Part shown: positions 1-30,835 of the stretch, piece after piece | Layout: every line of letters begins with the position of its first letter | Numbering within the stretch: the first letter of the stretch is position 1 | IMG/VR virus record: IMGVR_UViG_3300015608_001846 | Span: 120,001 to 150,835 of that record | Direction: 5' to 3' (one strand) | DNA from: a virus | DNA: 30,835 nt | Made by a program: the position numbers and the translations under genes | Notes under the pieces: model-generated | The model's database searches: none | What the model saw: the letters and a program-made list of their open reading frames with translations, nothing else | Told to the model about the DNA's origin: nothing

Positions 1-1359
1 AAAGCAACATCCGAAGGTCGACGACGAGCATTCATCGATGGAGATATCGTCGCCTGGAATAAAGGTCTGACCAAGGACAATGATCCCAGGGTCGCAGCAG
101 CCGCCGTAGCTCAACAACAGCGATTCGAGGCTAAAGACGTTCGACCTTGGGCTGAAGGCAAGACTGAAGCGGGTGATGAATGCATTCTTCGAAAAAACAA
201 TGCACTTCGAAAAAGGTACGCCAAAGGAGAGCTTGAACCTTGGTACAAGGGAAAGACGATCGCGTCTGAACCTCGATTAGAAAAACTCTGGCAACACCGT
301 GATCCTGTCAAAGAGTATGCTGGTATCCGATGGACGGATGATGAGATCAGGGGAAAACTTGCAGGGAACATGCAACTCATCCTGCAAGACATCGACGGTT
401 ACAGAAATGATCGGATCCCGGCGCTGGTTGTCATGTGCAGGACGTGCAGTGAAACATCGAAGGTTTCACTTGTCTTTGCAAGAAACGATCGCTGCCATCG
501 ATGTAACCCTACGAGCTCGGCCGGTCAGAATCAGATCGCTGATTGGTTGGAATCACTGGGACTCAAGGTCGGTCGCAATGTCAAGGGCATCATCGGAAAT
601 CGTCAAGAGCTTGACGTATACGTTCCTTCGCACAAGCTAGCGATCGAATTCAATGGACTCTATTGGCACAATGAAGCAGGTGGTAAGGGACCCAAGTACC
701 ATCAAAATAAGTCGAATCGGTGCGCTGAACTCGGGATCACACTGCAACATGTCTTCGAAGACGAATGGTATGAACGACCTGACATCGTCAAATCGATGAT
801 CATGCATCGACTGTCAATGACACCCAAGCGTACTTCTGCTCGTAAGTGCAATCTTCGTGAGGCAACGATCGATGAACGTCGAACGTTCTTCGAAGCAAAT
901 CACATTGATGGTGATGTGCCTTCAACGAAGGCATGGTGCCTCGTCGACGAAGAAGAGATCGTAGCGTGTATCTCGATACGAAAACCGTTTCACAAATCAC
1001 AAAGCAAATTGATCGAAATCGCTAGGTTTTCGACCAAAACGTACACTTCTTGCGCCGGCGCCCTAAGCAGATTGATGCGATGTGTGGTTGCATACACTCT
1101 AGAACACAAGCTCGCGGGAGTGATGACGTACGTTGACACACGCTTCGGTAATCGAGGAAAAGGTTACTGTAGCGCAGGTATGACATTCACAAAAGAAACA
1201 GAACCTAGGTTCTGGTGGACAGACAACCACCATCGATTCAATCGATTCAAGTTTCGAGCCGACAGAGGGAGGCAGATGTCAGAAGCTCAGGTCGCAGAAG
1301 CTGCTGACGTCGTCAAGATCTGGGGTTGCAAGAATCTTGTGTACCAAATCAACGTCTGA
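1..1359 (+). CDS. Homing-endonuclease-like protein, 5'-partial (Vsr/DUF559-type PD-(D/E)xK-fold nuclease core plus uncharacterised C-terminal domain)
   Basis: Frame 1 is open from base 1 through the listed ATG at 370 to TGA 1357-1359, so the gene enters from the left edge. It has repeated W-x-[KE]-G-[LK]-T motifs (AWNKGLT, PWAEGKT, PWYKGKT) and a CRTC..CHRC zinc-ribbon pair. The nuclease signature ELDVYVPSHKLAIEFNGLYWHNE is shared with ORFs 11695-12612, 25950-26699 and 29440-30835. It is the only credible plus-strand gene and is convergent with all neighbours. Confidence 0.6.
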   Translation, partial: KATSEGRRRAFIDGDIVAWNKGLTKDNDPRVAAAAVAQQQRFEAKDVRPWAEGKTEAGDECILRKNNALRKRYAKGELEPWYKGKTIASEPRLEKLWQHRDPVKEYAGIRWTDDEIRGKLAGNMQLILQDIDGYRNDRIPALVVMCRTCSETSKVSLVFARNDRCHRCNPTSSAGQNQIADWLESLGLKVGRNVKGIIGNRQELDVYVPSHKLAIEFNGLYWHNEAGGKGPKYHQNKSNRCAELGITLQHVFEDEWYERPDIVKSMIMHRLSMTPKRTSARKCNLREATIDERRTFFEANHIDGDVPSTKAWCLVDEEEIVACISIRKPFHKSQSKLIEIARFSTKTYTSCAGALSRLMRCVVAYTLEHKLAGVMTYVDTRFGNRGKGYCSAGMTFTKETEPRFWWTDNHHRFNRFKFRADRGRQMSEAQVAEAADVVKIWGCKNLVYQINV

Positions 1360-1436
1360 TCGTCAAGGGACCGGCGCCGGATCTCTTCCTTGATCAATCG
1401 CTTGAGGGTCGCCCCTGTCAACGTCTTCGACCTCAT
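1287..1436 (-). pseudogene. Truncated remnant of a paralog of ORF 1864-2184 (cassette gene B')
   Basis: ATG 1436 lies 1 nt after the stop of the upstream ORF, mirroring the intact pair at 2193/2184. The first 22 codons MRSKTLTGATLKRLIKEEIRRR parallel MKLTNATLKRLIKEELRRR, with many synonymous differences. Similarity ends at ~1371, 12 nt from the stop of the convergent HEG. Beyond that the frame runs antisense into the HEG. Confidence 0.5.
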
Positions 1437-1437
1437 C

Positions 1438-1829
1438 TCAAGGTTCCCAGATCTTGAACGTCTGAACGGCGCGCCAGCTGATTGTCCCAAACAGGATGCC
1501 GGAAGCTCTCGCCCGGAAGCTGTGGCCGTCGACATCAAGGTCAGTCGATGCGTCTAACAAGGCAAGGTCGCCCTGGACCGAACCCACCAACGAGATGTCG
1601 ACGCGTGTGATGGTGTCATTGACGATCTTGAACGTTGCATCCTTGACGACTTTTACGACGCTACCACCAGAATAACCAAAAACTCTCCCGTGACACTGAC
1701 AATGCAGTTGTCGAGGATGGGATCGAACCCTAGGTCGTCATTGATGTGAATCGAACTGATCGTCGTCAGTCCCGTGCCGCTAGCGTCACCGATATTTTGG
1801 TACGACTGAAAATCAGGGAGTCTCGCCAT
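1438..1829 (-). pseudogene. Frameshifted paralog of ORF 2193-2582 (cassette gene A')
   Basis: From ATG 1829 the frame reads MARLPDFQSYQ...LGFDPILDNCIVSVTGEFLVILVVAS and stops at 1653-1655. Shifting one base at the GG/TTTTT run (1676-1682) continues GYSGGSVVKVVKDATFKIVND...ISWRAVQTFKIWEP, with stop at 1438-1440. The whole is colinear with the intact copy (MRFPDFQSYQ...NGEFLGYSEGRIV...ISWRAVQTFKIWEP). Neither piece reaches the ORF-track cutoff as a complete gene. Confidence 0.6.
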
Positions 1830-1863
1830 TGTGTTGTTCTCTTGCTTGCCTTTCTTGAGAGTT

Positions 1864-2184
1864 TCACTTCACTGGTTTACGTGGCGGCGGGGGAGGCGCC
1901 TTCTTCTTGGCACGGTTGACATCGCCGCTGATGATCGATTGTGATTTTGAGTCGACGCTGAACGCCAGTCGCTCGGTGGCTGAGTGGATCTCCTTGATGA
2001 CGCTGATCTCGCTGTCGGTCTCAGCCTCCTGCAGGGCGCGTTGGAAGAAGTTATCGGCCTCCCACAGCTTGGTGATCCCCTGCTTCATGTAGCTGCCGAC
2101 CTCGGACCCAGGGTGCAGTTCGTGCAACCGACGACGAAGTTCTTCTTTGATCAGTCTCTTGAGCGTGGCGTTCGTTAGCTTCAT
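1864..2184 (-). CDS. Small protein with N-terminal LKRLIKEE helix motif and Pro-rich basic C-terminus (cassette gene B)
   Basis: ATG 2184 is preceded by GAGGGA; the longer 2205 start would overlap the upstream gene. The N-terminus is MKLTNATLKRLIKEELRRRL and the C-terminus is KKKAPPPPPRKPVK. Confidence 0.6.
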   Translation of the reverse strand: MKLTNATLKRLIKEELRRRLHELHPGSEVGSYMKQGITKLWEADNFFQRALQEAETDSEISVIKEIHSATERLAFSVDSKSQSIISGDVNRAKKKAPPPPPRKPVK

Positions 2185-2192
2185 TATGTCCC

Positions 2193-2582
2193 TCACGGTT
2201 CCCAAATCTTAAACGTCTGCACCGCACGCCAGCTGATGGCGCCGGCGGCGTGGCCGGATGCACGAGCACAAAACACGTGATCATCGACAACGATGTCTGT
2301 GGTGACACCCTTCAGTTCCGGATCGCAGTACGACGTCCCCGCCGGGTCGATCGACAACCTGACGACCTTGTCATCGACGATCCTGAAGACAGCCTCCTGC
2401 GTCACGTGGACGATTCGACCCTCACTGTAACCAAGGAACTCTCCGTTGACAACGACGACACAGTTGTCGAGCGGCGGATCAAACCCCAGACCAGAATTGA
2501 TGTGCCTAGCAACGATGGTCACCGGATCGGGTCCAGTGACAGTTAGGGTGCCTTGGTACGATTGAAAGTCAGGAAAACGCAT
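2193..2582 (-). CDS. Hypothetical beta-rich protein (cassette gene A)
   Basis: 129-aa ORF. Its stop at 2193-2195 is followed after 8 nt by the start of 1864-2184. It is the intact paralog of 1438-1829. No family recognised. Confidence 0.6.
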   Translation of the reverse strand: MRFPDFQSYQGTLTVTGPDPVTIVARHINSGLGFDPPLDNCVVVVNGEFLGYSEGRIVHVTQEAVFRIVDDKVVRLSIDPAGTSYCDPELKGVTTDIVVDDHVFCARASGHAAGAISWRAVQTFKIWEP

Positions 2583-2588
2583 TTTATC

Positions 2589-2765
2589 CTACGCTAGCGG
2601 GCACCAATCATCACACTCATCACCACATCCACATACCGGGCAGGTGGTTGTACCTGCATCGATGCCTTCTGATATGACGCTCGAGCCGTCCTCTTGCCTC
2701 TTTAAAAGGGCACGAGAAAACTCTTCGTCTATCAACCGTTGTAGCACCTTGCTAGTGATGATCAT
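2589..2765 (-). CDS. Small Cys-rich protein (58 aa) with N-terminal LQRLIDEE motif, below the ORF-track cutoff
   Basis: ATG 2765 is preceded by AAGGAA. It translates MIITSKVLQRLIDEEFSRALLKRQEDGSSVISEGIDAGTTTCPVCGCGDECDDWCPLA, with stop TAG 2589-2591. It fills the otherwise empty gap between 2582 and 2777. Confidence 0.5.
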   Translation of the reverse strand: MIITSKVLQRLIDEEFSRALLKRQEDGSSVISEGIDAGTTTCPVCGCGDECDDWCPLA

Positions 2766-2776
2766 TTATTCCTTGC

Positions 2777-3385
2777 TCAACCGCTGGGTTCCATCAGCCG
2801 GTGCAACACCTGCGTCACCTGCTCGACAAGAGCGTTGGTGAGCTCCTCGTCTGCTAGGACCTGTTTGACGATCTTGACCGCAAAGTACTCCACGTCCTCG
2901 TACCGTCCCGGTCGCGCCGCCGTCTCATCATCGATCGTACCCAATACGATCTCGTATGCATCTGCAGCAACGTCGCTCTGTTCTAGCTGCTTGGTCAGGC
3001 TGATGACCATCGCGCTAGAGATTGCATCCAACGTGTCGTCCAGGTGAGAGTTCGGGATCACTCCTTCAGACTCATCGAGACGACGATCGATCGTCTGTCG
3101 AATGATTCGACGCAACGATTCCTTCGTCAGTCGTTTGACCGGGCGACGCCCCTCGAGGACGTCAGCCTCAAGCAACGCAGGGCAACCGGGAGCGTGTGAA
3201 TCGGTGCCGCCGCAGTCGGGACAACGTTCATCGTCACGTCGTTTAGGTTCGTTGGTGACCCACCCACAGTTGCGGCAGTGACGACCGCGCTCGCCCGGTT
3301 CAACCTTGCGATACCCATAGTCAGCGCAACTTGCGCACACGCTGGTCACCGGATCAAACGCAGCTTCGTTCATTTTCTTCATCAT
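2777..3385 (-). CDS. Zinc-ribbon protein with internal LRRIIRQTIDRR motif and acidic helical C-terminal half
   Basis: The first ~70 aa carry the cysteine pairs CASC..CRNC and CPDC..C. AGGTGA lies next to the ATG pair at 3385/3382. It follows the sheath gene by 48 nt on the same strand. Confidence 0.65.
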   Translation of the reverse strand: MMKKMNEAAFDPVTSVCASCADYGYRKVEPGERGRHCRNCGWVTNEPKRRDDERCPDCGGTDSHAPGCPALLEADVLEGRRPVKRLTKESLRRIIRQTIDRRLDESEGVIPNSHLDDTLDAISSAMVISLTKQLEQSDVAADAYEIVLGTIDDETAARPGRYEDVEYFAVKIVKQVLADEELTNALVEQVTQVLHRLMEPSG

Positions 3386-3433
3386 TCACCTAACGATCAT
3401 TGACGTGTTGAACCCATCTGACCCCGCCAGCCG

Positions 3434-6400
3434 TCAAGGAACCTGGTTCAGGTTGTTGGCGACGGCAAAGTCAAGCGACACATATTCGATCGTCTTTGTC
3501 GGTTGGACAAAGATCTTTCCGCGGAGGGTGTTGTTCTCGATGTCAGCCTGTGTCGTCGTCGATGAATCAATGATGACCTTGAACTTCTCGAGGCCCGCCA
3601 GCGCCTGGATCCTCTGCAGGCGTGGGGTGATGGCATTCGAGAACTTGGCCAGTGTTGCCTCTCGGTTAGGTTCAAAGGTGATCGTGTGCGCAATGTCACG
3701 GACCTGTCGACGAATGTCAATCAGCAACCGACGAACGTTGACACGGTCGAGGGCGCTAGCGCCGGCCTGCAACGTCTTCTGACCCCAGACGATGACGCCA
3801 CCCTTTGGGTTGGTGCCAGACGAAGCGTTGCCAGGGAACGACACGATCGGATTGATGTTCACGTCGTACAACGTGTCCATGTTTTCCTTTTTCAACTGCA
3901 CACGAGCCTCAAGCGATGTCTGCAATGAACCTCGTGTGAAGCCTGCAGGAGCGAACCACGGGTGACCCAGCTTGTCATTGAGTGCCATCGCACCCAAGAC
4001 AACGACCGAAGGCGGCACGTATACGTTGGTCTTGGTCGTCGGATCCTGGATCAAAACATCCGGGAAGTAAGCAGCTGCGAAGCTGGTGTTCAGTGCACGT
4101 TCACTAAACTGCTGTGCTGTCAACTGGACAGACGGCAGCTGCGTATCGCTGACCACATCGTCACCCTGGTTGTCAAGCTGTTCGATGTCCATCAGGTACA
4201 GTGCATCGAACCTCTCTTCGACGGCATCCACGACGGCATTTGACACGATGGGGTGCCGGATACCCGGGATGACGAGCAGCTGCACATCAGCATTGACGAC
4301 GTTCTTCATGACGTCAAGCGCCTTCGCGAAGGCCCTGACCGACGGTCCATCGTTGCGACCGCGGTTGCCGTCGTTCATGTCAGCGACGACAGCGTTGTTG
4401 TTGATCTCAGACTCGTCTTTGTTGAAGATGTTGACACCGTCTGAACCGCCTTGCATCAAGAAGCTGTACTTCAGGAAGCGACGATTTGACTGGTTGAAGT
4501 CGTCGACTGTCACCTTACGTGTCTTGTTGGTTTCATCCGCCACGATGTTACCATCACGGACGTAAGTTGCCTGGTGCCACATGGTCGAGTCAGCGATGCC
4601 CGCTGAACTTGTCACCACTTTGATGTTTTCAAGCGTAAAGACGTTGCGACAGAAACGATCAGAATCTAACACTGAGTTCTCGGCAGTGTCTGGCGTCCCC
4701 GCGTTGTCACCTACGACGAAGTCTTGCAATGTCTCAAAGTGCGACGGGAAATAACCCGCAAACGCAGCCAACGATTTGTTCTGCAGGGTGCTGGCATTTG
4801 GTGTCGTCAAACTGGTGATGTGTTCGAACTGCACGCCCCAGTACAGCAGTGGGTTGAACGTTAACTTGGCGCCTGAACCTTGTGTGATGTTGCTTCGTAG
4901 CGGCAGGGGCGCCTCGACAGCACGTTTCAAGACCAGAGACGCTGTGATTTGCGATGACGTTGGGCTCGTCAACGGAGCAGAACCCGACGTGACCAGGTGG
5001 AGCGGGCCGCGAACACCGAAAGGTAACGCTGTAGGGTCGACTGACATGTTGTCGACCTCTTGCGAGACCTCGACCCTGATGAGGTTGGAGTTGTTCGGAT
5101 AGTTGCCATCGATGACGATCTTTTGGCTAGATTCCGCCCGATCCCAATCAAAGAAGATGTTCGCATCACCGATCACTTTGGCGATGTAGCGATCAGAACG
5201 TGGGTCCAGCGACAGGCCACGCCACTGTTCCAGGGGCTTGACAGATCCATCGTTGTCATCCCACTCCCTAACGATCAAATCAAAGCTACCGTACAGGTTC
5301 GACGGATCTGACGACGGAGCGATGTTCTCGATCGACAGCTTGAACAGGATCGAGACACCTGACCCAGCGTCGATAGCGTGCAAACGAAACAAGTTGGTCG
5401 CTTCGCCACCGAAACGCTGTGAAATGACCCACGGCGATCGAGCGTGAGAGTAGCGATCAGTCCATCCTTCATAGTTAGGCACGTAGCTGTTTCCGGTGTT
5501 CCTGGCAAGCGATGCCGTTGTCAAGAACGCAGCTGCTTCAGCTCCTGACTTTGAACCGCTGACGCCACCTGCACCAGAGACAGCATGTACCAAACCAGAA
5601 CCGGTGACGACCGCTGTCGACGGATGAACATCCCAGAAGGCATGCAAGTAGTGTCCCGCTTGTTGGTACTTCAACGGATCGCGATTCATGACGTTCGCAA
5701 AGTAATTTGGAGACGTCATGTCAAACGATGCCGTGATCACATTGGGATACAACGAATCTATTCCCTGGTGACCGTTCAACAGCATGACAAAGTCTTGCTT
5801 GGCGACCTGTCCATCAAGCAGAACGACAGAACCGATAAGACTGCCGCTAGCTGTCGTGTCAGTAGCAACTAACGTCGATGCGGGAGCTGAATTGATACCC
5901 TCCGCCGACGATGATAGACGCAAGATAACACCCGAAGGTGCCATGATAACGCCTCGGATGATCGGCACTGCAGTATTGACGCCAGCTGTCACGCTGCCTT
6001 GGCCTTGAAGGCCAGCGGCGCTGAAGACAGTCGAACCTGCAGACTCTGACATGAAAGCGCCTAAGAAATAGGTTCGGCCAGAGACGCTGAGGCTACCAGA
6101 GTTTGCATACGGGTTGCCAACCAGAGTGCCATCGCTGTCACGTGGTTGGTCCTCACCGACAGTGAAACCGGCTCGAGCGACTGACCCATCGGTCGACCGT
6201 CGACGACCGTCACCGACACCCAGGACGCGCAAGAAGGTTACTGCAGATGCATTACGCATCCACTCAGACACCGCAAGCGGACCAAACTTCTTGCCATCAG
6301 TCGGACCAAACTTGGCGTAAAAATCATCGACCAGGCCAACAGTGACCGGAACATAGGCAGGTCCCTTCAACGACGTGCCGATGACACCAGCAGGAACGCC

Positions 6401-6481
6401 GACCGGTTCCTGAGCGACCGGACCAGAAAGGTCGATCTCCTTTGCAGTCACGCCCGCGGAACCGAACTTTAATTGCGCCAT
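3434..6481 (-). CDS. Tail sheath protein, gp18-like, paralog 1 (1015 aa)
   Basis: The N-terminus reads EIDLSGPV..VGVPAGVIGTSLKGPAYVPV. The C-terminus reads WFAPAGFTRG..INPIVSF..WGQKTL..ALDRVNVRRLLIDIRR..KFKVIIDSSTTTQADIENNTLRGKIFVQPTKTIEYVSLDFAV. This parallels the T4 gp18 C-terminal domain (SPAGYNRG..INPV..YGDKT..DRINVRRLFN..YRVVCDTTNNTPSVIDRNEF..IQPARSINYITLNFV, recalled from memory). Confidence 0.88.
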   Translation of the reverse strand: MAQLKFGSAGVTAKEIDLSGPVAQEPVGVPAGVIGTSLKGPAYVPVTVGLVDDFYAKFGPTDGKKFGPLAVSEWMRNASAVTFLRVLGVGDGRRRSTDGSVARAGFTVGEDQPRDSDGTLVGNPYANSGSLSVSGRTYFLGAFMSESAGSTVFSAAGLQGQGSVTAGVNTAVPIIRGVIMAPSGVILRLSSSAEGINSAPASTLVATDTTASGSLIGSVVLLDGQVAKQDFVMLLNGHQGIDSLYPNVITASFDMTSPNYFANVMNRDPLKYQQAGHYLHAFWDVHPSTAVVTGSGLVHAVSGAGGVSGSKSGAEAAAFLTTASLARNTGNSYVPNYEGWTDRYSHARSPWVISQRFGGEATNLFRLHAIDAGSGVSILFKLSIENIAPSSDPSNLYGSFDLIVREWDDNDGSVKPLEQWRGLSLDPRSDRYIAKVIGDANIFFDWDRAESSQKIVIDGNYPNNSNLIRVEVSQEVDNMSVDPTALPFGVRGPLHLVTSGSAPLTSPTSSQITASLVLKRAVEAPLPLRSNITQGSGAKLTFNPLLYWGVQFEHITSLTTPNASTLQNKSLAAFAGYFPSHFETLQDFVVGDNAGTPDTAENSVLDSDRFCRNVFTLENIKVVTSSAGIADSTMWHQATYVRDGNIVADETNKTRKVTVDDFNQSNRRFLKYSFLMQGGSDGVNIFNKDESEINNNAVVADMNDGNRGRNDGPSVRAFAKALDVMKNVVNADVQLLVIPGIRHPIVSNAVVDAVEERFDALYLMDIEQLDNQGDDVVSDTQLPSVQLTAQQFSERALNTSFAAAYFPDVLIQDPTTKTNVYVPPSVVVLGAMALNDKLGHPWFAPAGFTRGSLQTSLEARVQLKKENMDTLYDVNINPIVSFPGNASSGTNPKGGVIVWGQKTLQAGASALDRVNVRRLLIDIRRQVRDIAHTITFEPNREATLAKFSNAITPRLQRIQALAGLEKFKVIIDSSTTTQADIENNTLRGKIFVQPTKTIEYVSLDFAVANNLNQVP

Positions 6482-6499
6482 CTCTATTCAACCTCGTGT

Positions 6500-6509
6500 C
6501 TAACTATTC
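6500..6509 (-). promoter_or_regulatory. GAATAGTTAG element 18 nt upstream of the sheath-1 start (variant of candidate late-promoter motif)
   Basis: The minus strand reads GGAATAGTTAGACACGAGGTTGAATAGAG-ATG. It shares GAATA[CG]TTA[CG] with the elements at 9669-9678 and 21746-21755. Confidence 0.3.
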
Positions 6510-6568
6510 CGAAATTAACGCTTTCACGCGTCGAACGCTAGAAGTGCATCAACGCCATCACTCATAAC

Positions 6569-6601
6569 GAACCTGCGTCAGTAAGCTACTGACGCAGGTT
6601 C
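6569..6601 (-). terminator. Perfect 15-bp stem / 3-nt loop hairpin between the two sheath genes (attenuator, terminator or RNA-stability element)
   Basis: cgaacctgcgtcagta-agc-tactgacgcaggttc. It lies 18 nt after the stop of 6619-9630 in the transcription direction. The downstream minus-strand tract CGUUAUGAGU is only weakly U-rich. Confidence 0.35.
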
Positions 6602-6618
6602 ATCAGATCGTATCGCTG

Positions 6619-9600
6619 TCAGACGAAGGCGATGCCGCTGCTTGTGATGATGAAATCAAGCGAGATGAATTCAATGACACGTGTTGGAACGATGACGACG
6701 CGGCCGCGCATGCGGTTAGCTTCGACATCCTCTTGCGTGTTGTTGGTTTCATTACAGACGACGCGGAACGTTTCGATACCAGCTTGGGCCTGGATCAGGC
6801 CAAGCTGCTGAACAGAGTCGCTAACAAACTTGTTCCTGACAGCCGGAGTGTTTTGATCGAACGCCAGCTTGTTAGCGATGCTGATGATGATTCGCTTGAC
6901 CTCAAGCAGCAAACGCCTGACGTTGACTCGATCCAAGGCTGACTTTGCAATCTGCAACGTCTTTTGCCCGTAGATGACATAACCCAACTTAGGGAACGTC
7001 GCAATGGGATTAATCCGCGAATCCTGCAGCCGATCACGATCAGGTACGCTGAGCCTGACCTCCACGTTTGTCACAAAGTCCAACGCAGCACGGTTGAAAC
7101 CAGCCGGAGCAAACCATGGGTAGGCTACTCGATCGTTGAAGGCCAACGCACCTAGCGCCGCCACAGACGCTGGTACCTTGACTCGTCGACGATTCGTCTT
7201 ATCGTCGATGAAAACGTTCGGAAAGTACGTTCCTGCGTAGTTGTTGTCGATGGCACGTGTATCGACAGCCGCGGCTGTCTTGTCCACGTCTGGCCTGTTG
7301 GTCGAGTCGTCATACAACCGTGTCGCTGTATCATCATATGACGGGATGTCCATGACGTAGAAGGCTAGGCCGTAATCACGAACCCGCTGCATCGCATAGT
7401 CGGTGATGAACGTCTCACGGATGCCTGGGACCGCCAAAACGTTGACGTTGACAGCCATCGGTTCCGTCATGATGTCGATCGCAGTGCGGTATGACATGAC
7501 GTTTGAGTTGTTCTGCCCGGTTCCATTCATGTTTGTCAACATGCCAGGCGAAACGTAGCTGGGTTCCGCGCCGCCCAGGGCATCGAACGACGTTGCCTTA
7601 TCGTTCATCCTGCGAGCGTCACGGTCGAGGAAATTGAGACCGTCGTAACCGCCAAACATCATGTTGGTGAACTTGGCGTACGGCGAGAACCTGTTAAAAT
7701 CGGGTGCTGTTCCCTTTGCCAGTAGCGTAGCAAACGTAATACGGTTACCGATGACACTGGGAATTGTGTAGCTGGCGAGGTCGATGTTAGCATCACGAAC
7801 GTAGGCCGCCTCACGCATGTGATCATTGATCGTACCCGTCAATTGTGAGATCGCTGTGTTCGAGAAGGCAACCTTGGCCAGAGTAAACTTGTTGTCATTG
7901 AACTGATCAGCGCCAGCGCCGGTGACCAAGACATCGAGCTTTTTGATGCCCATGAACTTGGTGAACGATTCAAGCAGGCGGTTCTTCTCGGTCGTGAGGT
8001 TTGGGTTCAACGGCGTCGTGTTACGTTCGAACTTGATTCCCCAATACAGTTGGGTCGTCGCTAGCTCAGTCGGCCCAGGCTGGCCTTGCCACGTTGCTGT
8101 GTTCGGGATCTCGCCTTTCGTTACCTTGAACCTGAACGGAACAGGGGGAAGGATCGATCCTGACAAGGCTGATCCAGAACTGATGCCAAGGACACCTGCC
8201 AGCCTTGGGTTCGACGGGGCCACATCTGTCAACAGATCATTTGTCTTGATGACTTCGATCCCGCGGAAGCCAAACGGCAACGCAGTTGCCGGGACCAGTG
8301 CTCGCTCAACAGCATCTGTCATGACGATCCTGACAAGCTTTGAAACGTTGTTGTAACGACCGAAGGTGACGATGCGGCGCTCGGAAGCGATGGTTGCGTC
8401 AAAGTTATAGGTGACCTTGCGATCACCGATCAGCTTGGCAACGTAGTTCTCTGCGTACGGATTGAGCGAACAGTTGGGGTACGACTCCAGGACGACTGGG
8501 GACGCATCTGTGTCGTTCCAGTCTCGGATCTGAACCGTAAACGTTCCATACTGATCTGATTCATCAAGCGATGCCTTGATGTTGGTGATCGAGATCTTGT
8601 AGAGCCTGTTAGCAAACTCTCCGTCGTCGATCGCCTCAAAGCTGAAGAGATCGTACTCAGTGGCACCGAAAGGTTGTGAGATAAACTTCGTCGTCTTGGG
8701 AGCGGTGAACCTGGTATCGTACGCACCGAAGGCCTTTCGCATCTCCAAAGAAGTGTTACCGGAGGAGGTGCTTGCACGAGCTGAGCCTGACAACACAGCG
8801 ACGACCGTCGCCGTTGCCAACTCATTGTCGACAGCAAAGTCTCCGTAGAGCAGGTGCTGTTCCTGCACCAATCGATCTGGATCCGTGTTTAAGACCTTAC
8901 CGAAGTAATCGGCGCTCGACGGATCGAACGATGCTGTCAAGATCTTAACGCCAGGGTTGTTGTCAGTATTGACAAATCCGTTACCCAACGTCGACGAGAT
9001 GACAAGCTTGAACTTACCGTTCACTGTCGTCGCAACGTCATCTGGACCCGCTGCAGTGAAGGCGCCGACGGCAGACTCGTTACCATCTAACACCATCATT
9101 CGCGCGCCCGAGGCCATCATCACCAAGCCTCGAACCAAGTTGACAGCTGCACCAGCATAAGACCGGTTGTCAGTGAACAGCGGCATACCGTAGGCCTCGT
9201 TAGCCTGCAAGGTGTGCTTGGCAACCAACATTTGGACAGCACCGGTGTGTCGTCCACGCGAGTCGTGCGCGGCGATGTTACCATCAAGGTAAAACCCAGC
9301 ATACTTGACACGACCGGTGGCATCAGACGTTGCGATGTCAGTCTCAGTTGCGTTGCCGCCCGCTCCTAGAACACGCAAGAACGTCAATGCAGACCGATGT
9401 GTCAGGTACTCCTTGACAGCATACGGGCCTGGACGCTTTTGATCAAGGTCACCAAAGATTGCTGAAAATTCATCAAAATTTGCCACCGTGACTGGAACAA
9501 AGGCGGGACCTTTGTTAGAAGTACTGATGACGCCCGCGGGGGTGCCGACTGGTCCGGTCAAGCGCGGCGCCGACAGATCGATCTCACGCTGGTAGAAGTT

Positions 9601-9630
9601 GGGTGACCTAAAAGTCTGTTCTTGAGGCAT
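6619..9630 (-). CDS. Tail sheath protein, gp18-like, paralog 2 (1003 aa)
   Basis: AGGAGAG RBS lies 7-8 nt before the ATG. The N-terminus is EIDLSAPRLTGPVGTPAGVISTSNKGPAFVPV. The C-terminus reads WFAPAGFNRA..INPIATF..YGQKTL..ALDRVNVRRLLLEVKR..FRVVCNETNNTQEDVEANRMRGRVVIVPTRVIEFISLDFII. It is clearly paralogous to 3434-6481 along its full length. Confidence 0.88.
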   Translation of the reverse strand: MPQEQTFRSPNFYQREIDLSAPRLTGPVGTPAGVISTSNKGPAFVPVTVANFDEFSAIFGDLDQKRPGPYAVKEYLTHRSALTFLRVLGAGGNATETDIATSDATGRVKYAGFYLDGNIAAHDSRGRHTGAVQMLVAKHTLQANEAYGMPLFTDNRSYAGAAVNLVRGLVMMASGARMMVLDGNESAVGAFTAAGPDDVATTVNGKFKLVISSTLGNGFVNTDNNPGVKILTASFDPSSADYFGKVLNTDPDRLVQEQHLLYGDFAVDNELATATVVAVLSGSARASTSSGNTSLEMRKAFGAYDTRFTAPKTTKFISQPFGATEYDLFSFEAIDDGEFANRLYKISITNIKASLDESDQYGTFTVQIRDWNDTDASPVVLESYPNCSLNPYAENYVAKLIGDRKVTYNFDATIASERRIVTFGRYNNVSKLVRIVMTDAVERALVPATALPFGFRGIEVIKTNDLLTDVAPSNPRLAGVLGISSGSALSGSILPPVPFRFKVTKGEIPNTATWQGQPGPTELATTQLYWGIKFERNTTPLNPNLTTEKNRLLESFTKFMGIKKLDVLVTGAGADQFNDNKFTLAKVAFSNTAISQLTGTINDHMREAAYVRDANIDLASYTIPSVIGNRITFATLLAKGTAPDFNRFSPYAKFTNMMFGGYDGLNFLDRDARRMNDKATSFDALGGAEPSYVSPGMLTNMNGTGQNNSNVMSYRTAIDIMTEPMAVNVNVLAVPGIRETFITDYAMQRVRDYGLAFYVMDIPSYDDTATRLYDDSTNRPDVDKTAAAVDTRAIDNNYAGTYFPNVFIDDKTNRRRVKVPASVAALGALAFNDRVAYPWFAPAGFNRAALDFVTNVEVRLSVPDRDRLQDSRINPIATFPKLGYVIYGQKTLQIAKSALDRVNVRRLLLEVKRIIISIANKLAFDQNTPAVRNKFVSDSVQQLGLIQAQAGIETFRVVCNETNNTQEDVEANRMRGRVVIVPTRVIEFISLDFIITSSGIAFV

Positions 9631-9668
9631 TACCGTGCTCTCCTGTGTCGGTGTTAAGAACCGCTACA

Positions 9669-9678
9669 GTAAGTATTC
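9669..9678 (-). promoter_or_regulatory. GAATACTTAC element, candidate phage (late) promoter, 38 nt upstream of the sheath-2 ATG
   Basis: The exact 10-mer gtaagtattc (plus strand) recurs at 21746-21755. Both copies have an identical 38-nt spacing to the start codon of a major structural gene. Confidence 0.35.
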
Positions 9679-9698
9679 ATCGCGCAGATGAAAGCTGG

Positions 9699-10997
9699 TT
9701 ACGGCATGTCTTCTGTCGCGATGATCGATAGGCCTCCCAGGTCAGGCGTCGCTGACATGACAGTCTCACCGGTGAAGCGATTCGTCGTCACCACACGTGC
9801 GTAGCTCTCGGTGCGGTTACCTCGAGCATCGACACCGGTGATCTTACGGTAACGTGCAGGCGCAGCCCTGCCCAAGGCTTTGATCGCGGGATCGTCTGGG
9901 TTGTCGACTCCGGGACCTGGATATAGCCGCGTCGATCCATCATCACGAGCATCCCGGCGGCGTGGACGCTCGCCGGTGAGAGGTAACGTCGGATCGTCGG
10001 CACCCAAAAATGCAGGTTCGCCTTCGCCCAGAGAATCATCAGCAAGTGTCGGATCGACGCCCACGTCAAACGAGACGGTCGGTACTGAAACGTAACGTTT
10101 GATTGGAACGGGAGCACCCGGGACACGTGAAGCAAGGATGTAACCTAGAACCTTGACAGTGAACTTGTGTTTGATGATCCTCTCTTCGTTCGACATGTCA
10201 TCGACGTTGGTCTCAGCTGTGTAGACGTTTTCGTCGACGTGTGCCATGAACCAATATCCCTTAGGCGTCTCAAGCCTCCATGACTGTCCTTGTGGCAGGA
10301 ACGAACTGATCAGCTGCTCCAACAGCTGGACCATCTGAACTGTGTACTGCGTCCAAAACGTCACTTCGTACGTTGCTGTGTAGAACTGAGGTGAGGGGAC
10401 CACGATGGTCTCATAGACATTTCTTTGTCGATCAGCTAACAACAATCCACCTGATCGAACGACTGGGTCCTGTGCCAGGTCACCCAACTCTCGGCCGGGT
10501 GACACCGAACCGTCGTTAGTGGGTTCGACGAGCCCTTCTTGATTCGGAATCAACAATCGATTGATAAGCCGTTGGTACTGACGGTCCGATTTGTCTAGCC
10601 TGCGCTGGATGTGTATCTCACCGGTCTGCTGGTTTATCCCTCTACCGGTGATGTCATTGGGTCCAGATTGTTCGATCGACGTCCTGACGACAGTGATCAA
10701 CGGTAGGATCAACGTGTTGTTCCTGTCACGCAATGCGCGAGTTCGCTTCTGCAACGCCCACTTCTCACCCGACGCAAAGATGACTGGGACTCGAGAGTTG
10801 CCCGTTGACGTCTCTTGGTTCGAGGAGACCGTAAACTCGATCTCTTTATCAAACAACTTGAACAACGAACTGTCGACGTCTTCAATTCCCACGGCTGGGA
10901 TCGACAAATCGACAGGCGAAGAGTCAACACCGTACCCAGAAGGTAGGCCCGCCACTCCAAACCGTGACTGGCTGTTAGCGTTAAACCTCGTCGCCAT
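9699..10997 (-). CDS. gp15-like tail sheath stabiliser / tail terminator protein
   Basis: It lies directly upstream of the sheath genes. The segments VPVIFASGEKW, LILPLITVVRTS, YEVTFWTQYTVQMVQLLEQLISSFLP and IIKHKFTVKVLGYI parallel T4 gp15 (IRVPITYASKEHF, ILPRINLHL, YELSIFTRYEDDMFQIVEQILPYFQP, RIEWSLTFEVNGWMY, from memory). It is longer than T4 gp15 through a Pro/Asp/Arg-rich C-terminal extension. Confidence 0.65.
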   Translation of the reverse strand: MATRFNANSQSRFGVAGLPSGYGVDSSPVDLSIPAVGIEDVDSSLFKLFDKEIEFTVSSNQETSTGNSRVPVIFASGEKWALQKRTRALRDRNNTLILPLITVVRTSIEQSGPNDITGRGINQQTGEIHIQRRLDKSDRQYQRLINRLLIPNQEGLVEPTNDGSVSPGRELGDLAQDPVVRSGGLLLADRQRNVYETIVVPSPQFYTATYEVTFWTQYTVQMVQLLEQLISSFLPQGQSWRLETPKGYWFMAHVDENVYTAETNVDDMSNEERIIKHKFTVKVLGYILASRVPGAPVPIKRYVSVPTVSFDVGVDPTLADDSLGEGEPAFLGADDPTLPLTGERPRRRDARDDGSTRLYPGPGVDNPDDPAIKALGRAAPARYRKITGVDARGNRTESYARVVTTNRFTGETVMSATPDLGGLSIIATEDMP

Positions 10998-11007
10998 TCA
11001 TTAGTAC

Positions 11008-11682
11008 CTATTCGTCATAGAATGCGCTGCCGTGGTGTGAATCGTCAGCCAACGCTCCCCGCTCTGAGACCTCACGAGGACCGGTCAGCGGAGCGTCTAA
11101 CACACCGTTCCGTTGCAGGTCACGTACGTCTCCTGTCGGACCTTCTGAGTTCTCCACCTGTCCACGTTGCTGCACAAACGTCTTCTGAACTGCGTCTGCA
11201 TCGGTGTTGGTGATGTCAGTCGGGCCGTGTAACAACTCGCTGAACTGCCCCTCACGTGCCTTGGTCCCGACGACCTTGACGCCGGCCTTGTTTTCAGCCT
11301 GTCCGTAGATGTTCTTGACGATCGTCGAATCAGCGATCTCATAGAACACATCGTTGAAGGAAAAAAAGTCGCCGATGCAAACGTTGATCCCCTTGTCGGC
11401 CAGGTCACGGTACTGGATGAAGACCTCGAGCCTGTACTGCTGGTCGATGCCAAACTGGTTGACCTTCGTCTCGCTTTGGAACACGGCGTCGACCATTGCA
11501 TCGATGGCAATCGGATTGTCGAACACTTTCTTGATCGATTCATTGTAGACATCGTGTGCCAATGTCTTCAGCTCTGAGATCGGATAGTAGTAGACCTTGG
11601 CTCCGTTAACATCCTTGATCACTTCTTTGGTGATGTCAGAGATGAAGTTGAGCTCACGTGGAGTGATGAAGAGTCGAGCCAT
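11008..11682 (-). CDS. gp14-like neck protein (assignment mainly by synteny)
   Basis: It sits between the gp13-like and gp15-like genes, as in T4-type neck modules. The pattern ITKEVIKDV.G..VYYYPIS...T.AHDVYNESIKK...GDFFSFNDVFYEI resembles gp14-family proteins as I recall them. Confidence 0.5.
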   Translation of the reverse strand: MARLFITPRELNFISDITKEVIKDVNGAKVYYYPISELKTLAHDVYNESIKKVFDNPIAIDAMVDAVFQSETKVNQFGIDQQYRLEVFIQYRDLADKGINVCIGDFFSFNDVFYEIADSTIVKNIYGQAENKAGVKVVGTKAREGQFSELLHGPTDITNTDADAVQKTFVQQRGQVENSEGPTGDVRDLQRNGVLDAPLTGPREVSERGALADDSHHGSAFYDE

Positions 11683-11694
11683 GGACGAGCCTAA

Positions 11695-12612
11695 TTAGGC
11701 ATCCGGATCATTCTTGAACTCGGCGTCAGTGATCCGAATGAAACGCAGGCCCTCGGCGTCAAACCAGGCATCCTGCTGACGATCGACGAGCCATTTTCGA
11801 TAGATCCCCATGTCACGGCGATGACCCGACATTCCTGACTCTCTGATCAATTCGATGGGTCGATCGAGGCCGTGCCAGTAGACGCCGTCGAATTGAACGT
11901 ACGTGTCGATGCTCTTGATGTGAAAATCGATCGACCAGCGCTTGTTCATGACGACCTGGCGTTCGACATCATCTTCACCAAATTTCTCGCAGAGCAACTC
12001 ATAGAACGCGTTCTCGGGTTTCGATTGAAACAACGTTCCCTCGCGGGCGCGCTTGTGCAGGACCTCAGCTGCGTGTTCAGCGTTCATCTGATGGTACGGC
12101 ACCCCGTACTTTGCGATCGTACCTGAGATCATTGCCTCGCGGACGTGGACGAGCTGCATCGGGTATTTGACGCCCCAGTTCTTGATCATCGTTGCCTGAC
12201 GTTTTTTGACGATGTCAGGATGTGTTTGAGGATGATCTCCAAAGTTAGCGCGCATCGTCTGCATTGCTTTCGTTCGAACTTCAATCGACGATGGACCCTG
12301 CTCAACACCGTACTTCTTTTTCCACGTAGAACGCATCTTTTGCTTGCATGGCTCAGCCGCGAATGGATTTTCAGCACCGTAGCGTTCTACACAGGTTGCA
12401 GCCCGTTGACGCTCAATCACACCACCATTCTTGTGAGCAATGCTCTTGCATGCCTCAGAACAAGTGTGCACTTTTGTGTGTTTAGCATCAGCTATTGAGC
12501 CACGTGTTTCCCACTCAATGCCGCACACATCACATCGCAAACAAAGAACATTGTGTTTGAAAGATCTACCCAAGCGATCAACTCGAACACCAACCTTCAC
12601 ATCATAAAGCAC
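11695..12612 (-). CDS. Free-standing homing-endonuclease-like protein (zinc motif + YG repeats + Vsr/PD-(D/E)xK-type nuclease core)
   Basis: GTG start. It has an N-terminal cysteine cluster CLRCDVCG..HTCSEAC and degenerate repeats RYGAENPF, KYGVEQGP, NWGVKYPM, KYGVPYHQ. The C-terminal core is SIDFHIKSIDTYVQFDGVYWHGLDR. It is inserted between the gp13-like and gp14-like genes. Confidence 0.65.
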   Translation of the reverse strand: MLYDVKVGVRVDRLGRSFKHNVLCLRCDVCGIEWETRGSIADAKHTKVHTCSEACKSIAHKNGGVIERQRAATCVERYGAENPFAAEPCKQKMRSTWKKKYGVEQGPSSIEVRTKAMQTMRANFGDHPQTHPDIVKKRQATMIKNWGVKYPMQLVHVREAMISGTIAKYGVPYHQMNAEHAAEVLHKRAREGTLFQSKPENAFYELLCEKFGEDDVERQVVMNKRWSIDFHIKSIDTYVQFDGVYWHGLDRPIELIRESGMSGHRRDMGIYRKWLVDRQQDAWFDAEGLRFIRITDAEFKNDPDA

Positions 12613-12654
12613 ATTCGAATTGTAACTTACTCATGGCACTAAGCAAATCAATTG

Positions 12655-13863
12655 TTACCCAATTATCACGCTGCGTCCCAATGGCATCGGGATCAATCGC
12701 AACTGAGCTTGAAGCGACTGTGCCAATGAGACCTGTGCCTCCGTCAACGCCTTGTTCGTCAGCTTGCTCAACCATTCCTTGATCTGATCGCGCAATCGGT
12801 TTTGGTCCTCACGACCTTGTGCGACGAGCTCGGCGCCGTTGAGCTTGAGTTCAGCGTTCGGGATCGGAATCGTATCAAACTTGCTGCGATTCAGGCCCAA
12901 CAGCTCTCGACACAGGGCCAACGTGTATTGCCGAATCCACTGACGACCAGGTTGCGTGATGGTGCTAAACGGTAGGTTACCCAAGGGTACGTTGCTGGGA
13001 CCTGAGATGCCGTACAACGTAGAATCACCAACGCTGCCAGAGACCAGGCTGCCACCGATGGCTGTCGGATCCAGTGGGCTATTGGGTTTAGCAAACACCT
13101 TGACCCACAGCTTGCCTAGCTGGATGTTCGTCATCGGGATCGGATAGATCCTCAGGTTGCTACCGATGATGTCGTAACTGTAGTTCGATCGTCGAACACG
13201 GAATGCTGTCTCGAGCATGCCACGACGCAGGACGTCCTCAAAGACTGGCAGCACGTAGAAGACGCTGCTGTTGACGTATGATTCATAATTGAAGTTCGTT
13301 GCAAGGAAGTTGGTGATGTTGGAGGCATTGAGAAGGAACTGTTGGGCTGCCAACGGCTCAAAGTGGAACACCTCAACGATCCTCATCTTGCCGCGCGACC
13401 CTGATGGGATCGACAGCCACAGGTTTGAACCGCTAGCGGGCTCCTTGATGTCGCGGTAGATGTCATAGTCCTGCTGCCCGCCCACAAGATCGATGTAACC
13501 CAGCTGAGCATCATAAGAGCCCCCGAGGTATGCTTCGGTGGCATAGGGTTCTGCTAAGCGGATCAAAAACTCCAACGATTGCCTGGGATGTATGTTTGTC
13601 AGGTCGGTCGACCCAGTAGGCAGGCCTAGCACGTTGACCAATTCAGACTCAATCTTCATCTCATGGACGAGGCGCGAGTACTCAGCGACTGCTTCTTCAA
13701 AGCATGCCCAAATCTCTTTCTTTGTCAATTCGACAGACAGGACGTCATCACCCATCTTGCGCTTGACAAACGTCACCATACCATCAGCCTCAGCCTGGAA
13801 CTGGGCATCAGCGTCAAAGAACCCAAAGGGGGTTGGGTTTATCGTCTCAATGAATGAAGGCAT
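12655..13863 (-). CDS. gp13-like neck protein
   Basis: ATG 13863 with AAGGG RBS is preferred over the TTG at 13893. FVKRKMGDDVLSVELTKKEIWACFEEAVAEY parallels T4 gp13 [30 protein letters not shown]. The C-terminal RQWIRQYTLALCRELLG..LNGAELVAQGREDQNRLRDQI..PMPLGRSVIIG parallels [46 protein letters not shown] (from memory). Confidence 0.75.
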   Translation of the reverse strand: MPSFIETINPTPFGFFDADAQFQAEADGMVTFVKRKMGDDVLSVELTKKEIWACFEEAVAEYSRLVHEMKIESELVNVLGLPTGSTDLTNIHPRQSLEFLIRLAEPYATEAYLGGSYDAQLGYIDLVGGQQDYDIYRDIKEPASGSNLWLSIPSGSRGKMRIVEVFHFEPLAAQQFLLNASNITNFLATNFNYESYVNSSVFYVLPVFEDVLRRGMLETAFRVRRSNYSYDIIGSNLRIYPIPMTNIQLGKLWVKVFAKPNSPLDPTAIGGSLVSGSVGDSTLYGISGPSNVPLGNLPFSTITQPGRQWIRQYTLALCRELLGLNRSKFDTIPIPNAELKLNGAELVAQGREDQNRLRDQIKEWLSKLTNKALTEAQVSLAQSLQAQLRLIPMPLGRSVIIG

Positions 13864-13920
13864 GCCCTTAAATAACGGGGCGTTGCTGCACAAAGCAATC
13901 AGAACGAAGTTGTTACTGCC

Positions 13921-14508
13921 TCAGCGGCGACGACCGATGAGAGCACGAGCGAGGTCTCGTCCCGCAGAAACTGTGTTGTCAACGTGTTTAGCCTTGTAGC
14001 GTTCACGCAACGTTGTTGGGTTGACAGAGGTTGGTGCCTCCTTGGACGTGACTGGCTCAACCTGTTGCCCATTGACGTCAGTCTTCTCAACAACGTGCCT
14101 GGTGACCTTGGGCGTCTCCTCCTTAGGCTTGACGATGGGAACCACTGACACCTTGGGTGCGGTTGGCTGCACGTGCCTAACTGTCGACAACGATTCTGCA
14201 ACGACGCGGACCGGTTTCTTGAAGTTGATGTTGAATGACACCGGAGCGAAATAGCGATTCTCTAACAGGACCTCAACACGTGCGTTGTAGTTGCCCTCTG
14301 ACAATCGACCTTTCATCGAAGGAATGACAAACGCAACGACGTCAGGTTGGTCACACGCCCTGCCAGAGAACATGTAAGACACGTCAGTCGATTCGCAAAC
14401 CAACCGCACGCGTGCCGGTGTCGGATCTGTCCCTTCGACTGTCACGCGGAAGAGCAACTCATTGCTCTCCTCGGGATCAAGGACGATGGTTTCTTGGACT
14501 AGTTCCAT
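13921..14508 (-). CDS. Hypothetical virion-associated protein (beta-rich N-terminal half, Lys/Pro/Val-rich linker, basic C-terminus)
   Basis: 195-aa ORF on the same strand, tightly packed between fibre-block genes and the gp13-like gene. No family recognised. Confidence 0.55.
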   Translation of the reverse strand: MELVQETIVLDPEESNELLFRVTVEGTDPTPARVRLVCESTDVSYMFSGRACDQPDVVAFVIPSMKGRLSEGNYNARVEVLLENRYFAPVSFNINFKKPVRVVAESLSTVRHVQPTAPKVSVVPIVKPKEETPKVTRHVVEKTDVNGQQVEPVTSKEAPTSVNPTTLRERYKAKHVDNTVSAGRDLARALIGRRR

Positions 14509-14517
14509 CGATGCTAA

Positions 14518-14877
14518 CTATCGGCGTAAACGCTCAACAAACACACGAACGTGGTCCCACACTGAAGTCACACGTGTCGCAACGTGTTCGACAAGCGCTG
14601 ACACCGTGCCCGGGCGCACGTTGACGACGACGCTGCCTTCGACCCTGTGTGGAGGCGGGAAATCGTTGACTTCGATCAACTGGGCCCATATGACGACCTG
14701 CTGCAGGTCATCGACCTTCACACCTCCAGATCGACCGTGTGGTCGTCGTAGTAGCTCCTCAACGCCGGCAACGAATATTCCTGGAGGCCCTCCATAGCCC
14801 ATCGTGACTGGCCCGGCGCGCGCGACCACCGAACGACTGGGTCCCAATCCACGACAGACTATCCGGTTGGTGATCAC
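14518..14877 (-). CDS. Hypothetical small protein
   Basis: The GTG start lies 2 nt after the upstream stop, suggesting translational coupling. 119 aa. The competing plus-strand ORF 14462-14797 is less plausible in an all-minus operon. Confidence 0.45.
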   Translation of the reverse strand: MITNRIVCRGLGPSRSVVARAGPVTMGYGGPPGIFVAGVEELLRRPHGRSGGVKVDDLQQVVIWAQLIEVNDFPPPHRVEGSVVVNVRPGTVSALVEHVATRVTSVWDHVRVFVERLRR

Positions 14878-14879
14878 CG

Positions 14880-15365
14880 TCAGGCCTTCTGGCGCTCGAA
14901 GACAGCGTCCATCGAAGGATTACCTAGGTCATCAAACAGGTTGAACCGTGCCACCTCAGTGACGTTATCTTCCTTGTAAAACACCATCTGGTTCGAAACG
15001 ATCTTCCAGCGACCGTACGCTGAATCGTAGAGCTGACCTAACGTCCCCGACATGGTGTTGACAGTGCGGTGTACATCGTCAATCTTGGGGTTGTTTTCTT
15101 CGATGTTGAACTGCTCGATAGCGTAAGACGCCGTTGGAAACGCCGAGCCGGTGTCCCACACCAGCTGGCCCCGAAAGTCGTTTGGAAAGTTGATGTACGC
15201 TGCGTACAACCCGCTGCCCGACACCAGCTGGTAGACGCCTGCTGTCGTTCTGGGGGCGAGCGCGCTACCAGACACATCGTAGACAGTGTAACCGACCCCT
15301 GACGATCCAGTCGCATTCGATCGGTTACGTCCAAAGTTGCAATTCCTGAGTTGTTGCAACGCCAT
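14880..15365 (-). CDS. Hypothetical fibre-block protein
   Basis: Its ATG shares one base with the upstream stop (TGATG). 161 aa, Gly/Ser/Tyr-rich beta-type composition. Confidence 0.55.
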   Translation of the reverse strand: MALQQLRNCNFGRNRSNATGSSGVGYTVYDVSGSALAPRTTAGVYQLVSGSGLYAAYINFPNDFRGQLVWDTGSAFPTASYAIEQFNIEENNPKIDDVHRTVNTMSGTLGQLYDSAYGRWKIVSNQMVFYKEDNVTEVARFNLFDDLGNPSMDAVFERQKA

Positions 15366-16042
15366 CAGAACACCGTACCAAAAAACAACGCATTTGACAC
15401 TGAATCAGCAGGCAGCACCACCAACAGCTGCACGGCGCTGGGCCACTCTGCAGTGCCGGTCCAAGAGGCCGAATAGACGCCCGGTGTTGTCAAGATCTGG
15501 TGACTGGCGCCTGCTGAACGAAAATCAGCAAGCATGTTGCTCTCTTCTACCTGAGGGAAGGTGGCTGCCTGCGTCCCCGGCTGATACTCGGCTATGAATG
15601 CATCGAGCAGTGCTGCATTCGCATATGGGACCGTGATCGTCGTAGAGAAAAACGTGATGTTCGAACGGTATGAGCCACCGTTAGACGCAACCGGGTTGTC
15701 CTTCACACCTGCAAACGAGGCGACGGTCAGCTTGATCCGGTCACCAGACGGAATGATCGCTGCTGCGGCAGTGTACGTGCCTGCAGCGGGGAGCTGCGAC
15801 TCACGGAGGTAATAGAATGAGACGCGCTTTGATGCATCAGTGTGGGTCGCAGTCGTGTATGGTATCATCTGCACACCGTTGTACGTGCAGCTGAGGACGT
15901 TGAGGGCCGAAGGACCAGAGAACGACGTTGTGTGGACCCAAGCGATGACGATGCGATCGGAACCCGACGCTAGGGTGTGTGAAACTGAGACGCTGGGTGC
16001 TGTTCCCTCGACCTGTGCCGATGAATCGTACGTGATAGTCAT
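15365..16042 (-). CDS. Hypothetical fibre-block protein (beta-sandwich-like composition, possible distal or receptor-binding component)
   Basis: TAATG overlap with the upstream fibre gene. 225 aa, Ser/Thr/Ala-rich. Function not assignable from sequence alone. Confidence 0.55.
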   Translation of the reverse strand: MTITYDSSAQVEGTAPSVSVSHTLASGSDRIVIAWVHTTSFSGPSALNVLSCTYNGVQMIPYTTATHTDASKRVSFYYLRESQLPAAGTYTAAAAIIPSGDRIKLTVASFAGVKDNPVASNGGSYRSNITFFSTTITVPYANAALLDAFIAEYQPGTQAATFPQVEESNMLADFRSAGASHQILTTPGVYSASWTGTAEWPSAVQLLVVLPADSVSNALFFGTVF

Positions 16043-16830
16043 TACGCAAAGTTCAAGCTAGCAACACCGAAGTACTGGTTGCCGTTGTAGTAAAAAGTAC
16101 AGATGTCGATCTTACCAGAGCCGCTGGATAGCGTGGGAGCGCTAGCACCAGCCCACATGGCGATGCTAGCTGACGGCCACTGGATGCCGAACGGCCCTCC
16201 CGTCGGCCCCTGCACGATCCTCAGCAGGTAGTTGCCTACGTTGGGTGGGTTTGCTCCTGATGCAAAGGACGCTGTCACCGATGCCGTCAGTGTCAGGACC
16301 TGTTTTTGGCCATTGTTCCAATTGATCGTAGTCTGCCCACCACAGTTTCCGTTATCATACTCACGATCAAATCCGATCGTCTTGGCTGAACGGATCGATG
16401 AGCTGACCAAGCTGATGCCAGCTGACGCTGACACGGGACCCGTGAACGCGGCGCCTGTCAACATCGCAACGATGCTGTTGTCGACGCTGATGACATACGT
16501 TGATCCGGCACCACCGTCGACGACAACGATACCCGTCCCAGGAGTCAACACACGTTCGTTGGTCAACGTGCTGTCGGTCGACAACACAAGGTACTGAGCA
16601 CCTGCGGGTGCACCTGCACCGGCCTGAGCCCAATCTGTGTTAGCGTCAGTCCTTCGATAAAGAGCACCAGAAGCGATGTTCCAGAACAACTCACCAGGCG
16701 TCGGATCGCTAGGAAACAGGTTGCCCGATGGAACCAGCAGCTTACCTCCGGCAATGCGATCAAACGCAATGATGCCGGTGTGTCGCTTGTTAGAAGAGTC
16801 ATCGATGGCAACGTGAACGATTTCGATCAT
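16042..16830 (-). CDS. Tail fibre-like protein, short paralog
   Basis: ATGA overlap with the upstream gene; GGAGGG RBS. The N-terminal ~75 aa (VHVAIDDSSNKRHTGIIAFDRIAGGKLLVPSG..FPS....ELFWN..SGALYRRTDANTDW) are shared with 16827-17963 and 17963-19087. It contains the fibre repeat LTNERVLTPGTGIVVVDGGAGSTYVISVD. Confidence 0.7.
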   Translation of the reverse strand: MIEIVHVAIDDSSNKRHTGIIAFDRIAGGKLLVPSGNLFPSDPTPGELFWNIASGALYRRTDANTDWAQAGAGAPAGAQYLVLSTDSTLTNERVLTPGTGIVVVDGGAGSTYVISVDNSIVAMLTGAAFTGPVSASAGISLVSSSIRSAKTIGFDREYDNGNCGGQTTINWNNGQKQVLTLTASVTASFASGANPPNVGNYLLRIVQGPTGGPFGIQWPSASIAMWAGASAPTLSSGSGKIDICTFYYNGNQYFGVASLNFA

Positions 16831-17963
16831 GAGACCCTCCAGAGTTCCAGGGCGCGGTCGTGGACAGACGCGGTCACGTTCGCAACCAAGGCCTCCATCG
16901 ACACGTCAAGGCTAAACAACGCAACTGAACCTGTGATCCTTACGTAAGCAAAGCCGGAGCGCATGTTACGCTCGTTGGCTCCCAGTTCTGACATCTCTTC
17001 GACGGTATCATAGCTAGCTGAATTGATGATGAAACACCTAGCCCGAAACGAGTTAGTCGTGCTCTGAGCATGGAAGGTGTACGACCAACCGAAGCGGTAA
17101 ATGCCAGGCGTCAAGTTCGACGCTGTCAGGCTGATCGCAGACAGGTACGTCGCCGTGCCGTTGATGAACGGTTGTGCCGAGGAACCAGACACGAACCAAA
17201 AGTTTTGTCCGAACCAACTGGTCGAACCCGATGTCACCTGTCCCTTAGCGTTGACAGCGACCTCGCCGTACGTACCGGCAGTGCCGGTGTTGGCAATGTC
17301 AAGCGTCAACGTACCACCCGGTCCAGTATCAATCGCTGACAACACGCTGCCAGAGACGTTCAACACGCGTTCGTTGGGCAGCGAAGCCGTCGAGTTCAGG
17401 ACCAAATAAGTGGCCAACGAATCAGCTGGGACAATGGATGCGTAGGCGTTAGCAACTGTCACCTGACCGTTGCTCGCTGAACTGACTGTGATGCCTGCTC
17501 CGCCGACCAGGTACGATAATCCAGGCGCAACTTGTTGTAGCGACCCCGATAACCCAGCCGACGCTGACACCGGTCCAGTGAACAACGTCCCGGTGACAGT
17601 GGCTGTCACTCGGTCGTCAATTCCAACAGTGACAGTAGAGTTCGAACCGCCGTCAGTGACAGTGATGCCGGACCCAGCTGTCAACGCTCGTTCGTTGGGC
17701 AGCGATCCGGTGTTACCCATCGTCACGTAGGCTGCGTTCTGGTCGGCGCCCAGCGCGATCCAGTCAGTGTTTTGTTCGTTACGAACGTACAGCGTGCCTG
17801 ACAATGCATTCCAGAACAACTCACGTGAAAACGATGAGGTTGGAAAGGCCGTGCCACCCGGCACGACCAGGACGCCTCCCAATGATCGACTGTACTCGTT
17901 ACGACCGGTGATCAACCGATCAGAGCTATCGTCAATGACAATCTGTACGATCTTAAGCGACAT
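16827..17963 (-). CDS. Tail fibre protein, paralog B
   Basis: ATG 17963 overlaps the upstream TGA by 1 nt; GGAAGGTG RBS. It has the shared N-terminal module and LPNERALTAGSGITVTDGGSNSTVTVGID repeats. The C-terminal ~130 aa are near-colinear with paralog A (SNLTPGIYRFGWSY..SFRARCFI.NSASYDTVEE.SE.GANER..RSGFA.VR.T.S..LF.L.VS......DRALELW.VS). Confidence 0.75.
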   Translation of the reverse strand: MSLKIVQIVIDDSSDRLITGRNEYSRSLGGVLVVPGGTAFPTSSFSRELFWNALSGTLYVRNEQNTDWIALGADQNAAYVTMGNTGSLPNERALTAGSGITVTDGGSNSTVTVGIDDRVTATVTGTLFTGPVSASAGLSGSLQQVAPGLSYLVGGAGITVSSASNGQVTVANAYASIVPADSLATYLVLNSTASLPNERVLNVSGSVLSAIDTGPGGTLTLDIANTGTAGTYGEVAVNAKGQVTSGSTSWFGQNFWFVSGSSAQPFINGTATYLSAISLTASNLTPGIYRFGWSYTFHAQSTTNSFRARCFIINSASYDTVEEMSELGANERNMRSGFAYVRITGSVALFSLDVSMEALVANVTASVHDRALELWRVS

Positions 17964-19087
17964 CAAGACACCTTCCAGAGTTCAAGCGCACGATCATAGA
18001 TCCTCGTTACGGTAGTACCTGACTCCTCAGACACCTCTAGCGCAAACAGACCGATCGAATCTGTCACCCTGACGAACGCAAAACCTGATCGAAGAAGGCG
18101 CTCGTTGGCACCGATCTCTGAGACCTCTTCGACAGTGTCGTAGCTGGCCGAATTGAGGATGAAACACCGAGCTCGAAAAGAGCTGGCTGCGTTGCCGCGG
18201 TAGTAGACGTATGACCATCCGAAGCGGTAGATCCCAGGCGTCAGGTTCGACGCTGTCATCGTCAATGCTGCGAGGTACGTCGTCGACGGATTGCTGAACG
18301 GTTGCGCTGAAGAACCCGTAACGTACCAGAGGTGTTGCCCAAACCACGTCGTCGACCCAGACGTCACCTGTCCTTTATTGTTGACAGCGATGCCGCGGCC
18401 TTGGTAGGTTCCCGGAGCAACCGTGCTAGAGATGTCAAGTGTCAACGATGTTCCAGTGTCGACAACAGACACCGCGCTACCGGAAGCATTGAAGATGCGT
18501 TCTGCGGGTAACGTTGAATTTGACGTCAACATCAGGTAAGCGGCTGCGTTGTCTGCACCCGTAGGAGGCGTCGACGCTGTCATGAACACTTGACCGTTTA
18601 CGGCCGTCGTGATCATGACACCTGCACCAGCCAGCAAGTATGGCAACCCGACTGACACCTGTTGCAATGAACCCGATAGGCCACGCGACGCCGACACTGG
18701 TCCAGTGAACTGTGTGCCGGACACTGTTGCAACGCTAGCATTGCTTATCGACAGTGACACTGTCGAACCGGCACCGCCGTCTGTGACAACGATGCTCGGA
18801 GCAGCTGCAAGCTGACGTTCATTGAACAGTGACCCTGTTGACGTCAACACCACAAACGGTGCCGCAGCCGGCGCGCCAAGCACCAATCGCCAGTCGGTGT
18901 TCTGTTCGTTGCGAACGTAAAACGCACCTGACGTCGTGTTCCAGATGAGCTCCCGAGCGTACGTTTCTGTCGGAAAGGTTGACACAGTTGGGACAAGCAA
19001 CGTCCCACCTTTCGTTCGATCAAACTCCCACCTACCGGTCAACGTCCGACCAGATGATTCATCAAATGATACCGGAACGTATTTCAT
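17963..19087 (-). CDS. Tail fibre protein, paralog A
   Basis: TGATG overlap with the upstream gene. It has the same N-terminal module, fibre repeats and C-terminal domain as 16827-17963. Confidence 0.75.
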   Translation of the reverse strand: MKYVPVSFDESSGRTLTGRWEFDRTKGGTLLVPTVSTFPTETYARELIWNTTSGAFYVRNEQNTDWRLVLGAPAAAPFVVLTSTGSLFNERQLAAAPSIVVTDGGAGSTVSLSISNASVATVSGTQFTGPVSASRGLSGSLQQVSVGLPYLLAGAGVMITTAVNGQVFMTASTPPTGADNAAAYLMLTSNSTLPAERIFNASGSAVSVVDTGTSLTLDISSTVAPGTYQGRGIAVNNKGQVTSGSTTWFGQHLWYVTGSSAQPFSNPSTTYLAALTMTASNLTPGIYRFGWSYVYYRGNAASSFRARCFILNSASYDTVEEVSEIGANERLLRSGFAFVRVTDSIGLFALEVSEESGTTVTRIYDRALELWKVS

Positions 19088-19554
19088 CAGAAACGAACTC
19101 GAGAGATTGCGATGATGCGATTACGCGTGTTGTACGTCGGCGCCTCAACGATTCGATAGCTAAGGGTGCCCGTCGCATCATACTGGCTCGAGGTTAGTGC
19201 CTGGACCAAGAAATTGCTACCGGTGTACTGAAGATCGAATTGTTGGACCTTCCGTGTTAAGGTCTGATCCGCCCAAACTACGTACTGCGTTAAGCGATAG
19301 CTGTTGTCGTAGGACGCTTGGTCGTACGACGAAGAGACGACTTCATGAGCCAACGTAAACTCACGCTCGTGCTGAAACGATGACAGCCCTAATCCTCGTA
19401 CTGTCCCTTCTTCGTTAAAGAAGAAACCGCTCCCAGAAACAGTCCCTGACGCATACTGGACAGTGCCGACTTGTGATGGCAAACTGGCCGTTGGGATGAA
19501 CCTCAGGTCCTCTTCAATACGCTGCCCGGGAAATGTATCAGGTGTTCTAGCCAT
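19087..19554 (-). CDS. Hypothetical fibre-block protein
   Basis: 155 aa. Its start overlaps the upstream stop by 8 nt and its stop overlaps the downstream ATG by 1 nt. Confidence 0.55.
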   Translation of the reverse strand: MARTPDTFPGQRIEEDLRFIPTASLPSQVGTVQYASGTVSGSGFFFNEEGTVRGLGLSSFQHEREFTLAHEVVSSSYDQASYDNSYRLTQYVVWADQTLTRKVQQFDLQYTGSNFLVQALTSSQYDATGTLSYRIVEAPTYNTRNRIIAISRVRF

Positions 19555-20062
19555 CTCGCTTCGACCTCTTACCTATCTGTTTGGTCTCACGCGAGGCCTG
19601 TGACGTTTTGATGGCCTGTATCGGGTTCCCTGGGTTGGCTCCGACGGGACGAGTTAGCTGAATCGGATCCGGATCATTCTCAAACTTCTGTTGCTGTGCC
19701 AGCTTATCGCGCTCAGCATCGTAAACGTTTTTGATGTCAGCAACGGCACGTTGCAATGCCTCGACGCTGCCTTGTGCTTTAAGTCGGCGGACCTCAGCAT
19801 CGTTGTGTAGCTGCCTCACGATGTCGATACACCGGTTGACGTACGTCTTGCCGTACTCGCCTTCCTTGATTGGTACCTTAGCTCGAGCCAAATCACTGAT
19901 CATCGCCTGTCGGTAGTTCTCCAGCGCCTGCCCAGCCATCCCAAACGCCAGTTTCATAGCATCTAGGTTGTGCAGCTCTTTTTCGTAGAGCTCAAGCAGA
20001 TCATCGACACGTGATCCCACAGCATGTGACCCAGCGACGCGCCCAGATTGAAACTCACTCAC
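19547..20062 (-). CDS. Hypothetical helical protein (possible assembly factor)
   Basis: GTG start. 171 aa, coiled-coil-like charged composition with a basic C-terminus. It lies within the coupled fibre block. Confidence 0.5.
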   Translation of the reverse strand: MSEFQSGRVAGSHAVGSRVDDLLELYEKELHNLDAMKLAFGMAGQALENYRQAMISDLARAKVPIKEGEYGKTYVNRCIDIVRQLHNDAEVRRLKAQGSVEALQRAVADIKNVYDAERDKLAQQQKFENDPDPIQLTRPVGANPGNPIQAIKTSQASRETKQIGKRSKRDG

Positions 20063-20102
20063 GTGATCAATCTAACTTACGACGTCGTCAAGTGTCAGTG
20101 GA

Positions 20103-21707
20103 TCAGCCGTAAATGATCATCGACAGCTGCGAGCCCGATCTGACAGTGAACGGAAACTTTAGGTCACCCGTTGAGATCGTAGTACCCGGATAGACGTCGT
20201 TCGGATCGGCTGACGTCAATCCAGGCAGCAACAAAACGCCGTTGTAGTAGATCTCAACGTCTTTCTTGAAATCACGACCGACGTAGCTGCCCAACTGAGC
20301 ATCGAGGTTGGTCGGGAAGGTGATGTTGGTGTCAGCAACGGTGTCAACGTTGATGCCAGCGGTGTAGCGGCGACGCTTGACGCTCGAAGACAGCGACTGT
20401 GAGATGAAGTTGAAGGCACCAAGCACGCTAGAGACGCCGTAGCCGCTGACAAAGCTGTTCCACTCGATCGTCGACGTCGACAGAGGAATGATACCACCCG
20501 TGTACGTTGAACCGACGCCAAAAAAGTCAGCGAACCTCAACTGAGAACCGCCAGACAGCAACAAGTTGGTGCCGCTCAATGTGTTGACAGTTCCAGCGAT
20601 GACGCCCACGTTGACCTGTGACGTAGCTGACGATGTTGCGACAGAGATGCCTTGATTGAAGCTCGAAGCAACTGAGCTCGAGAAGGCAATACGACTGACA
20701 TTGACAGTCATGGTGTCTTCGGTGTCGGACGACACCAGCTTCCACAACTCGGTAGTACCCGACAAGAATGCCCAAGAAAAACCGGCTGCGATCTGGATGG
20801 CGATGTTCTGTGTCTGGGTGACCGTGCCGGCCTGGTTATCAATGGCACGATCTAACGTGATGTCAGTGAAGGTCAGGCCTCCACCGGCGCCGCCCGCTGA
20901 TTCCGGAACGTCGAGGAAGATCCGGTCACGGAGGTACGCATCCTCCGGGATGTCATCGAGTGACGATCGTCGAACATAGGAGTACGTGATAGCGCGCCCG
21001 CCGACTGCGCCTGCGTTAGCAGGGGTCAGGCTTGAGGTCTGATTGATCGTCACTTCATAGACAAAGGAGATCTGTGATCGGTGTGTCGAATCATTGAACA
21101 CGTCTCCTGTCACAGTGCCGTTCTCTACCTGCAACAGGCCGTAGACATCGCGCCCGTTAGAGGCGGTGATGTTGTTGCCCGACCAGGCGTCGCGGATGAT
21201 GACCAGGTTCTTGGGTGATGTCACTGTCGAACCCGACGTTTGGGCCATGCTGTGCGCAGCGTACGTACCCTCAGAACCACTCAACAGTGCAACGAGCGAT
21301 CCGGTCGCTAGCGTCGACGCCAGGTTTGGGTGGCTGACGACGGCAAAGTTTGCAGGAGCTGTCCCCAGCGCCGAAGACAGAAGGGCAAAGTTGCTACCCG
21401 TCGCGACGCTAACAATGTTGAGGTTGGTGTTCCGGAACAGGAAGCGCTTCTGTTCGAGATCTGTCAGGTCAGAGTTCAACGTGTTCAGACCACGTGCCGA
21501 GTTCGAACCTGACGGAGCTGTGATAGCATCGTACCACGAACCAGACACACCGGCCCAAAGGATGCGACGGATCTGTGATCTGATTGCGTTCAGGTCTGTC
21601 TGGATTGACGTCGACGCTGTCTGCAACGTAGAACCTGCAGCCAGGGTGTCATCAAACTGATCCGACTTAAAGACTTGGGTGGGTTGATCGATGAACGTTC
21701 GAGGCAT
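20103..21707 (-). CDS. Virion structural protein (fibre or baseplate-associated), 534 aa
   Basis: AAGGTG RBS. It is Ser/Thr/Gly/Asn-rich with beta-type composition. The N-terminal segment TDLNAIRSQIRRILWAGVSGSWYD is of a kind seen in phage fibre-like structural proteins. It is preceded by the GAATACTTAC element. Confidence 0.6.
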   Translation of the reverse strand: MPRTFIDQPTQVFKSDQFDDTLAAGSTLQTASTSIQTDLNAIRSQIRRILWAGVSGSWYDAITAPSGSNSARGLNTLNSDLTDLEQKRFLFRNTNLNIVSVATGSNFALLSSALGTAPANFAVVSHPNLASTLATGSLVALLSGSEGTYAAHSMAQTSGSTVTSPKNLVIIRDAWSGNNITASNGRDVYGLLQVENGTVTGDVFNDSTHRSQISFVYEVTINQTSSLTPANAGAVGGRAITYSYVRRSSLDDIPEDAYLRDRIFLDVPESAGGAGGGLTFTDITLDRAIDNQAGTVTQTQNIAIQIAAGFSWAFLSGTTELWKLVSSDTEDTMTVNVSRIAFSSSVASSFNQGISVATSSATSQVNVGVIAGTVNTLSGTNLLLSGGSQLRFADFFGVGSTYTGGIIPLSTSTIEWNSFVSGYGVSSVLGAFNFISQSLSSSVKRRRYTAGINVDTVADTNITFPTNLDAQLGSYVGRDFKKDVEIYYNGVLLLPGLTSADPNDVYPGTTISTGDLKFPFTVRSGSQLSMIIYG

Positions 21708-21745
21708 GGCACCTTGTTGTCAGACCCTCATTATGATCTGTCGAC

Positions 21746-21755
21746 GTAAGTATTC
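21746..21755 (-). promoter_or_regulatory. GAATACTTAC element, candidate phage (late) promoter, 38 nt upstream of ATG 21707
   Basis: Exact copy of the 10-mer at 9669-9678, with identical spacing to the start codon. Confidence 0.35.
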
Positions 21756-21766
21756 GAACAAAGCGC

Positions 21767-22480
21767 CTAGTAAGGGTATGTCGCTGCTAGGTTGCTGCCG
21801 CTTCGATAGGCGTTATTCATCCGGATGGTCGATCCTCCTATGACCACATAGTCAGAATCGTTGCCTTGTTTTTGCAGCACACCGTTAACATAGAACATCA
21901 ATGACGATAGAGGAGATGGAACCTGCGACAGGGTGAAGTCAGTGTTGACACCGTCGTTTGATCCGGATGGGATCTCCATCCACGCCATCGACAACGAGCT
22001 GGTCACGACGGTCGTGTACGGATACGTCGCTGCTAGGTTGCTGCCGCTTGGACACGAAAATGCGAGGCGGGCAACGTTAGTCGTCGCCATCACGTAGTCG
22101 CTGTCGAGCCCCTGGGTGAGCAACACACCGTTGAGGTATAGCATCAACGACGACAACGGGTTGGGAACGTTGCTAAGGGTGAAGTCGGTGTTAAGTCCGT
22201 CGGCTGAGCCAGATGGGATCTCCATCCAAGCGATCTGCGTAGTACCCCCGCCTCCGCCGGCGCCCGTCGATGAAATGACCAGATCACCGCCCGGACCACC
22301 ATCAGTTATGGTTATGTTCGATCCCGCCTTGAGCCTCCTGGCAGCCGCAGGAACAAAGCCGCTCGAGCCTGAGACCAACAACCACGGTGAAGTGGTGACA
22401 CACAAGTCTAGGGTATCATGGCTCACTTGACCAGAATTGTCAAGCTCTCCATGGTCGGTCACTACCCTAGTTGCCGTCAT
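21767..22480 (-). CDS. Fibre-like protein with two tandem C-terminal ~73-aa domains
   Basis: AGGAAC RBS. The N-terminus has DHGELDNSGQVSHDTLD and LKAGSNITITDGGPGGDLVISS fibre-type motifs and a Gly5 linker. These are followed by two copies of AWMEIPSGS.DG.NTDFTLS.VP.PLSSLM.Y.NGVL...G.DSDYV......SGSNLAATYPY. Confidence 0.7.
   Translation of the reverse strand: MTATRVVTDHGELDNSGQVSHDTLDLCVTTSPWLLVSGSSGFVPAAARRLKAGSNITITDGGPGGDLVISSTGAGGGGGTTQIAWMEIPSGSADGLNTDFTLSNVPNPLSSLMLYLNGVLLTQGLDSDYVMATTNVARLAFSCPSGSNLAATYPYTTVVTSSLSMAWMEIPSGSNDGVNTDFTLSQVPSPLSSLMFYVNGVLQKQGNDSDYVVIGGSTIRMNNAYRSGSNLAATYPY
21770..22234 (-). repeat. Intragenic tandem duplication: two 219-nt domain units (22016-22234 and 21770-21988), period 246 nt
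   Basis: The protein repeats are aa 83-155 and 165-237. Similarity is also visible at DNA level, e.g. tcgctgctaggttgctgccgctt at ~21781 and ~22027. Confidence 0.8.
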
Positions 22481-22518
22481 CTAATGGGTTCCTGATCGTC
22501 AAGCAAATTACAACGAGA

Positions 22519-22839
22519 TCAACCACCGTGCGACTTGATGGCACGTTCCTGTCGTTGTGCAGCGGCCTTTGATGCATGCGTCCCAAGACGTCGACGCTTG
22601 CCGCCCTTGCGGCCTTTGGTGTAGAGGCACCACTGTGACCCACAGCGACGAATGATCTCACTGACCAGGTCGCGGATCAACGATCGCACCTCATCGAGTC
22701 GTTCATTGTCGGACGATGCATCATCGGTTCCGTCAGCAGTCGTCAACGTCATCGACCCCCTCGACGAGGGCGCTCGATAACCAAGACTGGTGCCTGATGT
22801 AGCCGCCGTCTTTGCTTGCTCGTTTTTTCTGGGTGGCAT
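22519..22839 (-). CDS. Hypothetical small basic protein
   Basis: 106 aa. It has an internal RLDEVRSLIRDLVSEIIRR helix resembling the LKRLIKEE motif, and a basic C-terminus KGRKGGKRRRLGTHASKAAAQRQERAI. Confidence 0.5.
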   Translation of the reverse strand: MPPRKNEQAKTAATSGTSLGYRAPSSRGSMTLTTADGTDDASSDNERLDEVRSLIRDLVSEIIRRCGSQWCLYTKGRKGGKRRRLGTHASKAAAQRQERAIKSHGG

Positions 22840-22877
22840 GGGTGCGTACTAACGATGGTGAATGTTGAAATCTCAAC

Positions 22878-23657
22878 TTAGCCCGCAAGCGTTTCTTGAT
22901 TGATGCTTCGGCGAATTCTTGACACAGCGGCTCTAACTGAACCATGCGTAACACCTAATCTAGCAGCAATCTCCAACATCGTAAGCTTACTATGAAAGTA
23001 GTACTCTCTTATTGCATCCTCGTCTCCTGGCTTAAGCATGCTTGTTCCTGGAGTGCGACAGTGGTAAGATCGATCTTTGTGTCGACGGTTACGCTTTAGT
23101 GCCCAACGCTGACACCATGGCCAACGTTGAATTCTTACCCGTGGAGAAAATCCATGCCGCGTTAAGAAGCTCGAAAGGCAGCTAGCTGTACACCTAAGTT
23201 CCTTGCTAATTTCGTTCAACGACGCACCGTGATCGAGGCGGTCGATGATTGCGACGATTTGTTGATCATCAATCTTGCGCATTGATTTTCGTCGCTCAAG
23301 AGACAGTGTTTTCCCTGCATGGACTTTAGAAATTCTAGCTCGAGTCAGGGCGCACGGGCGTGCGCCCCCGATTCCTCCTTCGTTCATGTTGTAACCGATC
23401 ATCGGATCGTTTGAACGATGCTCAATGATCAATTCGCTCTCACGTCGAAAGGCTTCTTCCTCAGTCGACAGTTCTTCAAGCACGCTGAACAAGAATCTAT
23501 CAATGCCGTATTTTTTGATCGCAGCGCGAATCATCATCCCATTTTTGTCATCGATCCTTGTGTAGTTTTTCCACCTAGCAACTGGATCATTTGACTTACC
23601 AATGTAGATCTTGCCGTTAAGAATGTTAACGATCTTATATACATAAGATGATCTCAT
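22878..23657 (-). CDS. GIY-YIG family homing endonuclease (Seg-like), free-standing
   Basis: The N-terminus YVYKIVNILNGKIYIGKS carries the GIY..YIG motifs. Downstream are R..H-region residues, KYGIDRFLFSVLE and GYNMNEGG. The C-terminal region is helix-turn-helix-like. By eye it is more A/T-rich than its neighbours. The start overlaps the endolysin stop (ATGA). Confidence 0.85.
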   Translation of the reverse strand: MRSSYVYKIVNILNGKIYIGKSNDPVARWKNYTRIDDKNGMMIRAAIKKYGIDRFLFSVLEELSTEEEAFRRESELIIEHRSNDPMIGYNMNEGGIGGARPCALTRARISKVHAGKTLSLERRKSMRKIDDQQIVAIIDRLDHGASLNEISKELRCTASCLSSFLTRHGFSPRVRIQRWPWCQRWALKRNRRHKDRSYHCRTPGTSMLKPGDEDAIREYYFHSKLTMLEIAARLGVTHGSVRAAVSRIRRSINQETLAG

Positions 23658-24433
23658 TGAATTTTCAAAACCTCAAAATGCATACCGTCAGGTCGTCTGA
23701 GGTAGTGGCCTCCCCAAGCGAAACCGTGCTCGTTTGCAATGCCAACCAGCTCGCGTACGCTGCCTTTCTGCCCCTTGAGGGCAGGACGCGCACCTAACAT
23801 GTTCCATGCAACGTTGATGTCAAACGCTGTCCCCCAGGCGTGGTTCGACAACGAGGTACGCGAACCTCTGACGAACCGTGGTGCAAACGATCCACCCCAC
23901 GTCAACACGCGATCGATGAGCCCCGCAGAATCCCAGGCCGCAAAGACACCTTGCAACTGGCTAGCACAACGTTTGTTAAACGGAACCTTGGTCGATGTTG
24001 CGTAGGCTACGCCTTTTAACTGAGGGACGTCGACGTTGATGATGTTTTGAGCGATCCAATCACCATGGATGACAATCCCTTCGGGATTGCCAAGGGTTGG
24101 CATCGGAGAGTATGAAAACCTGCCAAAGTCATTTTCACGTTGTTGAAGGCTAGGCACAACCCATCCATCAGGTGGCGGGGGCCAATTGGGTCCAAATTCA
24201 TCATCGCTGTCATCGATCGTCGGATCGAAGCCAGAATGCATCGCAGATGCCAGCGTCTGTGGACCGACAACGCCGTCATCAGCCAGACAACAGGCTGCTT
24301 GGAACTGGCGTGTGGCTACCATCGTTTGCGGATCAAACGCTCCAGTGACTATGATCGATCGACCGGTACCCACCAAGAAGTGTTGCCACCTTTCCACGTC
24401 CGACCCAGACATTCCCTGTCGCAGAACGCGCAT
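23654..24433 (-). CDS. Endolysin: N-terminal peptidoglycan-binding domain + C-terminal zinc peptidase M15 (VanY / L-Ala-D-Glu peptidase-like)
   Basis: GGAGGTGA RBS lies 5 nt before ATG 24433. The PG_binding_1-like segment is GMSGSDVERWQHFLVG..GAFDPQTMVATRQFQ..LADDGVVGPQTL. The metal-ligand pattern is SNHAWGTAFD (H-x6-D) and RPDGMHFE (D-x-x-H). Confidence 0.85.
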   Translation of the reverse strand: MRVLRQGMSGSDVERWQHFLVGTGRSIIVTGAFDPQTMVATRQFQAACCLADDGVVGPQTLASAMHSGFDPTIDDSDDEFGPNWPPPPDGWVVPSLQQRENDFGRFSYSPMPTLGNPEGIVIHGDWIAQNIINVDVPQLKGVAYATSTKVPFNKRCASQLQGVFAAWDSAGLIDRVLTWGGSFAPRFVRGSRTSLSNHAWGTAFDINVAWNMLGARPALKGQKGSVRELVGIANEHGFAWGGHYLRRPDGMHFEVLKIQ

Positions 24434-24533
24434 CACTCACCTCCGTTCATTCAATGGTCTTGACGAATCGAAATCACTGGAGCGTTTGTTTTGGGAGTCA
24501 GCCATGTCGAAATCCATCCTCGATTCGTGATCG

Positions 24534-25136
24534 TTAAATATGCCTACGACGCAGGACGACCGGTTCTCCAGCCATCGGCTTGGTCAATTCCCAAGTTGGG
24601 TTGGCAACCAACCATTCATCGATCGCGGGTTTGACACCAGCATGGCGGTGTGAATCATCACGTGGTGTGCAACCCTTGACGTGTTCGTACCCTGGTCGCT
24701 CTGCGTACCACAGGTCACGCTCAGACCACTTACCATCATAATCATCAACGATGACAATGCCACCCGGCCGGACCAGGTCATCAAACAACGCAGCCTCCTG
24801 AACGACTGTCGGGTAGTTGTGATCACCGTCAAGCAATAACAGATCAAACTTGAGACCTTGCTGCACCAGCTTGGGCATCAGTTGAAGGCTGTTCTCTTCG
24901 ACGAGGTAGGCCTGTTGTTCAGCAGTCCGATCGAGATTGTCCAACACGATCCTGACCTGCTCCTGCACCATGACATCGACACCCAGCGCCAAGAAGGCCG
25001 GCTGTGACCTGACGAGGAAGGTGACCAGCGTCATGAACGACACCCCACGATCGACACCGATTTCGATCATTGTCGGTGGATGTTTTAAAGAATTGAGGTG
25101 TGCCTTAGCGTAACCCAAAAGTCCATGGTATGCCAC
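24534..25136 (-). CDS. Class I SAM-dependent methyltransferase (Methyltransf_24-like; substrate unknown)
   Basis: Motif I is MIEIGVDRGVS. LLLLDGDHNYPTV and GGIVIVDDY are typical of this small MTase group. The GTG start at 25136 is uncertain. Confidence 0.7.
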   Translation of the reverse strand: MAYHGLLGYAKAHLNSLKHPPTMIEIGVDRGVSFMTLVTFLVRSQPAFLALGVDVMVQEQVRIVLDNLDRTAEQQAYLVEENSLQLMPKLVQQGLKFDLLLLDGDHNYPTVVQEAALFDDLVRPGGIVIVDDYDGKWSERDLWYAERPGYEHVKGCTPRDDSHRHAGVKPAIDEWLVANPTWELTKPMAGEPVVLRRRHI

Positions 25137-25170
25137 GTAGTCATCTTACAACGCCTTACCACGACTTGAC

Positions 25171-25209
25171 AAATAAAGCACGTGAGGGAAGCGTAAATGC
25201 TTCCCTCAC
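25171..25209 (-). terminator. Rho-independent terminator
   Basis: 11-bp GC-rich stem with a 6-nt loop (gtgagggaagc-gtaaat-gcttccctcac, 25182-25209). On the minus strand it is followed by GUGCUUUAUUU. It lies 29 nt after the stop of ORF 25238-25465. Confidence 0.65.
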
Positions 25210-25237
25210 ACACGAAGTTCAATTGTCTTGTTTGAGC

Positions 25238-25465
25238 TTAGCCCGCTGCTAGCATGAACTGCACTGCAGCCTTGACACGTTCCTGCAGCTCGGTTGGAAG
25301 CGCCGACAGCAACACGTAGTTCTCGATACGAGAAACGTTCTCCACAGGACCACCCACGACTTGGTCAGCACGGGGTGTGACGCCCACACGCAGGACCAGC
25401 GGCGCAGGTCCAGTGACGGAGTTGATCATGGGTTGGTAGAGGTTGACTCGTTGGACGTGGTTCAT
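25238..25465 (-). CDS. Hypothetical small protein (75 aa)
   Basis: ATG start. Tightly packed on the same strand. No family recognised. Confidence 0.45.
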   Translation of the reverse strand: MNHVQRVNLYQPMINSVTGPAPLVLRVGVTPRADQVVGGPVENVSRIENYVLLSALPTELQERVKAAVQFMLAAG

Positions 25466-25471
25466 GGTTAA

Positions 25472-25672
25472 CTATGACTTGAGCAGTTGCTTGTTCTCGT
25501 TCAACGCACGGTTAGCAATGCTCAATTGCTGCCGCAGCTGGTCCAACGTTAACCTGATCTGCACGACACGTGTTTGATCACCTGCCGCAGCAGCCTCAGT
25601 TAGTGATTTTTCATAATCGTTGATCTGTTCAAGCAACAGTTCTGTTGATGCTGACATGCCTGTAAGTATCAA
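25472..25672 (-). CDS. Hypothetical small coiled-coil protein
   Basis: The listed start is TTG at 25672. ATG 25657 (MSASTELLLEQINDYEKSL...) is the more likely start and is preceded by GATACTTAC-AGGC. Confidence 0.45.
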   Translation of the reverse strand: MILTGMSASTELLLEQINDYEKSLTEAAAAGDQTRVVQIRLTLDQLRQQLSIANRALNENKQLLKS

Positions 25673-25689
25673 CTACACGTCGTCAGTGT

Positions 25690-25920
25690 TCAACCGTACC
25701 AAGCACGTTGCACGATCCCATTGACAACGTCGACGTTGAGTCGACGTTCATCGGGTTCAGGCTTGTACGACCGCAAGCAGACGCCGTCGAGCTTGTTGAC
25801 GACGAGCCGGCTACCGTTCGAACGAGCACGAACAAACGCTTCAGCGAGGACCATGCCGATGGCTGGGTGAAGGTGTTTCACAGCTGAACCTCGAGGTTCA
25901 CGTGATCTGTTCGCAGACAT
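25690..25920 (-). CDS. Hypothetical small protein (76 aa)
   Basis: ATG preceded by a GAGG RBS. Same-strand packing. No family recognised. Confidence 0.45.
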   Translation of the reverse strand: MSANRSREPRGSAVKHLHPAIGMVLAEAFVRARSNGSRLVVNKLDGVCLRSYKPEPDERRLNVDVVNGIVQRAWYG

Positions 25921-25949
25921 CTTTGTACCTCACGTAATGAGCATGTGTT

Positions 25950-26699
25950 TCACACATGACCCAATCGGATCACTTGACCTGTCTTGTCCCACTTCTGGGT
26001 GGATGACAAGATAAAATCGACCTGTTCTTCTACTGTGGTGGTCTGGTTGTTGACACGGATGAGCAAAACGTTGCGACGCAAAGCTTCATCCTCTTCAATG
26101 CTATCGCGTAGTTGGGTTCTTTGAAAATCGTGGCCTTCGTGCACTTGACGAAAGTGCCATTCACCGTCGCTCTCGACCCAAACGTTTCCGTCTTCAGAGA
26201 CGATGTCAACATCAAATGACAGACCATCGACGGTCACCTGCTTGTGACGCTTGAAACCGTGAGGTCGTAATGCCTCAGAAAGAGCACGTTCAGCTTTGGA
26301 TGATGAACGAGCACATGTTGAATTCAGCATTGCTCTGATGCCTTTCAAGCATGTTTCAGGATCACGAGCGTACGTTTGCTTCATTGAAGCACTTTTCTTT
26401 GCTCGTGACTCTGGCGTCTGTTCACGTGAAGCAGCACACTTTTTTGAACACGTTTTCCTGACGTGTCCCTTACGTTCCGGTGAGTACGTCACCTCAAATG
26501 AGGTGCCACACTTGCACGTCCGAGTCTCAACGACGGTCGTCTTGAGACCGTAGCGTTTGATCGAGCTAACTCGAGCGTTCTCTCTGAGCCGACGCAAACC
26601 ATCGTCTGTGTAGGTCGAGGGTTTGTGATGCCAGCGAACGTGGTTTGCTTTCGCTTGGAAGCTTTCAAATTGTTGATCGCATTCATCACACGTCCACAT
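25950..26699 (-). CDS. Homing-endonuclease-like protein: C2H2-type zinc finger + Vsr/PD-(D/E)xK-type nuclease core
   Basis: The N-terminal CDECDQQF..HVRWHH is C2H2-like, and there is a second cysteine cluster CKCG..CSKKC. The C-terminal core is LSFDVDIVSEDGNVWVESDGEWH. It starts 46 nt after the tmRNA 3' end. Confidence 0.6.
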   Translation of the reverse strand: MWTCDECDQQFESFQAKANHVRWHHKPSTYTDDGLRRLRENARVSSIKRYGLKTTVVETRTCKCGTSFEVTYSPERKGHVRKTCSKKCAASREQTPESRAKKSASMKQTYARDPETCLKGIRAMLNSTCARSSSKAERALSEALRPHGFKRHKQVTVDGLSFDVDIVSEDGNVWVESDGEWHFRQVHEGHDFQRTQLRDSIEEDEALRRNVLLIRVNNQTTTVEEQVDFILSSTQKWDKTGQVIRLGHV

Positions 26700-26744
26700 G
26701 AAAGTAACTATCTAGTGAAGTGTGGAAGCATTCAAAATAGAACC

Positions 26745-27101
26745 TGGTGGAGATGGGGAGAGTTGAACTCCCATCCGCGACACTTCTTCACAACGCATCT
26801 TCACAGGCTTGGTCCGTCTGATCGATCGACCTCAGGACGGGTCTAGAGGGTTCTTTTATGCCCACCCACAAGGGCATTCGCCTTAACGTCGCGCTGACGT
26901 TTGTCGATCCAGGTCGCTGGACCGGCCGCCCAGTGTGCTGTTTCTAGGTCACTGGAAACCCATCCTGCTACGCCGCGAGGGCGAGCGAGGCGATGCCGTT
27001 ATCGTTGGCGTCTATACGTCGTATGGGTTGTTAAACCGGACCCTCACGCACCGGTGCCTGCAACGCTATGCTTCTATGCCACGTCGAAACCTGTCATCCC
27101 C
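26745..27101 (-). ncRNA. ssrA: tmRNA (transfer-messenger RNA), standard one-piece, 357 nt, CCA encoded
   Basis: The minus strand starts GGGGAUGACAGGUUUCGACGUGG and ends GGAUGGGAGUUCAACUCUCCCCAUCUCCACCA. The acceptor stem GGGGAUG/CAUCUCC has a G3:U70 wobble. The T-arm is GGGAG-UUCAACU-CUCCC, followed by discriminator A and CCA. An internal tag frame follows UAUAGAC. There is no credible protein ORF in this 446-nt gap. Confidence 0.9.
26968..27009 (-). other. tmRNA tag-peptide reading frame: ANDNGIASLALAA + UAG
   Basis: GCC AAC GAU AAC GGC AUC GCC UCG CUC GCC CUC GCG GCG UAG. The resume codon GCC is preceded by UAUAGAC (compare E. coli AAUAGUC-GCA). The C-terminal LALAA is typical of ClpXP-recognised ssrA tags. 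Confidence 0.8.
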
Positions 27102-27145
27102 TTGTGATCGATATGTACCACACTCGATCGATAGTTGCACTACGT

Positions 27146-27511
27146 TTAGTGTTTGTTCTTGCGGTGTTTGTTGGGCCTAGGCATGTGTGGTAAAGGTGGA
27201 CCACCCTTCCTCGGGAGGGGGTACGCCGCCGCGGTGAGGACCTCATCGTCATCATCAGTCATGATATCATTGCTACCGACGGTCGACTCATCGCGTGGCG
27301 CGGGCGGAGGCGATGACGAAAATACGTCATTCAACAGCACAGAACCGCGGCGGTCGTCAGAATCGAGGGCGGCGAAGATGCATGCCTTGAGACGATTGTG
27401 AACCTGTCGCAGCTGCACATCGTCTATCGTCCGACACGGTGCAGCATTCAACGTCACCTGTAGCAGGTCGTACAACGCCAAGAGCTCTTTGTGGTTTAAA
27501 TTGAATTTCAT
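27146..27511 (-). CDS. Hypothetical protein (acidic centre, Pro-rich and basic C-terminus)
   Basis: The preferred start ATG 27511 overlaps the upstream TAA (TAATG). The N-terminus is MKFNLNHKELLALYDLLQ. It ends 44 nt before the tmRNA 5' end. Confidence 0.5.
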   Translation of the reverse strand: MKFNLNHKELLALYDLLQVTLNAAPCRTIDDVQLRQVHNRLKACIFAALDSDDRRGSVLLNDVFSSSPPPAPRDESTVGSNDIMTDDDDEVLTAAAYPLPRKGGPPLPHMPRPNKHRKNKH

Positions 27512-28053
27512 TAGACGGCCACGTTGTACGTCAAGCCAGACGAAAGCAAGGTAATCCAATCTGGATGGAACTTATTGACTTGGAACTTTCGATAGATCAG
27601 CCCAAAGCTAGGGTCGTTGATCCGAACCGACAAAGTTCGTCCCGATCGACAGATCGCCGACACTCCTTCGGAGGAGTCACCGTCAACACGTAACACACAC
27701 GTTCTGCTATAACTGCCAGTGCTGGCATCAGTCAGGATGTCGACGTTCTCGAGCGGCCCTATTTGCCCTAAGGGAGACACCTCACGGGCACGCAAAGGCT
27801 TGAGCCTGTGCAGGTCATCGGCATTGACGACGTTGACCTTTTTTTCAGGGTCGTCTTCTACGCTCCCTTTGACAGCATCATCAATGAAGTCATCTTCGGG
27901 TTCGCACTTGACATCATCGACTTCGTCGTCACCGATGACAAACCCCTTAAGGCCCTCGATGAGCTCTCTGCCCTTCGAGGGAAGTTTAGCGCGTCGATCG
28001 AGCATGACAAGATCGACCAAGAGATCGAGTGCCTTGTGCCGCAAAAGCATCAT
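27511..28053 (-). CDS. Hypothetical acidic protein
   Basis: 180-aa ORF with a double ATG start. The N-terminus MMLLRHKALDLLVDLV loosely resembles that of the next ORF. No family recognised. Confidence 0.5.
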   Translation of the reverse strand: MMLLRHKALDLLVDLVMLDRRAKLPSKGRELIEGLKGFVIGDDEVDDVKCEPEDDFIDDAVKGSVEDDPEKKVNVVNADDLHRLKPLRAREVSPLGQIGPLENVDILTDASTGSYSRTCVLRVDGDSSEGVSAICRSGRTLSVRINDPSFGLIYRKFQVNKFHPDWITLLSSGLTYNVAV

Positions 28054-28085
28054 AATTTCAGATTTCTATCCTTTCAATGCAGGAA

Positions 28086-28110
28086 GGCAGCAAGCCTTGG
28101 GCTTGCTGCC
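28086..28110 (-). terminator. 11-bp stem / 3-nt loop hairpin (probable terminator, weak U tract)
   Basis: ggcagcaagcc-ttg-ggcttgctgcc, 36 nt after the stop of ORF 28146-28403. The minus-strand downstream sequence is UUCCUGCAUU. Confidence 0.45.
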
Positions 28111-28145
28111 CAATCATCATTCACTGGGTGAACGCTGCAACAGGC

Positions 28146-28403
28146 TCAAAGCGCCTTGCCATTGACGCTGTAGTGCCTGCTCAGCAAGCGATACAGCGTC
28201 CGTGCATCATGACCCGACAGTCGGAATGCCCGTCCAGAGTGACCCACGTCGATGAAGAGGTTGGTGCTGTTCTTGCGTGAGTCGGTGGTGACTGCAAAGT
28301 CAAAACCGCTGTCACGCCCGTCAGTCTCAGTGCGAGACTTTCCGGTACGATCAGTGCGAGAGATGATGCGTGCATTGCGGTTTGCCGTGTAGCTGTTGTT
28401 CAT
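28146..28403 (-). CDS. Hypothetical small protein (85 aa)
   Basis: ATG preceded by AGAGGTAAG. It is the first gene after a 200-nt non-coding region. Confidence 0.5.
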   Translation of the reverse strand: MNNSYTANRNARIISRTDRTGKSRTETDGRDSGFDFAVTTDSRKNSTNLFIDVGHSGRAFRLSGHDARTLYRLLSRHYSVNGKAL

Positions 28404-28605
28404 GTTTTCTTACCTCTGCTCGTCGGCTTAATCCGACTGACAAGGACAACATAACACAGTGTGAGATTGTGTACAAAAAGCCCTATCACAACAGAGCACC
28501 GCTAGCCTCTTTGTCTTAGAATATTCAGCAATATACGACCATAGACCAACCCAACATTGGGTCACGAACACTCTACGAGGGCAACGGTGGGCCGAAAACA
28601 CGGGT

Positions 28606-29088
28606 TCACGTCTCTGGAAATGGCCACCATGACGGTGCTTGGGCCCGGGGATGCCAGCGAGCGAAGAGCGATTTCTCGGCGATGTAGTAGCAACGGTAGG
28701 CTGTGACCGGGTCCCCTGGGATGCGCCACTCGTTGGGCATCGCCTGGGCAAACCCAGCGGCACGGGTCCAATCGCCGGGAGAAGCGAGCTGGGACCAGAA
28801 CGCAGCCAGCTTCACCTCGGTCGCATGGATCCGGTGGTAACGCCGTGTGTACTCATCACACAGCCCCAAGAAGTGCTCCTGGAGCCAGGCCTGGTTGCCG
28901 AGTGAAGCTGCTGTCCACTTGACACAGGGGTGGTGTTGGTGCGTCGGAAGGTAGGGAACATCGACGCCACGTTTGTGGGCAACGGTGCACAGGATCTGTG
29001 CTGATTCCACGATCATCTTGACGACGTGCTTGTTGCACATCATCGTCGCTGCCTCACGAGGGTCGAGCGACAGGACAAAAATGTTCAT
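28606..29088 (-). CDS. Conserved hypothetical protein (family with N-terminal MNIFVLS.DP..AA....KHVVKM..ESAQIL signature)
   Basis: 160 aa. It carries the motifs PTHQHHPCVKW, CDEYTRRY and AYRCYYIAEK. I recall this signature from a family widespread in phages, large DNA viruses and bacteria, sometimes annotated as pyrimidine-dimer-glycosylase-like. I cannot verify this here. Confidence 0.6.
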   Translation of the reverse strand: MNIFVLSLDPREAATMMCNKHVVKMIVESAQILCTVAHKRGVDVPYLPTHQHHPCVKWTAASLGNQAWLQEHFLGLCDEYTRRYHRIHATEVKLAAFWSQLASPGDWTRAAGFAQAMPNEWRIPGDPVTAYRCYYIAEKSLFARWHPRAQAPSWWPFPET

Positions 29089-29147
29089 TCGATGTCAGGT
29101 TACCACGGACGCCTGTCTTTGATACACCCACATGTAGACAAATTTAA

Positions 29148-29438
29148 TCAGACGATCCGAACGCTTCTAACAGCAACAGGGTAGTCTTCATTGTTCACGA
29201 CAACGTTCAACAGGCTATCATGAACAATGCCCTCAATCTCTCCTGTGACCCCGCCACCTTTGAGTGCAGAAACAAGCGCACCTTTGACAGCGTCGATCCC
29301 GTGTTCGAGCACTGCATCAGTCGCATCGATCTCAAGCTGAATCGATAGAGTGATGTTTGAAGACGTCGACTCGAGCTCTTCTTTGATGATGGAACGCAAT
29401 TGACGCTGTGAGATCCGGATATGCATTTGTTTATGCAT
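29148..29438 (-). CDS. Small protein with N-terminal LRSIIKEELE motif
   Basis: The preferred start ATG 29438 lies 1 nt after the upstream TAG (29440-29442). The listed 29501 start would overlap the upstream gene by 60 nt. The N-terminus is MHKQMHIRISQRQLRSIIKEELEST. Confidence 0.55.
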   Translation of the reverse strand: MHKQMHIRISQRQLRSIIKEELESTSSNITLSIQLEIDATDAVLEHGIDAVKGALVSALKGGGVTGEIEGIVHDSLLNVVVNNEDYPVAVRSVRIV

Positions 29439-29439
29439 G

Positions 29440-30835
29440 CTACGTTCGACGGAAAACGACCAATGACTCAGCCTTGGGCTTCCTGCCCTTCGCACGAGCA
29501 AAGTGATCGACCTTCACGGGTAGGGTGACATCTTCCACGTGCTCAAAGCCGACCGACCGACCCGCTGCGATGATAACGCTTCGCAGGTCTTCATCGATGT
29601 TAATGACGCAGAACCTCGACGGTCGAAGCCCAACATGGGCGGCTGCCAACGTGGGGACGAGGTAGTTCTTTGTCCACGAATCGATGTCGGGATGATCTCG
29701 CCAACATTGGCCTGGTTCATCAACATACCTCTCTTTGTTGAAGTAAGGAGGTGACGTAAACACCATGTCCAACGACTCGGGTTTTGGTCGATAGTTCTCT
29801 GAACCCATCGTCAACAGATTGACACTGATCTCTGGTAGGACCTTGACGAGCTCCTCCGCCAACCTCACAGCGTCATCGCACATCATCATTGAAGGATCTG
29901 TACCCACGTACGTGCCTCGAGGGTACTGAGCAGCAAAGCCCAACAGTCGTGCAGAGAACCCGATCGATGGATCCCAAACAACTGGCCGTTCAACGTCTCC
30001 TAAAAACGTTCGATAAACGTCACATGCCAGGCTTGGGTTGAACCACGACACTGCCTTGCGTTGAACGATAAAACCTCGCCTGATCTCTTTGAAAGAAACA
30101 TCAAAAGTCTCATGTGCAGTAACCTTGTCACCCGATGACAAGGCATACTCATACGGCATGCTGTTGTTGAGCCCAAGTCGATACCTCAACACGCTTCGAA
30201 GGGCGCGGTCGTCATCAAATGCCCGACGGGGTCCGTCATCAACGTCCCAAAACGAACGAACGAATGATTTAAGCCACAGCGACGCATGTCGTCCAGCTGA
30301 TGACGACCTTAGGTCATCGAGGGCCTCTCGAAGAACTCCCGTTTGTGGCATGTAGAACCACCCGTATGTTGACACGTAAGCCCGGAGAAAGAACTCTAGG
30401 GCCGGCAAGAGCTGGTCTTCGACCCAAGTCGCATCCGCAGTCAGCAACGTTTCACGAGCGATGATGACATCGTCATCCGAAAGACGACGACGATCATCCT
30501 TCAACGTCTTCCCGCTGACAATCGCCTTATACGATCGACAGATCAGTTCATCGAGCGTCTTGCAACCTGACAGATCGCTGTCTTCTTTGAACCGAATGAG
30601 CGTCATCGACCTAGACGCTACGAGTGAATCCTTGTCGAGGTCATTTGCCATCGTGATCAATTGGTCGACTGTGAAATCTCGCGTTCTATCGAGACCGTGC
30701 CAATAGACACCATCGATCTCAATCAAGGCTTGTTGTGTGGGTAACCACACATCCACACACATGGTTCTTTCTGTAAAGTTGAACCACTTGCTAGCCTCCG
30801 CGTCGGGAAAATTCGTCCTTATTTGTTCATAGGCT
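29440..30835 (-). CDS. Fusion protein, 5'-partial: Vsr/PD-(D/E)xK-type nuclease domain + amino-type (N6-A or N4-C) DNA methyltransferase domain
   Basis: The frame stays open upstream of the listed ATG 30762 to the window edge (..AYEQIRTNFPDAEASKWFNFTERT-MCVDVW..). The nuclease core is VDVWLPTQQALIEIDGVYWHGLDR (30685-30723). The MTase motif I-like segment is VVWDPSIGFSARLLGF (~29938-29979) and motif IV is TSPPYF (SPPY at 29743-29754). There is no stop between the domains. Confidence 0.75.
   Translation of the reverse strand, partial: AYEQIRTNFPDAEASKWFNFTERTMCVDVWLPTQQALIEIDGVYWHGLDRTRDFTVDQLITMANDLDKDSLVASRSMTLIRFKEDSDLSGCKTLDELICRSYKAIVSGKTLKDDRRRLSDDDVIIARETLLTADATWVEDQLLPALEFFLRAYVSTYGWFYMPQTGVLREALDDLRSSSAGRHASLWLKSFVRSFWDVDDGPRRAFDDDRALRSVLRYRLGLNNSMPYEYALSSGDKVTAHETFDVSFKEIRRGFIVQRKAVSWFNPSLACDVYRTFLGDVERPVVWDPSIGFSARLLGFAAQYPRGTYVGTDPSMMMCDDAVRLAEELVKVLPEISVNLLTMGSENYRPKPESLDMVFTSPPYFNKERYVDEPGQCWRDHPDIDSWTKNYLVPTLAAAHVGLRPSRFCVINIDEDLRSVIIAAGRSVGFEHVEDVTLPVKVDHFARAKGRKPKAESLVVFRRT

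Follow-up and report, generated by a model that had tools for sequence, protein, structure and literature searches.

The window analysed here, the whole 30,835-nucleotide stretch at positions 120,001 to 150,835 of IMG/VR virus record IMGVR_UViG_3300015608_001846, belongs to a phage represented by a 322-kb contig. Several small genes in the window encode proteins that carry versions of one short peptide, referred to here as the leader. Every copy is encoded on the minus strand and is read in frame within genes that are tightly packed. The features concerned are as follows.

1..1359, plus strand: 3' part of a homing-endonuclease gene (576 aa; phrog_3339, E=1.7e-71) that converges on the leader-gene cluster
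1287..1830, minus strand: second, degraded and frameshifted copy of the two-gene module 1864-2582, in tandem with it (mean column identity 71%, an indel in the alignment)
1287..1436, minus strand: remnant leader ORF (MRSKTLTGATLKRLIKEEIRRR...), a truncated paralog of 1864-2184; leader at nt 1380-1427
1864..2184, minus strand: leader gene, 106 aa (MKLTNATLKRLIKEELRRRL...), a strict regex match; leader at aa 1-16 (nt 2137-2184), cargo helical with a Pro/Lys-rich tail
2193..2582, minus strand: gene for a 129-aa protein that lacks the leader; with the 106-aa leader gene it makes up the module that was duplicated
2589..2765, minus strand: leader gene, 58 aa (MIITSKVLQRLIDEEF...), a strict regex match with a Cys-rich C-terminus; leader at nt 2718-2765
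2777..3385, minus strand: 202-aa protein with an internal degenerate leader, KRLTKESLRRIIRQTI (nt 3089-3136)
3434..9630, minus strand: two tandem tail-sheath paralogs (1015 and 1003 aa; phrog_23, E=8.5e-53 and 2e-49), directly upstream of the leader-gene cluster
22519..22839, minus strand: 106-aa protein with a proposed internal copy, RLDEVRSLIRDLVSEIIRR, and a weak phrog_3684 match
29148..29438, minus strand: leader gene, 96 aa (92 aa from start 29426); leader IRISQRQLRSIIKEEL at nt 29373-29420

In the window phage and in many uncultured T4-like phages, the leader has the consensus MKITKxQLKQIIKEEL, a 16-residue N-terminal block carried by small proteins that are unrelated in other respects. 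Scanning IMG/VR with a degenerate DNA pattern returned at least 170 instances, and those that start at Met-1 have the form M-K-[IL]-T-K-x-Q-L-[KR]-Q-I-I-K-E-E-[LI]; a broader form of about 16 residues is M-K-[IL]-T-x3-L-[KR]-x-[IL]-I-K-E-E-[LI]. Among the matches listed, the leader begins exactly at Met-1 in 140 of 170 instances, and positions that the search had left free are nevertheless conserved (K2 in 89%, K5 in 73%, Q7/R7, K9/R9 and Q10). In the same matches, information falls off past residue 16-22 into a stretch rich in Glu, Asp, Gly and Pro, and the linker that follows the leader is poorly conserved and acidic or Gly/Pro-rich.

An earlier sequence-only reading of this DNA had proposed six copies of the motif. 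The strict pattern L.R[LI]I.EE[LIF] occurs at 2163, 2744 and 1406 and at no other site in the six frames of the window, and LRSIIKEEL occurs at 29399. About 1e-4 strict matches are expected by chance in the 9,350-aa window proteome, and the two to three observed were reached in 0 of 5,000 residue shuffles. An HMM was trained solely on 15 leaders of LR756508.1, a genome independent of the window; its null 95th percentile of the maximum score was 7.6 bits. With this HMM, the N-termini at 2184, 29438 and the 1436 remnant scored 24.1, 20.5 and 17.2 bits, and that at 2765 scored a borderline 6.5 bits. A six-frame scan ranked the first five proposed copies as the five best matches, the internal copy at 3115 being fifth with 3.3 bits, and off-frame matches were all at or below 1 bit. 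Judged by these scores, the copies at 2184, 29438 and 1436 are strongly held as family members and those at 2765 and 3115 weakly, while the sixth, at 22519, scored -0.4 bits and was rejected.

The 106-aa gene at 1864..2184 is called on 21 contigs and has an ortholog (P0002, 62% identity) that retains the leader; a word-indexed protein search with the 106-aa protein returned only itself and one ortholog. The 58-aa gene is likewise called on public contigs, and was recovered (as P0245, E=5.7e-8, partly self-matching) in a search of 1.84e9 proteins. Both proteins start the leader at Met-1, and in the 29438 copy, which scores 27.4 bits with an HMM built from IMG/VR, it is preceded by a 2-6-residue extension. 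The major capsid gene lies upstream of 29148..29438 with only a homing-endonuclease/methylase insertion between them, a position taken from L144 and L146. The 440-aa ORF at 29440-30762 is part of a real gene of 660 aa that extends past the window.

Alignment of 1287-1860 with 1864-2600 demonstrated the tandem duplication. Within the duplicate, ORF 1653-1829 is similar to the N-terminus of the 129-aa protein and ORF 1438-1590 to its C-terminus; Pfam and PHROG searches with the 129-aa protein gave no match. The 3' end of the convergent homing-endonuclease gene, called at 576 aa in L001, abuts the duplicate. Because 1287-1830 duplicates the module at 1864-2582, the copies at 1436 and 2184 are not independent, and the former is, judging from the alignment, a paralogous pseudogene of the latter. 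The 202-aa protein begins with Cys-rich, zinc-ribbon-like repeats and ends in a helical, acidic region, and is probably a leader gene fused to an upstream ORF; an internal start before the 3115 copy is ruled out by the preceding Val codon, GTC.

The same phage has three further leader copies just outside the window. Two are in L001 and one is in L146, which is 99.4% identical to the window over their overlap.

L001:16117-16488: leader gene MKITQQQLRQIVKEEI, 28.1 bits
L001:15785-16120: leader gene, 8.6 bits
L146:6497-6766: leader gene MKLTSQLIKKLIDEEV

The window phage has at least seven leader genes with unrelated cargo. It also encodes a gp23-type capsid protein (MCP; PF07068, 635 aa, in L146) and, located via this MCP, a gp21-type Peptidase_S77 protease (PF03420, 214 aa, L146:4843-5487). 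A profile search with the protease found more than 8,000 marine homologs. An 89-aa leader gene, whose product is acidic and then coiled-coil-like, lies between the protease and MCP genes, and the 96-aa one lies just past the MCP gene. Elsewhere in the window, leader genes are found among the sheath, tube and baseplate genes; past the cluster, just beyond the window, comes the tail-tube gene (L001:12679-13167, 49% identity to the tube protein of phage Mel-JY01). By megablast, 12 kb of the window sequence matched no phage.

Leader carriers include an abundant marine lineage, the 484-kb huge phage LR756508.1 and the window phage. The complete LR756508.1 genome holds about 24 leader genes, compared with 0 in shuffles, which bears out a strong enrichment in related phage genomes, a point raised in the earlier reading. 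A profile search of 1.84e9 proteins gave 134 matches at E<=0.001. By tblastn against 50,697 phage records, the window version of the leader had no match and the consensus matched only LR756508.1; none of these records is a cultured phage with a canonical leader. Mel-JY01, the closest cultured relative, has the same head module and no canonical leader genome-wide, with one marginal match, and the leader is therefore dispensable for head assembly. The same DNA pattern was found 122 times in 185,579 cellular genomes, with a start codon at -2 in only 12; about 8 of these 12 are canonical, and all are on MAG contigs. The leader family is virus-specific, and cellular matches are almost never N-terminal.

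The earlier description of the leader as portable, attached to unrelated cargo, was confirmed. The window cargo regions have no mutual BLASTP match at E<1, and among the IMG/VR matches listed, 136 cargos (past residue 20) fall into 126 unrelated BLAST clusters. A few of these are enzyme domains (AAA_33/polynucleotide kinase, GNAT, FliG_C), and many cargos are short, charged and of low complexity, with Ala/Lys/Glu-rich tails. Tandem arrays of 3-5 leader genes occur, and ORFs that fuse 2-3 leaders are common. No common family was found by Pfam, PHROGs or NCBIfam for the window proteins and 140 IMG/VR leader proteins; no relevant paper turned up when full texts were searched for leader strings, and the literature on CTS-like leaders of jumbo phages, as searched, does not mention the motif. 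We conclude that the window copies are diverged members of a large, apparently undescribed family; the earlier reading, too, recognised no described family.

The label of amphipathic helix given to the motif is weakly supported. The predicted leader helix carries a hydrophobic stripe at positions 3, 8, 11, 12, 16 and 19/20, with charged or polar residues every 2-3 positions (K5, Q7, K9, Q10, K13, E14, E15), and the hydrophobic moment (0.28-0.50) is not significantly above shuffles. An AF2 model of the 96-aa protein from a single sequence placed a helix over part of the leader at low confidence (pLDDT 59.6). The leader has no uninterrupted hydrophobic core, and a Sec/Tat signal peptide or transmembrane anchor was rejected.

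In all three lineages a Peptidase_S77 protease is encoded (E=1.2e-33 in the marine lineage), as is a gp23-type capsid protein, and leader genes concentrate around the TerL, portal, protease and MCP genes. Among the IMG/VR matches listed, head-module markers are present on 60 of 120 loci, and on loci that include the protease gene, 21 of the 29 leader genes are no more than 1 kb away from it; at about 38 of the 120 loci, leader genes adjoin genes for DNA polymerase, RNR, GroEL, SbcCD or primase. Leader genes of the marine lineage occupy slots on either side of the protease gene. In LR756508.1, 15 of 16 strong leader genes and 6 of 7 clusters fall in the 85-kb region from TerL to baseplate (binomial P=1.8e-4), eight strong leader genes flank the protease gene, and others lie between sheath, tube and baseplate genes. 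A gp22-like scaffold gene is separately present in LR756508.1 and the window phage. Neighbours are phage structural and replication genes, with no shell family of bacterial microcompartments (BMC) among the neighbour matches.

T4 gp21 cleaves after L/I-X-E (PMC9026906). In the MCP alignment, from which alone protease specificity in leader phages was read, the counterpart of the T4 gp23 site FLTE65|A is QVLKE|S in the window phage, and QLLKE|A in both LR756508 and L071; these aligned maturation sites share Q-phi-phi-K-E with the leader, QIIKE|E. The I-K-E of the leader is consistent with a candidate L/I-X-E site that mirrors the MCP site.

From gene context and analogy, we give even chances to the proposal that the leader is a prohead-targeting propeptide like the capsid-targeting sequence (CTS) of T4, removed at I-K-E. 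T4-like phages with a gp21-type protease would attach the leader to many unrelated small proteins. Late in infection, the leader may dock its cargo on the prohead core (scaffold, portal or inner shell) before shell closure; the prohead protease would then cut after the Glu of [LI]-K-E, probably I-K-E14|E15, freeing the cargo inside the head, where it may stay, either as a protein internal to the head or as one that is ejected, or may be cleared like other accessory proteins of the core. We infer docking, packaging and cleavage alike. The capsid-targeting idea and the T4-type protease invoked in the earlier reading are consistent with the S77 protease, the gene clustering and the fit of I-K-E to L/I-X-E, which do not amount to proof. 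The sharp boundary of the N-terminal block, the unrelated cargo and the restriction to viruses also count in favour of the proposal; against it stand the lack of a canonical leader in Mel-JY01 and the many leader genes that lie away from head genes. The internal copies in ORFs with 2-3 leaders would fit a docking-plus-cleavage module better than a signal that acts only at the N-terminus. Diverged LR756508 copies keep E15 more often than E14, a pattern no less suited to a structural role than to E14 acting as the P1 residue. The leader HMM scored at or below 0 bits against T4 gp67, gp68, gp21, gp22, gp23, gp24, alt.-1 and alt.-2. As homologs, gp67, gp68 and gp22 were rejected on non-significant similarity. 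Origin from the N-terminus of a conserved 140-aa head-module protein was also rejected, HMM and hhalign comparisons being not significant.

Leader proteins could instead be accessory components of the prohead core or scaffold, like T4 gp67 and gp68, with the leader serving to build the core or set its size, as a helix for oligomerisation or a coiled coil; it would then be no tag for virion-retained cargo, and cleavage would not be required. The protease-flanking slots of the marine leader genes are those of T4 gp67/gp68 and gp22, the short, charged cargos with Ala/Lys/Glu-rich tails resemble core proteins, and the 89-aa protein of the window phage has an acidic and coiled-coil-like make-up. 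We nevertheless consider it unlikely: the cargos are extremely diverse, enzyme domains (PNK/AAA_33, GNAT) among them, copy number varies from about 24 in LR756508.1 to none in Mel-JY01 with the same head module, a gp22-like scaffold gene is already present separately, and, although DLIKEEK occurs inside gp67, similarity to gp67 is not significant. A leader unrelated to the virion is rather improbable in our view. Expressed late, it would act as an interaction helix for some other common partner, such as a chaperone of phage or host, the inner membrane, or a protease adaptor, in the last case as an N-terminal degron that times turnover. This would account for the many leader genes outside head modules, beside DNA polymerase, RNR, GroEL, SbcCD and primase genes, some leader phages encode GroEL, and the hydrophobic stripe of the predicted helix and, for a degron, the strict N-terminal position would suit it. 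It is at odds with the 6 of 7 clusters in the structural region of the complete LR756508.1 genome, the close adjacency to the S77 protease gene, the match between leader core and MCP cleavage site and the internal copies kept in fusion ORFs; the leader also lacks the long hydrophobic core of a Sec/Tat signal or membrane anchor, and its moment is not above shuffles.

Two further explanations bear on whether the peptide itself is conserved. Selection might act on nucleic acid, as a translation-initiation region or a homology patch for cargo-cassette recombination, leaving the peptide with little function. A-rich early codons are typical of efficient starts, and codons 2-5 of leader genes are A-rich (K2 is AAA in 84%, compared with a 65% background, and residue T4 is mostly ACA); tandem arrays, fusions and degraded duplicates point to frequent recombination at leader genes. 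However, synonymous sites vary freely where the peptide is invariant (among the IMG/VR matches listed, L8 uses six codons and I11/I12 use ATT, ATC and ATA), codons differ between the window copies, no conserved stretch or promoter cassette was found in upstream DNA, and the peptide pattern is kept across genomes of 40% and 53% GC. This upholds the earlier claim of conservation at the peptide level, not as a DNA repeat, and makes a nucleic-acid explanation very improbable. That a common helical sequence recurs here by chance, or that the copies are just recent paralogs of a single genome, is barely credible and is refuted for the core copies. The copies at 1436 and 2184 are indeed recent paralogs, charged helices of this kind are common, and the copies at 2765, 3115 and 22519 are weak, but the expectation of about 1e-4 strict matches, the recovery of window-phage copies at 17-28 bits by an HMM from an independent genome, the mostly N-terminal position of the IMG/VR instances, at least 170 in number, and the 134 matches in the 1.84e9-protein search all stand against it.

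The capsid-targeting proposal draws on the T4 CTS, MKTYQEFIAE. Both are short leaders at the extreme N-terminus (10-20 residues in T4, a 16-residue conserved block here), common to several genes of one phage, with unrelated, hypervariable mature parts, a Peptidase_S77 protease in the phage, an L/I-X-E site in the leader and genes in small arrays; in sequence they share only the MK start and the phi-x-E end. Arrays of genes with this architecture of leader and unrelated cargo are described for the IP loci of T-even phages (PMC3012670, PMC9026906). Unlike the T4 CTS, the present leader is longer and without detectable similarity to the T4 head-core proteins compared, is far more widespread (the marine lineage and 300-480-kb phages), a genome having as many as about 24 leader genes, often lies directly beside protease, TerL or MCP genes, and can be present two or three times in one ORF.

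BMC encapsulation peptides are 15-20-residue terminal amphipathic helices followed by a poorly conserved linker (PMC4594438). The leader resembles them in length, terminal position, linker, diverse cargo and portability; its predicted helix alternates hydrophobic and polar residues, with a moment not significantly above shuffles. It differs in its viral context without BMC shell genes and in strong conservation, whereas BMC peptides have no common conserved sequence and are uncleaved. Head and ejection proteins of phiKZ, 201phi2-1 and SPN3US have long N-terminal propeptides with a proposed role in prohead targeting, and the paralogous SPN3US head proteins gp53 and gp54 have identical N-termini (PMC5694885, PMC9026906). 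These phages too are giant, and their protease, related to gp21, cleaves after Glu; however, their propeptides mostly exceed 100 residues and are cut at A/S/G-X-E, whereas the leader block has 16 residues with Ile or Leu at P3, and they represent another lineage, without T4-like gp23, sheath or baseplate synteny and without a common leader across dozens of genes. The leader shares with the cargo-loading peptides of encapsulins a short terminal form, and differs in being N-terminal, predicted helical and viral. Those peptides send diverse cargo into an HK97-fold shell, and are C-terminal, Gly/Pro-rich, extended and not helical, uncleaved and cellular.

The weapons of a phage that the host meets first are the proteins packaged and ejected with its DNA, as with T4 IPI against a restriction system and Alt against host RNA polymerase; in uncultured phages, such proteins are almost impossible to recognise. 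A bolder extension, which we regard as possible but doubtful, is that the leader is a general 'address label' for the capsid interior across a very large clade of uncultured T4-like phages: cargo would be packaged, clipped by the prohead protease and injected with the DNA as hypervariable first-wave effectors (anti-defence, host-takeover), which the label would reveal from the sequence by itself, and multi-leader ORFs would be polyproteins that yield several packaged products on cleavage. Such a clade would span an abundant ocean lineage and 300-480-kb huge phages. Should the leader prove to be a capsid-targeting propeptide, candidates for packaged proteins could be listed by a simple profile search in many marine and huge-phage genomes, the contents of giant-phage heads would become a directly testable question, and a second, naturally diversified tag would be available for loading foreign proteins into T4-like capsids. 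Whatever the mechanism, a 16-residue block on more than 100 unrelated proteins, in genomes of 40-53% GC and without annotation in Pfam, PHROGs or NCBIfam, is among the most conserved peptide elements of these phages.

The window phage, from which the window derives, shares 100% identity over window positions 1-12184 with ENA contig ERZ27282949:k141_2353102 (322,887 bp), and 12 kb of the window had no nucleotide match among 50,697 phage records. All real genes of the window are carried on the minus strand. Microcystis phage Mel-JY01 (PP395634.1) is the nearest cultured relative (sheath protein, 35% identity), and LR756508.1, the complete 484-kb genome of an uncultured huge phage, ranks next. 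The window encodes the following structural and lysis proteins:

3434-6481 and 6619-9630, minus strand: two tandem tail-sheath paralogs of ~1000 aa each (phrog_23)
Encoded in the window: a gp15-like protein and a neck protein
Encoded in the window: tail-fibre paralogs and an endolysin

LR756508.1 independently has two tandem ~1000-aa sheath paralogs (202.5-204.9 kb and 205.9-208.4 kb), and Mel-JY01 has a single sheath gene within the region examined; two sheath proteins in one tail would be unusual. The tail-fibre-like genes at window 16042-19087 are three consecutive paralogs (262, 379 and 374 aa) with N-terminal and central segments common to all. Homing-endonuclease-like genes number at least five in the 31 kb (window 1-1359, 11695-12612, 22878-23657, 25950-26699 and 29440-30835), one of them of the GIY-YIG type. 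The last, a 660-aa endonuclease-methyltransferase fusion, is an insertion between the major capsid protein (MCP) gene and a 96-aa gene carrying the leader described below; directly downstream of the latter is a 160-aa Pyr_excise gene (window 28606-29088; Pfam), a T4 denV-like pyrimidine-dimer glycosylase.

The leader is an N-terminal block of ~16 residues (consensus MKITKxQLKQIIKEEL), and the protein part after it is termed cargo. The sequence-only reading had claimed six copies in the window. A strict pattern, L.R[LI]I.EE[LIF], matched at 2163, 2744 and 1406, each time in frame with a minus-strand gene, and nowhere else in the six frames of the window; LRSIIKEEL was found at 29399. About 1e-4 strict matches are expected from composition, and the observed count was reached by 0 of 5,000 shuffles. 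A test HMM built solely from 15 leaders of LR756508.1, an unrelated genome (null 95th percentile of the maximum, 7.6 bits), scored 24.1, 20.5 and 17.2 bits on the N-termini starting at 2184, 29438 and 1436 (a remnant), bearing out these three copies; the N-terminus at 2765 scored 6.5 bits, below the null value. These and the internal copy at 3115 (only 3.3 bits) were the five top matches of a six-frame scan. The sixth proposed copy, 22519-22839, scored -0.4 bits and was rejected. Copies 1436 and 2184 do not count as separate occurrences: the two-gene module 1864-2582 (a 129-aa gene plus a leader gene) has been duplicated in tandem, and region 1287-1830 is the duplicate, now degraded and frameshifted; it abuts a convergent 576-aa homing-endonuclease gene that extends past the window start. 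Leader codons vary from copy to copy, conserved DNA was not found upstream of the window copies, and the window cargos are unrelated to one another, in agreement with the earlier view that conservation is at the peptide level, with no DNA repeat. Further copies in the same phage lie outside the window, on public stretches L001 and L146:

L001:16117-16488: leader gene, MKITQQQLRQIVKEEI, 28.1 bits
L001:15785-16120: leader copy, 8.6 bits
L146:6497-6766: 89-aa leader gene in the head module, MKLTSQLIKKLIDEEV

The leader is real and general well beyond the window. A scan of IMG/VR with a degenerate DNA pattern back-translated from [LIFMV]-[TS]-x3-[LF]-x2-I-I-K-E-E-[LIFMV] returned at least 170 instances at at least 120 loci, many with 2-4 instances. 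Among the matches listed, the pattern begins exactly two residues after ATG in 140 instances, the median ORF length is 110 aa, and positions left free by the pattern are strongly conserved (K2 89%, K5 73%, Q7/R7, K9/R9 and Q10), while synonymous codons vary freely. Leader information in these matches collapses past residues 16-22 into an acidic/Gly/Pro-rich stretch, and beyond residue 20 the cargos of 136 listed proteins fall into 126 BLAST clusters, extending to IMG/VR the earlier observation that the regions after the motif are unrelated. Pfam, PHROGs and NCBIfam gave no family common to the leader proteins, only scattered cargo domains (AAA_33/PNK, GNAT, FliG_C and DUF3008), and leader strings had no match in a full-text literature search, consistent with the sequence-only reading, which did not recognise the motif as a described family. 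As a control, the same pattern in 185,579 cellular genomes gave 122 single instances, with a start codon at -2 in just 12; about 8 of these 12 are canonical, every canonical one on a MAG contig.

A second profile, made solely from four window copies and run against 1.84 billion representative proteins, returned 134 matches at E<=0.001; canonical MKITK... proteins were among them, with E as low as 5e-9. Of the 134, 119 carry two or three leaders in a single ORF. This multi-copy excess is partly a threshold effect, because a single copy seldom reaches significance. The internal copies each retain their Met, preceded by residues that resemble a translated ribosome-binding site, and multi-leader ORFs could have arisen by fusion of tandem genes, or could be nested translation units or polyproteins processed by a protease. 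Examples with two or three complete leaders are P0244, P0246, P0249, P0252, P0254, P0260 and P0261 from this search, and L097:365-955.

In LR756508.1, 17 N-terminal matches of at least 8 bits were found in the whole genome, versus 0 in shuffles, with ~24 leader genes altogether, nearly all within 143-244 kb:

One directly past TerL; five between the 276-aa homolog and the protease; three past the protease
Eight between MCP and the neck gene; three past the tail tube

The 85-kb stretch from TerL to the baseplate makes up 17.6% of the genome and contains six of the seven clusters (P=1.8e-4). The head module of the window phage was reached via the capsid gene, on L146, whose overlap with the window is 99.4% identical. 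Its gene order is as follows:

L146, first part: portal, 292 aa, Peptidase_S77 (214 aa, L146:4843-5487), 135 aa, 146 aa, 89-aa leader gene, 169 aa
L146, continuing: 630-aa scaffold-like protein (L146:7363-9255), gp23-type MCP (635 aa), homing endonuclease/methylase (660 aa), 96-aa leader gene (window 29148-29438), Pyr_excise

The main leader cluster (window 3385-1287) has the second sheath gene on one side and the gene for the tail tube (L001:12679-13167) on the other, and two further leader genes are flanked by the tube gene and a T4_baseplate-family gene; the 218-220-kb leader cluster of LR756508.1 occupies the syntenic position. The window-phage portal gene (L146:1-3933) encodes >1310 aa, which suggests an intein. 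The LR756508.1 portal and prohead protease each match in separated pieces (145.7-149.5 kb and 156.5-158.2 kb), suggesting introns, inteins or inserted endonucleases.

The family seen most often among 150 neighbours of IMG/VR leader genes is a head maturation protease (phrog_207/3014), which is Pfam Peptidase_S77, the T4 gp21 family (E=1.2e-33). Eleven IMG/VR loci share one conserved module: TerL, portal, 270 aa, 190 aa, 100 aa, [leader genes], protease, [1-3 leader genes], 140-aa protein, bS21, and onward. Among the loci listed, tblastn found a head-module marker in 60 of 120 (TerL 47, portal 46, protease 22), and the protease gene is within 1 kb for 21 of 29 leader genes of protease-bearing loci; the remaining listed loci carry replication or other T4-like genes (DNA polymerase B, RNR, GroEL, UvsX, SbcCD, primase). 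The marine lineage, Mel-JY01 and LR756508.1 have a bS21 ribosomal protein gene within the head-morphogenesis module, between protease and capsid gene (L027:3208-3411, L131:21155-21382, LR756508.1 ~169.7 kb). Directly downstream of the protease is a conserved 135-155-aa protein (L146:6002-6442; L027:3411-3827 and homologs; L131:20676-21140) with a leader-like N-terminus, which in the window phage starts with GTG and reads MKMTRIELKMIVKECL and in the marine lineage reads MNKxELKKxLKPLIKECIKEV; this likeness to the leader is not statistically significant. The sole marginal leader-like N-terminus in Mel-JY01 (PP395634.1 162463, MEPKKFIEIIRAVIREEIKK; 12.5 bits vs a null 95th percentile of 9.8) belongs to a gene immediately upstream of that for the tail lysozyme.

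Two known systems resemble the leader. Encapsulation peptides of bacterial microcompartments are operationally defined as 15-20 helical residues ahead of a linker of low conservation (PMC4594438). The leader fits this form in length and linker and is predicted to be helical; it differs in its viral context and in its conserved sequence, which encapsulation peptides lack. Its hydrophobic moment was not significantly above shuffles, and AF2 from one sequence was uninformative on it. Among known systems, the T4 capsid targeting sequence (CTS) comes closest. T-even internal proteins (IPs) are diverse and poorly conserved, with the CTS alone in common; the first 10 residues of IPIII are enough for entry into the prohead core, and gp21 removes the CTS leader, cutting after L/I-X-E (PMC9026906, PMC3012670, PMC5694885). 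The leader matches this architecture, the phages carrying it encode a protease of that family, and I-K-E is part of its sequence. T4 gp23 is cut on maturation at FLTE65|A, the end of a 65-residue propeptide (PMC5694885); an alignment of MCPs (L146:9308-11215, L071:6327-8183, LR756508.1 171.9-173.5 kb) places this site opposite QVLKE|S in the window phage, QLLKE|A in LR756508.1 and marine L071, and QLISE|A in Mel-JY01. In the window phage, LR756508.1 and L071 the aligned pentapeptide, Q-[VL]-L-K-E before Ser or Ala, is nearly identical to the leader core Q-I-I-K-E, and QIIKE|E thus resembles the site at which the capsid protein itself would be processed.

Several findings count against a CTS-like leader. 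No sequence similarity to T4 core proteins was found, nor any cultured leader carrier among 50,697 phage records, and Mel-JY01 has the same head module without a canonical leader. Many leader genes are surrounded by tail or replication genes, and diverged copies retain E15 more often than E14. Compared with T4 gp67, gp68, gp21, gp22, gp23, gp24, alt.-1 and alt.-2, the leader does not belong by sequence to the T4 CTS family. On context and analogy, the capsid-targeting and cleavage role put forward by the sequence-only reading is nevertheless the best available explanation, and the leader would be a CTS-like leader of T4-type phages. From its CTS-like architecture, the shared protease family, I-K-E and the likeness to the MCP site, we infer that leader proteins may be docked, packaged and cleaved: the leader would dock its protein onto the prohead core and would then be cleaved at I-K-E.

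Follow-up and report, generated by a model that had tools for sequence, protein, structure and literature searches.

In the tail module of an uncultured phage we identified two adjacent genes, A and B, that each encode a complete gp18-type tail sheath protein, and we consider it probable (at roughly 60%) that both products function as structural subunits in a single contractile tail sheath. The window, the whole stretch of 30,835 nucleotides that was analysed, comes from a viral contig of 150.8 kb representing ~45% of an estimated genome of about 320-330 kb. The features on which the analysis draws are listed below, in window coordinates unless stated otherwise.

3434-6481, minus strand: sheath paralog B, complete gp18-type, 1015 aa, without internal stops
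6492-6495, minus strand: Shine-Dalgarno GAGG of B, 10-nt spacer, from sequence
6501-6507, minus strand: promoter-like ATAGTTA, 19 nt before the B start codon
6570-6600, minus strand: perfect 13-bp hairpin with a 5-nt loop, starting 18 nt past the A stop codon
6619-9630, minus strand: sheath paralog A, complete gp18-type, 1003 aa, without internal stops
9640-9644, minus strand: Shine-Dalgarno AGGAG of A, 9-nt spacer, from sequence
9670-9676, minus strand: promoter-like ATACTTA, 39 nt before the A start codon
9699-10997, minus strand: gp15-like tail sheath stabiliser/connector, 432 aa, directly upstream of A
119021-119506 in genome coordinates, minus strand: gp19-like tube gene, 0.5-1 kb before the window start

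Two gp18-type proteins in a T4-like tail module

The preliminary description of this DNA reported two intact, full-length sheath ORFs, and their coordinates, uninterrupted reading frames and database matches confirm that each of the two encodes a complete sheath protein of the gp18 type. Each matches PHROG 23 'tail sheath' (E 2e-49 for A and 8.5e-53 for B) and, by phmmer, T4 gp18 (PDB 9mkb; E 3.7e-29 and 1.2e-22, respectively), and each has a C-terminal core similar to gp18 domain IV (hhalign probability 99.6%). Core, arms, fold and tail-module position all place the two proteins in the gp18-type sheath class (PHROG 23; Pfam PF04984/PF17482), with PF17482 scores of 20.7 bits for A and 23.4 bits for B that both fall below the gathering score of 26.9; a precomputed PF17482 match is present on many B homologs among the matches listed. 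A and B have the same domain layout and nearly the same length, 1.52 and 1.54 times that of T4 gp18 (659 aa), in keeping with the original estimate of about 50% longer, and they are 34% identical end to end over 1065 columns (BLASTP, E 1e-162). The gap-free run of about 75 residues after EIDLS, judged by eye to be some 60% identical, contains 42 identities in 75 (56%). The middle regions, which had been called much more diverged, do show the lowest consensus agreement (0.07-0.5 over residues 90-650), making the outer domains the most diverged part of the proteins.

AlphaFold models of A (pLDDT 86.5, pTM 0.81) and B (pLDDT 83.2, pTM 0.83) each span the whole of gp18 in Foldseek comparisons. T4 gp18 (9mkb) was the best PDB match of both models (E 2.3e-19 for A and 6.6e-19 for B), and the top matches, T4 gp18 and the Klebsiella KP1 sheath, had E values of 1e-16 to 1e-19 with TM scores, normalised by target, of 0.47-0.54. 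All but one of the named top matches in BFVD were tail sheath proteins, the exception being a 'tail connector protein'. The N-terminal arm motif S-P/A-G-x4-E-x-D reads RSPNFYQREIDLS in A and GSAGVTAKEIDLS in B, and aligns with T4 LLSPGIELKETT and with the sheath proteins of Mel-JY01, SP-15 and one of the PaBG copies; it is kept in the A and B orthologs examined and is degenerate only in a third paralog, C, described below. Whether either copy lacks the elements of handshake assembly had been named as a point for alignment to decide, and both the arm (SPx/SAG...EIDLS) and the C-terminal strand proved to be retained in A and B. The terminal arms have low pLDDT in both models, as expected of extended arms.

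Within the C-terminal core, 57 invariant positions are common to A and B, and this conservation suggests that the A-B interfaces are compatible. A set of 38 positions is fixed differently in the two paralogs. These are densest in the same lattice-forming core (7 per 100 aa) and are also present in both terminal arms, a pattern that would fit A and B taking non-equivalent positions in the lattice.

The gene order is T4-like, running from the gp15-like gene through A and B to the gp19-like tube gene, and neck genes together with the gp15-like gene lie upstream of A. The gp15-like product matches Pfam PF16724 T4-gp15_tss (31.8 bits, cut-off 25; E 1.1e-7) and, weakly, PHROG 227 'tail sheath stabilizer', while the gp19-like product shares 49% identity with the tube protein of Mel-JY01 (E 1.7e-46). 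As the tube gene remains in place after the sheath module here, and in relatives stands immediately after the last sheath copy, the suggestion that the second sheath gene has taken the place of the tube gene does not hold. The ORF at 2777-3385 was rejected as a candidate tube gene, having no PHROG or Pfam match and with the gp19-like gene lying just outside the window.

Both copies have their own ribosome-binding site, as first described (AGGAG for A, GAGG for B), and a promoter-like element of the form ATASTTA (ATA[CG]TTA). This motif occurs eight times in the window against an expectation of 1.25, and seven of the eight copies are on the coding strand, mostly shortly before ORF starts. Among distinct relatives it precedes A in 43 of 45 (roughly -35 to -45), B in 26 of 29 and C in five of five (both at -25 to -35), against a background rate of 3.7% of 125-nt windows. 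The A-B intergenic region has a predicted folding energy of -52 kcal/mol (RNAfold), and its hairpin 3' of A is possibly a terminator, an attenuator or an RNA-stabilising element. A hairpin of this strength could bring transcription of B below that of A in this genome, though B has its own promoter-like motif. A conserved attenuator was rejected, as a hairpin is seen in no more than about one quarter of the distinct A-B spacers examined and in some relatives only (L006, L007, L015, L017 and L051).

Conservation and origin of the paralogs

Copy number in related phages was a check recommended at the outset: A followed by B in tandem was found in every related IMG/VR locus with enough downstream DNA, and one subclade also carries C. 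A orthologs from about 80 loci are 49-77% identical (BLAST), and the B orthologs directly after them 47-76%. Relatives include phage genomes of 298-309 kb with a completeness of 91-100%, among them a complete genome of 297,894 bp with terminal repeats and exactly two sheath copies. They belong to a globally distributed clade of uncultured T4-like phages with genomes of about 300-360 kb (contigs up to 357 kb) and more than 1,800 homologous proteins. In C, the EIDLS motif of the N-terminal arm has been lost and evolution is faster (dN/dS 0.12-0.24).

One relative (L031) has a free-standing endonuclease-like ORF between A and B, and in another (L066) the B copy is interrupted by an additional domain of ~130 aa that keeps the reading frame. 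Long tblastn spans were considered as signs of introns in the sheath genes of relatives, an idea rejected when the spans were found to run into the adjacent paralog.

The best tblastn matches were to Microcystis phage Mel-JY01 (31%), which has a single sheath gene, and to the uncultured 484-kb phage LR756508, a further candidate for carrying two or more sheath genes. A megablast search with the 6.2-kb A-B region returned no match among cultured phages. That one sheath gene is the norm, as the preliminary description held, is borne out by a phage collection in which 2679 records contain only 2747 matching sheath places.

Purifying selection on both paralogs is strong (dN/dS 0.05-0.08 in A and 0.07-0.10 in B) and spans their full length. 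Pairwise divergence of A and of B across 19 genomes is closely correlated (r = 0.90, slope 1.01), with means of 0.363 and 0.369, and the codon statistics of the two genes are nearly the same (ENC 47.7 and 47.1, GC3 0.64 and 0.63). With the same rates and the same codon statistics, A and B look like equal partners and not like a major and a minor part; as stand-ins for equal abundance, however, rates and codon bias are weak, and codon bias, which does not differ between A and B, does not discriminate between the readings weighed below. Given the clade-wide conservation, dN/dS values of 0.05-0.10, and a ribosome-binding site and promoter-like motif for each gene, A and B are very probably both functional.

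In a phylogenetic tree, the A sequences form one clade and the B sequences its sister, both at 100% support and united on a branch with 99% support, so the pair has been retained since before the phage clade diversified. This topology points to a single duplication at the base of the clade as the source of A and B. PaBG, Lu11 and RSL1 fall in a clade of their own, and the grouping of A with either PaBG/Lu11 paralog gave p values of 2.7e-5 and 6.9e-5 in AU tests. A duplication shared by A/B and PaBG/Lu11 is thus rejected by the tree and the AU tests (p<1e-4), showing on phylogenetic grounds that the A/B duplication was independent of theirs.

A proposed two-component sheath and its alternatives

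We propose that the duplication at the base of the clade produced two full-length gp18-type proteins, each of which would be transcribed late from its own promoter-like element. The arm, C-terminal strand and core of each protein would link subunits to one another by strand exchange and keep them attached to the tube, and A and B would polymerise together in a fixed arrangement around the gp19-like tube. Alternating hexameric rings, as with Pvc2 and Pvc3 of the Photorhabdus PVC, may be the likeliest arrangement and would present a two-ring repeat of different outer domains on the tail surface. We infer that both proteins are present in the virion and co-assemble; the alternating rings, with A and B at roughly 1:1, are a guess made by analogy. 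A more elaborate version, to which we would give somewhat less than even odds, combines an obligate, ordered A/B heteropolymer (alternating rings, or 3+3 per ring) with C as a terminal-ring specialist in the one subclade, and would mean that multi-subunit sheaths have been invented repeatedly in giant phages. If true, A, B and C would be the phage counterpart of the Pvc4 plus Pvc2/Pvc3 layout, reached by convergence.

One paralog may instead form the bulk of the sheath while the other is confined to one or a few rings at the baseplate or the gp15-like neck connector, like the initiators Pvc4 and Afp4. PlPVC1, with its initiator paralog Pvc4, sets a precedent; the paralog-specific residues in core and arms would suit a special junction too, and in this genome the hairpin 3' of A could make expression of the two genes unequal. 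Moreover, C, which is fast-evolving and without EIDLS, looks like a terminal-ring specialist, suggesting that specialisation occurs in this lineage, and the existence of a third paralog is no less consistent with position-specific roles than with an even mixture. Such a division of labour between A and B nevertheless seems rather unlikely, as the two are alike in length, domain layout, evolutionary rate and codon bias, and canonical arms are kept in both. In T4-type tails the sheath starts and ends on gp25-like and gp15-like proteins, without a special gp18. In PaBG, both sheath proteins are listed as separate SDS-PAGE bands of the virion (PMC7412058).

Loss of the sheath role by one copy, now perhaps an outer tail decoration, an assembly chaperone or a decoy, would be in line with Pfam sheath-domain scores below the gathering threshold for both proteins, but it is made very improbable by the whole gp18 fold, both arms and the invariant core positions that A and B have kept, by full-length purifying selection on both, and by the location of the gene inside the sheath-tube module in all relatives. 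The least probable reading is that tails are built of either A or B according to host or conditions, yielding two particle types with different exposed domains. The divergence of the outer domains (agreement 0.07-0.5, residues 90-650) and a separate promoter-like element for each gene speak for such alternative sheaths, yet A and B carry the same promoter-like motif with no sign of differential control, their divergences track each other with a slope of 1.0, and paralog-specific changes are densest in the core and not at the surface. Our literature search found no precedent for alternative sheaths, nor do we know of one. The data favour co-assembly of A and B over alternative sheaths, and are compatible both with an evenly mixed sheath and with a position-specific role.

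To our knowledge, nearly all structural models of tail contraction treat the sheath as one protein. The retention of two and sometimes three sheath proteins in a second, independent phage lineage, among deeply diverged orthologs (down to ~50% identity), suggests that the heteromeric sheath is a recurring solution and not an oddity of PaBG. Given the size of the clade and its wide occurrence in metagenomes, such sheaths may be common in nature, though rare among cultured phages. A and B, with C where present, offer a natural system for learning how a helical contractile lattice takes non-identical subunits and how subunits tied to one position arise in evolution from those of the bulk sheath. 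In annotation, the sheath is unusable as a single-copy marker gene in this clade.

Comparison with known contractile systems

A two-gene sheath is rare and has previously been described in one other phage group, PaBG/Lu11; a literature search for phages with several sheath genes found none beyond PaBG. A two-component sheath has been described for PaBG (Kurochkina et al. 2018, Virology 515:46, as cited in PMC7412058 and PMC6357053), and both of its sheath proteins are among the bands of the structural proteome (Table 1, PMC7412058; Evseev et al. 2020). Like the present phage, PaBG and Lu11 are jumbo myoviruses in which duplication gave rise to two diverged sheath paralogs of full length, at 38% identity in PaBG and 34% for A and B. 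The PaBG genes, however, encode proteins of ~530-550 aa and lie ~119 kb apart, whereas A and B are adjacent and encode ~1000 aa each. Some relatives of the present phage have three sheath copies, unlike the PaBG/Lu11 pair.

T4 gp18 is the best match of A and B in both sequence and structure, with the N-terminal motif and C-terminal domain in common, and the order gp15, sheath, tube is the same in both phages. T4 has one sheath gene where the present genome has two, each with ~350 more residues in the outer domains. The preliminary description also likened the pair to the two-protein T6SS sheath, in which TssB and TssC (VipA/VipB) likewise build a contractile sheath from two gene products. A single T6SS protomer is divided between TssB and TssC, which are not paralogs of each other, whereas A and B align end to end and each is a whole gp18-like protomer, and we rejected this analogy.

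Among eCIS, a multi-paralog sheath of Afp2, Afp3 and Afp4 was reportedly described by Desfosses in 2019. The PlPVC1 sheath has alternating Pvc2 and Pvc3 layers and a dedicated initiator paralog, Pvc4 (PMC12546770). These eCIS are tailocin-like bacterial particles with subunits of 350-470 aa and no capsid, whereas A and B, at ~1000 aa, belong to a phage head-neck-tail module, have T4 gp18 as their nearest structural match and are similar to Afp and Pvc proteins only in the C-terminal core. The viral contig, the phage-genome relatives, and the neck and gp15-like genes upstream led us to reject a capsid-less bacterial eCIS locus. The eCIS paralogs co-assemble in one sheath via conserved strand-exchange handshakes, as is proposed for A and B; in Pvc2-4 and Afp2-4, as in A, B and, where present, C, neighbouring genes encode paralogous proteins of the gp18 fold.

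Two tandem sheath genes and their neighbourhood

The window covers the final 30.8 kb of a viral contig from IMG/VR; the contig measures 150.8 kb and has a CheckV completeness of 45%, which implies a genome of about 330 kb. It contains two tail sheath genes, A and B, arranged head to tail with 137 bp between them.

Features of the sheath region (window positions unless stated)
genome 119021-119506, minus strand: gp19-like tube gene, 49% identical to the Microcystis phage Mel-JY01 tube protein (E 1.7e-46)
1-1359, plus strand: homing-endonuclease gene between B and the tube gene; it begins 371 nt outside the window
3434-6481, minus strand: sheath B, 1015 aa, stop-free ORF
6570-6600, minus strand: perfect 13-bp hairpin, 18 nt past the A stop codon
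6619-9630, minus strand: sheath A, 1003 aa, stop-free ORF
9699-10997, minus strand: gp15-like sheath stabiliser, 5' of A (PF16724 at 31.8 bits; cut-off 25)
11695-12612, minus strand: homing-endonuclease gene
22878-23657, minus strand: homing-endonuclease gene
6501-6507, 9670-9676, 14515-14521, 21747-21753, 25469-25475, 25663-25669 and 26705-26711, minus strand: ATA[CG]TTA sites

The two proteins align end to end with 34% identity (BLASTP, E 1e-162). Over the 75 residues following EIDLS, a motif in the N-terminal arm, 42/75 are identical without gaps, in agreement with the roughly 60% identity that the preliminary description had estimated by eye. Both proteins match PHROG 23 'tail sheath' (A, E 2e-49; B, E 8.5e-53) and T4 gp18 in the PDB (A, E 3.7e-29; B, E 1.2e-22), the family profile and the C-terminal domain of gp18 align at a probability of 99.6%, and Pfam PF17482 matches each under its gathering score. 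The complete ORFs and the agreement of PHROG, PDB, profile and structure matches uphold the original view of two intact, full-length gp18-like paralogs. A conserved loop insertion of 9 residues, NASSGTNPK (B residues 882-893, ~3800-3840, minus strand), is found in the C-terminal core of B and of its orthologs but is absent from both A and T4 gp18.

It had also been proposed that the second sheath copy occupies the position of the tube gene; this proved incorrect, as the gp19-like gene is present just outside the window, 0.5-1 kb ahead of its start. B and the tube gene are ~4 kb apart in this genome, with small ORFs and an HNH homing endonuclease gene on the plus strand between them. The distance from the last sheath copy to the tube gene is no more than ~70-150 nt in many relatives, and the ancestral order is therefore gp15-like, A, B, (C), tube, where C is a third paralog. 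Several free-standing homing-endonuclease genes, of the HNH and GIY-YIG types, are dispersed in the structural module. An uncharacterised 254-aa ORF between sheath A and sheath B of one relative (L031, 10907-11671) is possibly an endonuclease gene, and a similar spacer of ~820 nt is found in another (L034). The gp15-like protein comprises 432 aa, of which the family profile matches residues 198-288 only; its extra parts might relate to docking on a two-protein sheath.

Copy number and origin of the duplication

IMG/VR was scanned and yielded 80 loci with an ortholog of A, at 49-77% identity. Wherever the DNA extends far enough downstream, a B ortholog (47-76% identical) comes next, and cross-identity between the paralogs across loci is 30-36%. 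Whole-record searches identified exactly two sheath copies in each of two genomes, one complete and terminally repeated (297,894 bp) and one of 309 kb that is 91% complete, and three in a relative of the three-copy subclade. The question of whether related phages carry one or two copies is thus answered, for the loci with enough DNA, as two in tandem, with three in one subclade. A large protein database contained >1,800 homologs at E<=1e-20, on contigs of up to 357 kb, with no named cultured phage amongst them. The B ortholog of the most distant subclade (L066, 7766-9505) contains an additional domain of ~130 aa, inserted in frame past residue ~160, indicating that the outer domains of B gain modules.

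C, a tandem third copy of 1041-1053 aa that is 46-48% identical to B, is present in six loci (L018, L023, L024, L028, L029 and L079).

Coordinates of C within each locus
L018: 16294-19434
L023: 16316-19450
L028: 16296-19457
L029: 10669-13812
L079: 16285-19410

Maximum-likelihood analysis of 61 sheath proteins over 949 columns (SH-aLRT support) groups every A ortholog in one clade and every B ortholog in another (100% each), and the two are sisters on a 99% branch. C is nested inside the B clade (100%) and, on this placement, is a later duplication within B. PaBG and Lu11, with two paralogs each, form a separate clade with single-copy RSL1 (100%), and the single-copy SP-15, PA5oct, Flavobacterium immuto and Mel-JY01 branch between that clade and A+B. 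Trees joining A with either PaBG/Lu11 paralog group were both rejected by the AU test (log-likelihood lower by 166 and 175; p 2.7e-5 and 6.9e-5), and the A/B duplication is therefore independent of that in PaBG. An unrelated 484-kb uncultured phage (LR756508.1, locus L003) has two 824-aa sheath genes ~1 kb apart (9914-12388 and 13403-15877); one groups with the single Mel-JY01 sheath and the other lies on a very long branch, possibly representing a further independent duplication.

Expression signals and predicted structures

As previously described, each copy has its own ribosome-binding site: AGGAG 9 nt ahead of the ATG of A, and GAGG 10 nt ahead of that of B. The window has 8 copies of the motif ATA[CG]TTA where 1.25 would be expected, 7 of these on the coding strand and mostly directly before ORF starts, including those of A, B and a 534-aa gene (20103-21707). 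A slightly looser motif, ATA[GCT]TTA, with a background of 3.7% of 125-nt windows, precedes A in 43/45 distinct upstream regions of relatives (at -35 to -45), B in 26/29 and C in 5/5 (both at -25 to -35). We infer that ATA[CG]TTA is a candidate late promoter-like element of this phage clade, in which case every sheath gene would have its own. The hairpin after A could be a terminator, attenuator or RNA-stability element; similar hairpins are found in only some relatives, placing it outside the conserved design. The spacer between B and C contains a candidate terminator, a hairpin that is conserved, rich in G+C and trailed by a T-rich tail (AAGGGCTTC...GAGGCCCTTAATTATTT); an ATAGTTA motif comes after it.

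AlphaFold models built from a 76-sequence alignment were confident for both A (pLDDT 86.5, pTM 0.81) and B (pLDDT 83.2, pTM 0.83). Each model has T4 gp18 as its best structural match in the PDB (portal-neck-tail complex, entry 9mkb; A, E 2.3e-19; B, E 6.6e-19), and the named top BFVD matches are tail sheath proteins, bar one labelled tail connector. Confidence is low at both ends, over 22-28 N-terminal residues and a few C-terminal ones, as expected of extended arms swapped between sheath subunits. The N-terminal motif, RSPNFYQREIDLS in A and GSAGVTAKEIDLS in B, aligns with T4 LLSPGIELKETT, Mel-JY01, SP-15 and one PaBG copy. The elements of the handshake, the strand exchange between subunits, are therefore present in both copies, and the refuting observation proposed beforehand, their loss from one copy, was not made.

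A proposed sheath of two proteins and known systems

The dN/dS is 0.05-0.08 for A and 0.07-0.10 for B, with synonymous sites near saturation, and conservation runs from end to end in both families (column identity 0.53-0.90). In a comparison of 19 genomes, the pairwise divergence of A tracks that of B (r = 0.90, slope 1.01) with equal means (0.363 and 0.369), and codon statistics are the same for both. At 38 positions A and B are fixed for different residues; these positions reach their highest density, 7 per 100 aa, in the C-terminal core, and some lie in both terminal arms. We regard A and B as conserved sheath-fold proteins kept by selection and very probably functional.

The best-supported mechanism, to which we assign a probability of roughly 0.6, is a contractile sheath that would be built from A and B together; our guess, by analogy, is that alternating rings would be its most probable pattern. 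The main rival, a position-specific role for one paralog, is considerably less probable and is most plausible for C, in which the EIDLS motif is lost and which evolves faster (dN/dS 0.12-0.24). That A and B serve as alternative sheaths, or that one copy has taken on a new function, is unlikely; both genes stand together in the relatives and diverge to the same extent. The heteromeric sheath had been likened to the two-protein T6SS sheath, an analogy that we reject because a single T6SS protomer is divided between TssB and TssC.

Closer counterparts to the proposed A/B sheath are found elsewhere. We found no other phages with several sheath genes in the literature besides PaBG, whose sheath is described in PMC7412058 (citing Kurochkina 2018) as a 'unique two-component tail sheath' with paralogs 38% identical, both amongst the protein bands of the structural proteome. 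The PaBG genes, as checked in sequence, encode about 530-550 aa each and lie ~119 kb apart; the arrangement would work like A/B but arose by a separate duplication. In PlPVC1, the initiator Pvc4 comes first, then alternating Pvc2/Pvc3 layers joined by strand-exchange handshakes (PMC12546770); A/B would work like this too. The A/B locus does not itself represent a contractile injection system. The A/B pair is a further, independently evolved case of a known but rare arrangement.

Follow-up and report, generated by a model that had tools for sequence, protein, structure and literature searches.

Results

A complete tmRNA gene between phage genes

An initial annotation, made from the letters alone, had proposed a complete one-piece tmRNA gene in a 30,835-nt stretch of viral DNA (the window). 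We performed the ARAGORN and Rfam RF00023 searches that it had asked for, and both placed a complete one-piece tmRNA (ssrA) gene of 357 nt at identical bounds (26745-27101, minus strand). With 89.1 bits (E 1.3e-33), the match to RF00023 lay well above the gathering score of 47 and extended over model positions 1-374 of 374. Copies 100% identical to this tmRNA were present in six other assemblies. No GenBank phage record was matched, either by the tmRNA in a sensitive blastn search or by positions 20000-30835 as a megablast query. Some IMG/VR loci have the same 5' 20-mer and were set aside, since they represent a separate viral tmRNA group with the tag ANSRSAFALAA that lies beside tRNA arrays, and the likeness is confined to the tRNA-like domain.

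The gene is separated by 44 nt from the stop of the upstream ORF (27146) and lies 45 nt before the downstream ORF (26699), in line with the spacings annotated earlier. The upstream ORF, orf121 (27146-27511, minus strand, 121 aa), is conserved, and its synteny with the tmRNA was detected by tblastn at 16 of the 24 related loci checked. It was considered as a hidden SmpB and rejected, as a PDB profile search gave no relevant match and hhalign returned a probability of 1%. The downstream ORF (25950-26699, minus strand) encodes a 249-aa nuclease which, judging by its match to PHROG 559 (4.3e-14) and weak Pfam matches to DUF559 and a zinc finger, is probably a free-standing homing endonuclease. A homologue directly follows the tmRNA in locus L036 (55% identity), L027/L035 carry a 58% identical but frameshifted copy, and a remnant is found in L040; the gene is absent from the other relatives, that is, from most tmRNA-bearing members of the family.

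A sigma-70-like site (TTGAAA-17-TATGAT, 28077-28049), recognized by its match to the consensus, follows an 11-bp perfect hairpin (28086-28110), the two elements together occupying 28049-28110 on the minus strand. On the same strand, a strong 15-bp terminator-like stem with a T-rich tail after it was found at 25178-25213. The hairpin and the terminator that had been taken to bound a transcription unit therefore both exist. A candidate unit that starts at 28049-28110 and ends at 25178-25213 possibly contains the tmRNA, and on this layout it is plausible that the tmRNA is co-transcribed with its neighbours and processed from a polycistronic RNA. In most relatives a promoter-like CCTTGACA motif is conserved 25-30 nt 5' of the tmRNA; this motif is absent upstream of the window copy. 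No copy of the T4 late-promoter motif TATAAATA occurs in the window, and CTTGACA is enriched there but not positioned at promoters.

Architecture of the RNA

The 5' end of the gene reads GGGGAUGACAGGUUUCGACG, as had been annotated. The 5' strand of the acceptor stem, GGGGAUG (27095-27101, minus strand), forms seven of seven pairs with 26749-26755 (tmRNA positions 1-7 and 347-353, respectively); one of these pairs is G3:U351, the alanine identity pair that had been noted. The T arm also has the predicted composition (GGGAG-UUCAACU-CUCCC, with five of five stem pairs formed), and is followed by the acceptor 3' strand CAUCUCC, an encoded discriminator A and the encoded CCA (26745-26772, minus strand). 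The 5' strand of the long helix P2 (27056-27083, minus strand) pairs with 26776-26808, and its segments P2a, P2b and P2d are fully paired in the window copy (8/8, 4/4 and 8/8, respectively). Pseudoknot PK1 (ACCGG/CCGGU and GGG/CCC; 27025-27055, minus strand) lies 5' of the resume codon.

A textbook tmRNA has three pseudoknots (PK2-PK4) after the tag. The corresponding region of the window copy begins with PK2 (GGGU/ACCU and CCAGUG/CACUGG, with the loop ACCUAGAAACAG; 26930-26961, minus strand). It is followed by a central region (26879-26923, minus strand) that is divergent in sequence and consists of a hairpin of 7 bp (26906-26923) and, at 26879-26900, an ACGUC/GACGU stem accompanied by a weak second stem of 3 bp; in the relatives, two small pseudoknots stand in its place. 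Two 3'-proximal pseudoknots (AUGCCC/GGGCAU with GGGU/ACCC, and GACC/GGUC with GUCC/GGAC; 26812-26877, minus strand) complete the ring, and every stem in them is fully paired. The window copy thus has, after the tag, three clear pseudoknots together with a hairpin and a weak pseudoknot, and the relatives have five small covarying ones. The fold check suggested with the annotation did reveal PK1 and a pseudoknot ring, the ring differing in number from the textbook three.

The tag reading frame occupies 26968-27009 on the minus strand and was located by the Rfam alignment and translation. As had been predicted, it runs from the resume codon GCC (27009, tmRNA position 93) through ANDNGIASLALAA, 13 codons counted from GCC, to the stop codon UAG. 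For the window copy, ARAGORN's own tag (EPSRPV..., positions 249-314) was judged a miscall, as the Rfam alignment places the resume codon at GCC; for relatives, ARAGORN itself gives ANDNG[ITV]APLA[LF]AA at the homologous place.

Conservation and covariation in related phages

We found about 25 family members with the tmRNA at the same position. Among the IMG/VR loci retrieved by a tag-region pattern, 21 of 22 contain the tmRNA, and it keeps its place in L025, L026 and L027 as well, phages that share 82-86% capsid protein identity with the window phage. The flanks are syntenic (orf85, orf121, orf76, orf66, orf75, a methyltransferase and a lysin) at only 30-69% protein identity. Single-protein searches of IMG/VR with orf180 and with the endolysin found nothing. 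Within the family the tmRNA sequences are 59-85% identical, with the window copy diverging most (59-68% identity to the other members). No tmRNA was found within 10 kb of the capsid gene in L028 and L029 (75-77% capsid identity), nor near the capsid gene of LR756508, the closest huge phage in GenBank (50% capsid identity). As the relatives at 75-77% capsid identity lack it near the capsid gene, the tmRNA is not universal in the wider phage group.

Across the family, 91.5% of the 81 proposed pairs are paired, as compared with 32-43% in controls in which the partners were slid, and 50 of the 81 show changes on both sides. In a shuffle test, none of 500 shuffles reached the observed values. The fold supported in this manner comprises P2, PK1, a helix over the stop codon and, in the relatives, five small pseudoknots; all corresponding helices that the window copy retains are fully paired. 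P2 is 81-97% paired family-wide with compensatory changes, while both stems of PK1 are 100% paired across 15 sequences, with double changes in six of eight pairs. The T stem is 100% paired throughout the family and shows double changes in four of its five pairs. Covariation was also seen for PK2 (helices 9-10), for pseudoknots 3 and 4 of the relatives (helices 11-14) and for the homologues of the 3'-proximal pseudoknots (helices 15-18). Because of a gap that MAFFT had misplaced at the 5' end, scoring of the acceptor stem relied only on a separate alignment of the family, outside the 81-pair test; compensatory changes are present there too, as in GGGGGCG/CGCCUCC.

The tags of the family follow the form ANDNG...[LIFT]AA, in which the frame, the stop codon and the hydrophobic ...AA end are kept. 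Residues in the middle of the tag differ among relatives (e.g. IAS, TAP, FADDVR, LTSLR), and all four wobble bases are used in the last alanine codon (GCC, GCG, GCA, GCU). The ANDN start and the LAA end are the same as in ordinary bacterial tags.

Genome setting

The window belongs to a T4-like contig of 322,887 bp (ENA ERZ27282949, k141_2353102), which it matches at 100% over a 16.5-kb overlap and with one mismatch over an 11.7-kb overlap. T4-type head genes (portal, prohead protease and Gp23 capsid) lie on the upstream side of the tmRNA, and neck, sheath and baseplate genes (gp13, gp15, two sheath genes and one baseplate gene) on the downstream side. An endolysin gene, also on the downstream side, and nuclease genes lie nearby. 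An ORF at the window edge has 440 aa inside the window; the true protein has 660 aa and continues past it. The tmRNA lies by itself, with the head module on one side and the tail module on the other, outside any tRNA cluster. An integrase was not found among the scanned ORFs of the 30.8-kb window and its flanks, and the 3' 28-mer of the tmRNA (26745-26772) has no second copy in the window with three mismatches allowed, which agrees with the earlier remark that neither an integrase nor a duplicated attachment core was visible. The same junctions of phage DNA and tmRNA recur in independent assemblies from several samples and in diverged relatives. These data support the assignment of the tmRNA gene to an uncultured T4-like jumbo phage of about 323 kb.

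Similarity to alphaproteobacterial tmRNAs

RF00023 is the best Rfam family for this tmRNA, whose gene order is standard and not permuted. Several motifs nevertheless resemble the alphaproteobacterial two-piece tmRNA (RF01849), which is permuted. The PK2 layout GGGUUC-stem-ACCUNGNAACAGAA-stem, the presence of CGGUUCAAAA after PK1 and the ANDN start of the tag are shared with it, and the PK2 signature (loop ACCUGGCAACAGAA in alphaproteobacteria) occurs in the window copy as ACCUAGAAACAG. An AA[AC]AGAA core 3' of the tag is shared by all of the other 18 members of the family and by 22 of 22 alphaproteobacterial genes, as against one of 26 spirochaete genes. Most relatives match the alphaproteobacterial consensus exactly in the T stem and the acceptor. 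One subgroup (L048, L049, L051 and L037) alone also has the T loop GGCNGUA, corresponding to the unusual alphaproteobacterial GGCAGUA, together with the D loop GAAAUAG; the window copy lacks these signatures, and its T loop is canonical.

A family HMM gave only local matches to de-permuted alphaproteobacterial tmRNAs, so that a global affinity could not be shown. A family-specific pattern, used to search 185,579 genomes for a donor or host, had no matches. A search at the level of the tag in 185,579 genomes matched two-piece tmRNAs of Acetobacteraceae and one-piece tmRNAs of Spirochaetota, both with ANDNG tags. The annotation had read the tag as a proteobacterial-style host clue; this holds only in a loose sense, as ANDNG... 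tags occur in Acetobacteraceae (Alphaproteobacteria) and Spirochaetota alike, although several motifs do point to alphaproteobacterial tmRNA. Overall identity to E. coli or spirochaete tmRNA is 44-51%, and a spirochaete origin was rejected as unsupported because spirochaete tmRNAs are no closer overall than that of E. coli.

Discussion

The tmRNA described here is most probably a functional gene of the T4-like jumbo phage of about 323 kb, inherited vertically within its clade. We infer that it is expressed, processed and charged, that it depends on host SmpB and that it confers a selective benefit. The RNA would be transcribed during infection, probably within an orf180-orf121-tmRNA-nuclease unit, and matured in the manner of a tRNA, with RNase P cutting at the 5' end and the 3' end trimmed back to the encoded CCA. 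Host AlaRS would charge it with alanine via the G3:U pair, and the charged tmRNA, bound by host SmpB and EF-Tu, would enter ribosomes stalled on broken or non-stop mRNAs. Translation would restart at GCC, append ANDNGIASLALAA and free the ribosome at UAG, and the ...LAA end would direct the tagged peptide to host ClpXP-type proteases. During a long infection, with host mRNA being broken down and host ssrA possibly less expressed, the benefit could lie in a free ribosome pool and the recycling of amino acids. ORF scans found no SmpB gene in the window, as had been reported, or in the fetched flanks (about 60 kb of the ~323-kb genome); function must therefore rely on host SmpB or on a phage copy outside the stretch read.

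We considered three other explanations. As tmRNA genes often serve as integration sites (PMC4383910, PMC12595487), the gene could be a host ssrA at a prophage or genomic-island junction, or host and phage DNA could have been joined in a chimeric assembly. This is hardly conceivable, given phage genes for tens of kilobases on both sides in a 323-kb T4-like contig, the recurrence of the junctions in independent assemblies and diverged relatives, the lack of an integrase among the scanned ORFs, an unrepeated 3' 28-mer in the window and a tag-region pattern with no matches in 185,579 bacterial and archaeal species genomes. The annotation had likewise favoured a phage-encoded gene over a host ssrA used for integration, and the conserved position in diverged relatives bears this out. 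The gene might instead be a decaying or neutral passenger, captured once, perhaps via the neighbouring nuclease gene, that has lost its function. The divergence of the window copy, its weakened two central pseudoknots, the absence from its upstream region of the relatives' motif and the adjoining, putatively mobile nuclease gene would be in keeping with such a history. It is nonetheless very unlikely, as the helices kept in the window copy are perfectly paired and its tag frame is intact, compensatory substitutions abound in the family, the position has been held while flanking proteins fell to 30-69% identity, and most tmRNA-bearing members have no nuclease gene.

A further explanation is that the RNA modulates host trans-translation, either as a decoy for SmpB or through a phage-specific tag that redirects tagged proteins. 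For a TLD-only tmRNA of mycobacteriophage DS6A, inhibition of host tmRNA is reported (PMC4131195, PMC11915505), the middle of the tag varies among our relatives, and no phage SmpB was seen in the window and flanks. A decoy, however, would need neither PK1 nor tag features, whereas here the gene is of full length, PK1 covaries, and the resume codon, frame, stop and degron-like ...[LIFT]AA end are conserved; an ANDN start and LAA end like those of ordinary bacterial tags also count against this explanation. We consider modulation of this kind unlikely, and prefer a functional, vertically inherited phage tmRNA.

This tmRNA resembles the standard bacterial type (RF00023) in its gene order, its tRNA-like domain with G3:U, T arm and CCA, the long P2, PK1 placed before an alanine resume codon, a short LAA-ended tag and a downstream pseudoknot ring. 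It differs in being phage-encoded and, in the relatives, in having five small H-type pseudoknots in place of the usual three larger ones. Phage tmRNAs are known from Bxz1-type mycobacteriophages and Bacillus phage G (PMC4131195), from huge phages assembled from metagenomes (PMC7162821) and from about 2.3% of phage genomes, many of them isolates (PMC9004378). Like those of large lytic phages, for which a role in sustaining translation during infection is proposed, ours is a complete gene in a large phage genome with no integrase found. Unlike them, it has no GenBank phage nucleotide match, stands by itself between head and tail modules instead of in a tRNA cluster, and is positionally conserved across a whole uncultured clade. 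Since a minority of large phages was already known to carry a tmRNA, the finding, though real, is no surprise, and it does not overturn current understanding. It adds a well-supported phage tmRNA with a covarying structure to a short list, and identifies the tmRNA as a stable, positionally fixed component of one large uncultured jumbo-phage clade and not a sporadic capture. Such stable conservation speaks for a real advantage of ribosome rescue to these phages. The alignment of the family, in which about 20 distinct sequences show many compensatory changes, also provides a data set on the variation that the pseudoknot ring and the tag tolerate in a working tmRNA.

To our knowledge, the alphaproteobacterial type of tmRNA is always encoded in bacteria by a permuted two-piece gene. 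Phage copies of that type have been described in Melnitz and pelagimyophages (PMC9004378), and our locus L039 carries another. Tentatively, the tmRNA of this clade may be of alphaproteobacterial-type descent, with the one-piece order regained or kept in phages; it would afterwards have acquired the five-pseudoknot chain and become a fixed core gene of a T4-like clade with genomes of about 300-350 kb. Re-permutation is one hypothetical route of this descent. For a permuted alphaproteobacterial type returned to standard order, if the phage gene is one, a mitochondrial tmRNA would provide a precedent; unlike the phage gene, it has no tag frame and no link to phages. If the alphaproteobacterial link is true, the clade would offer a second example of a permuted tmRNA gene regaining the standard order, its tmRNA would fit alphaproteobacterial SmpB and ribosomes without the two-piece maturation of the host, and the link would hint at the host of this clade, which lacks a cultured member.

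The nuclease gene downstream resembles the Seg and Mob types of free-standing homing endonuclease found in T4-like phages in being intergenic and patchily distributed among close relatives, and in lying always at the same junction, beside a conserved gene. Its assignment to a family was made from the sequence, by PHROG 559 and the weak Pfam matches. On the same tentative reading, its recurrence at the 3' flank of the tmRNA would make the RNA gene a homing landmark.

Identification of a complete tmRNA gene

The minus-strand tmRNA gene proposed in the initial annotation was located at 26745-27101 (-) by ARAGORN, and Rfam matched its standard one-piece tmRNA model, RF00023, over the identical span with the entire model covered (89.1 bits, E = 1.3e-33; gathering score 47); two independent programs thus agreed exactly with the coordinates first read from the sequence. 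Reading of the strand and a scripted pair check bore out the 5' end, GGGGAUGACAGGUUUCGACG, and the T arm, GGGAG/UUCAACU/CUCCC. The pair check also recovered the 7-bp acceptor stem (1-7:347-353), G3:U351 included, and the strand ends in a gene-encoded ACCA. The tag frame was likewise as described, with the resume codon GCC at tmRNA position 93 (window position 27009) opening ANDNGIASLALAA, followed by UAG and ending at window position 26968. ARAGORN's different tag for this copy (EPSRPV..., 249-314) is a miscall: Rfam places the resume codon at GCC, and ARAGORN itself calls ANDNG... at the homologous site in relatives.

Genomic setting

Exact-protein look-ups placed the window in a 322,887-bp contig (ENA ERZ27282949), and near-identical copies of the region are present in several other assemblies. 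Nearly all substantial ORFs lie on the minus strand. Profile searches identified two adjacent tail-sheath genes (3434-6481 and 6619-9630, both (-), about 1000 aa each) that are full-length paralogues, a protein of the neck or adaptor type, an M15 endolysin that carries a peptidoglycan-binding domain, several nuclease ORFs besides a GIY-YIG homing endonuclease, a denV-like glycosylase and methyltransferases. The flank upstream of the tmRNA region encodes a T4-type portal with inteins, a prohead protease and a pair of capsid-type genes, of which one matches Gp23, and the flank beyond the sheath genes encodes gp13-like, gp15-like and baseplate genes. Given these T4-type genes in the flanks, the genome is that of a T4-like jumbo phage. 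No nucleotide match to the tmRNA or to window positions 20000-30835 was obtained among GenBank phages, and the nearest GenBank capsid, 50% identical, belongs to an uncultured 484-kb huge phage.

The sheath paralogues are 34% identical end to end and each is far longer than the T4 sheath protein; L028, a fetched locus from a more distant relative, likewise encodes a product of about 1004 aa at the matching position. The portal gene of the window's own lineage (L019, 1-606) and of two close relatives (L025 and L027, 1 to about 4000) has a product of 1500-1940 aa, with two or three intein-splicing domains and an HNH domain inserted; that of a third, L026, is uninterrupted (689 aa). A peptide deformylase gene directly follows the prohead protease within the head module of these relatives (L025 6045-6560, L026 6105-6599, L027 6038-6535), and no Pfam deformylase hit was recorded at the corresponding place in L019. 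Upstream of the tmRNA, the conserved orf121 (27146-27511) and orf180 (27511-28053), both (-), begin with helical segments that resemble each other (MKLN.N.KELLALYNLL and MKL.K.QALDL.K.L) and then become acidic; from this likeness they may be paralogues. The C-terminus of orf121 is a proline-rich basic tail.

Conservation of the gene and its tag

A capsid search retrieved a large uncultured clade (75-86% capsid identity, contigs of up to 357 kb). Three relatives at 82-86% capsid identity, L025, L026 and L027, each carry a tmRNA at the same position (RF00023, 81-93 bits), with the tags ANDNGTAPLAFAA, ANDNGIAPLALAA and ANDNGVAPLALAA; no tmRNA was found near the capsid gene in two more distant relatives (75-77% capsid identity) or in the GenBank huge phage. 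A degenerate pattern spanning the resume region, run on IMG/VR, gave 22 loci, 21 of which carry the same tmRNA family, full-length or end-truncated. The order and orientation orf85, orf121, tmRNA, orf76, orf66, orf75, methyltransferase, lysin are shared across loci, where neighbouring proteins are 30-69% and the RNA 59-85% identical.

All family tags begin ANDNG, a start partly forced by the search pattern used to find the members, and all finish with a hydrophobic residue and Ala-Ala (LALAA, LAFAA, LAIAA, MALAA, VRLAA, VRIAA, QRLAA, SRLAA, LRLAA, YATAA). Across the family, the final Ala codon occurs with each of the four third bases, as selection acting on the peptide would predict.

Covariation and fold

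Helices were proposed from visual inspection of 19 distinct, aligned family members and then scored on two alignments. In our own alignment, 99% of cells were paired in the acceptor stem (4 pairs with double changes), 91% in P2a (7 pairs) and 100% in the two stems of PK1 (6 pairs in total). The second scoring used a 15-sequence MAFFT alignment (A3) and a named structure of 81 pairs, comprising P2, PK1, a helix spanning the stop codon, five small H-type pseudoknots and the T stem. Here 91.5% of cells were paired, against 32-43% with slid partners; both sides had changed in 50 of the 81 pairs, and none of 500 shuffles matched any observed measure. From this scoring, the family fold is PK1 with five compact pseudoknots, whereas textbook tmRNAs have three larger ones past the tag.

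The window copy is the most divergent family member and 15 nt shorter. By the scripted pair check it retains P1, P2 and PK1, and the pseudoknot architecture expected of a tmRNA largely forms: PK2 (tmRNA 141-144:153-156 and 147-152:167-172), the penultimate pseudoknot (225-230:239-244 and 235-238:251-254) and the last (259-262:271-274 and 264-267:287-290) are retained. The third is replaced by a plain 7-bp hairpin (179-185:190-196), and the second stem of the fourth is weak, with 3 bp only.

Function and alternative explanations

That the tmRNA is a host gene at a junction is effectively excluded, because phage genes flank it on either side over tens of kilobases, no integrase occurs among the ORFs scanned and the 28-mer at its 3' end is single in the window with three mismatches allowed; the initial annotation had likewise seen neither an integrase nor a duplicated attachment core. 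Its overall interpretation, a complete phage-encoded tmRNA, is sound and the finding real. The best-supported explanation, which we consider probable, is a working phage tmRNA that would use host AlaRS, SmpB and EF-Tu, freeing stalled ribosomes during the long jumbo-phage infection and tagging incomplete proteins for host proteases. That the gene is an old, positionally fixed component of a sub-clade speaks for a function. A role as a decoy or in redirecting tags is unlikely, and a neutral relic more doubtful still. These two readings and the host junction are all much less likely than a working phage tmRNA. As noted initially, the window contains no SmpB-like ORF, and none was found in the fetched flanks (window and flanks make up about one fifth of the genome). 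The conserved orf121, whose product is helical and acidic with a basic tail, is not SmpB: a PDB profile search gave nothing relevant, and the hhalign probability was 1%.

Phage tmRNAs as a kind are already documented, in Bxz1-type mycobacteriophages, Bacillus phage G and, as a TLD-only form, DS6A (PMC4131195). Metagenomic huge phages carry tmRNA and SmpB (PMC7162821), 402 of 18,146 surveyed phage genomes had a tmRNA, two-piece forms in pelagimyophages included (PMC9004378), and the current tmRNA database holds 79 distinct phage sequences (PMC11915505). The present analysis adds three points: the gene's position is conserved across the clade along with a covarying six-pseudoknot fold, a nuclease gene recurs at the tmRNA 3' flank, and a gene of standard order contains modules of the alphaproteobacterial type.

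Transcription

Ahead of orf180 there is an 11-bp hairpin (28086-28110) and, after it, a sigma-70-like site (TTGAAA-17-TATGAT, 28077-28049); a terminator-like 15-bp stem lies at 25213-25178. These predicted elements fit the bounds earlier proposed for a transcription unit, as consensus matches only. In most relatives (L025, L026, L027, L030, L033, L034, L038, L040, L041, L044, L046 and L048) a conserved CCTTGACA motif, of the form (C/T)CTTGACA(A/T)CCTAG, lies 25-45 nt upstream of the tmRNA and ends about 25-30 nt ahead of the mature 5' end. It resembles a -35 element, with no good TATAAT-type -10, and suggests a dedicated tmRNA promoter. The motif is absent before the window copy, which is therefore more likely to be processed out of a longer transcript. 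The window has no T4-type late-promoter motif.

Nuclease genes

A 249-aa nuclease ORF (25950-26699 (-); PHROG 559, 4.3e-14; weak DUF559 and zinc-finger hits) lies past the tmRNA. L036 has an intact homologue (55% identity) starting 30 nt past its tmRNA, L027/L035 a frameshifted one (58% identity) at 46 nt, and L040 only a remnant; most other family members lack the gene. Patchy yet always at one junction, it has the pattern of a free-standing homing endonuclease, and we infer from this distribution that its homing site probably lies in or close to the tmRNA gene. Nuclease ORFs are unusually dense, numbering four or more within 31 kb (PHROG 3339/559, GIY-YIG, PHROG 559), and a 660-aa methylase-like ORF running off the window end has an HNH-like N-terminus; together these ORFs lie at 370-1359 (+), 11695-12612 (-), 22878-23657 (-), 25950-26699 (-) and 29440-30762 (-).

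Affinities with bacterial and other viral tmRNAs

A family-specific pattern matched none of 185,579 species genomes. A tag-level pattern found ANDNG tags in two bacterial groups, Acetobacteraceae (permuted two-piece genes, ANDNGRET[MV]ALAA) and Spirochaetota (one-piece genes, ANDNG[NT][FL]ALAA); tags of this style, initially offered as a proteobacterial host clue, are not peculiar to Acetobacteraceae. Spirochaete tmRNAs, 44-51% identical to the phage family, are no closer than that of E. coli (44-47%). Alphaproteobacterial genes and the consensus of RF01849, the two-piece (permuted) model, share specific modules with the family: the PK2 layout G(G)GGUUC-stem-ACCUNGNAACAGAA-stem, 'CGGUUCAAAA' after PK1 and the ANDN tag start; T stem and acceptor are also identical in most phage relatives. 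Four loci (L048 11978-12351, L049 959-1329, L051 4231-4601, L037 5666-6036) have a non-canonical T loop (GGCAGUA, the unusual alphaproteobacterial form, or GGCAGCG) with the matching D-loop analogue GAAAUAG, the exact signature pair of the two-piece consensus; this suggests either that the two interacting loops evolved in a coupled way or that the tRNA-like domain was exchanged with that of a host gene. L039 (700-1056 (-)), an IMG/VR phage contig of 133 kb that is not syntenic with the clade, carries a permuted alphaproteobacterial-type tmRNA (RF01849, 100 bits) with an 86-nt intervening sequence, a PK2 like that of the one-piece family and the tag ANDNGVLESRLAA, which has the family's prefix.

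An alphaproteobacterial affinity is plausible but not established, and would make an alphaproteobacterial host likely. Against a simple alphaproteobacterial origin count the local-only hits of the family HMM to de-permuted alphaproteobacterial sequences and the choice by tag of the bacterial sample compared. Alphaproteobacterial ssrA is typically permuted, whereas the window gene is in standard order; the sole precedent found for a permuted gene regaining standard order is a re-permuted mitochondrial gene (PMC11915505).

A MAG labelled Dehalococcoidia (L096, 3486-3785 (-), 3.8-Mb contig) has an alphaproteobacterial-type permuted tmRNA (RF01849, 212 bits; tag ANDNGDMALAA), and its taxonomic label or binning may be wrong. 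A separate viral tmRNA group in IMG/VR (L001-L010), several members of which were missed by ARAGORN but found by Rfam, shares the 5' 20-mer GGGGATGACAGGTTTCGACG; most have the tag ANSRSAFALAA and tRNA genes around them, on contigs that reach 154 kb.

Follow-up and report, generated by a model that had tools for sequence, protein, structure and literature searches.

Homing endonucleases are normally tolerated by hiding in introns, inteins and intergenic gaps. Among them, the EDxHD enzymes, represented by I-Bth0305I of Bacillus phage 0305phi8-36 (PDB 3R3P) and by Hef in T4-related phages, are phage-borne, occur as free-standing copies and carry a Vsr-like domain with a composite E-D-x-H-D motif behind an N-terminal modular DNA-binding region. 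The roles of the catalytic residues of I-Bth0305I (E170, D196, N208, H213 and D222) have been described (PMC3239194). In phage T4 itself, genes 23 and 24 flank segD, a homing endonuclease gene of the GIY-YIG family that comes immediately after gene 23, lies on the opposite strand as a separate gene and is not fused to its neighbour. Nucleases are also linked to DNA methylases: in the dcm-vsr pair of E. coli, a Vsr-fold nuclease, which solves the 5mC-to-T deamination problem of C5 methylases, is genetically linked to the methylase, and in MmeI-like Type IIG enzymes an N-terminal PD-(D/E)xK-type nuclease is followed by a gamma-order amino-methylase on one chain. Here we compare these systems with a gene of an uncultured T4-like phage that lies at the edge of a 30,835-nucleotide stretch of DNA (the window; positions 120,001 to 150,835 of IMG/VR record IMGVR_UViG_3300015608_001846) and joins an EDxHD-like endonuclease to a DNA methyltransferase on one polypeptide, unlike I-Bth0305I and Hef. 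The literature on EDxHD enzymes and on homing endonuclease-methyltransferase fusions yielded no description of this fusion architecture, in keeping with an earlier reading of the sequence that did not recognise it as a described one, yet it is abundant in metagenomes. We put the probability at roughly 0.6 that a homing endonuclease linked to the major capsid gene g23 became fused in frame to a resident phage methylase, both units also existing separately. The fusion is most likely the outcome of a lost gene boundary in a hotspot of homing endonucleases, and not a novel class of restriction enzyme.

Within the window, the gene forms a single minus-strand frame of 464 aa that contains no stop, ends with the stop codon at 29440-29442 and runs into the window edge, as the sequence-only reading had described. 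The full N-terminus, which that reading had reported missing, was recovered from a 50,971-bp Logan parent contig that reaches 953 nt past the window edge and carries the gene at positions 367-2349 (L001). The complete protein (P0001) has 660 aa and is 100% identical to the window part. The 196 aa beyond the window hold a zinc finger and helical repeats, so that the nuclease is no bare domain but comes third in a complete module of the homing-endonuclease kind. The full order is C2H2 zinc finger (aa 1-82, weak C2H2 matches), helical repeats (aa 88-188 in the AF2 model), Vsr-like nuclease, a helical domain of ~150 aa and the amino-methyltransferase (Table 1), and the region preceding the nuclease is predicted to bind DNA. 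It differs from the NUMOD2/HTH repeats of I-Bth0305I, and no NUMOD Pfam model matched the N-terminal region; nor is the endonuclease associated with an intron or intein, a further difference from the EDxHD systems compared here. The AF2 model of the 660-aa protein is confident through the junction (pLDDT >90, pTM 0.70), including the two hairpin strands that follow the nuclease (299-302 and 305-309, pLDDT >90), and this conserved hairpin also ends the free-standing versions of the endonuclease (L012 and L013 sequences). An assembly artefact or a hidden stop between the domains was ruled out by many independent fused homologues and by a dozen independent contigs in which the nuclease and methylase domains share one stop-to-stop frame. 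An internal start giving a methylase-only product was likewise ruled out, as the junction holds no conserved Met in the consensus. A sigma-70 promoter scan upstream of the gene gave nothing above chance, megablast of the fusion region against cultured phages gave no match, and neither the fusion and its variants nor the homing endonuclease genes (HEGs) of the window have a family in NCBIfam.

Table 1. Coordinates of the fusion gene, its domains and motifs, and other nuclease genes of the window (amino-acid numbers refer to the complete protein P0001)
Feature	Position in window	Strand	Basis or remark
Fusion gene, C-terminal 464 codons and stop	29440..30835	-	translation; P0001 match; first 196 codons beyond window
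EDxHD (Vsr-like PD-(D/E)xK) nuclease, predicted, aa 189-300	30523..30835	-	AF2, hhalign, conservation; aa 197-300 within window
Nuclease catalytic residues, predicted	D224 30751-30753; D237/H242 within 30688-30720; D261 30640-30642; K264 30631-30633	-	E194 outside window
Beta-hairpin and linker, nuclease to methylase core, aa 301-317	30472..30522	-	AF2; L012 and L013 sequences
Helical N-domain of methylase core, aa 318-470; candidate target-recognition domain	30013..30471	-	local HMM 'Nhel', invariant residues
Class I AdoMet methyltransferase domain, predicted, aa 471-660	29443..30012	-	Pfam N6_N4_Mtase local match, motifs, Foldseek against PDB and BFVD
Motif I VWDPSIGFSARLLG, aa 482-495	29938-29979	-	near-invariant in 229 homologues
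Motif IV FTSPPYF, aa 555-561	29740-29760	-	near-invariant in 229 homologues
Free-standing HEG-like gene, DUF7487 helical region and C-terminal EDxHD nuclease	11695..12612	-	between gp13 and gp14 homologues
Hef-like homing endonuclease gene, N-terminal EDxHD/Vsr-like nuclease	370..1359	+	phrog_3339 E 1.7e-71; tblastn; motif scan

The nuclease block present in the fusion frame (VDVWLPTQQALIEIDGVYWHGLDR) is modelled with a pLDDT of 97 around an alpha-beta-beta-beta-alpha-beta core. Foldseek comparison of this model with the PDB gave weak matches (1vsr, probability 0.85, E 0.085; 1cw0, TMq 0.53) and 3R3P was absent among the 50 best, while HMMER searches of PDB sequences with the protein, the full alignment and the nuclease profile found neither Vsr nor I-Bth0305I (3R3P). 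As Foldseek returned only sub-threshold PD-(D/E)xK matches, EDxHD membership was tested by profile-profile alignment, with the I-Bth0305I sequence taken from EF583821. The nuclease profile aligned to I-Bth0305I alone with a probability of 86.5% (E 4.5e-6), and to I-Bth0305I together with five Hef-like domains with 97.5% (hhalign, E 8.6e-12, 83 columns), bringing all five catalytic positions into register (E194 with E170, D224 with D196, D237 with N208, H242 with H213 and D261 with D222). Counted over the aligned sequences among 136 nuclease-bearing homologues, each position is kept in at least 95% (E194 in 108/110, D224 in 125/127, D237 in 132/134, H242 in 131/134 and D261 in 130/135), and the active site is almost never degenerate. 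The earlier call of a Vsr-type nuclease was therefore right in kind, and profile alignment places the domain more exactly in the EDxHD homing-endonuclease family (I-Bth0305I/Hef).

The same nuclease core had been noticed in other HEG-like genes of the window, and it does recur in both the minus-strand HEG and the plus-strand gene of Table 1, the latter matching genes annotated 'Hef-like homing endonuclease' in tblastn. The nine residues DGVYWHGLD are identical in the fusion and the minus-strand HEG, and the 27 nt differ at four positions, all synonymous third positions. To call the two close paralogs is an overstatement, however, as their nuclease domains share 32% identity over 56 aa (E 4e-6); the HEG appears to be a related but distant copy of the fusion nuclease. 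Nor does the nonamer support the argument that both copies are under selection: it is the catalytic consensus of the whole family (xDGxYWHGLDR), so its identity and synonymous differences are uninformative about these two copies. The minus-strand HEG is missing at the syntenic site of a related phage (L004), where the gap measures 51 nt, indicating that HEGs have been gained or lost within this phage group.

A Vsr-related fold and Vsr-related catalytic residues, physically linked to a methylase, recall the dcm-vsr pair, and the nuclease could accordingly be imagined as a mismatch-repair partner that nicks the T:G mismatches arising from a deaminated methylated base. We find this hardly credible. 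The partner is an FTSPPY amino-methylase (N4C/N6A type) and not a C5 methylase, so that the 5mC-to-T deamination problem does not arise; the nuclease aligns best with homing enzymes and carries homing-type DNA-binding modules, a predicted zinc-finger/helical extension of ~190 aa, Vsr being a stand-alone enzyme of ~150 aa; the Pfam Vsr model is matched by only 6 of 54 homologues (best E 0.0019); and there are free-standing copies of this nuclease whose downstream DNA carries no methylase domain. The linkage is explained instead by the position next to g23.

Judged from its motifs, the C-terminal half is an amino-methyltransferase in which the motif order is gamma-like and the AdoMet motifs are intact, and here too the first call was right in kind. 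Motif I precedes motif IV by 73 aa, where ~70 had been estimated, and the AdoMet-binding residues are present on alignment: motifs I (D484-P-S-x-G488-F-[GS]-x-R492), II (YVGTDP; Y505-x-G-x-[DE]509-P510) and III (GSE; G540-S-E542) are near-invariant in 229 homologues, among which motif IV retains its T in 228, S in 215, second P in 229 and Y in 220. The fold is that of a class I methyltransferase (AF2, Foldseek), preceded by a helical N-domain that ends in a SWFxP...A..(I/V)Y segment ahead of motif I; the local HMM 'Nhel' matches every core-bearing homologue. Against Pfam PF01555 (N6_N4_Mtase), the window protein scores 19.6 bits, below the gathering cut-off of 26.7, and, owing to the permuted motif order, only the motif IV-VIII half aligns, in a local match to profile positions 2-80 of 221; 41 of 54 homologues match at E<=0.1 (best E 2e-9). 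This permutation, with motif I upstream of motif IV, sets the methylase apart from the beta-class Pfam model. With phage and viral N4-cytosine and N6-adenine amino-methyltransferases (Pfam N6_N4_Mtase; e.g. NVP2058O_092 of Vibrio phage 2.058.O and the N4C methylases of Pithovirus), it shares a DPxxGxG-type motif I, an acidic motif II, an (S/D/N)PPY motif IV and a structural similarity over ~300 columns. The stretch behind motif IV is also alike, as the alignment to 2zie shows, a beta-class methylase and the one weak match among otherwise chance matches of HMMER to PDB sequences.

The target is probably N4-cytosine. Some 300 columns, including the helical N-domain, align structurally to N4-cytosine DNA methylases of giant viruses, and the best function-named viral structural neighbours in BFVD are annotated as N4-cytosine DNA methylases; the best fold neighbours in the PDB are RNA and protein methylases (e.g. 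Trm11, Bud23, TrmI and PrmC; Foldseek). A distant homologue from a Vibrio phage is annotated with the N4 signature IPR017985. The FTSPPYF motif fits the N4 signature of PROSITE, [LIVMF]-T-S-P-P-[FY].

MmeI-like enzymes likewise place an N-terminal PD-(D/E)xK-type nuclease ahead of a gamma-order amino-methylase, and a single-chain restriction-modification-like enzyme was among the interpretations offered at the outset. In a Type IIG/IIC-like enzyme of this sort, one recognition domain would serve both nuclease and methylase. We consider it very improbable. The protein ends ~100 aa past motif IV, with no target-recognition domain after the methylase, and the nuclease has a putative DNA-binding module of its own; the halves are found alone, as adjacent genes and in other combinations; and no Type IIG enzyme is among the 50 best Foldseek matches of the full model in the PDB.

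What decides the interpretation is the genomic slot. On the parent contig, the ORF upstream encodes the C-terminus of gp23, placing the fusion gene directly 3' of the T4-type major capsid gene g23, as in L004 and as segD is placed in T4. In each of the 17 distinct g23-bearing loci that we mapped (23 entries), one or more HEG-like ORFs or domains separate g23 from the methylase core or, in loci lacking a methylase, follow g23 immediately; an 'empty site', with a nuclease-free methylase directly behind g23, was found at none of them. The occupants of the slot differ. The same zinc finger-helical-EDxHD protein stands free after g23 in L012, where the following ~3 kb carry no methylase domain, and in L013, where a separate zinc finger-methylase gene overlaps it. 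Methylases without a nuclease of their own follow a Hef-like HEG in L006, L015 and L008, and L011 has an additional TnsA-like endonuclease ORF, showing that Hef-like or TnsA-like endonuclease ORFs can precede an unfused methylase in related phages. The endonuclease thus behaves as a mobile element: free-standing copies share the slot with or without a methylase, and the type of HEG varies between phages. The slot immediately 3' of g23 is a homing-endonuclease hotspot in T4-like phages. This context leads us to read the gene as a g23-linked HEG fusion rather than an obligate single-chain restriction-modification enzyme or a Vsr repair partner, and of the options raised by the sequence-only reading, the one borne out by the g23 slot, the free-standing copies, the other HEG types and T4 segD is that of a HEG inserted beside a phage methylase or joined to it in frame.

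Across the wider family, 136 of the 246 collected homologues carry the EDxHD nuclease domain and 105 show the full order of zinc finger, helical repeats, nuclease and methylase; among 89 family representatives at 50% identity, EDxHD is present in 31 and HNH in 15. Other methylase lineages bear NUMOD4-HNH modules at the N- or C-terminus, either fused (L035) or adjacent (L036), and derivatives that keep only the zinc finger on the methylase also occur (P0117, P0091 and L013). The locus is dynamic: some members have additional HEGs, others have split or fused again, and forms that lost the nuclease are scattered through the tree. Several apparent variants with a nuclease-only N-terminus proved to be late start-codon calls (in P0007 the frame extends upstream into the zinc finger). 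A protein search with the N-terminal 307 aa returned seven proteins, none fused, and is unusable for a ratio of free-standing to fused forms. Fused forms predominate in the family, which we counted, like the missing 'empty site', against the preferred explanation.

Strong purifying selection acts on the two active sites, and the halves diverge together: mean pairwise identity is 40-47% for the endonuclease part versus 43% for the methylase core, the rate of divergence is the same and the distances are correlated. The prevalence of fused forms, the equal divergence and the intact nuclease suit a bifunctional protein long kept by selection no less than a selfish passenger, and they leave room for functional coupling. 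Nuclease and methylase might then form a module for methylation-protected homing or for competition of a restriction-modification-like kind, in which the nuclease would cut unmethylated DNA of co-infecting phages or the host, the methylase would place its mark on the carrier genome in or close to the site targeted by the endonuclease, and the fusion would secure co-inheritance and stoichiometry. In keeping with such a module, a nuclease precedes the methylase core, fused or adjacent, at every T4-like locus examined, two unrelated nuclease folds (EDxHD and HNH) are joined to one methylase family at either end, and AF2 models the junction with confidence. We nevertheless think the coupling rather unlikely. 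The free-standing endonuclease of L012, without a downstream methylase, weakens the idea that methylation confers immunity to cleavage, and distant members of the methylase family in cultured phages have no annotated nuclease adjoining; the nuclease has its own zinc-finger/helical region, typical of long-site homing enzymes, and does not share the recognition domain of the methylase; and adjacency to g23, beyond adjacency to a methylase, explains the EDxHD association, given that the segD slot attracts HEGs without a methylase. A bolder version, which we regard as unlikely, treats the repeated joining of EDxHD, Hef-like and HNH nucleases to one methylase family as a cassette for phage-to-phage competition and not an accident of gene order: the methylase would mark the carrier, and the long-site nuclease would destroy or convert unmarked co-infecting relatives.

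The age of the fusion, whose parts are 40-47% identical across homologues and still collinear, is also what one would expect if the nuclease had been domesticated, having lost homing to serve the methylase as a DNA-targeting or clamp module, or to act as a late-expressed nickase of host or competitor DNA. The derivatives that keep only a zinc finger on the methylase suggest that this finger may have become useful to it. Domestication is nonetheless quite unlikely in our view: the retained catalytic residues argue against a pure binding role, and the highly dynamic locus resembles an active cycle of homing-endonuclease gain and loss.

We therefore return to the fusion of a g23-linked homing endonuclease with its neighbour, which would have arisen and would operate as follows: (i) Merger of two units. 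A free-standing-type EDxHD endonuclease, in which the nuclease follows a C2H2 zinc finger and putative DNA-binding helical repeats, would have merged its frame with the next gene downstream, a resident DNA amino-methyltransferase with an FTSPPY motif IV, to give one 660-aa polypeptide, which may be expressed from a transcription unit of its own, located past the g23 terminator. (ii) Homing. The N-terminal module would bind and cut a long target close to the g23/methylase junction of co-infecting relatives without the endonuclease, and recombinational repair would then copy the endonuclease in, with the linked methylase carried along. (iii) Methylation. The C-terminal module would methylate phage DNA, either for anti-restriction or for self-marking, and the two activities need not depend on each other.

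The locus presents a complete EDxHD endonuclease translated within a conserved phage enzyme, and the two active sites have stayed intact among homologues of only ~40-55% identity. Its fused, split, nuclease-deleted and re-invaded forms at one capsid-adjacent site constitute a natural series that bears on how selfish nucleases merge with, and disappear from, host genes, on whether a linked methylase is cargo or self-protection for a homing element, and on the target-site preferences of the little-studied EDxHD family. For biochemistry, members of the family supply numerous diverged zinc-finger/EDxHD nucleases, together with a permuted methylase that is probably specific for N4-cytosine. If the competition cassette were to prove true, the gene would combine a HEG with a restriction-modification system in a hybrid whose self-immunity comes from methylation instead of target-site polymorphism.

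Within the window, the fusion gene is a single frame of 464 codons, terminated by a TAG at 29440-29442 and still open where the window stops. A search of a large protein collection returned its complete product, P0001 (660 aa, 100% identical), whose gene is carried by a Logan contig of 50,971 bp (L001) that continues for 953 nt past the window. AlphaFold2, given 54 homologues as input, produced a confident model of the full-length protein (mean pLDDT 89.6, pTM 0.70), and the nuclease block and methylase motifs lie where the sequence-only reading had placed them.

Features of the fusion protein, the window and related phage loci
Feature	Location	Characteristics
Fusion gene	29440-30835 (-)	nuclease and methylase on one chain
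Zinc-finger (ZnF) region, small	P0001 aa 1-80	CxxC...HxxxxH and CxCGC...GHN; weak C2H2 matches
Run of long helices	P0001 aa 92-185	AlphaFold2 model
Nuclease domain	P0001 aa 189-300	alpha-beta-beta-beta-alpha-beta in AlphaFold2 model
Beta-hairpin	P0001 aa 299-309	AlphaFold2 model
Helical domain	P0001 aa 318-470	AlphaFold2 model
Methyltransferase domain	P0001 aa 471-660	Rossmann-type in AlphaFold2 model
Motif I	P0001 aa 482-495	VWDPSIGFSARLLG
Motif IV	P0001 aa 555-561	FTSPPYF
Hef-like gene	370-1359 (+)	third copy of nuclease core in window; phrog_3339, E 1.7e-71; sole long plus-strand gene noted, the other long genes being on the minus strand
Tandem tail-sheath paralogues	3434-6481 (-), 6619-9630 (-)	~1,000 aa each; both match phrog_23
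Free-standing HEG-like gene	11695-12612 (-)	EDxHD-type; DUF7487 helical region, C-terminal nuclease
Seg-like gene	22878-23657 (-)	259 aa; GIY-YIG and HTH (sigma-70 region 4-like)
Second methyltransferase, unrelated	24534-25136 (-)	Methyltransf_24 / CmcI-like, E 8.6e-14; ~4.3 kb downstream of fusion; kept at matching relative place in L004
Small ORF	28606-29088 (-)	two genes downstream of fusion; weak precomputed Pyr_excise match (T4 endonuclease V-like)
Repeats	L001 307-352	three exact copies of GTTTCTAGG, 17 and 20 nt apart, between g23 and fusion gene
ZnF-module loci	L013 6001-8740; L006 11954-12586, 15142-16077	C2H2 and CxCGC...GHN
Intein in T4-type portal protein	L004 1-2871	Intein_splicing, precomputed Pfam match
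Faint intein match in prohead protease	L011 1-689	precomputed Pfam match

HMMER searches of PDB sequences reached neither Vsr nor I-Bth0305I. Foldseek with a nuclease-only model (pLDDT 97) gave PD-(D/E)xK matches, all sub-threshold, the most probable being Vsr (1vsr, probability 0.85; 1cw0, TMq 0.53), and Pfam Vsr was matched weakly by 6 of 54 homologues. Because these searches were weak, I-Bth0305I itself (gp29 of Bacillus phage 0305phi8-36, EF583821 161249-162049) was taken for direct alignment. With hhalign, the nuclease profile matched the I-Bth0305I sequence at 86.5% (E 4.5e-6), and a profile of I-Bth0305I with five Hef-like nuclease domains at 97.5% (E 8.6e-12, 83 columns). The alignment pairs fusion residues E194, D224, D237, H242, D261 and K264 with E170, D196, N208, H213, D222 and K225, where the first five pairs are what Taylor et al. 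(PMC3239194) defined as the composite 'EDxHD' positions; these fusion residues are retained in at least 95% of aligned sequences among 136 nuclease-bearing homologues. On these alignments the fusion nuclease is assigned to the EDxHD homing endonucleases, so that the earlier label 'Vsr-type' stands for the fold, while the family is more exactly EDxHD. The nonamer DGVYWHGLD is indeed common to the fusion and the free-standing gene, with 4 of 27 DNA positions differing, all synonymous third positions. The description of the two as close paralogues fails, however, since this nonamer is the catalytic motif and the consensus of the entire family, and the domains share just 32% identity across 56 aa (E 4e-6).

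Like the fusion nuclease, the Hef-like and free-standing genes fit the EDxHD family. By tblastn, the former matches genes annotated 'Hef-like homing endonuclease'; the latter sits between gp13 and gp14 homologues, where the syntenic site in the related phage L004 is a 51-nt gap, a clean presence/absence polymorphism. The 22878-23657 product appears to be a Seg-like homing endonuclease, which brings the homing-endonuclease-type genes and domains in the 31-kb window to four or more. In two related loci (L006 and L015) the C-terminal domain of the Hef-like family scores above threshold against Pfam 'Mom' (PF25680, E 4.5e-8), so that in these enzymes a Vsr-like nuclease is joined to a domain whose fold is related to that of a DNA-modification enzyme. 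The intein in L004 and the faint match in L011 are additional evidence of heavy colonisation of these phages by selfish elements. The duplicated contractile sheath gene is unusual; against the L004 sheath, one paralogue shows 73% identity, its partner just 33%.

In the methylase, motifs I (DPSxGF[GS]xR), II (YxGx[DE]P), III (GSE) and IV (FTSPPYF) are near-invariant across 229 homologues, and the AdoMet-binding residues on which the sequence-only reading had depended are thus present. Only the motif IV-VIII half of Pfam N6_N4_Mtase matches the window protein (19.6 bits against a threshold of 26.7), because motif I comes first, in a gamma-like arrangement that is permuted with respect to the beta-class model. 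Among PDB structures, Foldseek returned generic class I methylases (Trm11, Bud23, TrmI and PrmC, E ~1e-8); the best matches among viral models were unnamed relatives, followed by proteins of giant viruses that carry the annotation N4-cytosine DNA methylase and align across ~300 columns, the helical domain included. The N4 signature IPR017985 is annotated in a distant homologue from a Vibrio phage, and FTSPPY agrees with the PROSITE N4 pattern. Our best guess is a DNA methylase producing m4C. A Vsr-type repair role for the nuclease is unlikely, because its partner is an amino-methylase and it bears putative DNA-binding modules of the homing type.

When the 350-aa core (helical and methyltransferase domains) served as sole query against 1.84 billion cluster representatives, 2,365 relatives were found at E<=0.001, 94 of them below 1e-30. 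Locally built domain HMMs mapped 89 representatives as core only (36), ZnF-helical-EDxHD-core (20), shorter EDxHD forms (11, part of them late start calls), zinc finger only on the core (7), N-terminal HNH (6) and C-terminal HNH (9); per Pfam, NUMOD4 and HNH_3 (with or without HTH) occur at either end of the methylase. In a neighbour-joining tree built from the core, EDxHD forms make up one large clade with ZnF-only and core-only forms scattered inside, and HNH forms fall outside it. Nuclease modules therefore became attached to the methylase on three or more occasions. In the EDxHD clade, conservation of the endonuclease part matches that of the core (mean pairwise identity 40-47% versus 43%), and pairwise distances of the two correlate at r 0.32-0.57, similar to the 0.48 between the two core halves.

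Genomic context is the decisive evidence on the fusion. In the parent contig, the upstream ORF is the C-terminal end of gp23, the major capsid protein of T4 type (...RSDFYGTVTVLDMNII, then stop), and g23 is followed by a terminator-like hairpin, a 125-nt spacer and the fusion. L004, a related contig of 180 kb, shows the identical order of portal, protease, gp23 and fusion, then gp13, gp15 and sheath. After g23, L012 carries the same ZnF-helical-EDxHD protein free-standing (371 aa), with no methylase domain on the following ~3 kb; L013 carries it (377 aa) with an overlapping, separate ZnF-methylase gene; L006 and L015 carry a Hef-like endonuclease, then a ZnF-methylase; and L011 carries a ZnF-helical-TnsA-like endonuclease ORF, then a ZnF-EDxHD-methylase. 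L008, a short contig with g23 itself outside, has a Hef-like endonuclease, then a core-only methylase. An obligate single-chain restriction-modification enzyme is unlikely, because each half also occurs alone. An IMG/VR scan added 19 loci, and by domain mapping 17 distinct loci (23 entries) bear g23. In each of the 17, one or more HEG-like ORFs or domains lie between g23 and the methylase core, or directly after g23 if there is no methylase. In T4, the GIY-YIG homing endonuclease gene segD directly follows gene 23. Among contigs that are not T4-like, L035 has a fused C-terminal HNH and L036 has it as a separate adjoining ORF; no nuclease is annotated beside distant methylase relatives in cultured Vibrio, Staphylococcus and Bacteroides phages. 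An association beyond the positional, with nuclease and methylase functionally coupled, would suit the very frequent fused forms, the co-divergence of the two halves, the near absence of degenerate active sites in both, and the failure to find an 'empty' g23-methylase junction among the 17 loci; we nevertheless consider it improbable.

The GTTTCTAGG repeats lie ~500 nt past the window's right edge, right after the g23 terminator-like hairpin and just 5' of the fusion start. At least four matches in the locus arose in 0 of 200 shuffles, and L012 and L006 have partial copies (GTTTCTA) at the corresponding place. The repeats could serve as an operator or promoter element in an autoregulation analogous to that of I-TevI. 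The ZnF module heads EDxHD and TnsA-like endonucleases, methylases and small ORFs in these phages. Its presence at the start of both the endonuclease and the adjoining methylase of L013 points to a partial duplication, or to a nuclease-deleted allele having been invaded again.

The EDxHD homing endonuclease, the amino-methylase and the HEG hotspot by g23 are all of known kinds. We found no paper on in-frame translation of a methylase with a homing endonuclease, whether EDxHD or HNH, and the fusion protein has no name in NCBIfam or, at gathering threshold, in Pfam. In the simplest account, the position 3' of g23 would be a homing-endonuclease hotspot with the ZnF-helical-EDxHD endonuclease as its resident, whose frame would have become continuous with the following gene, which encodes a phage DNA methylase, in many lineages, including that of the window. 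The fused, adjacent, nuclease-deleted (ZnF-only) and re-invaded states would then represent the cycle of gain, decay and loss expected of such elements.
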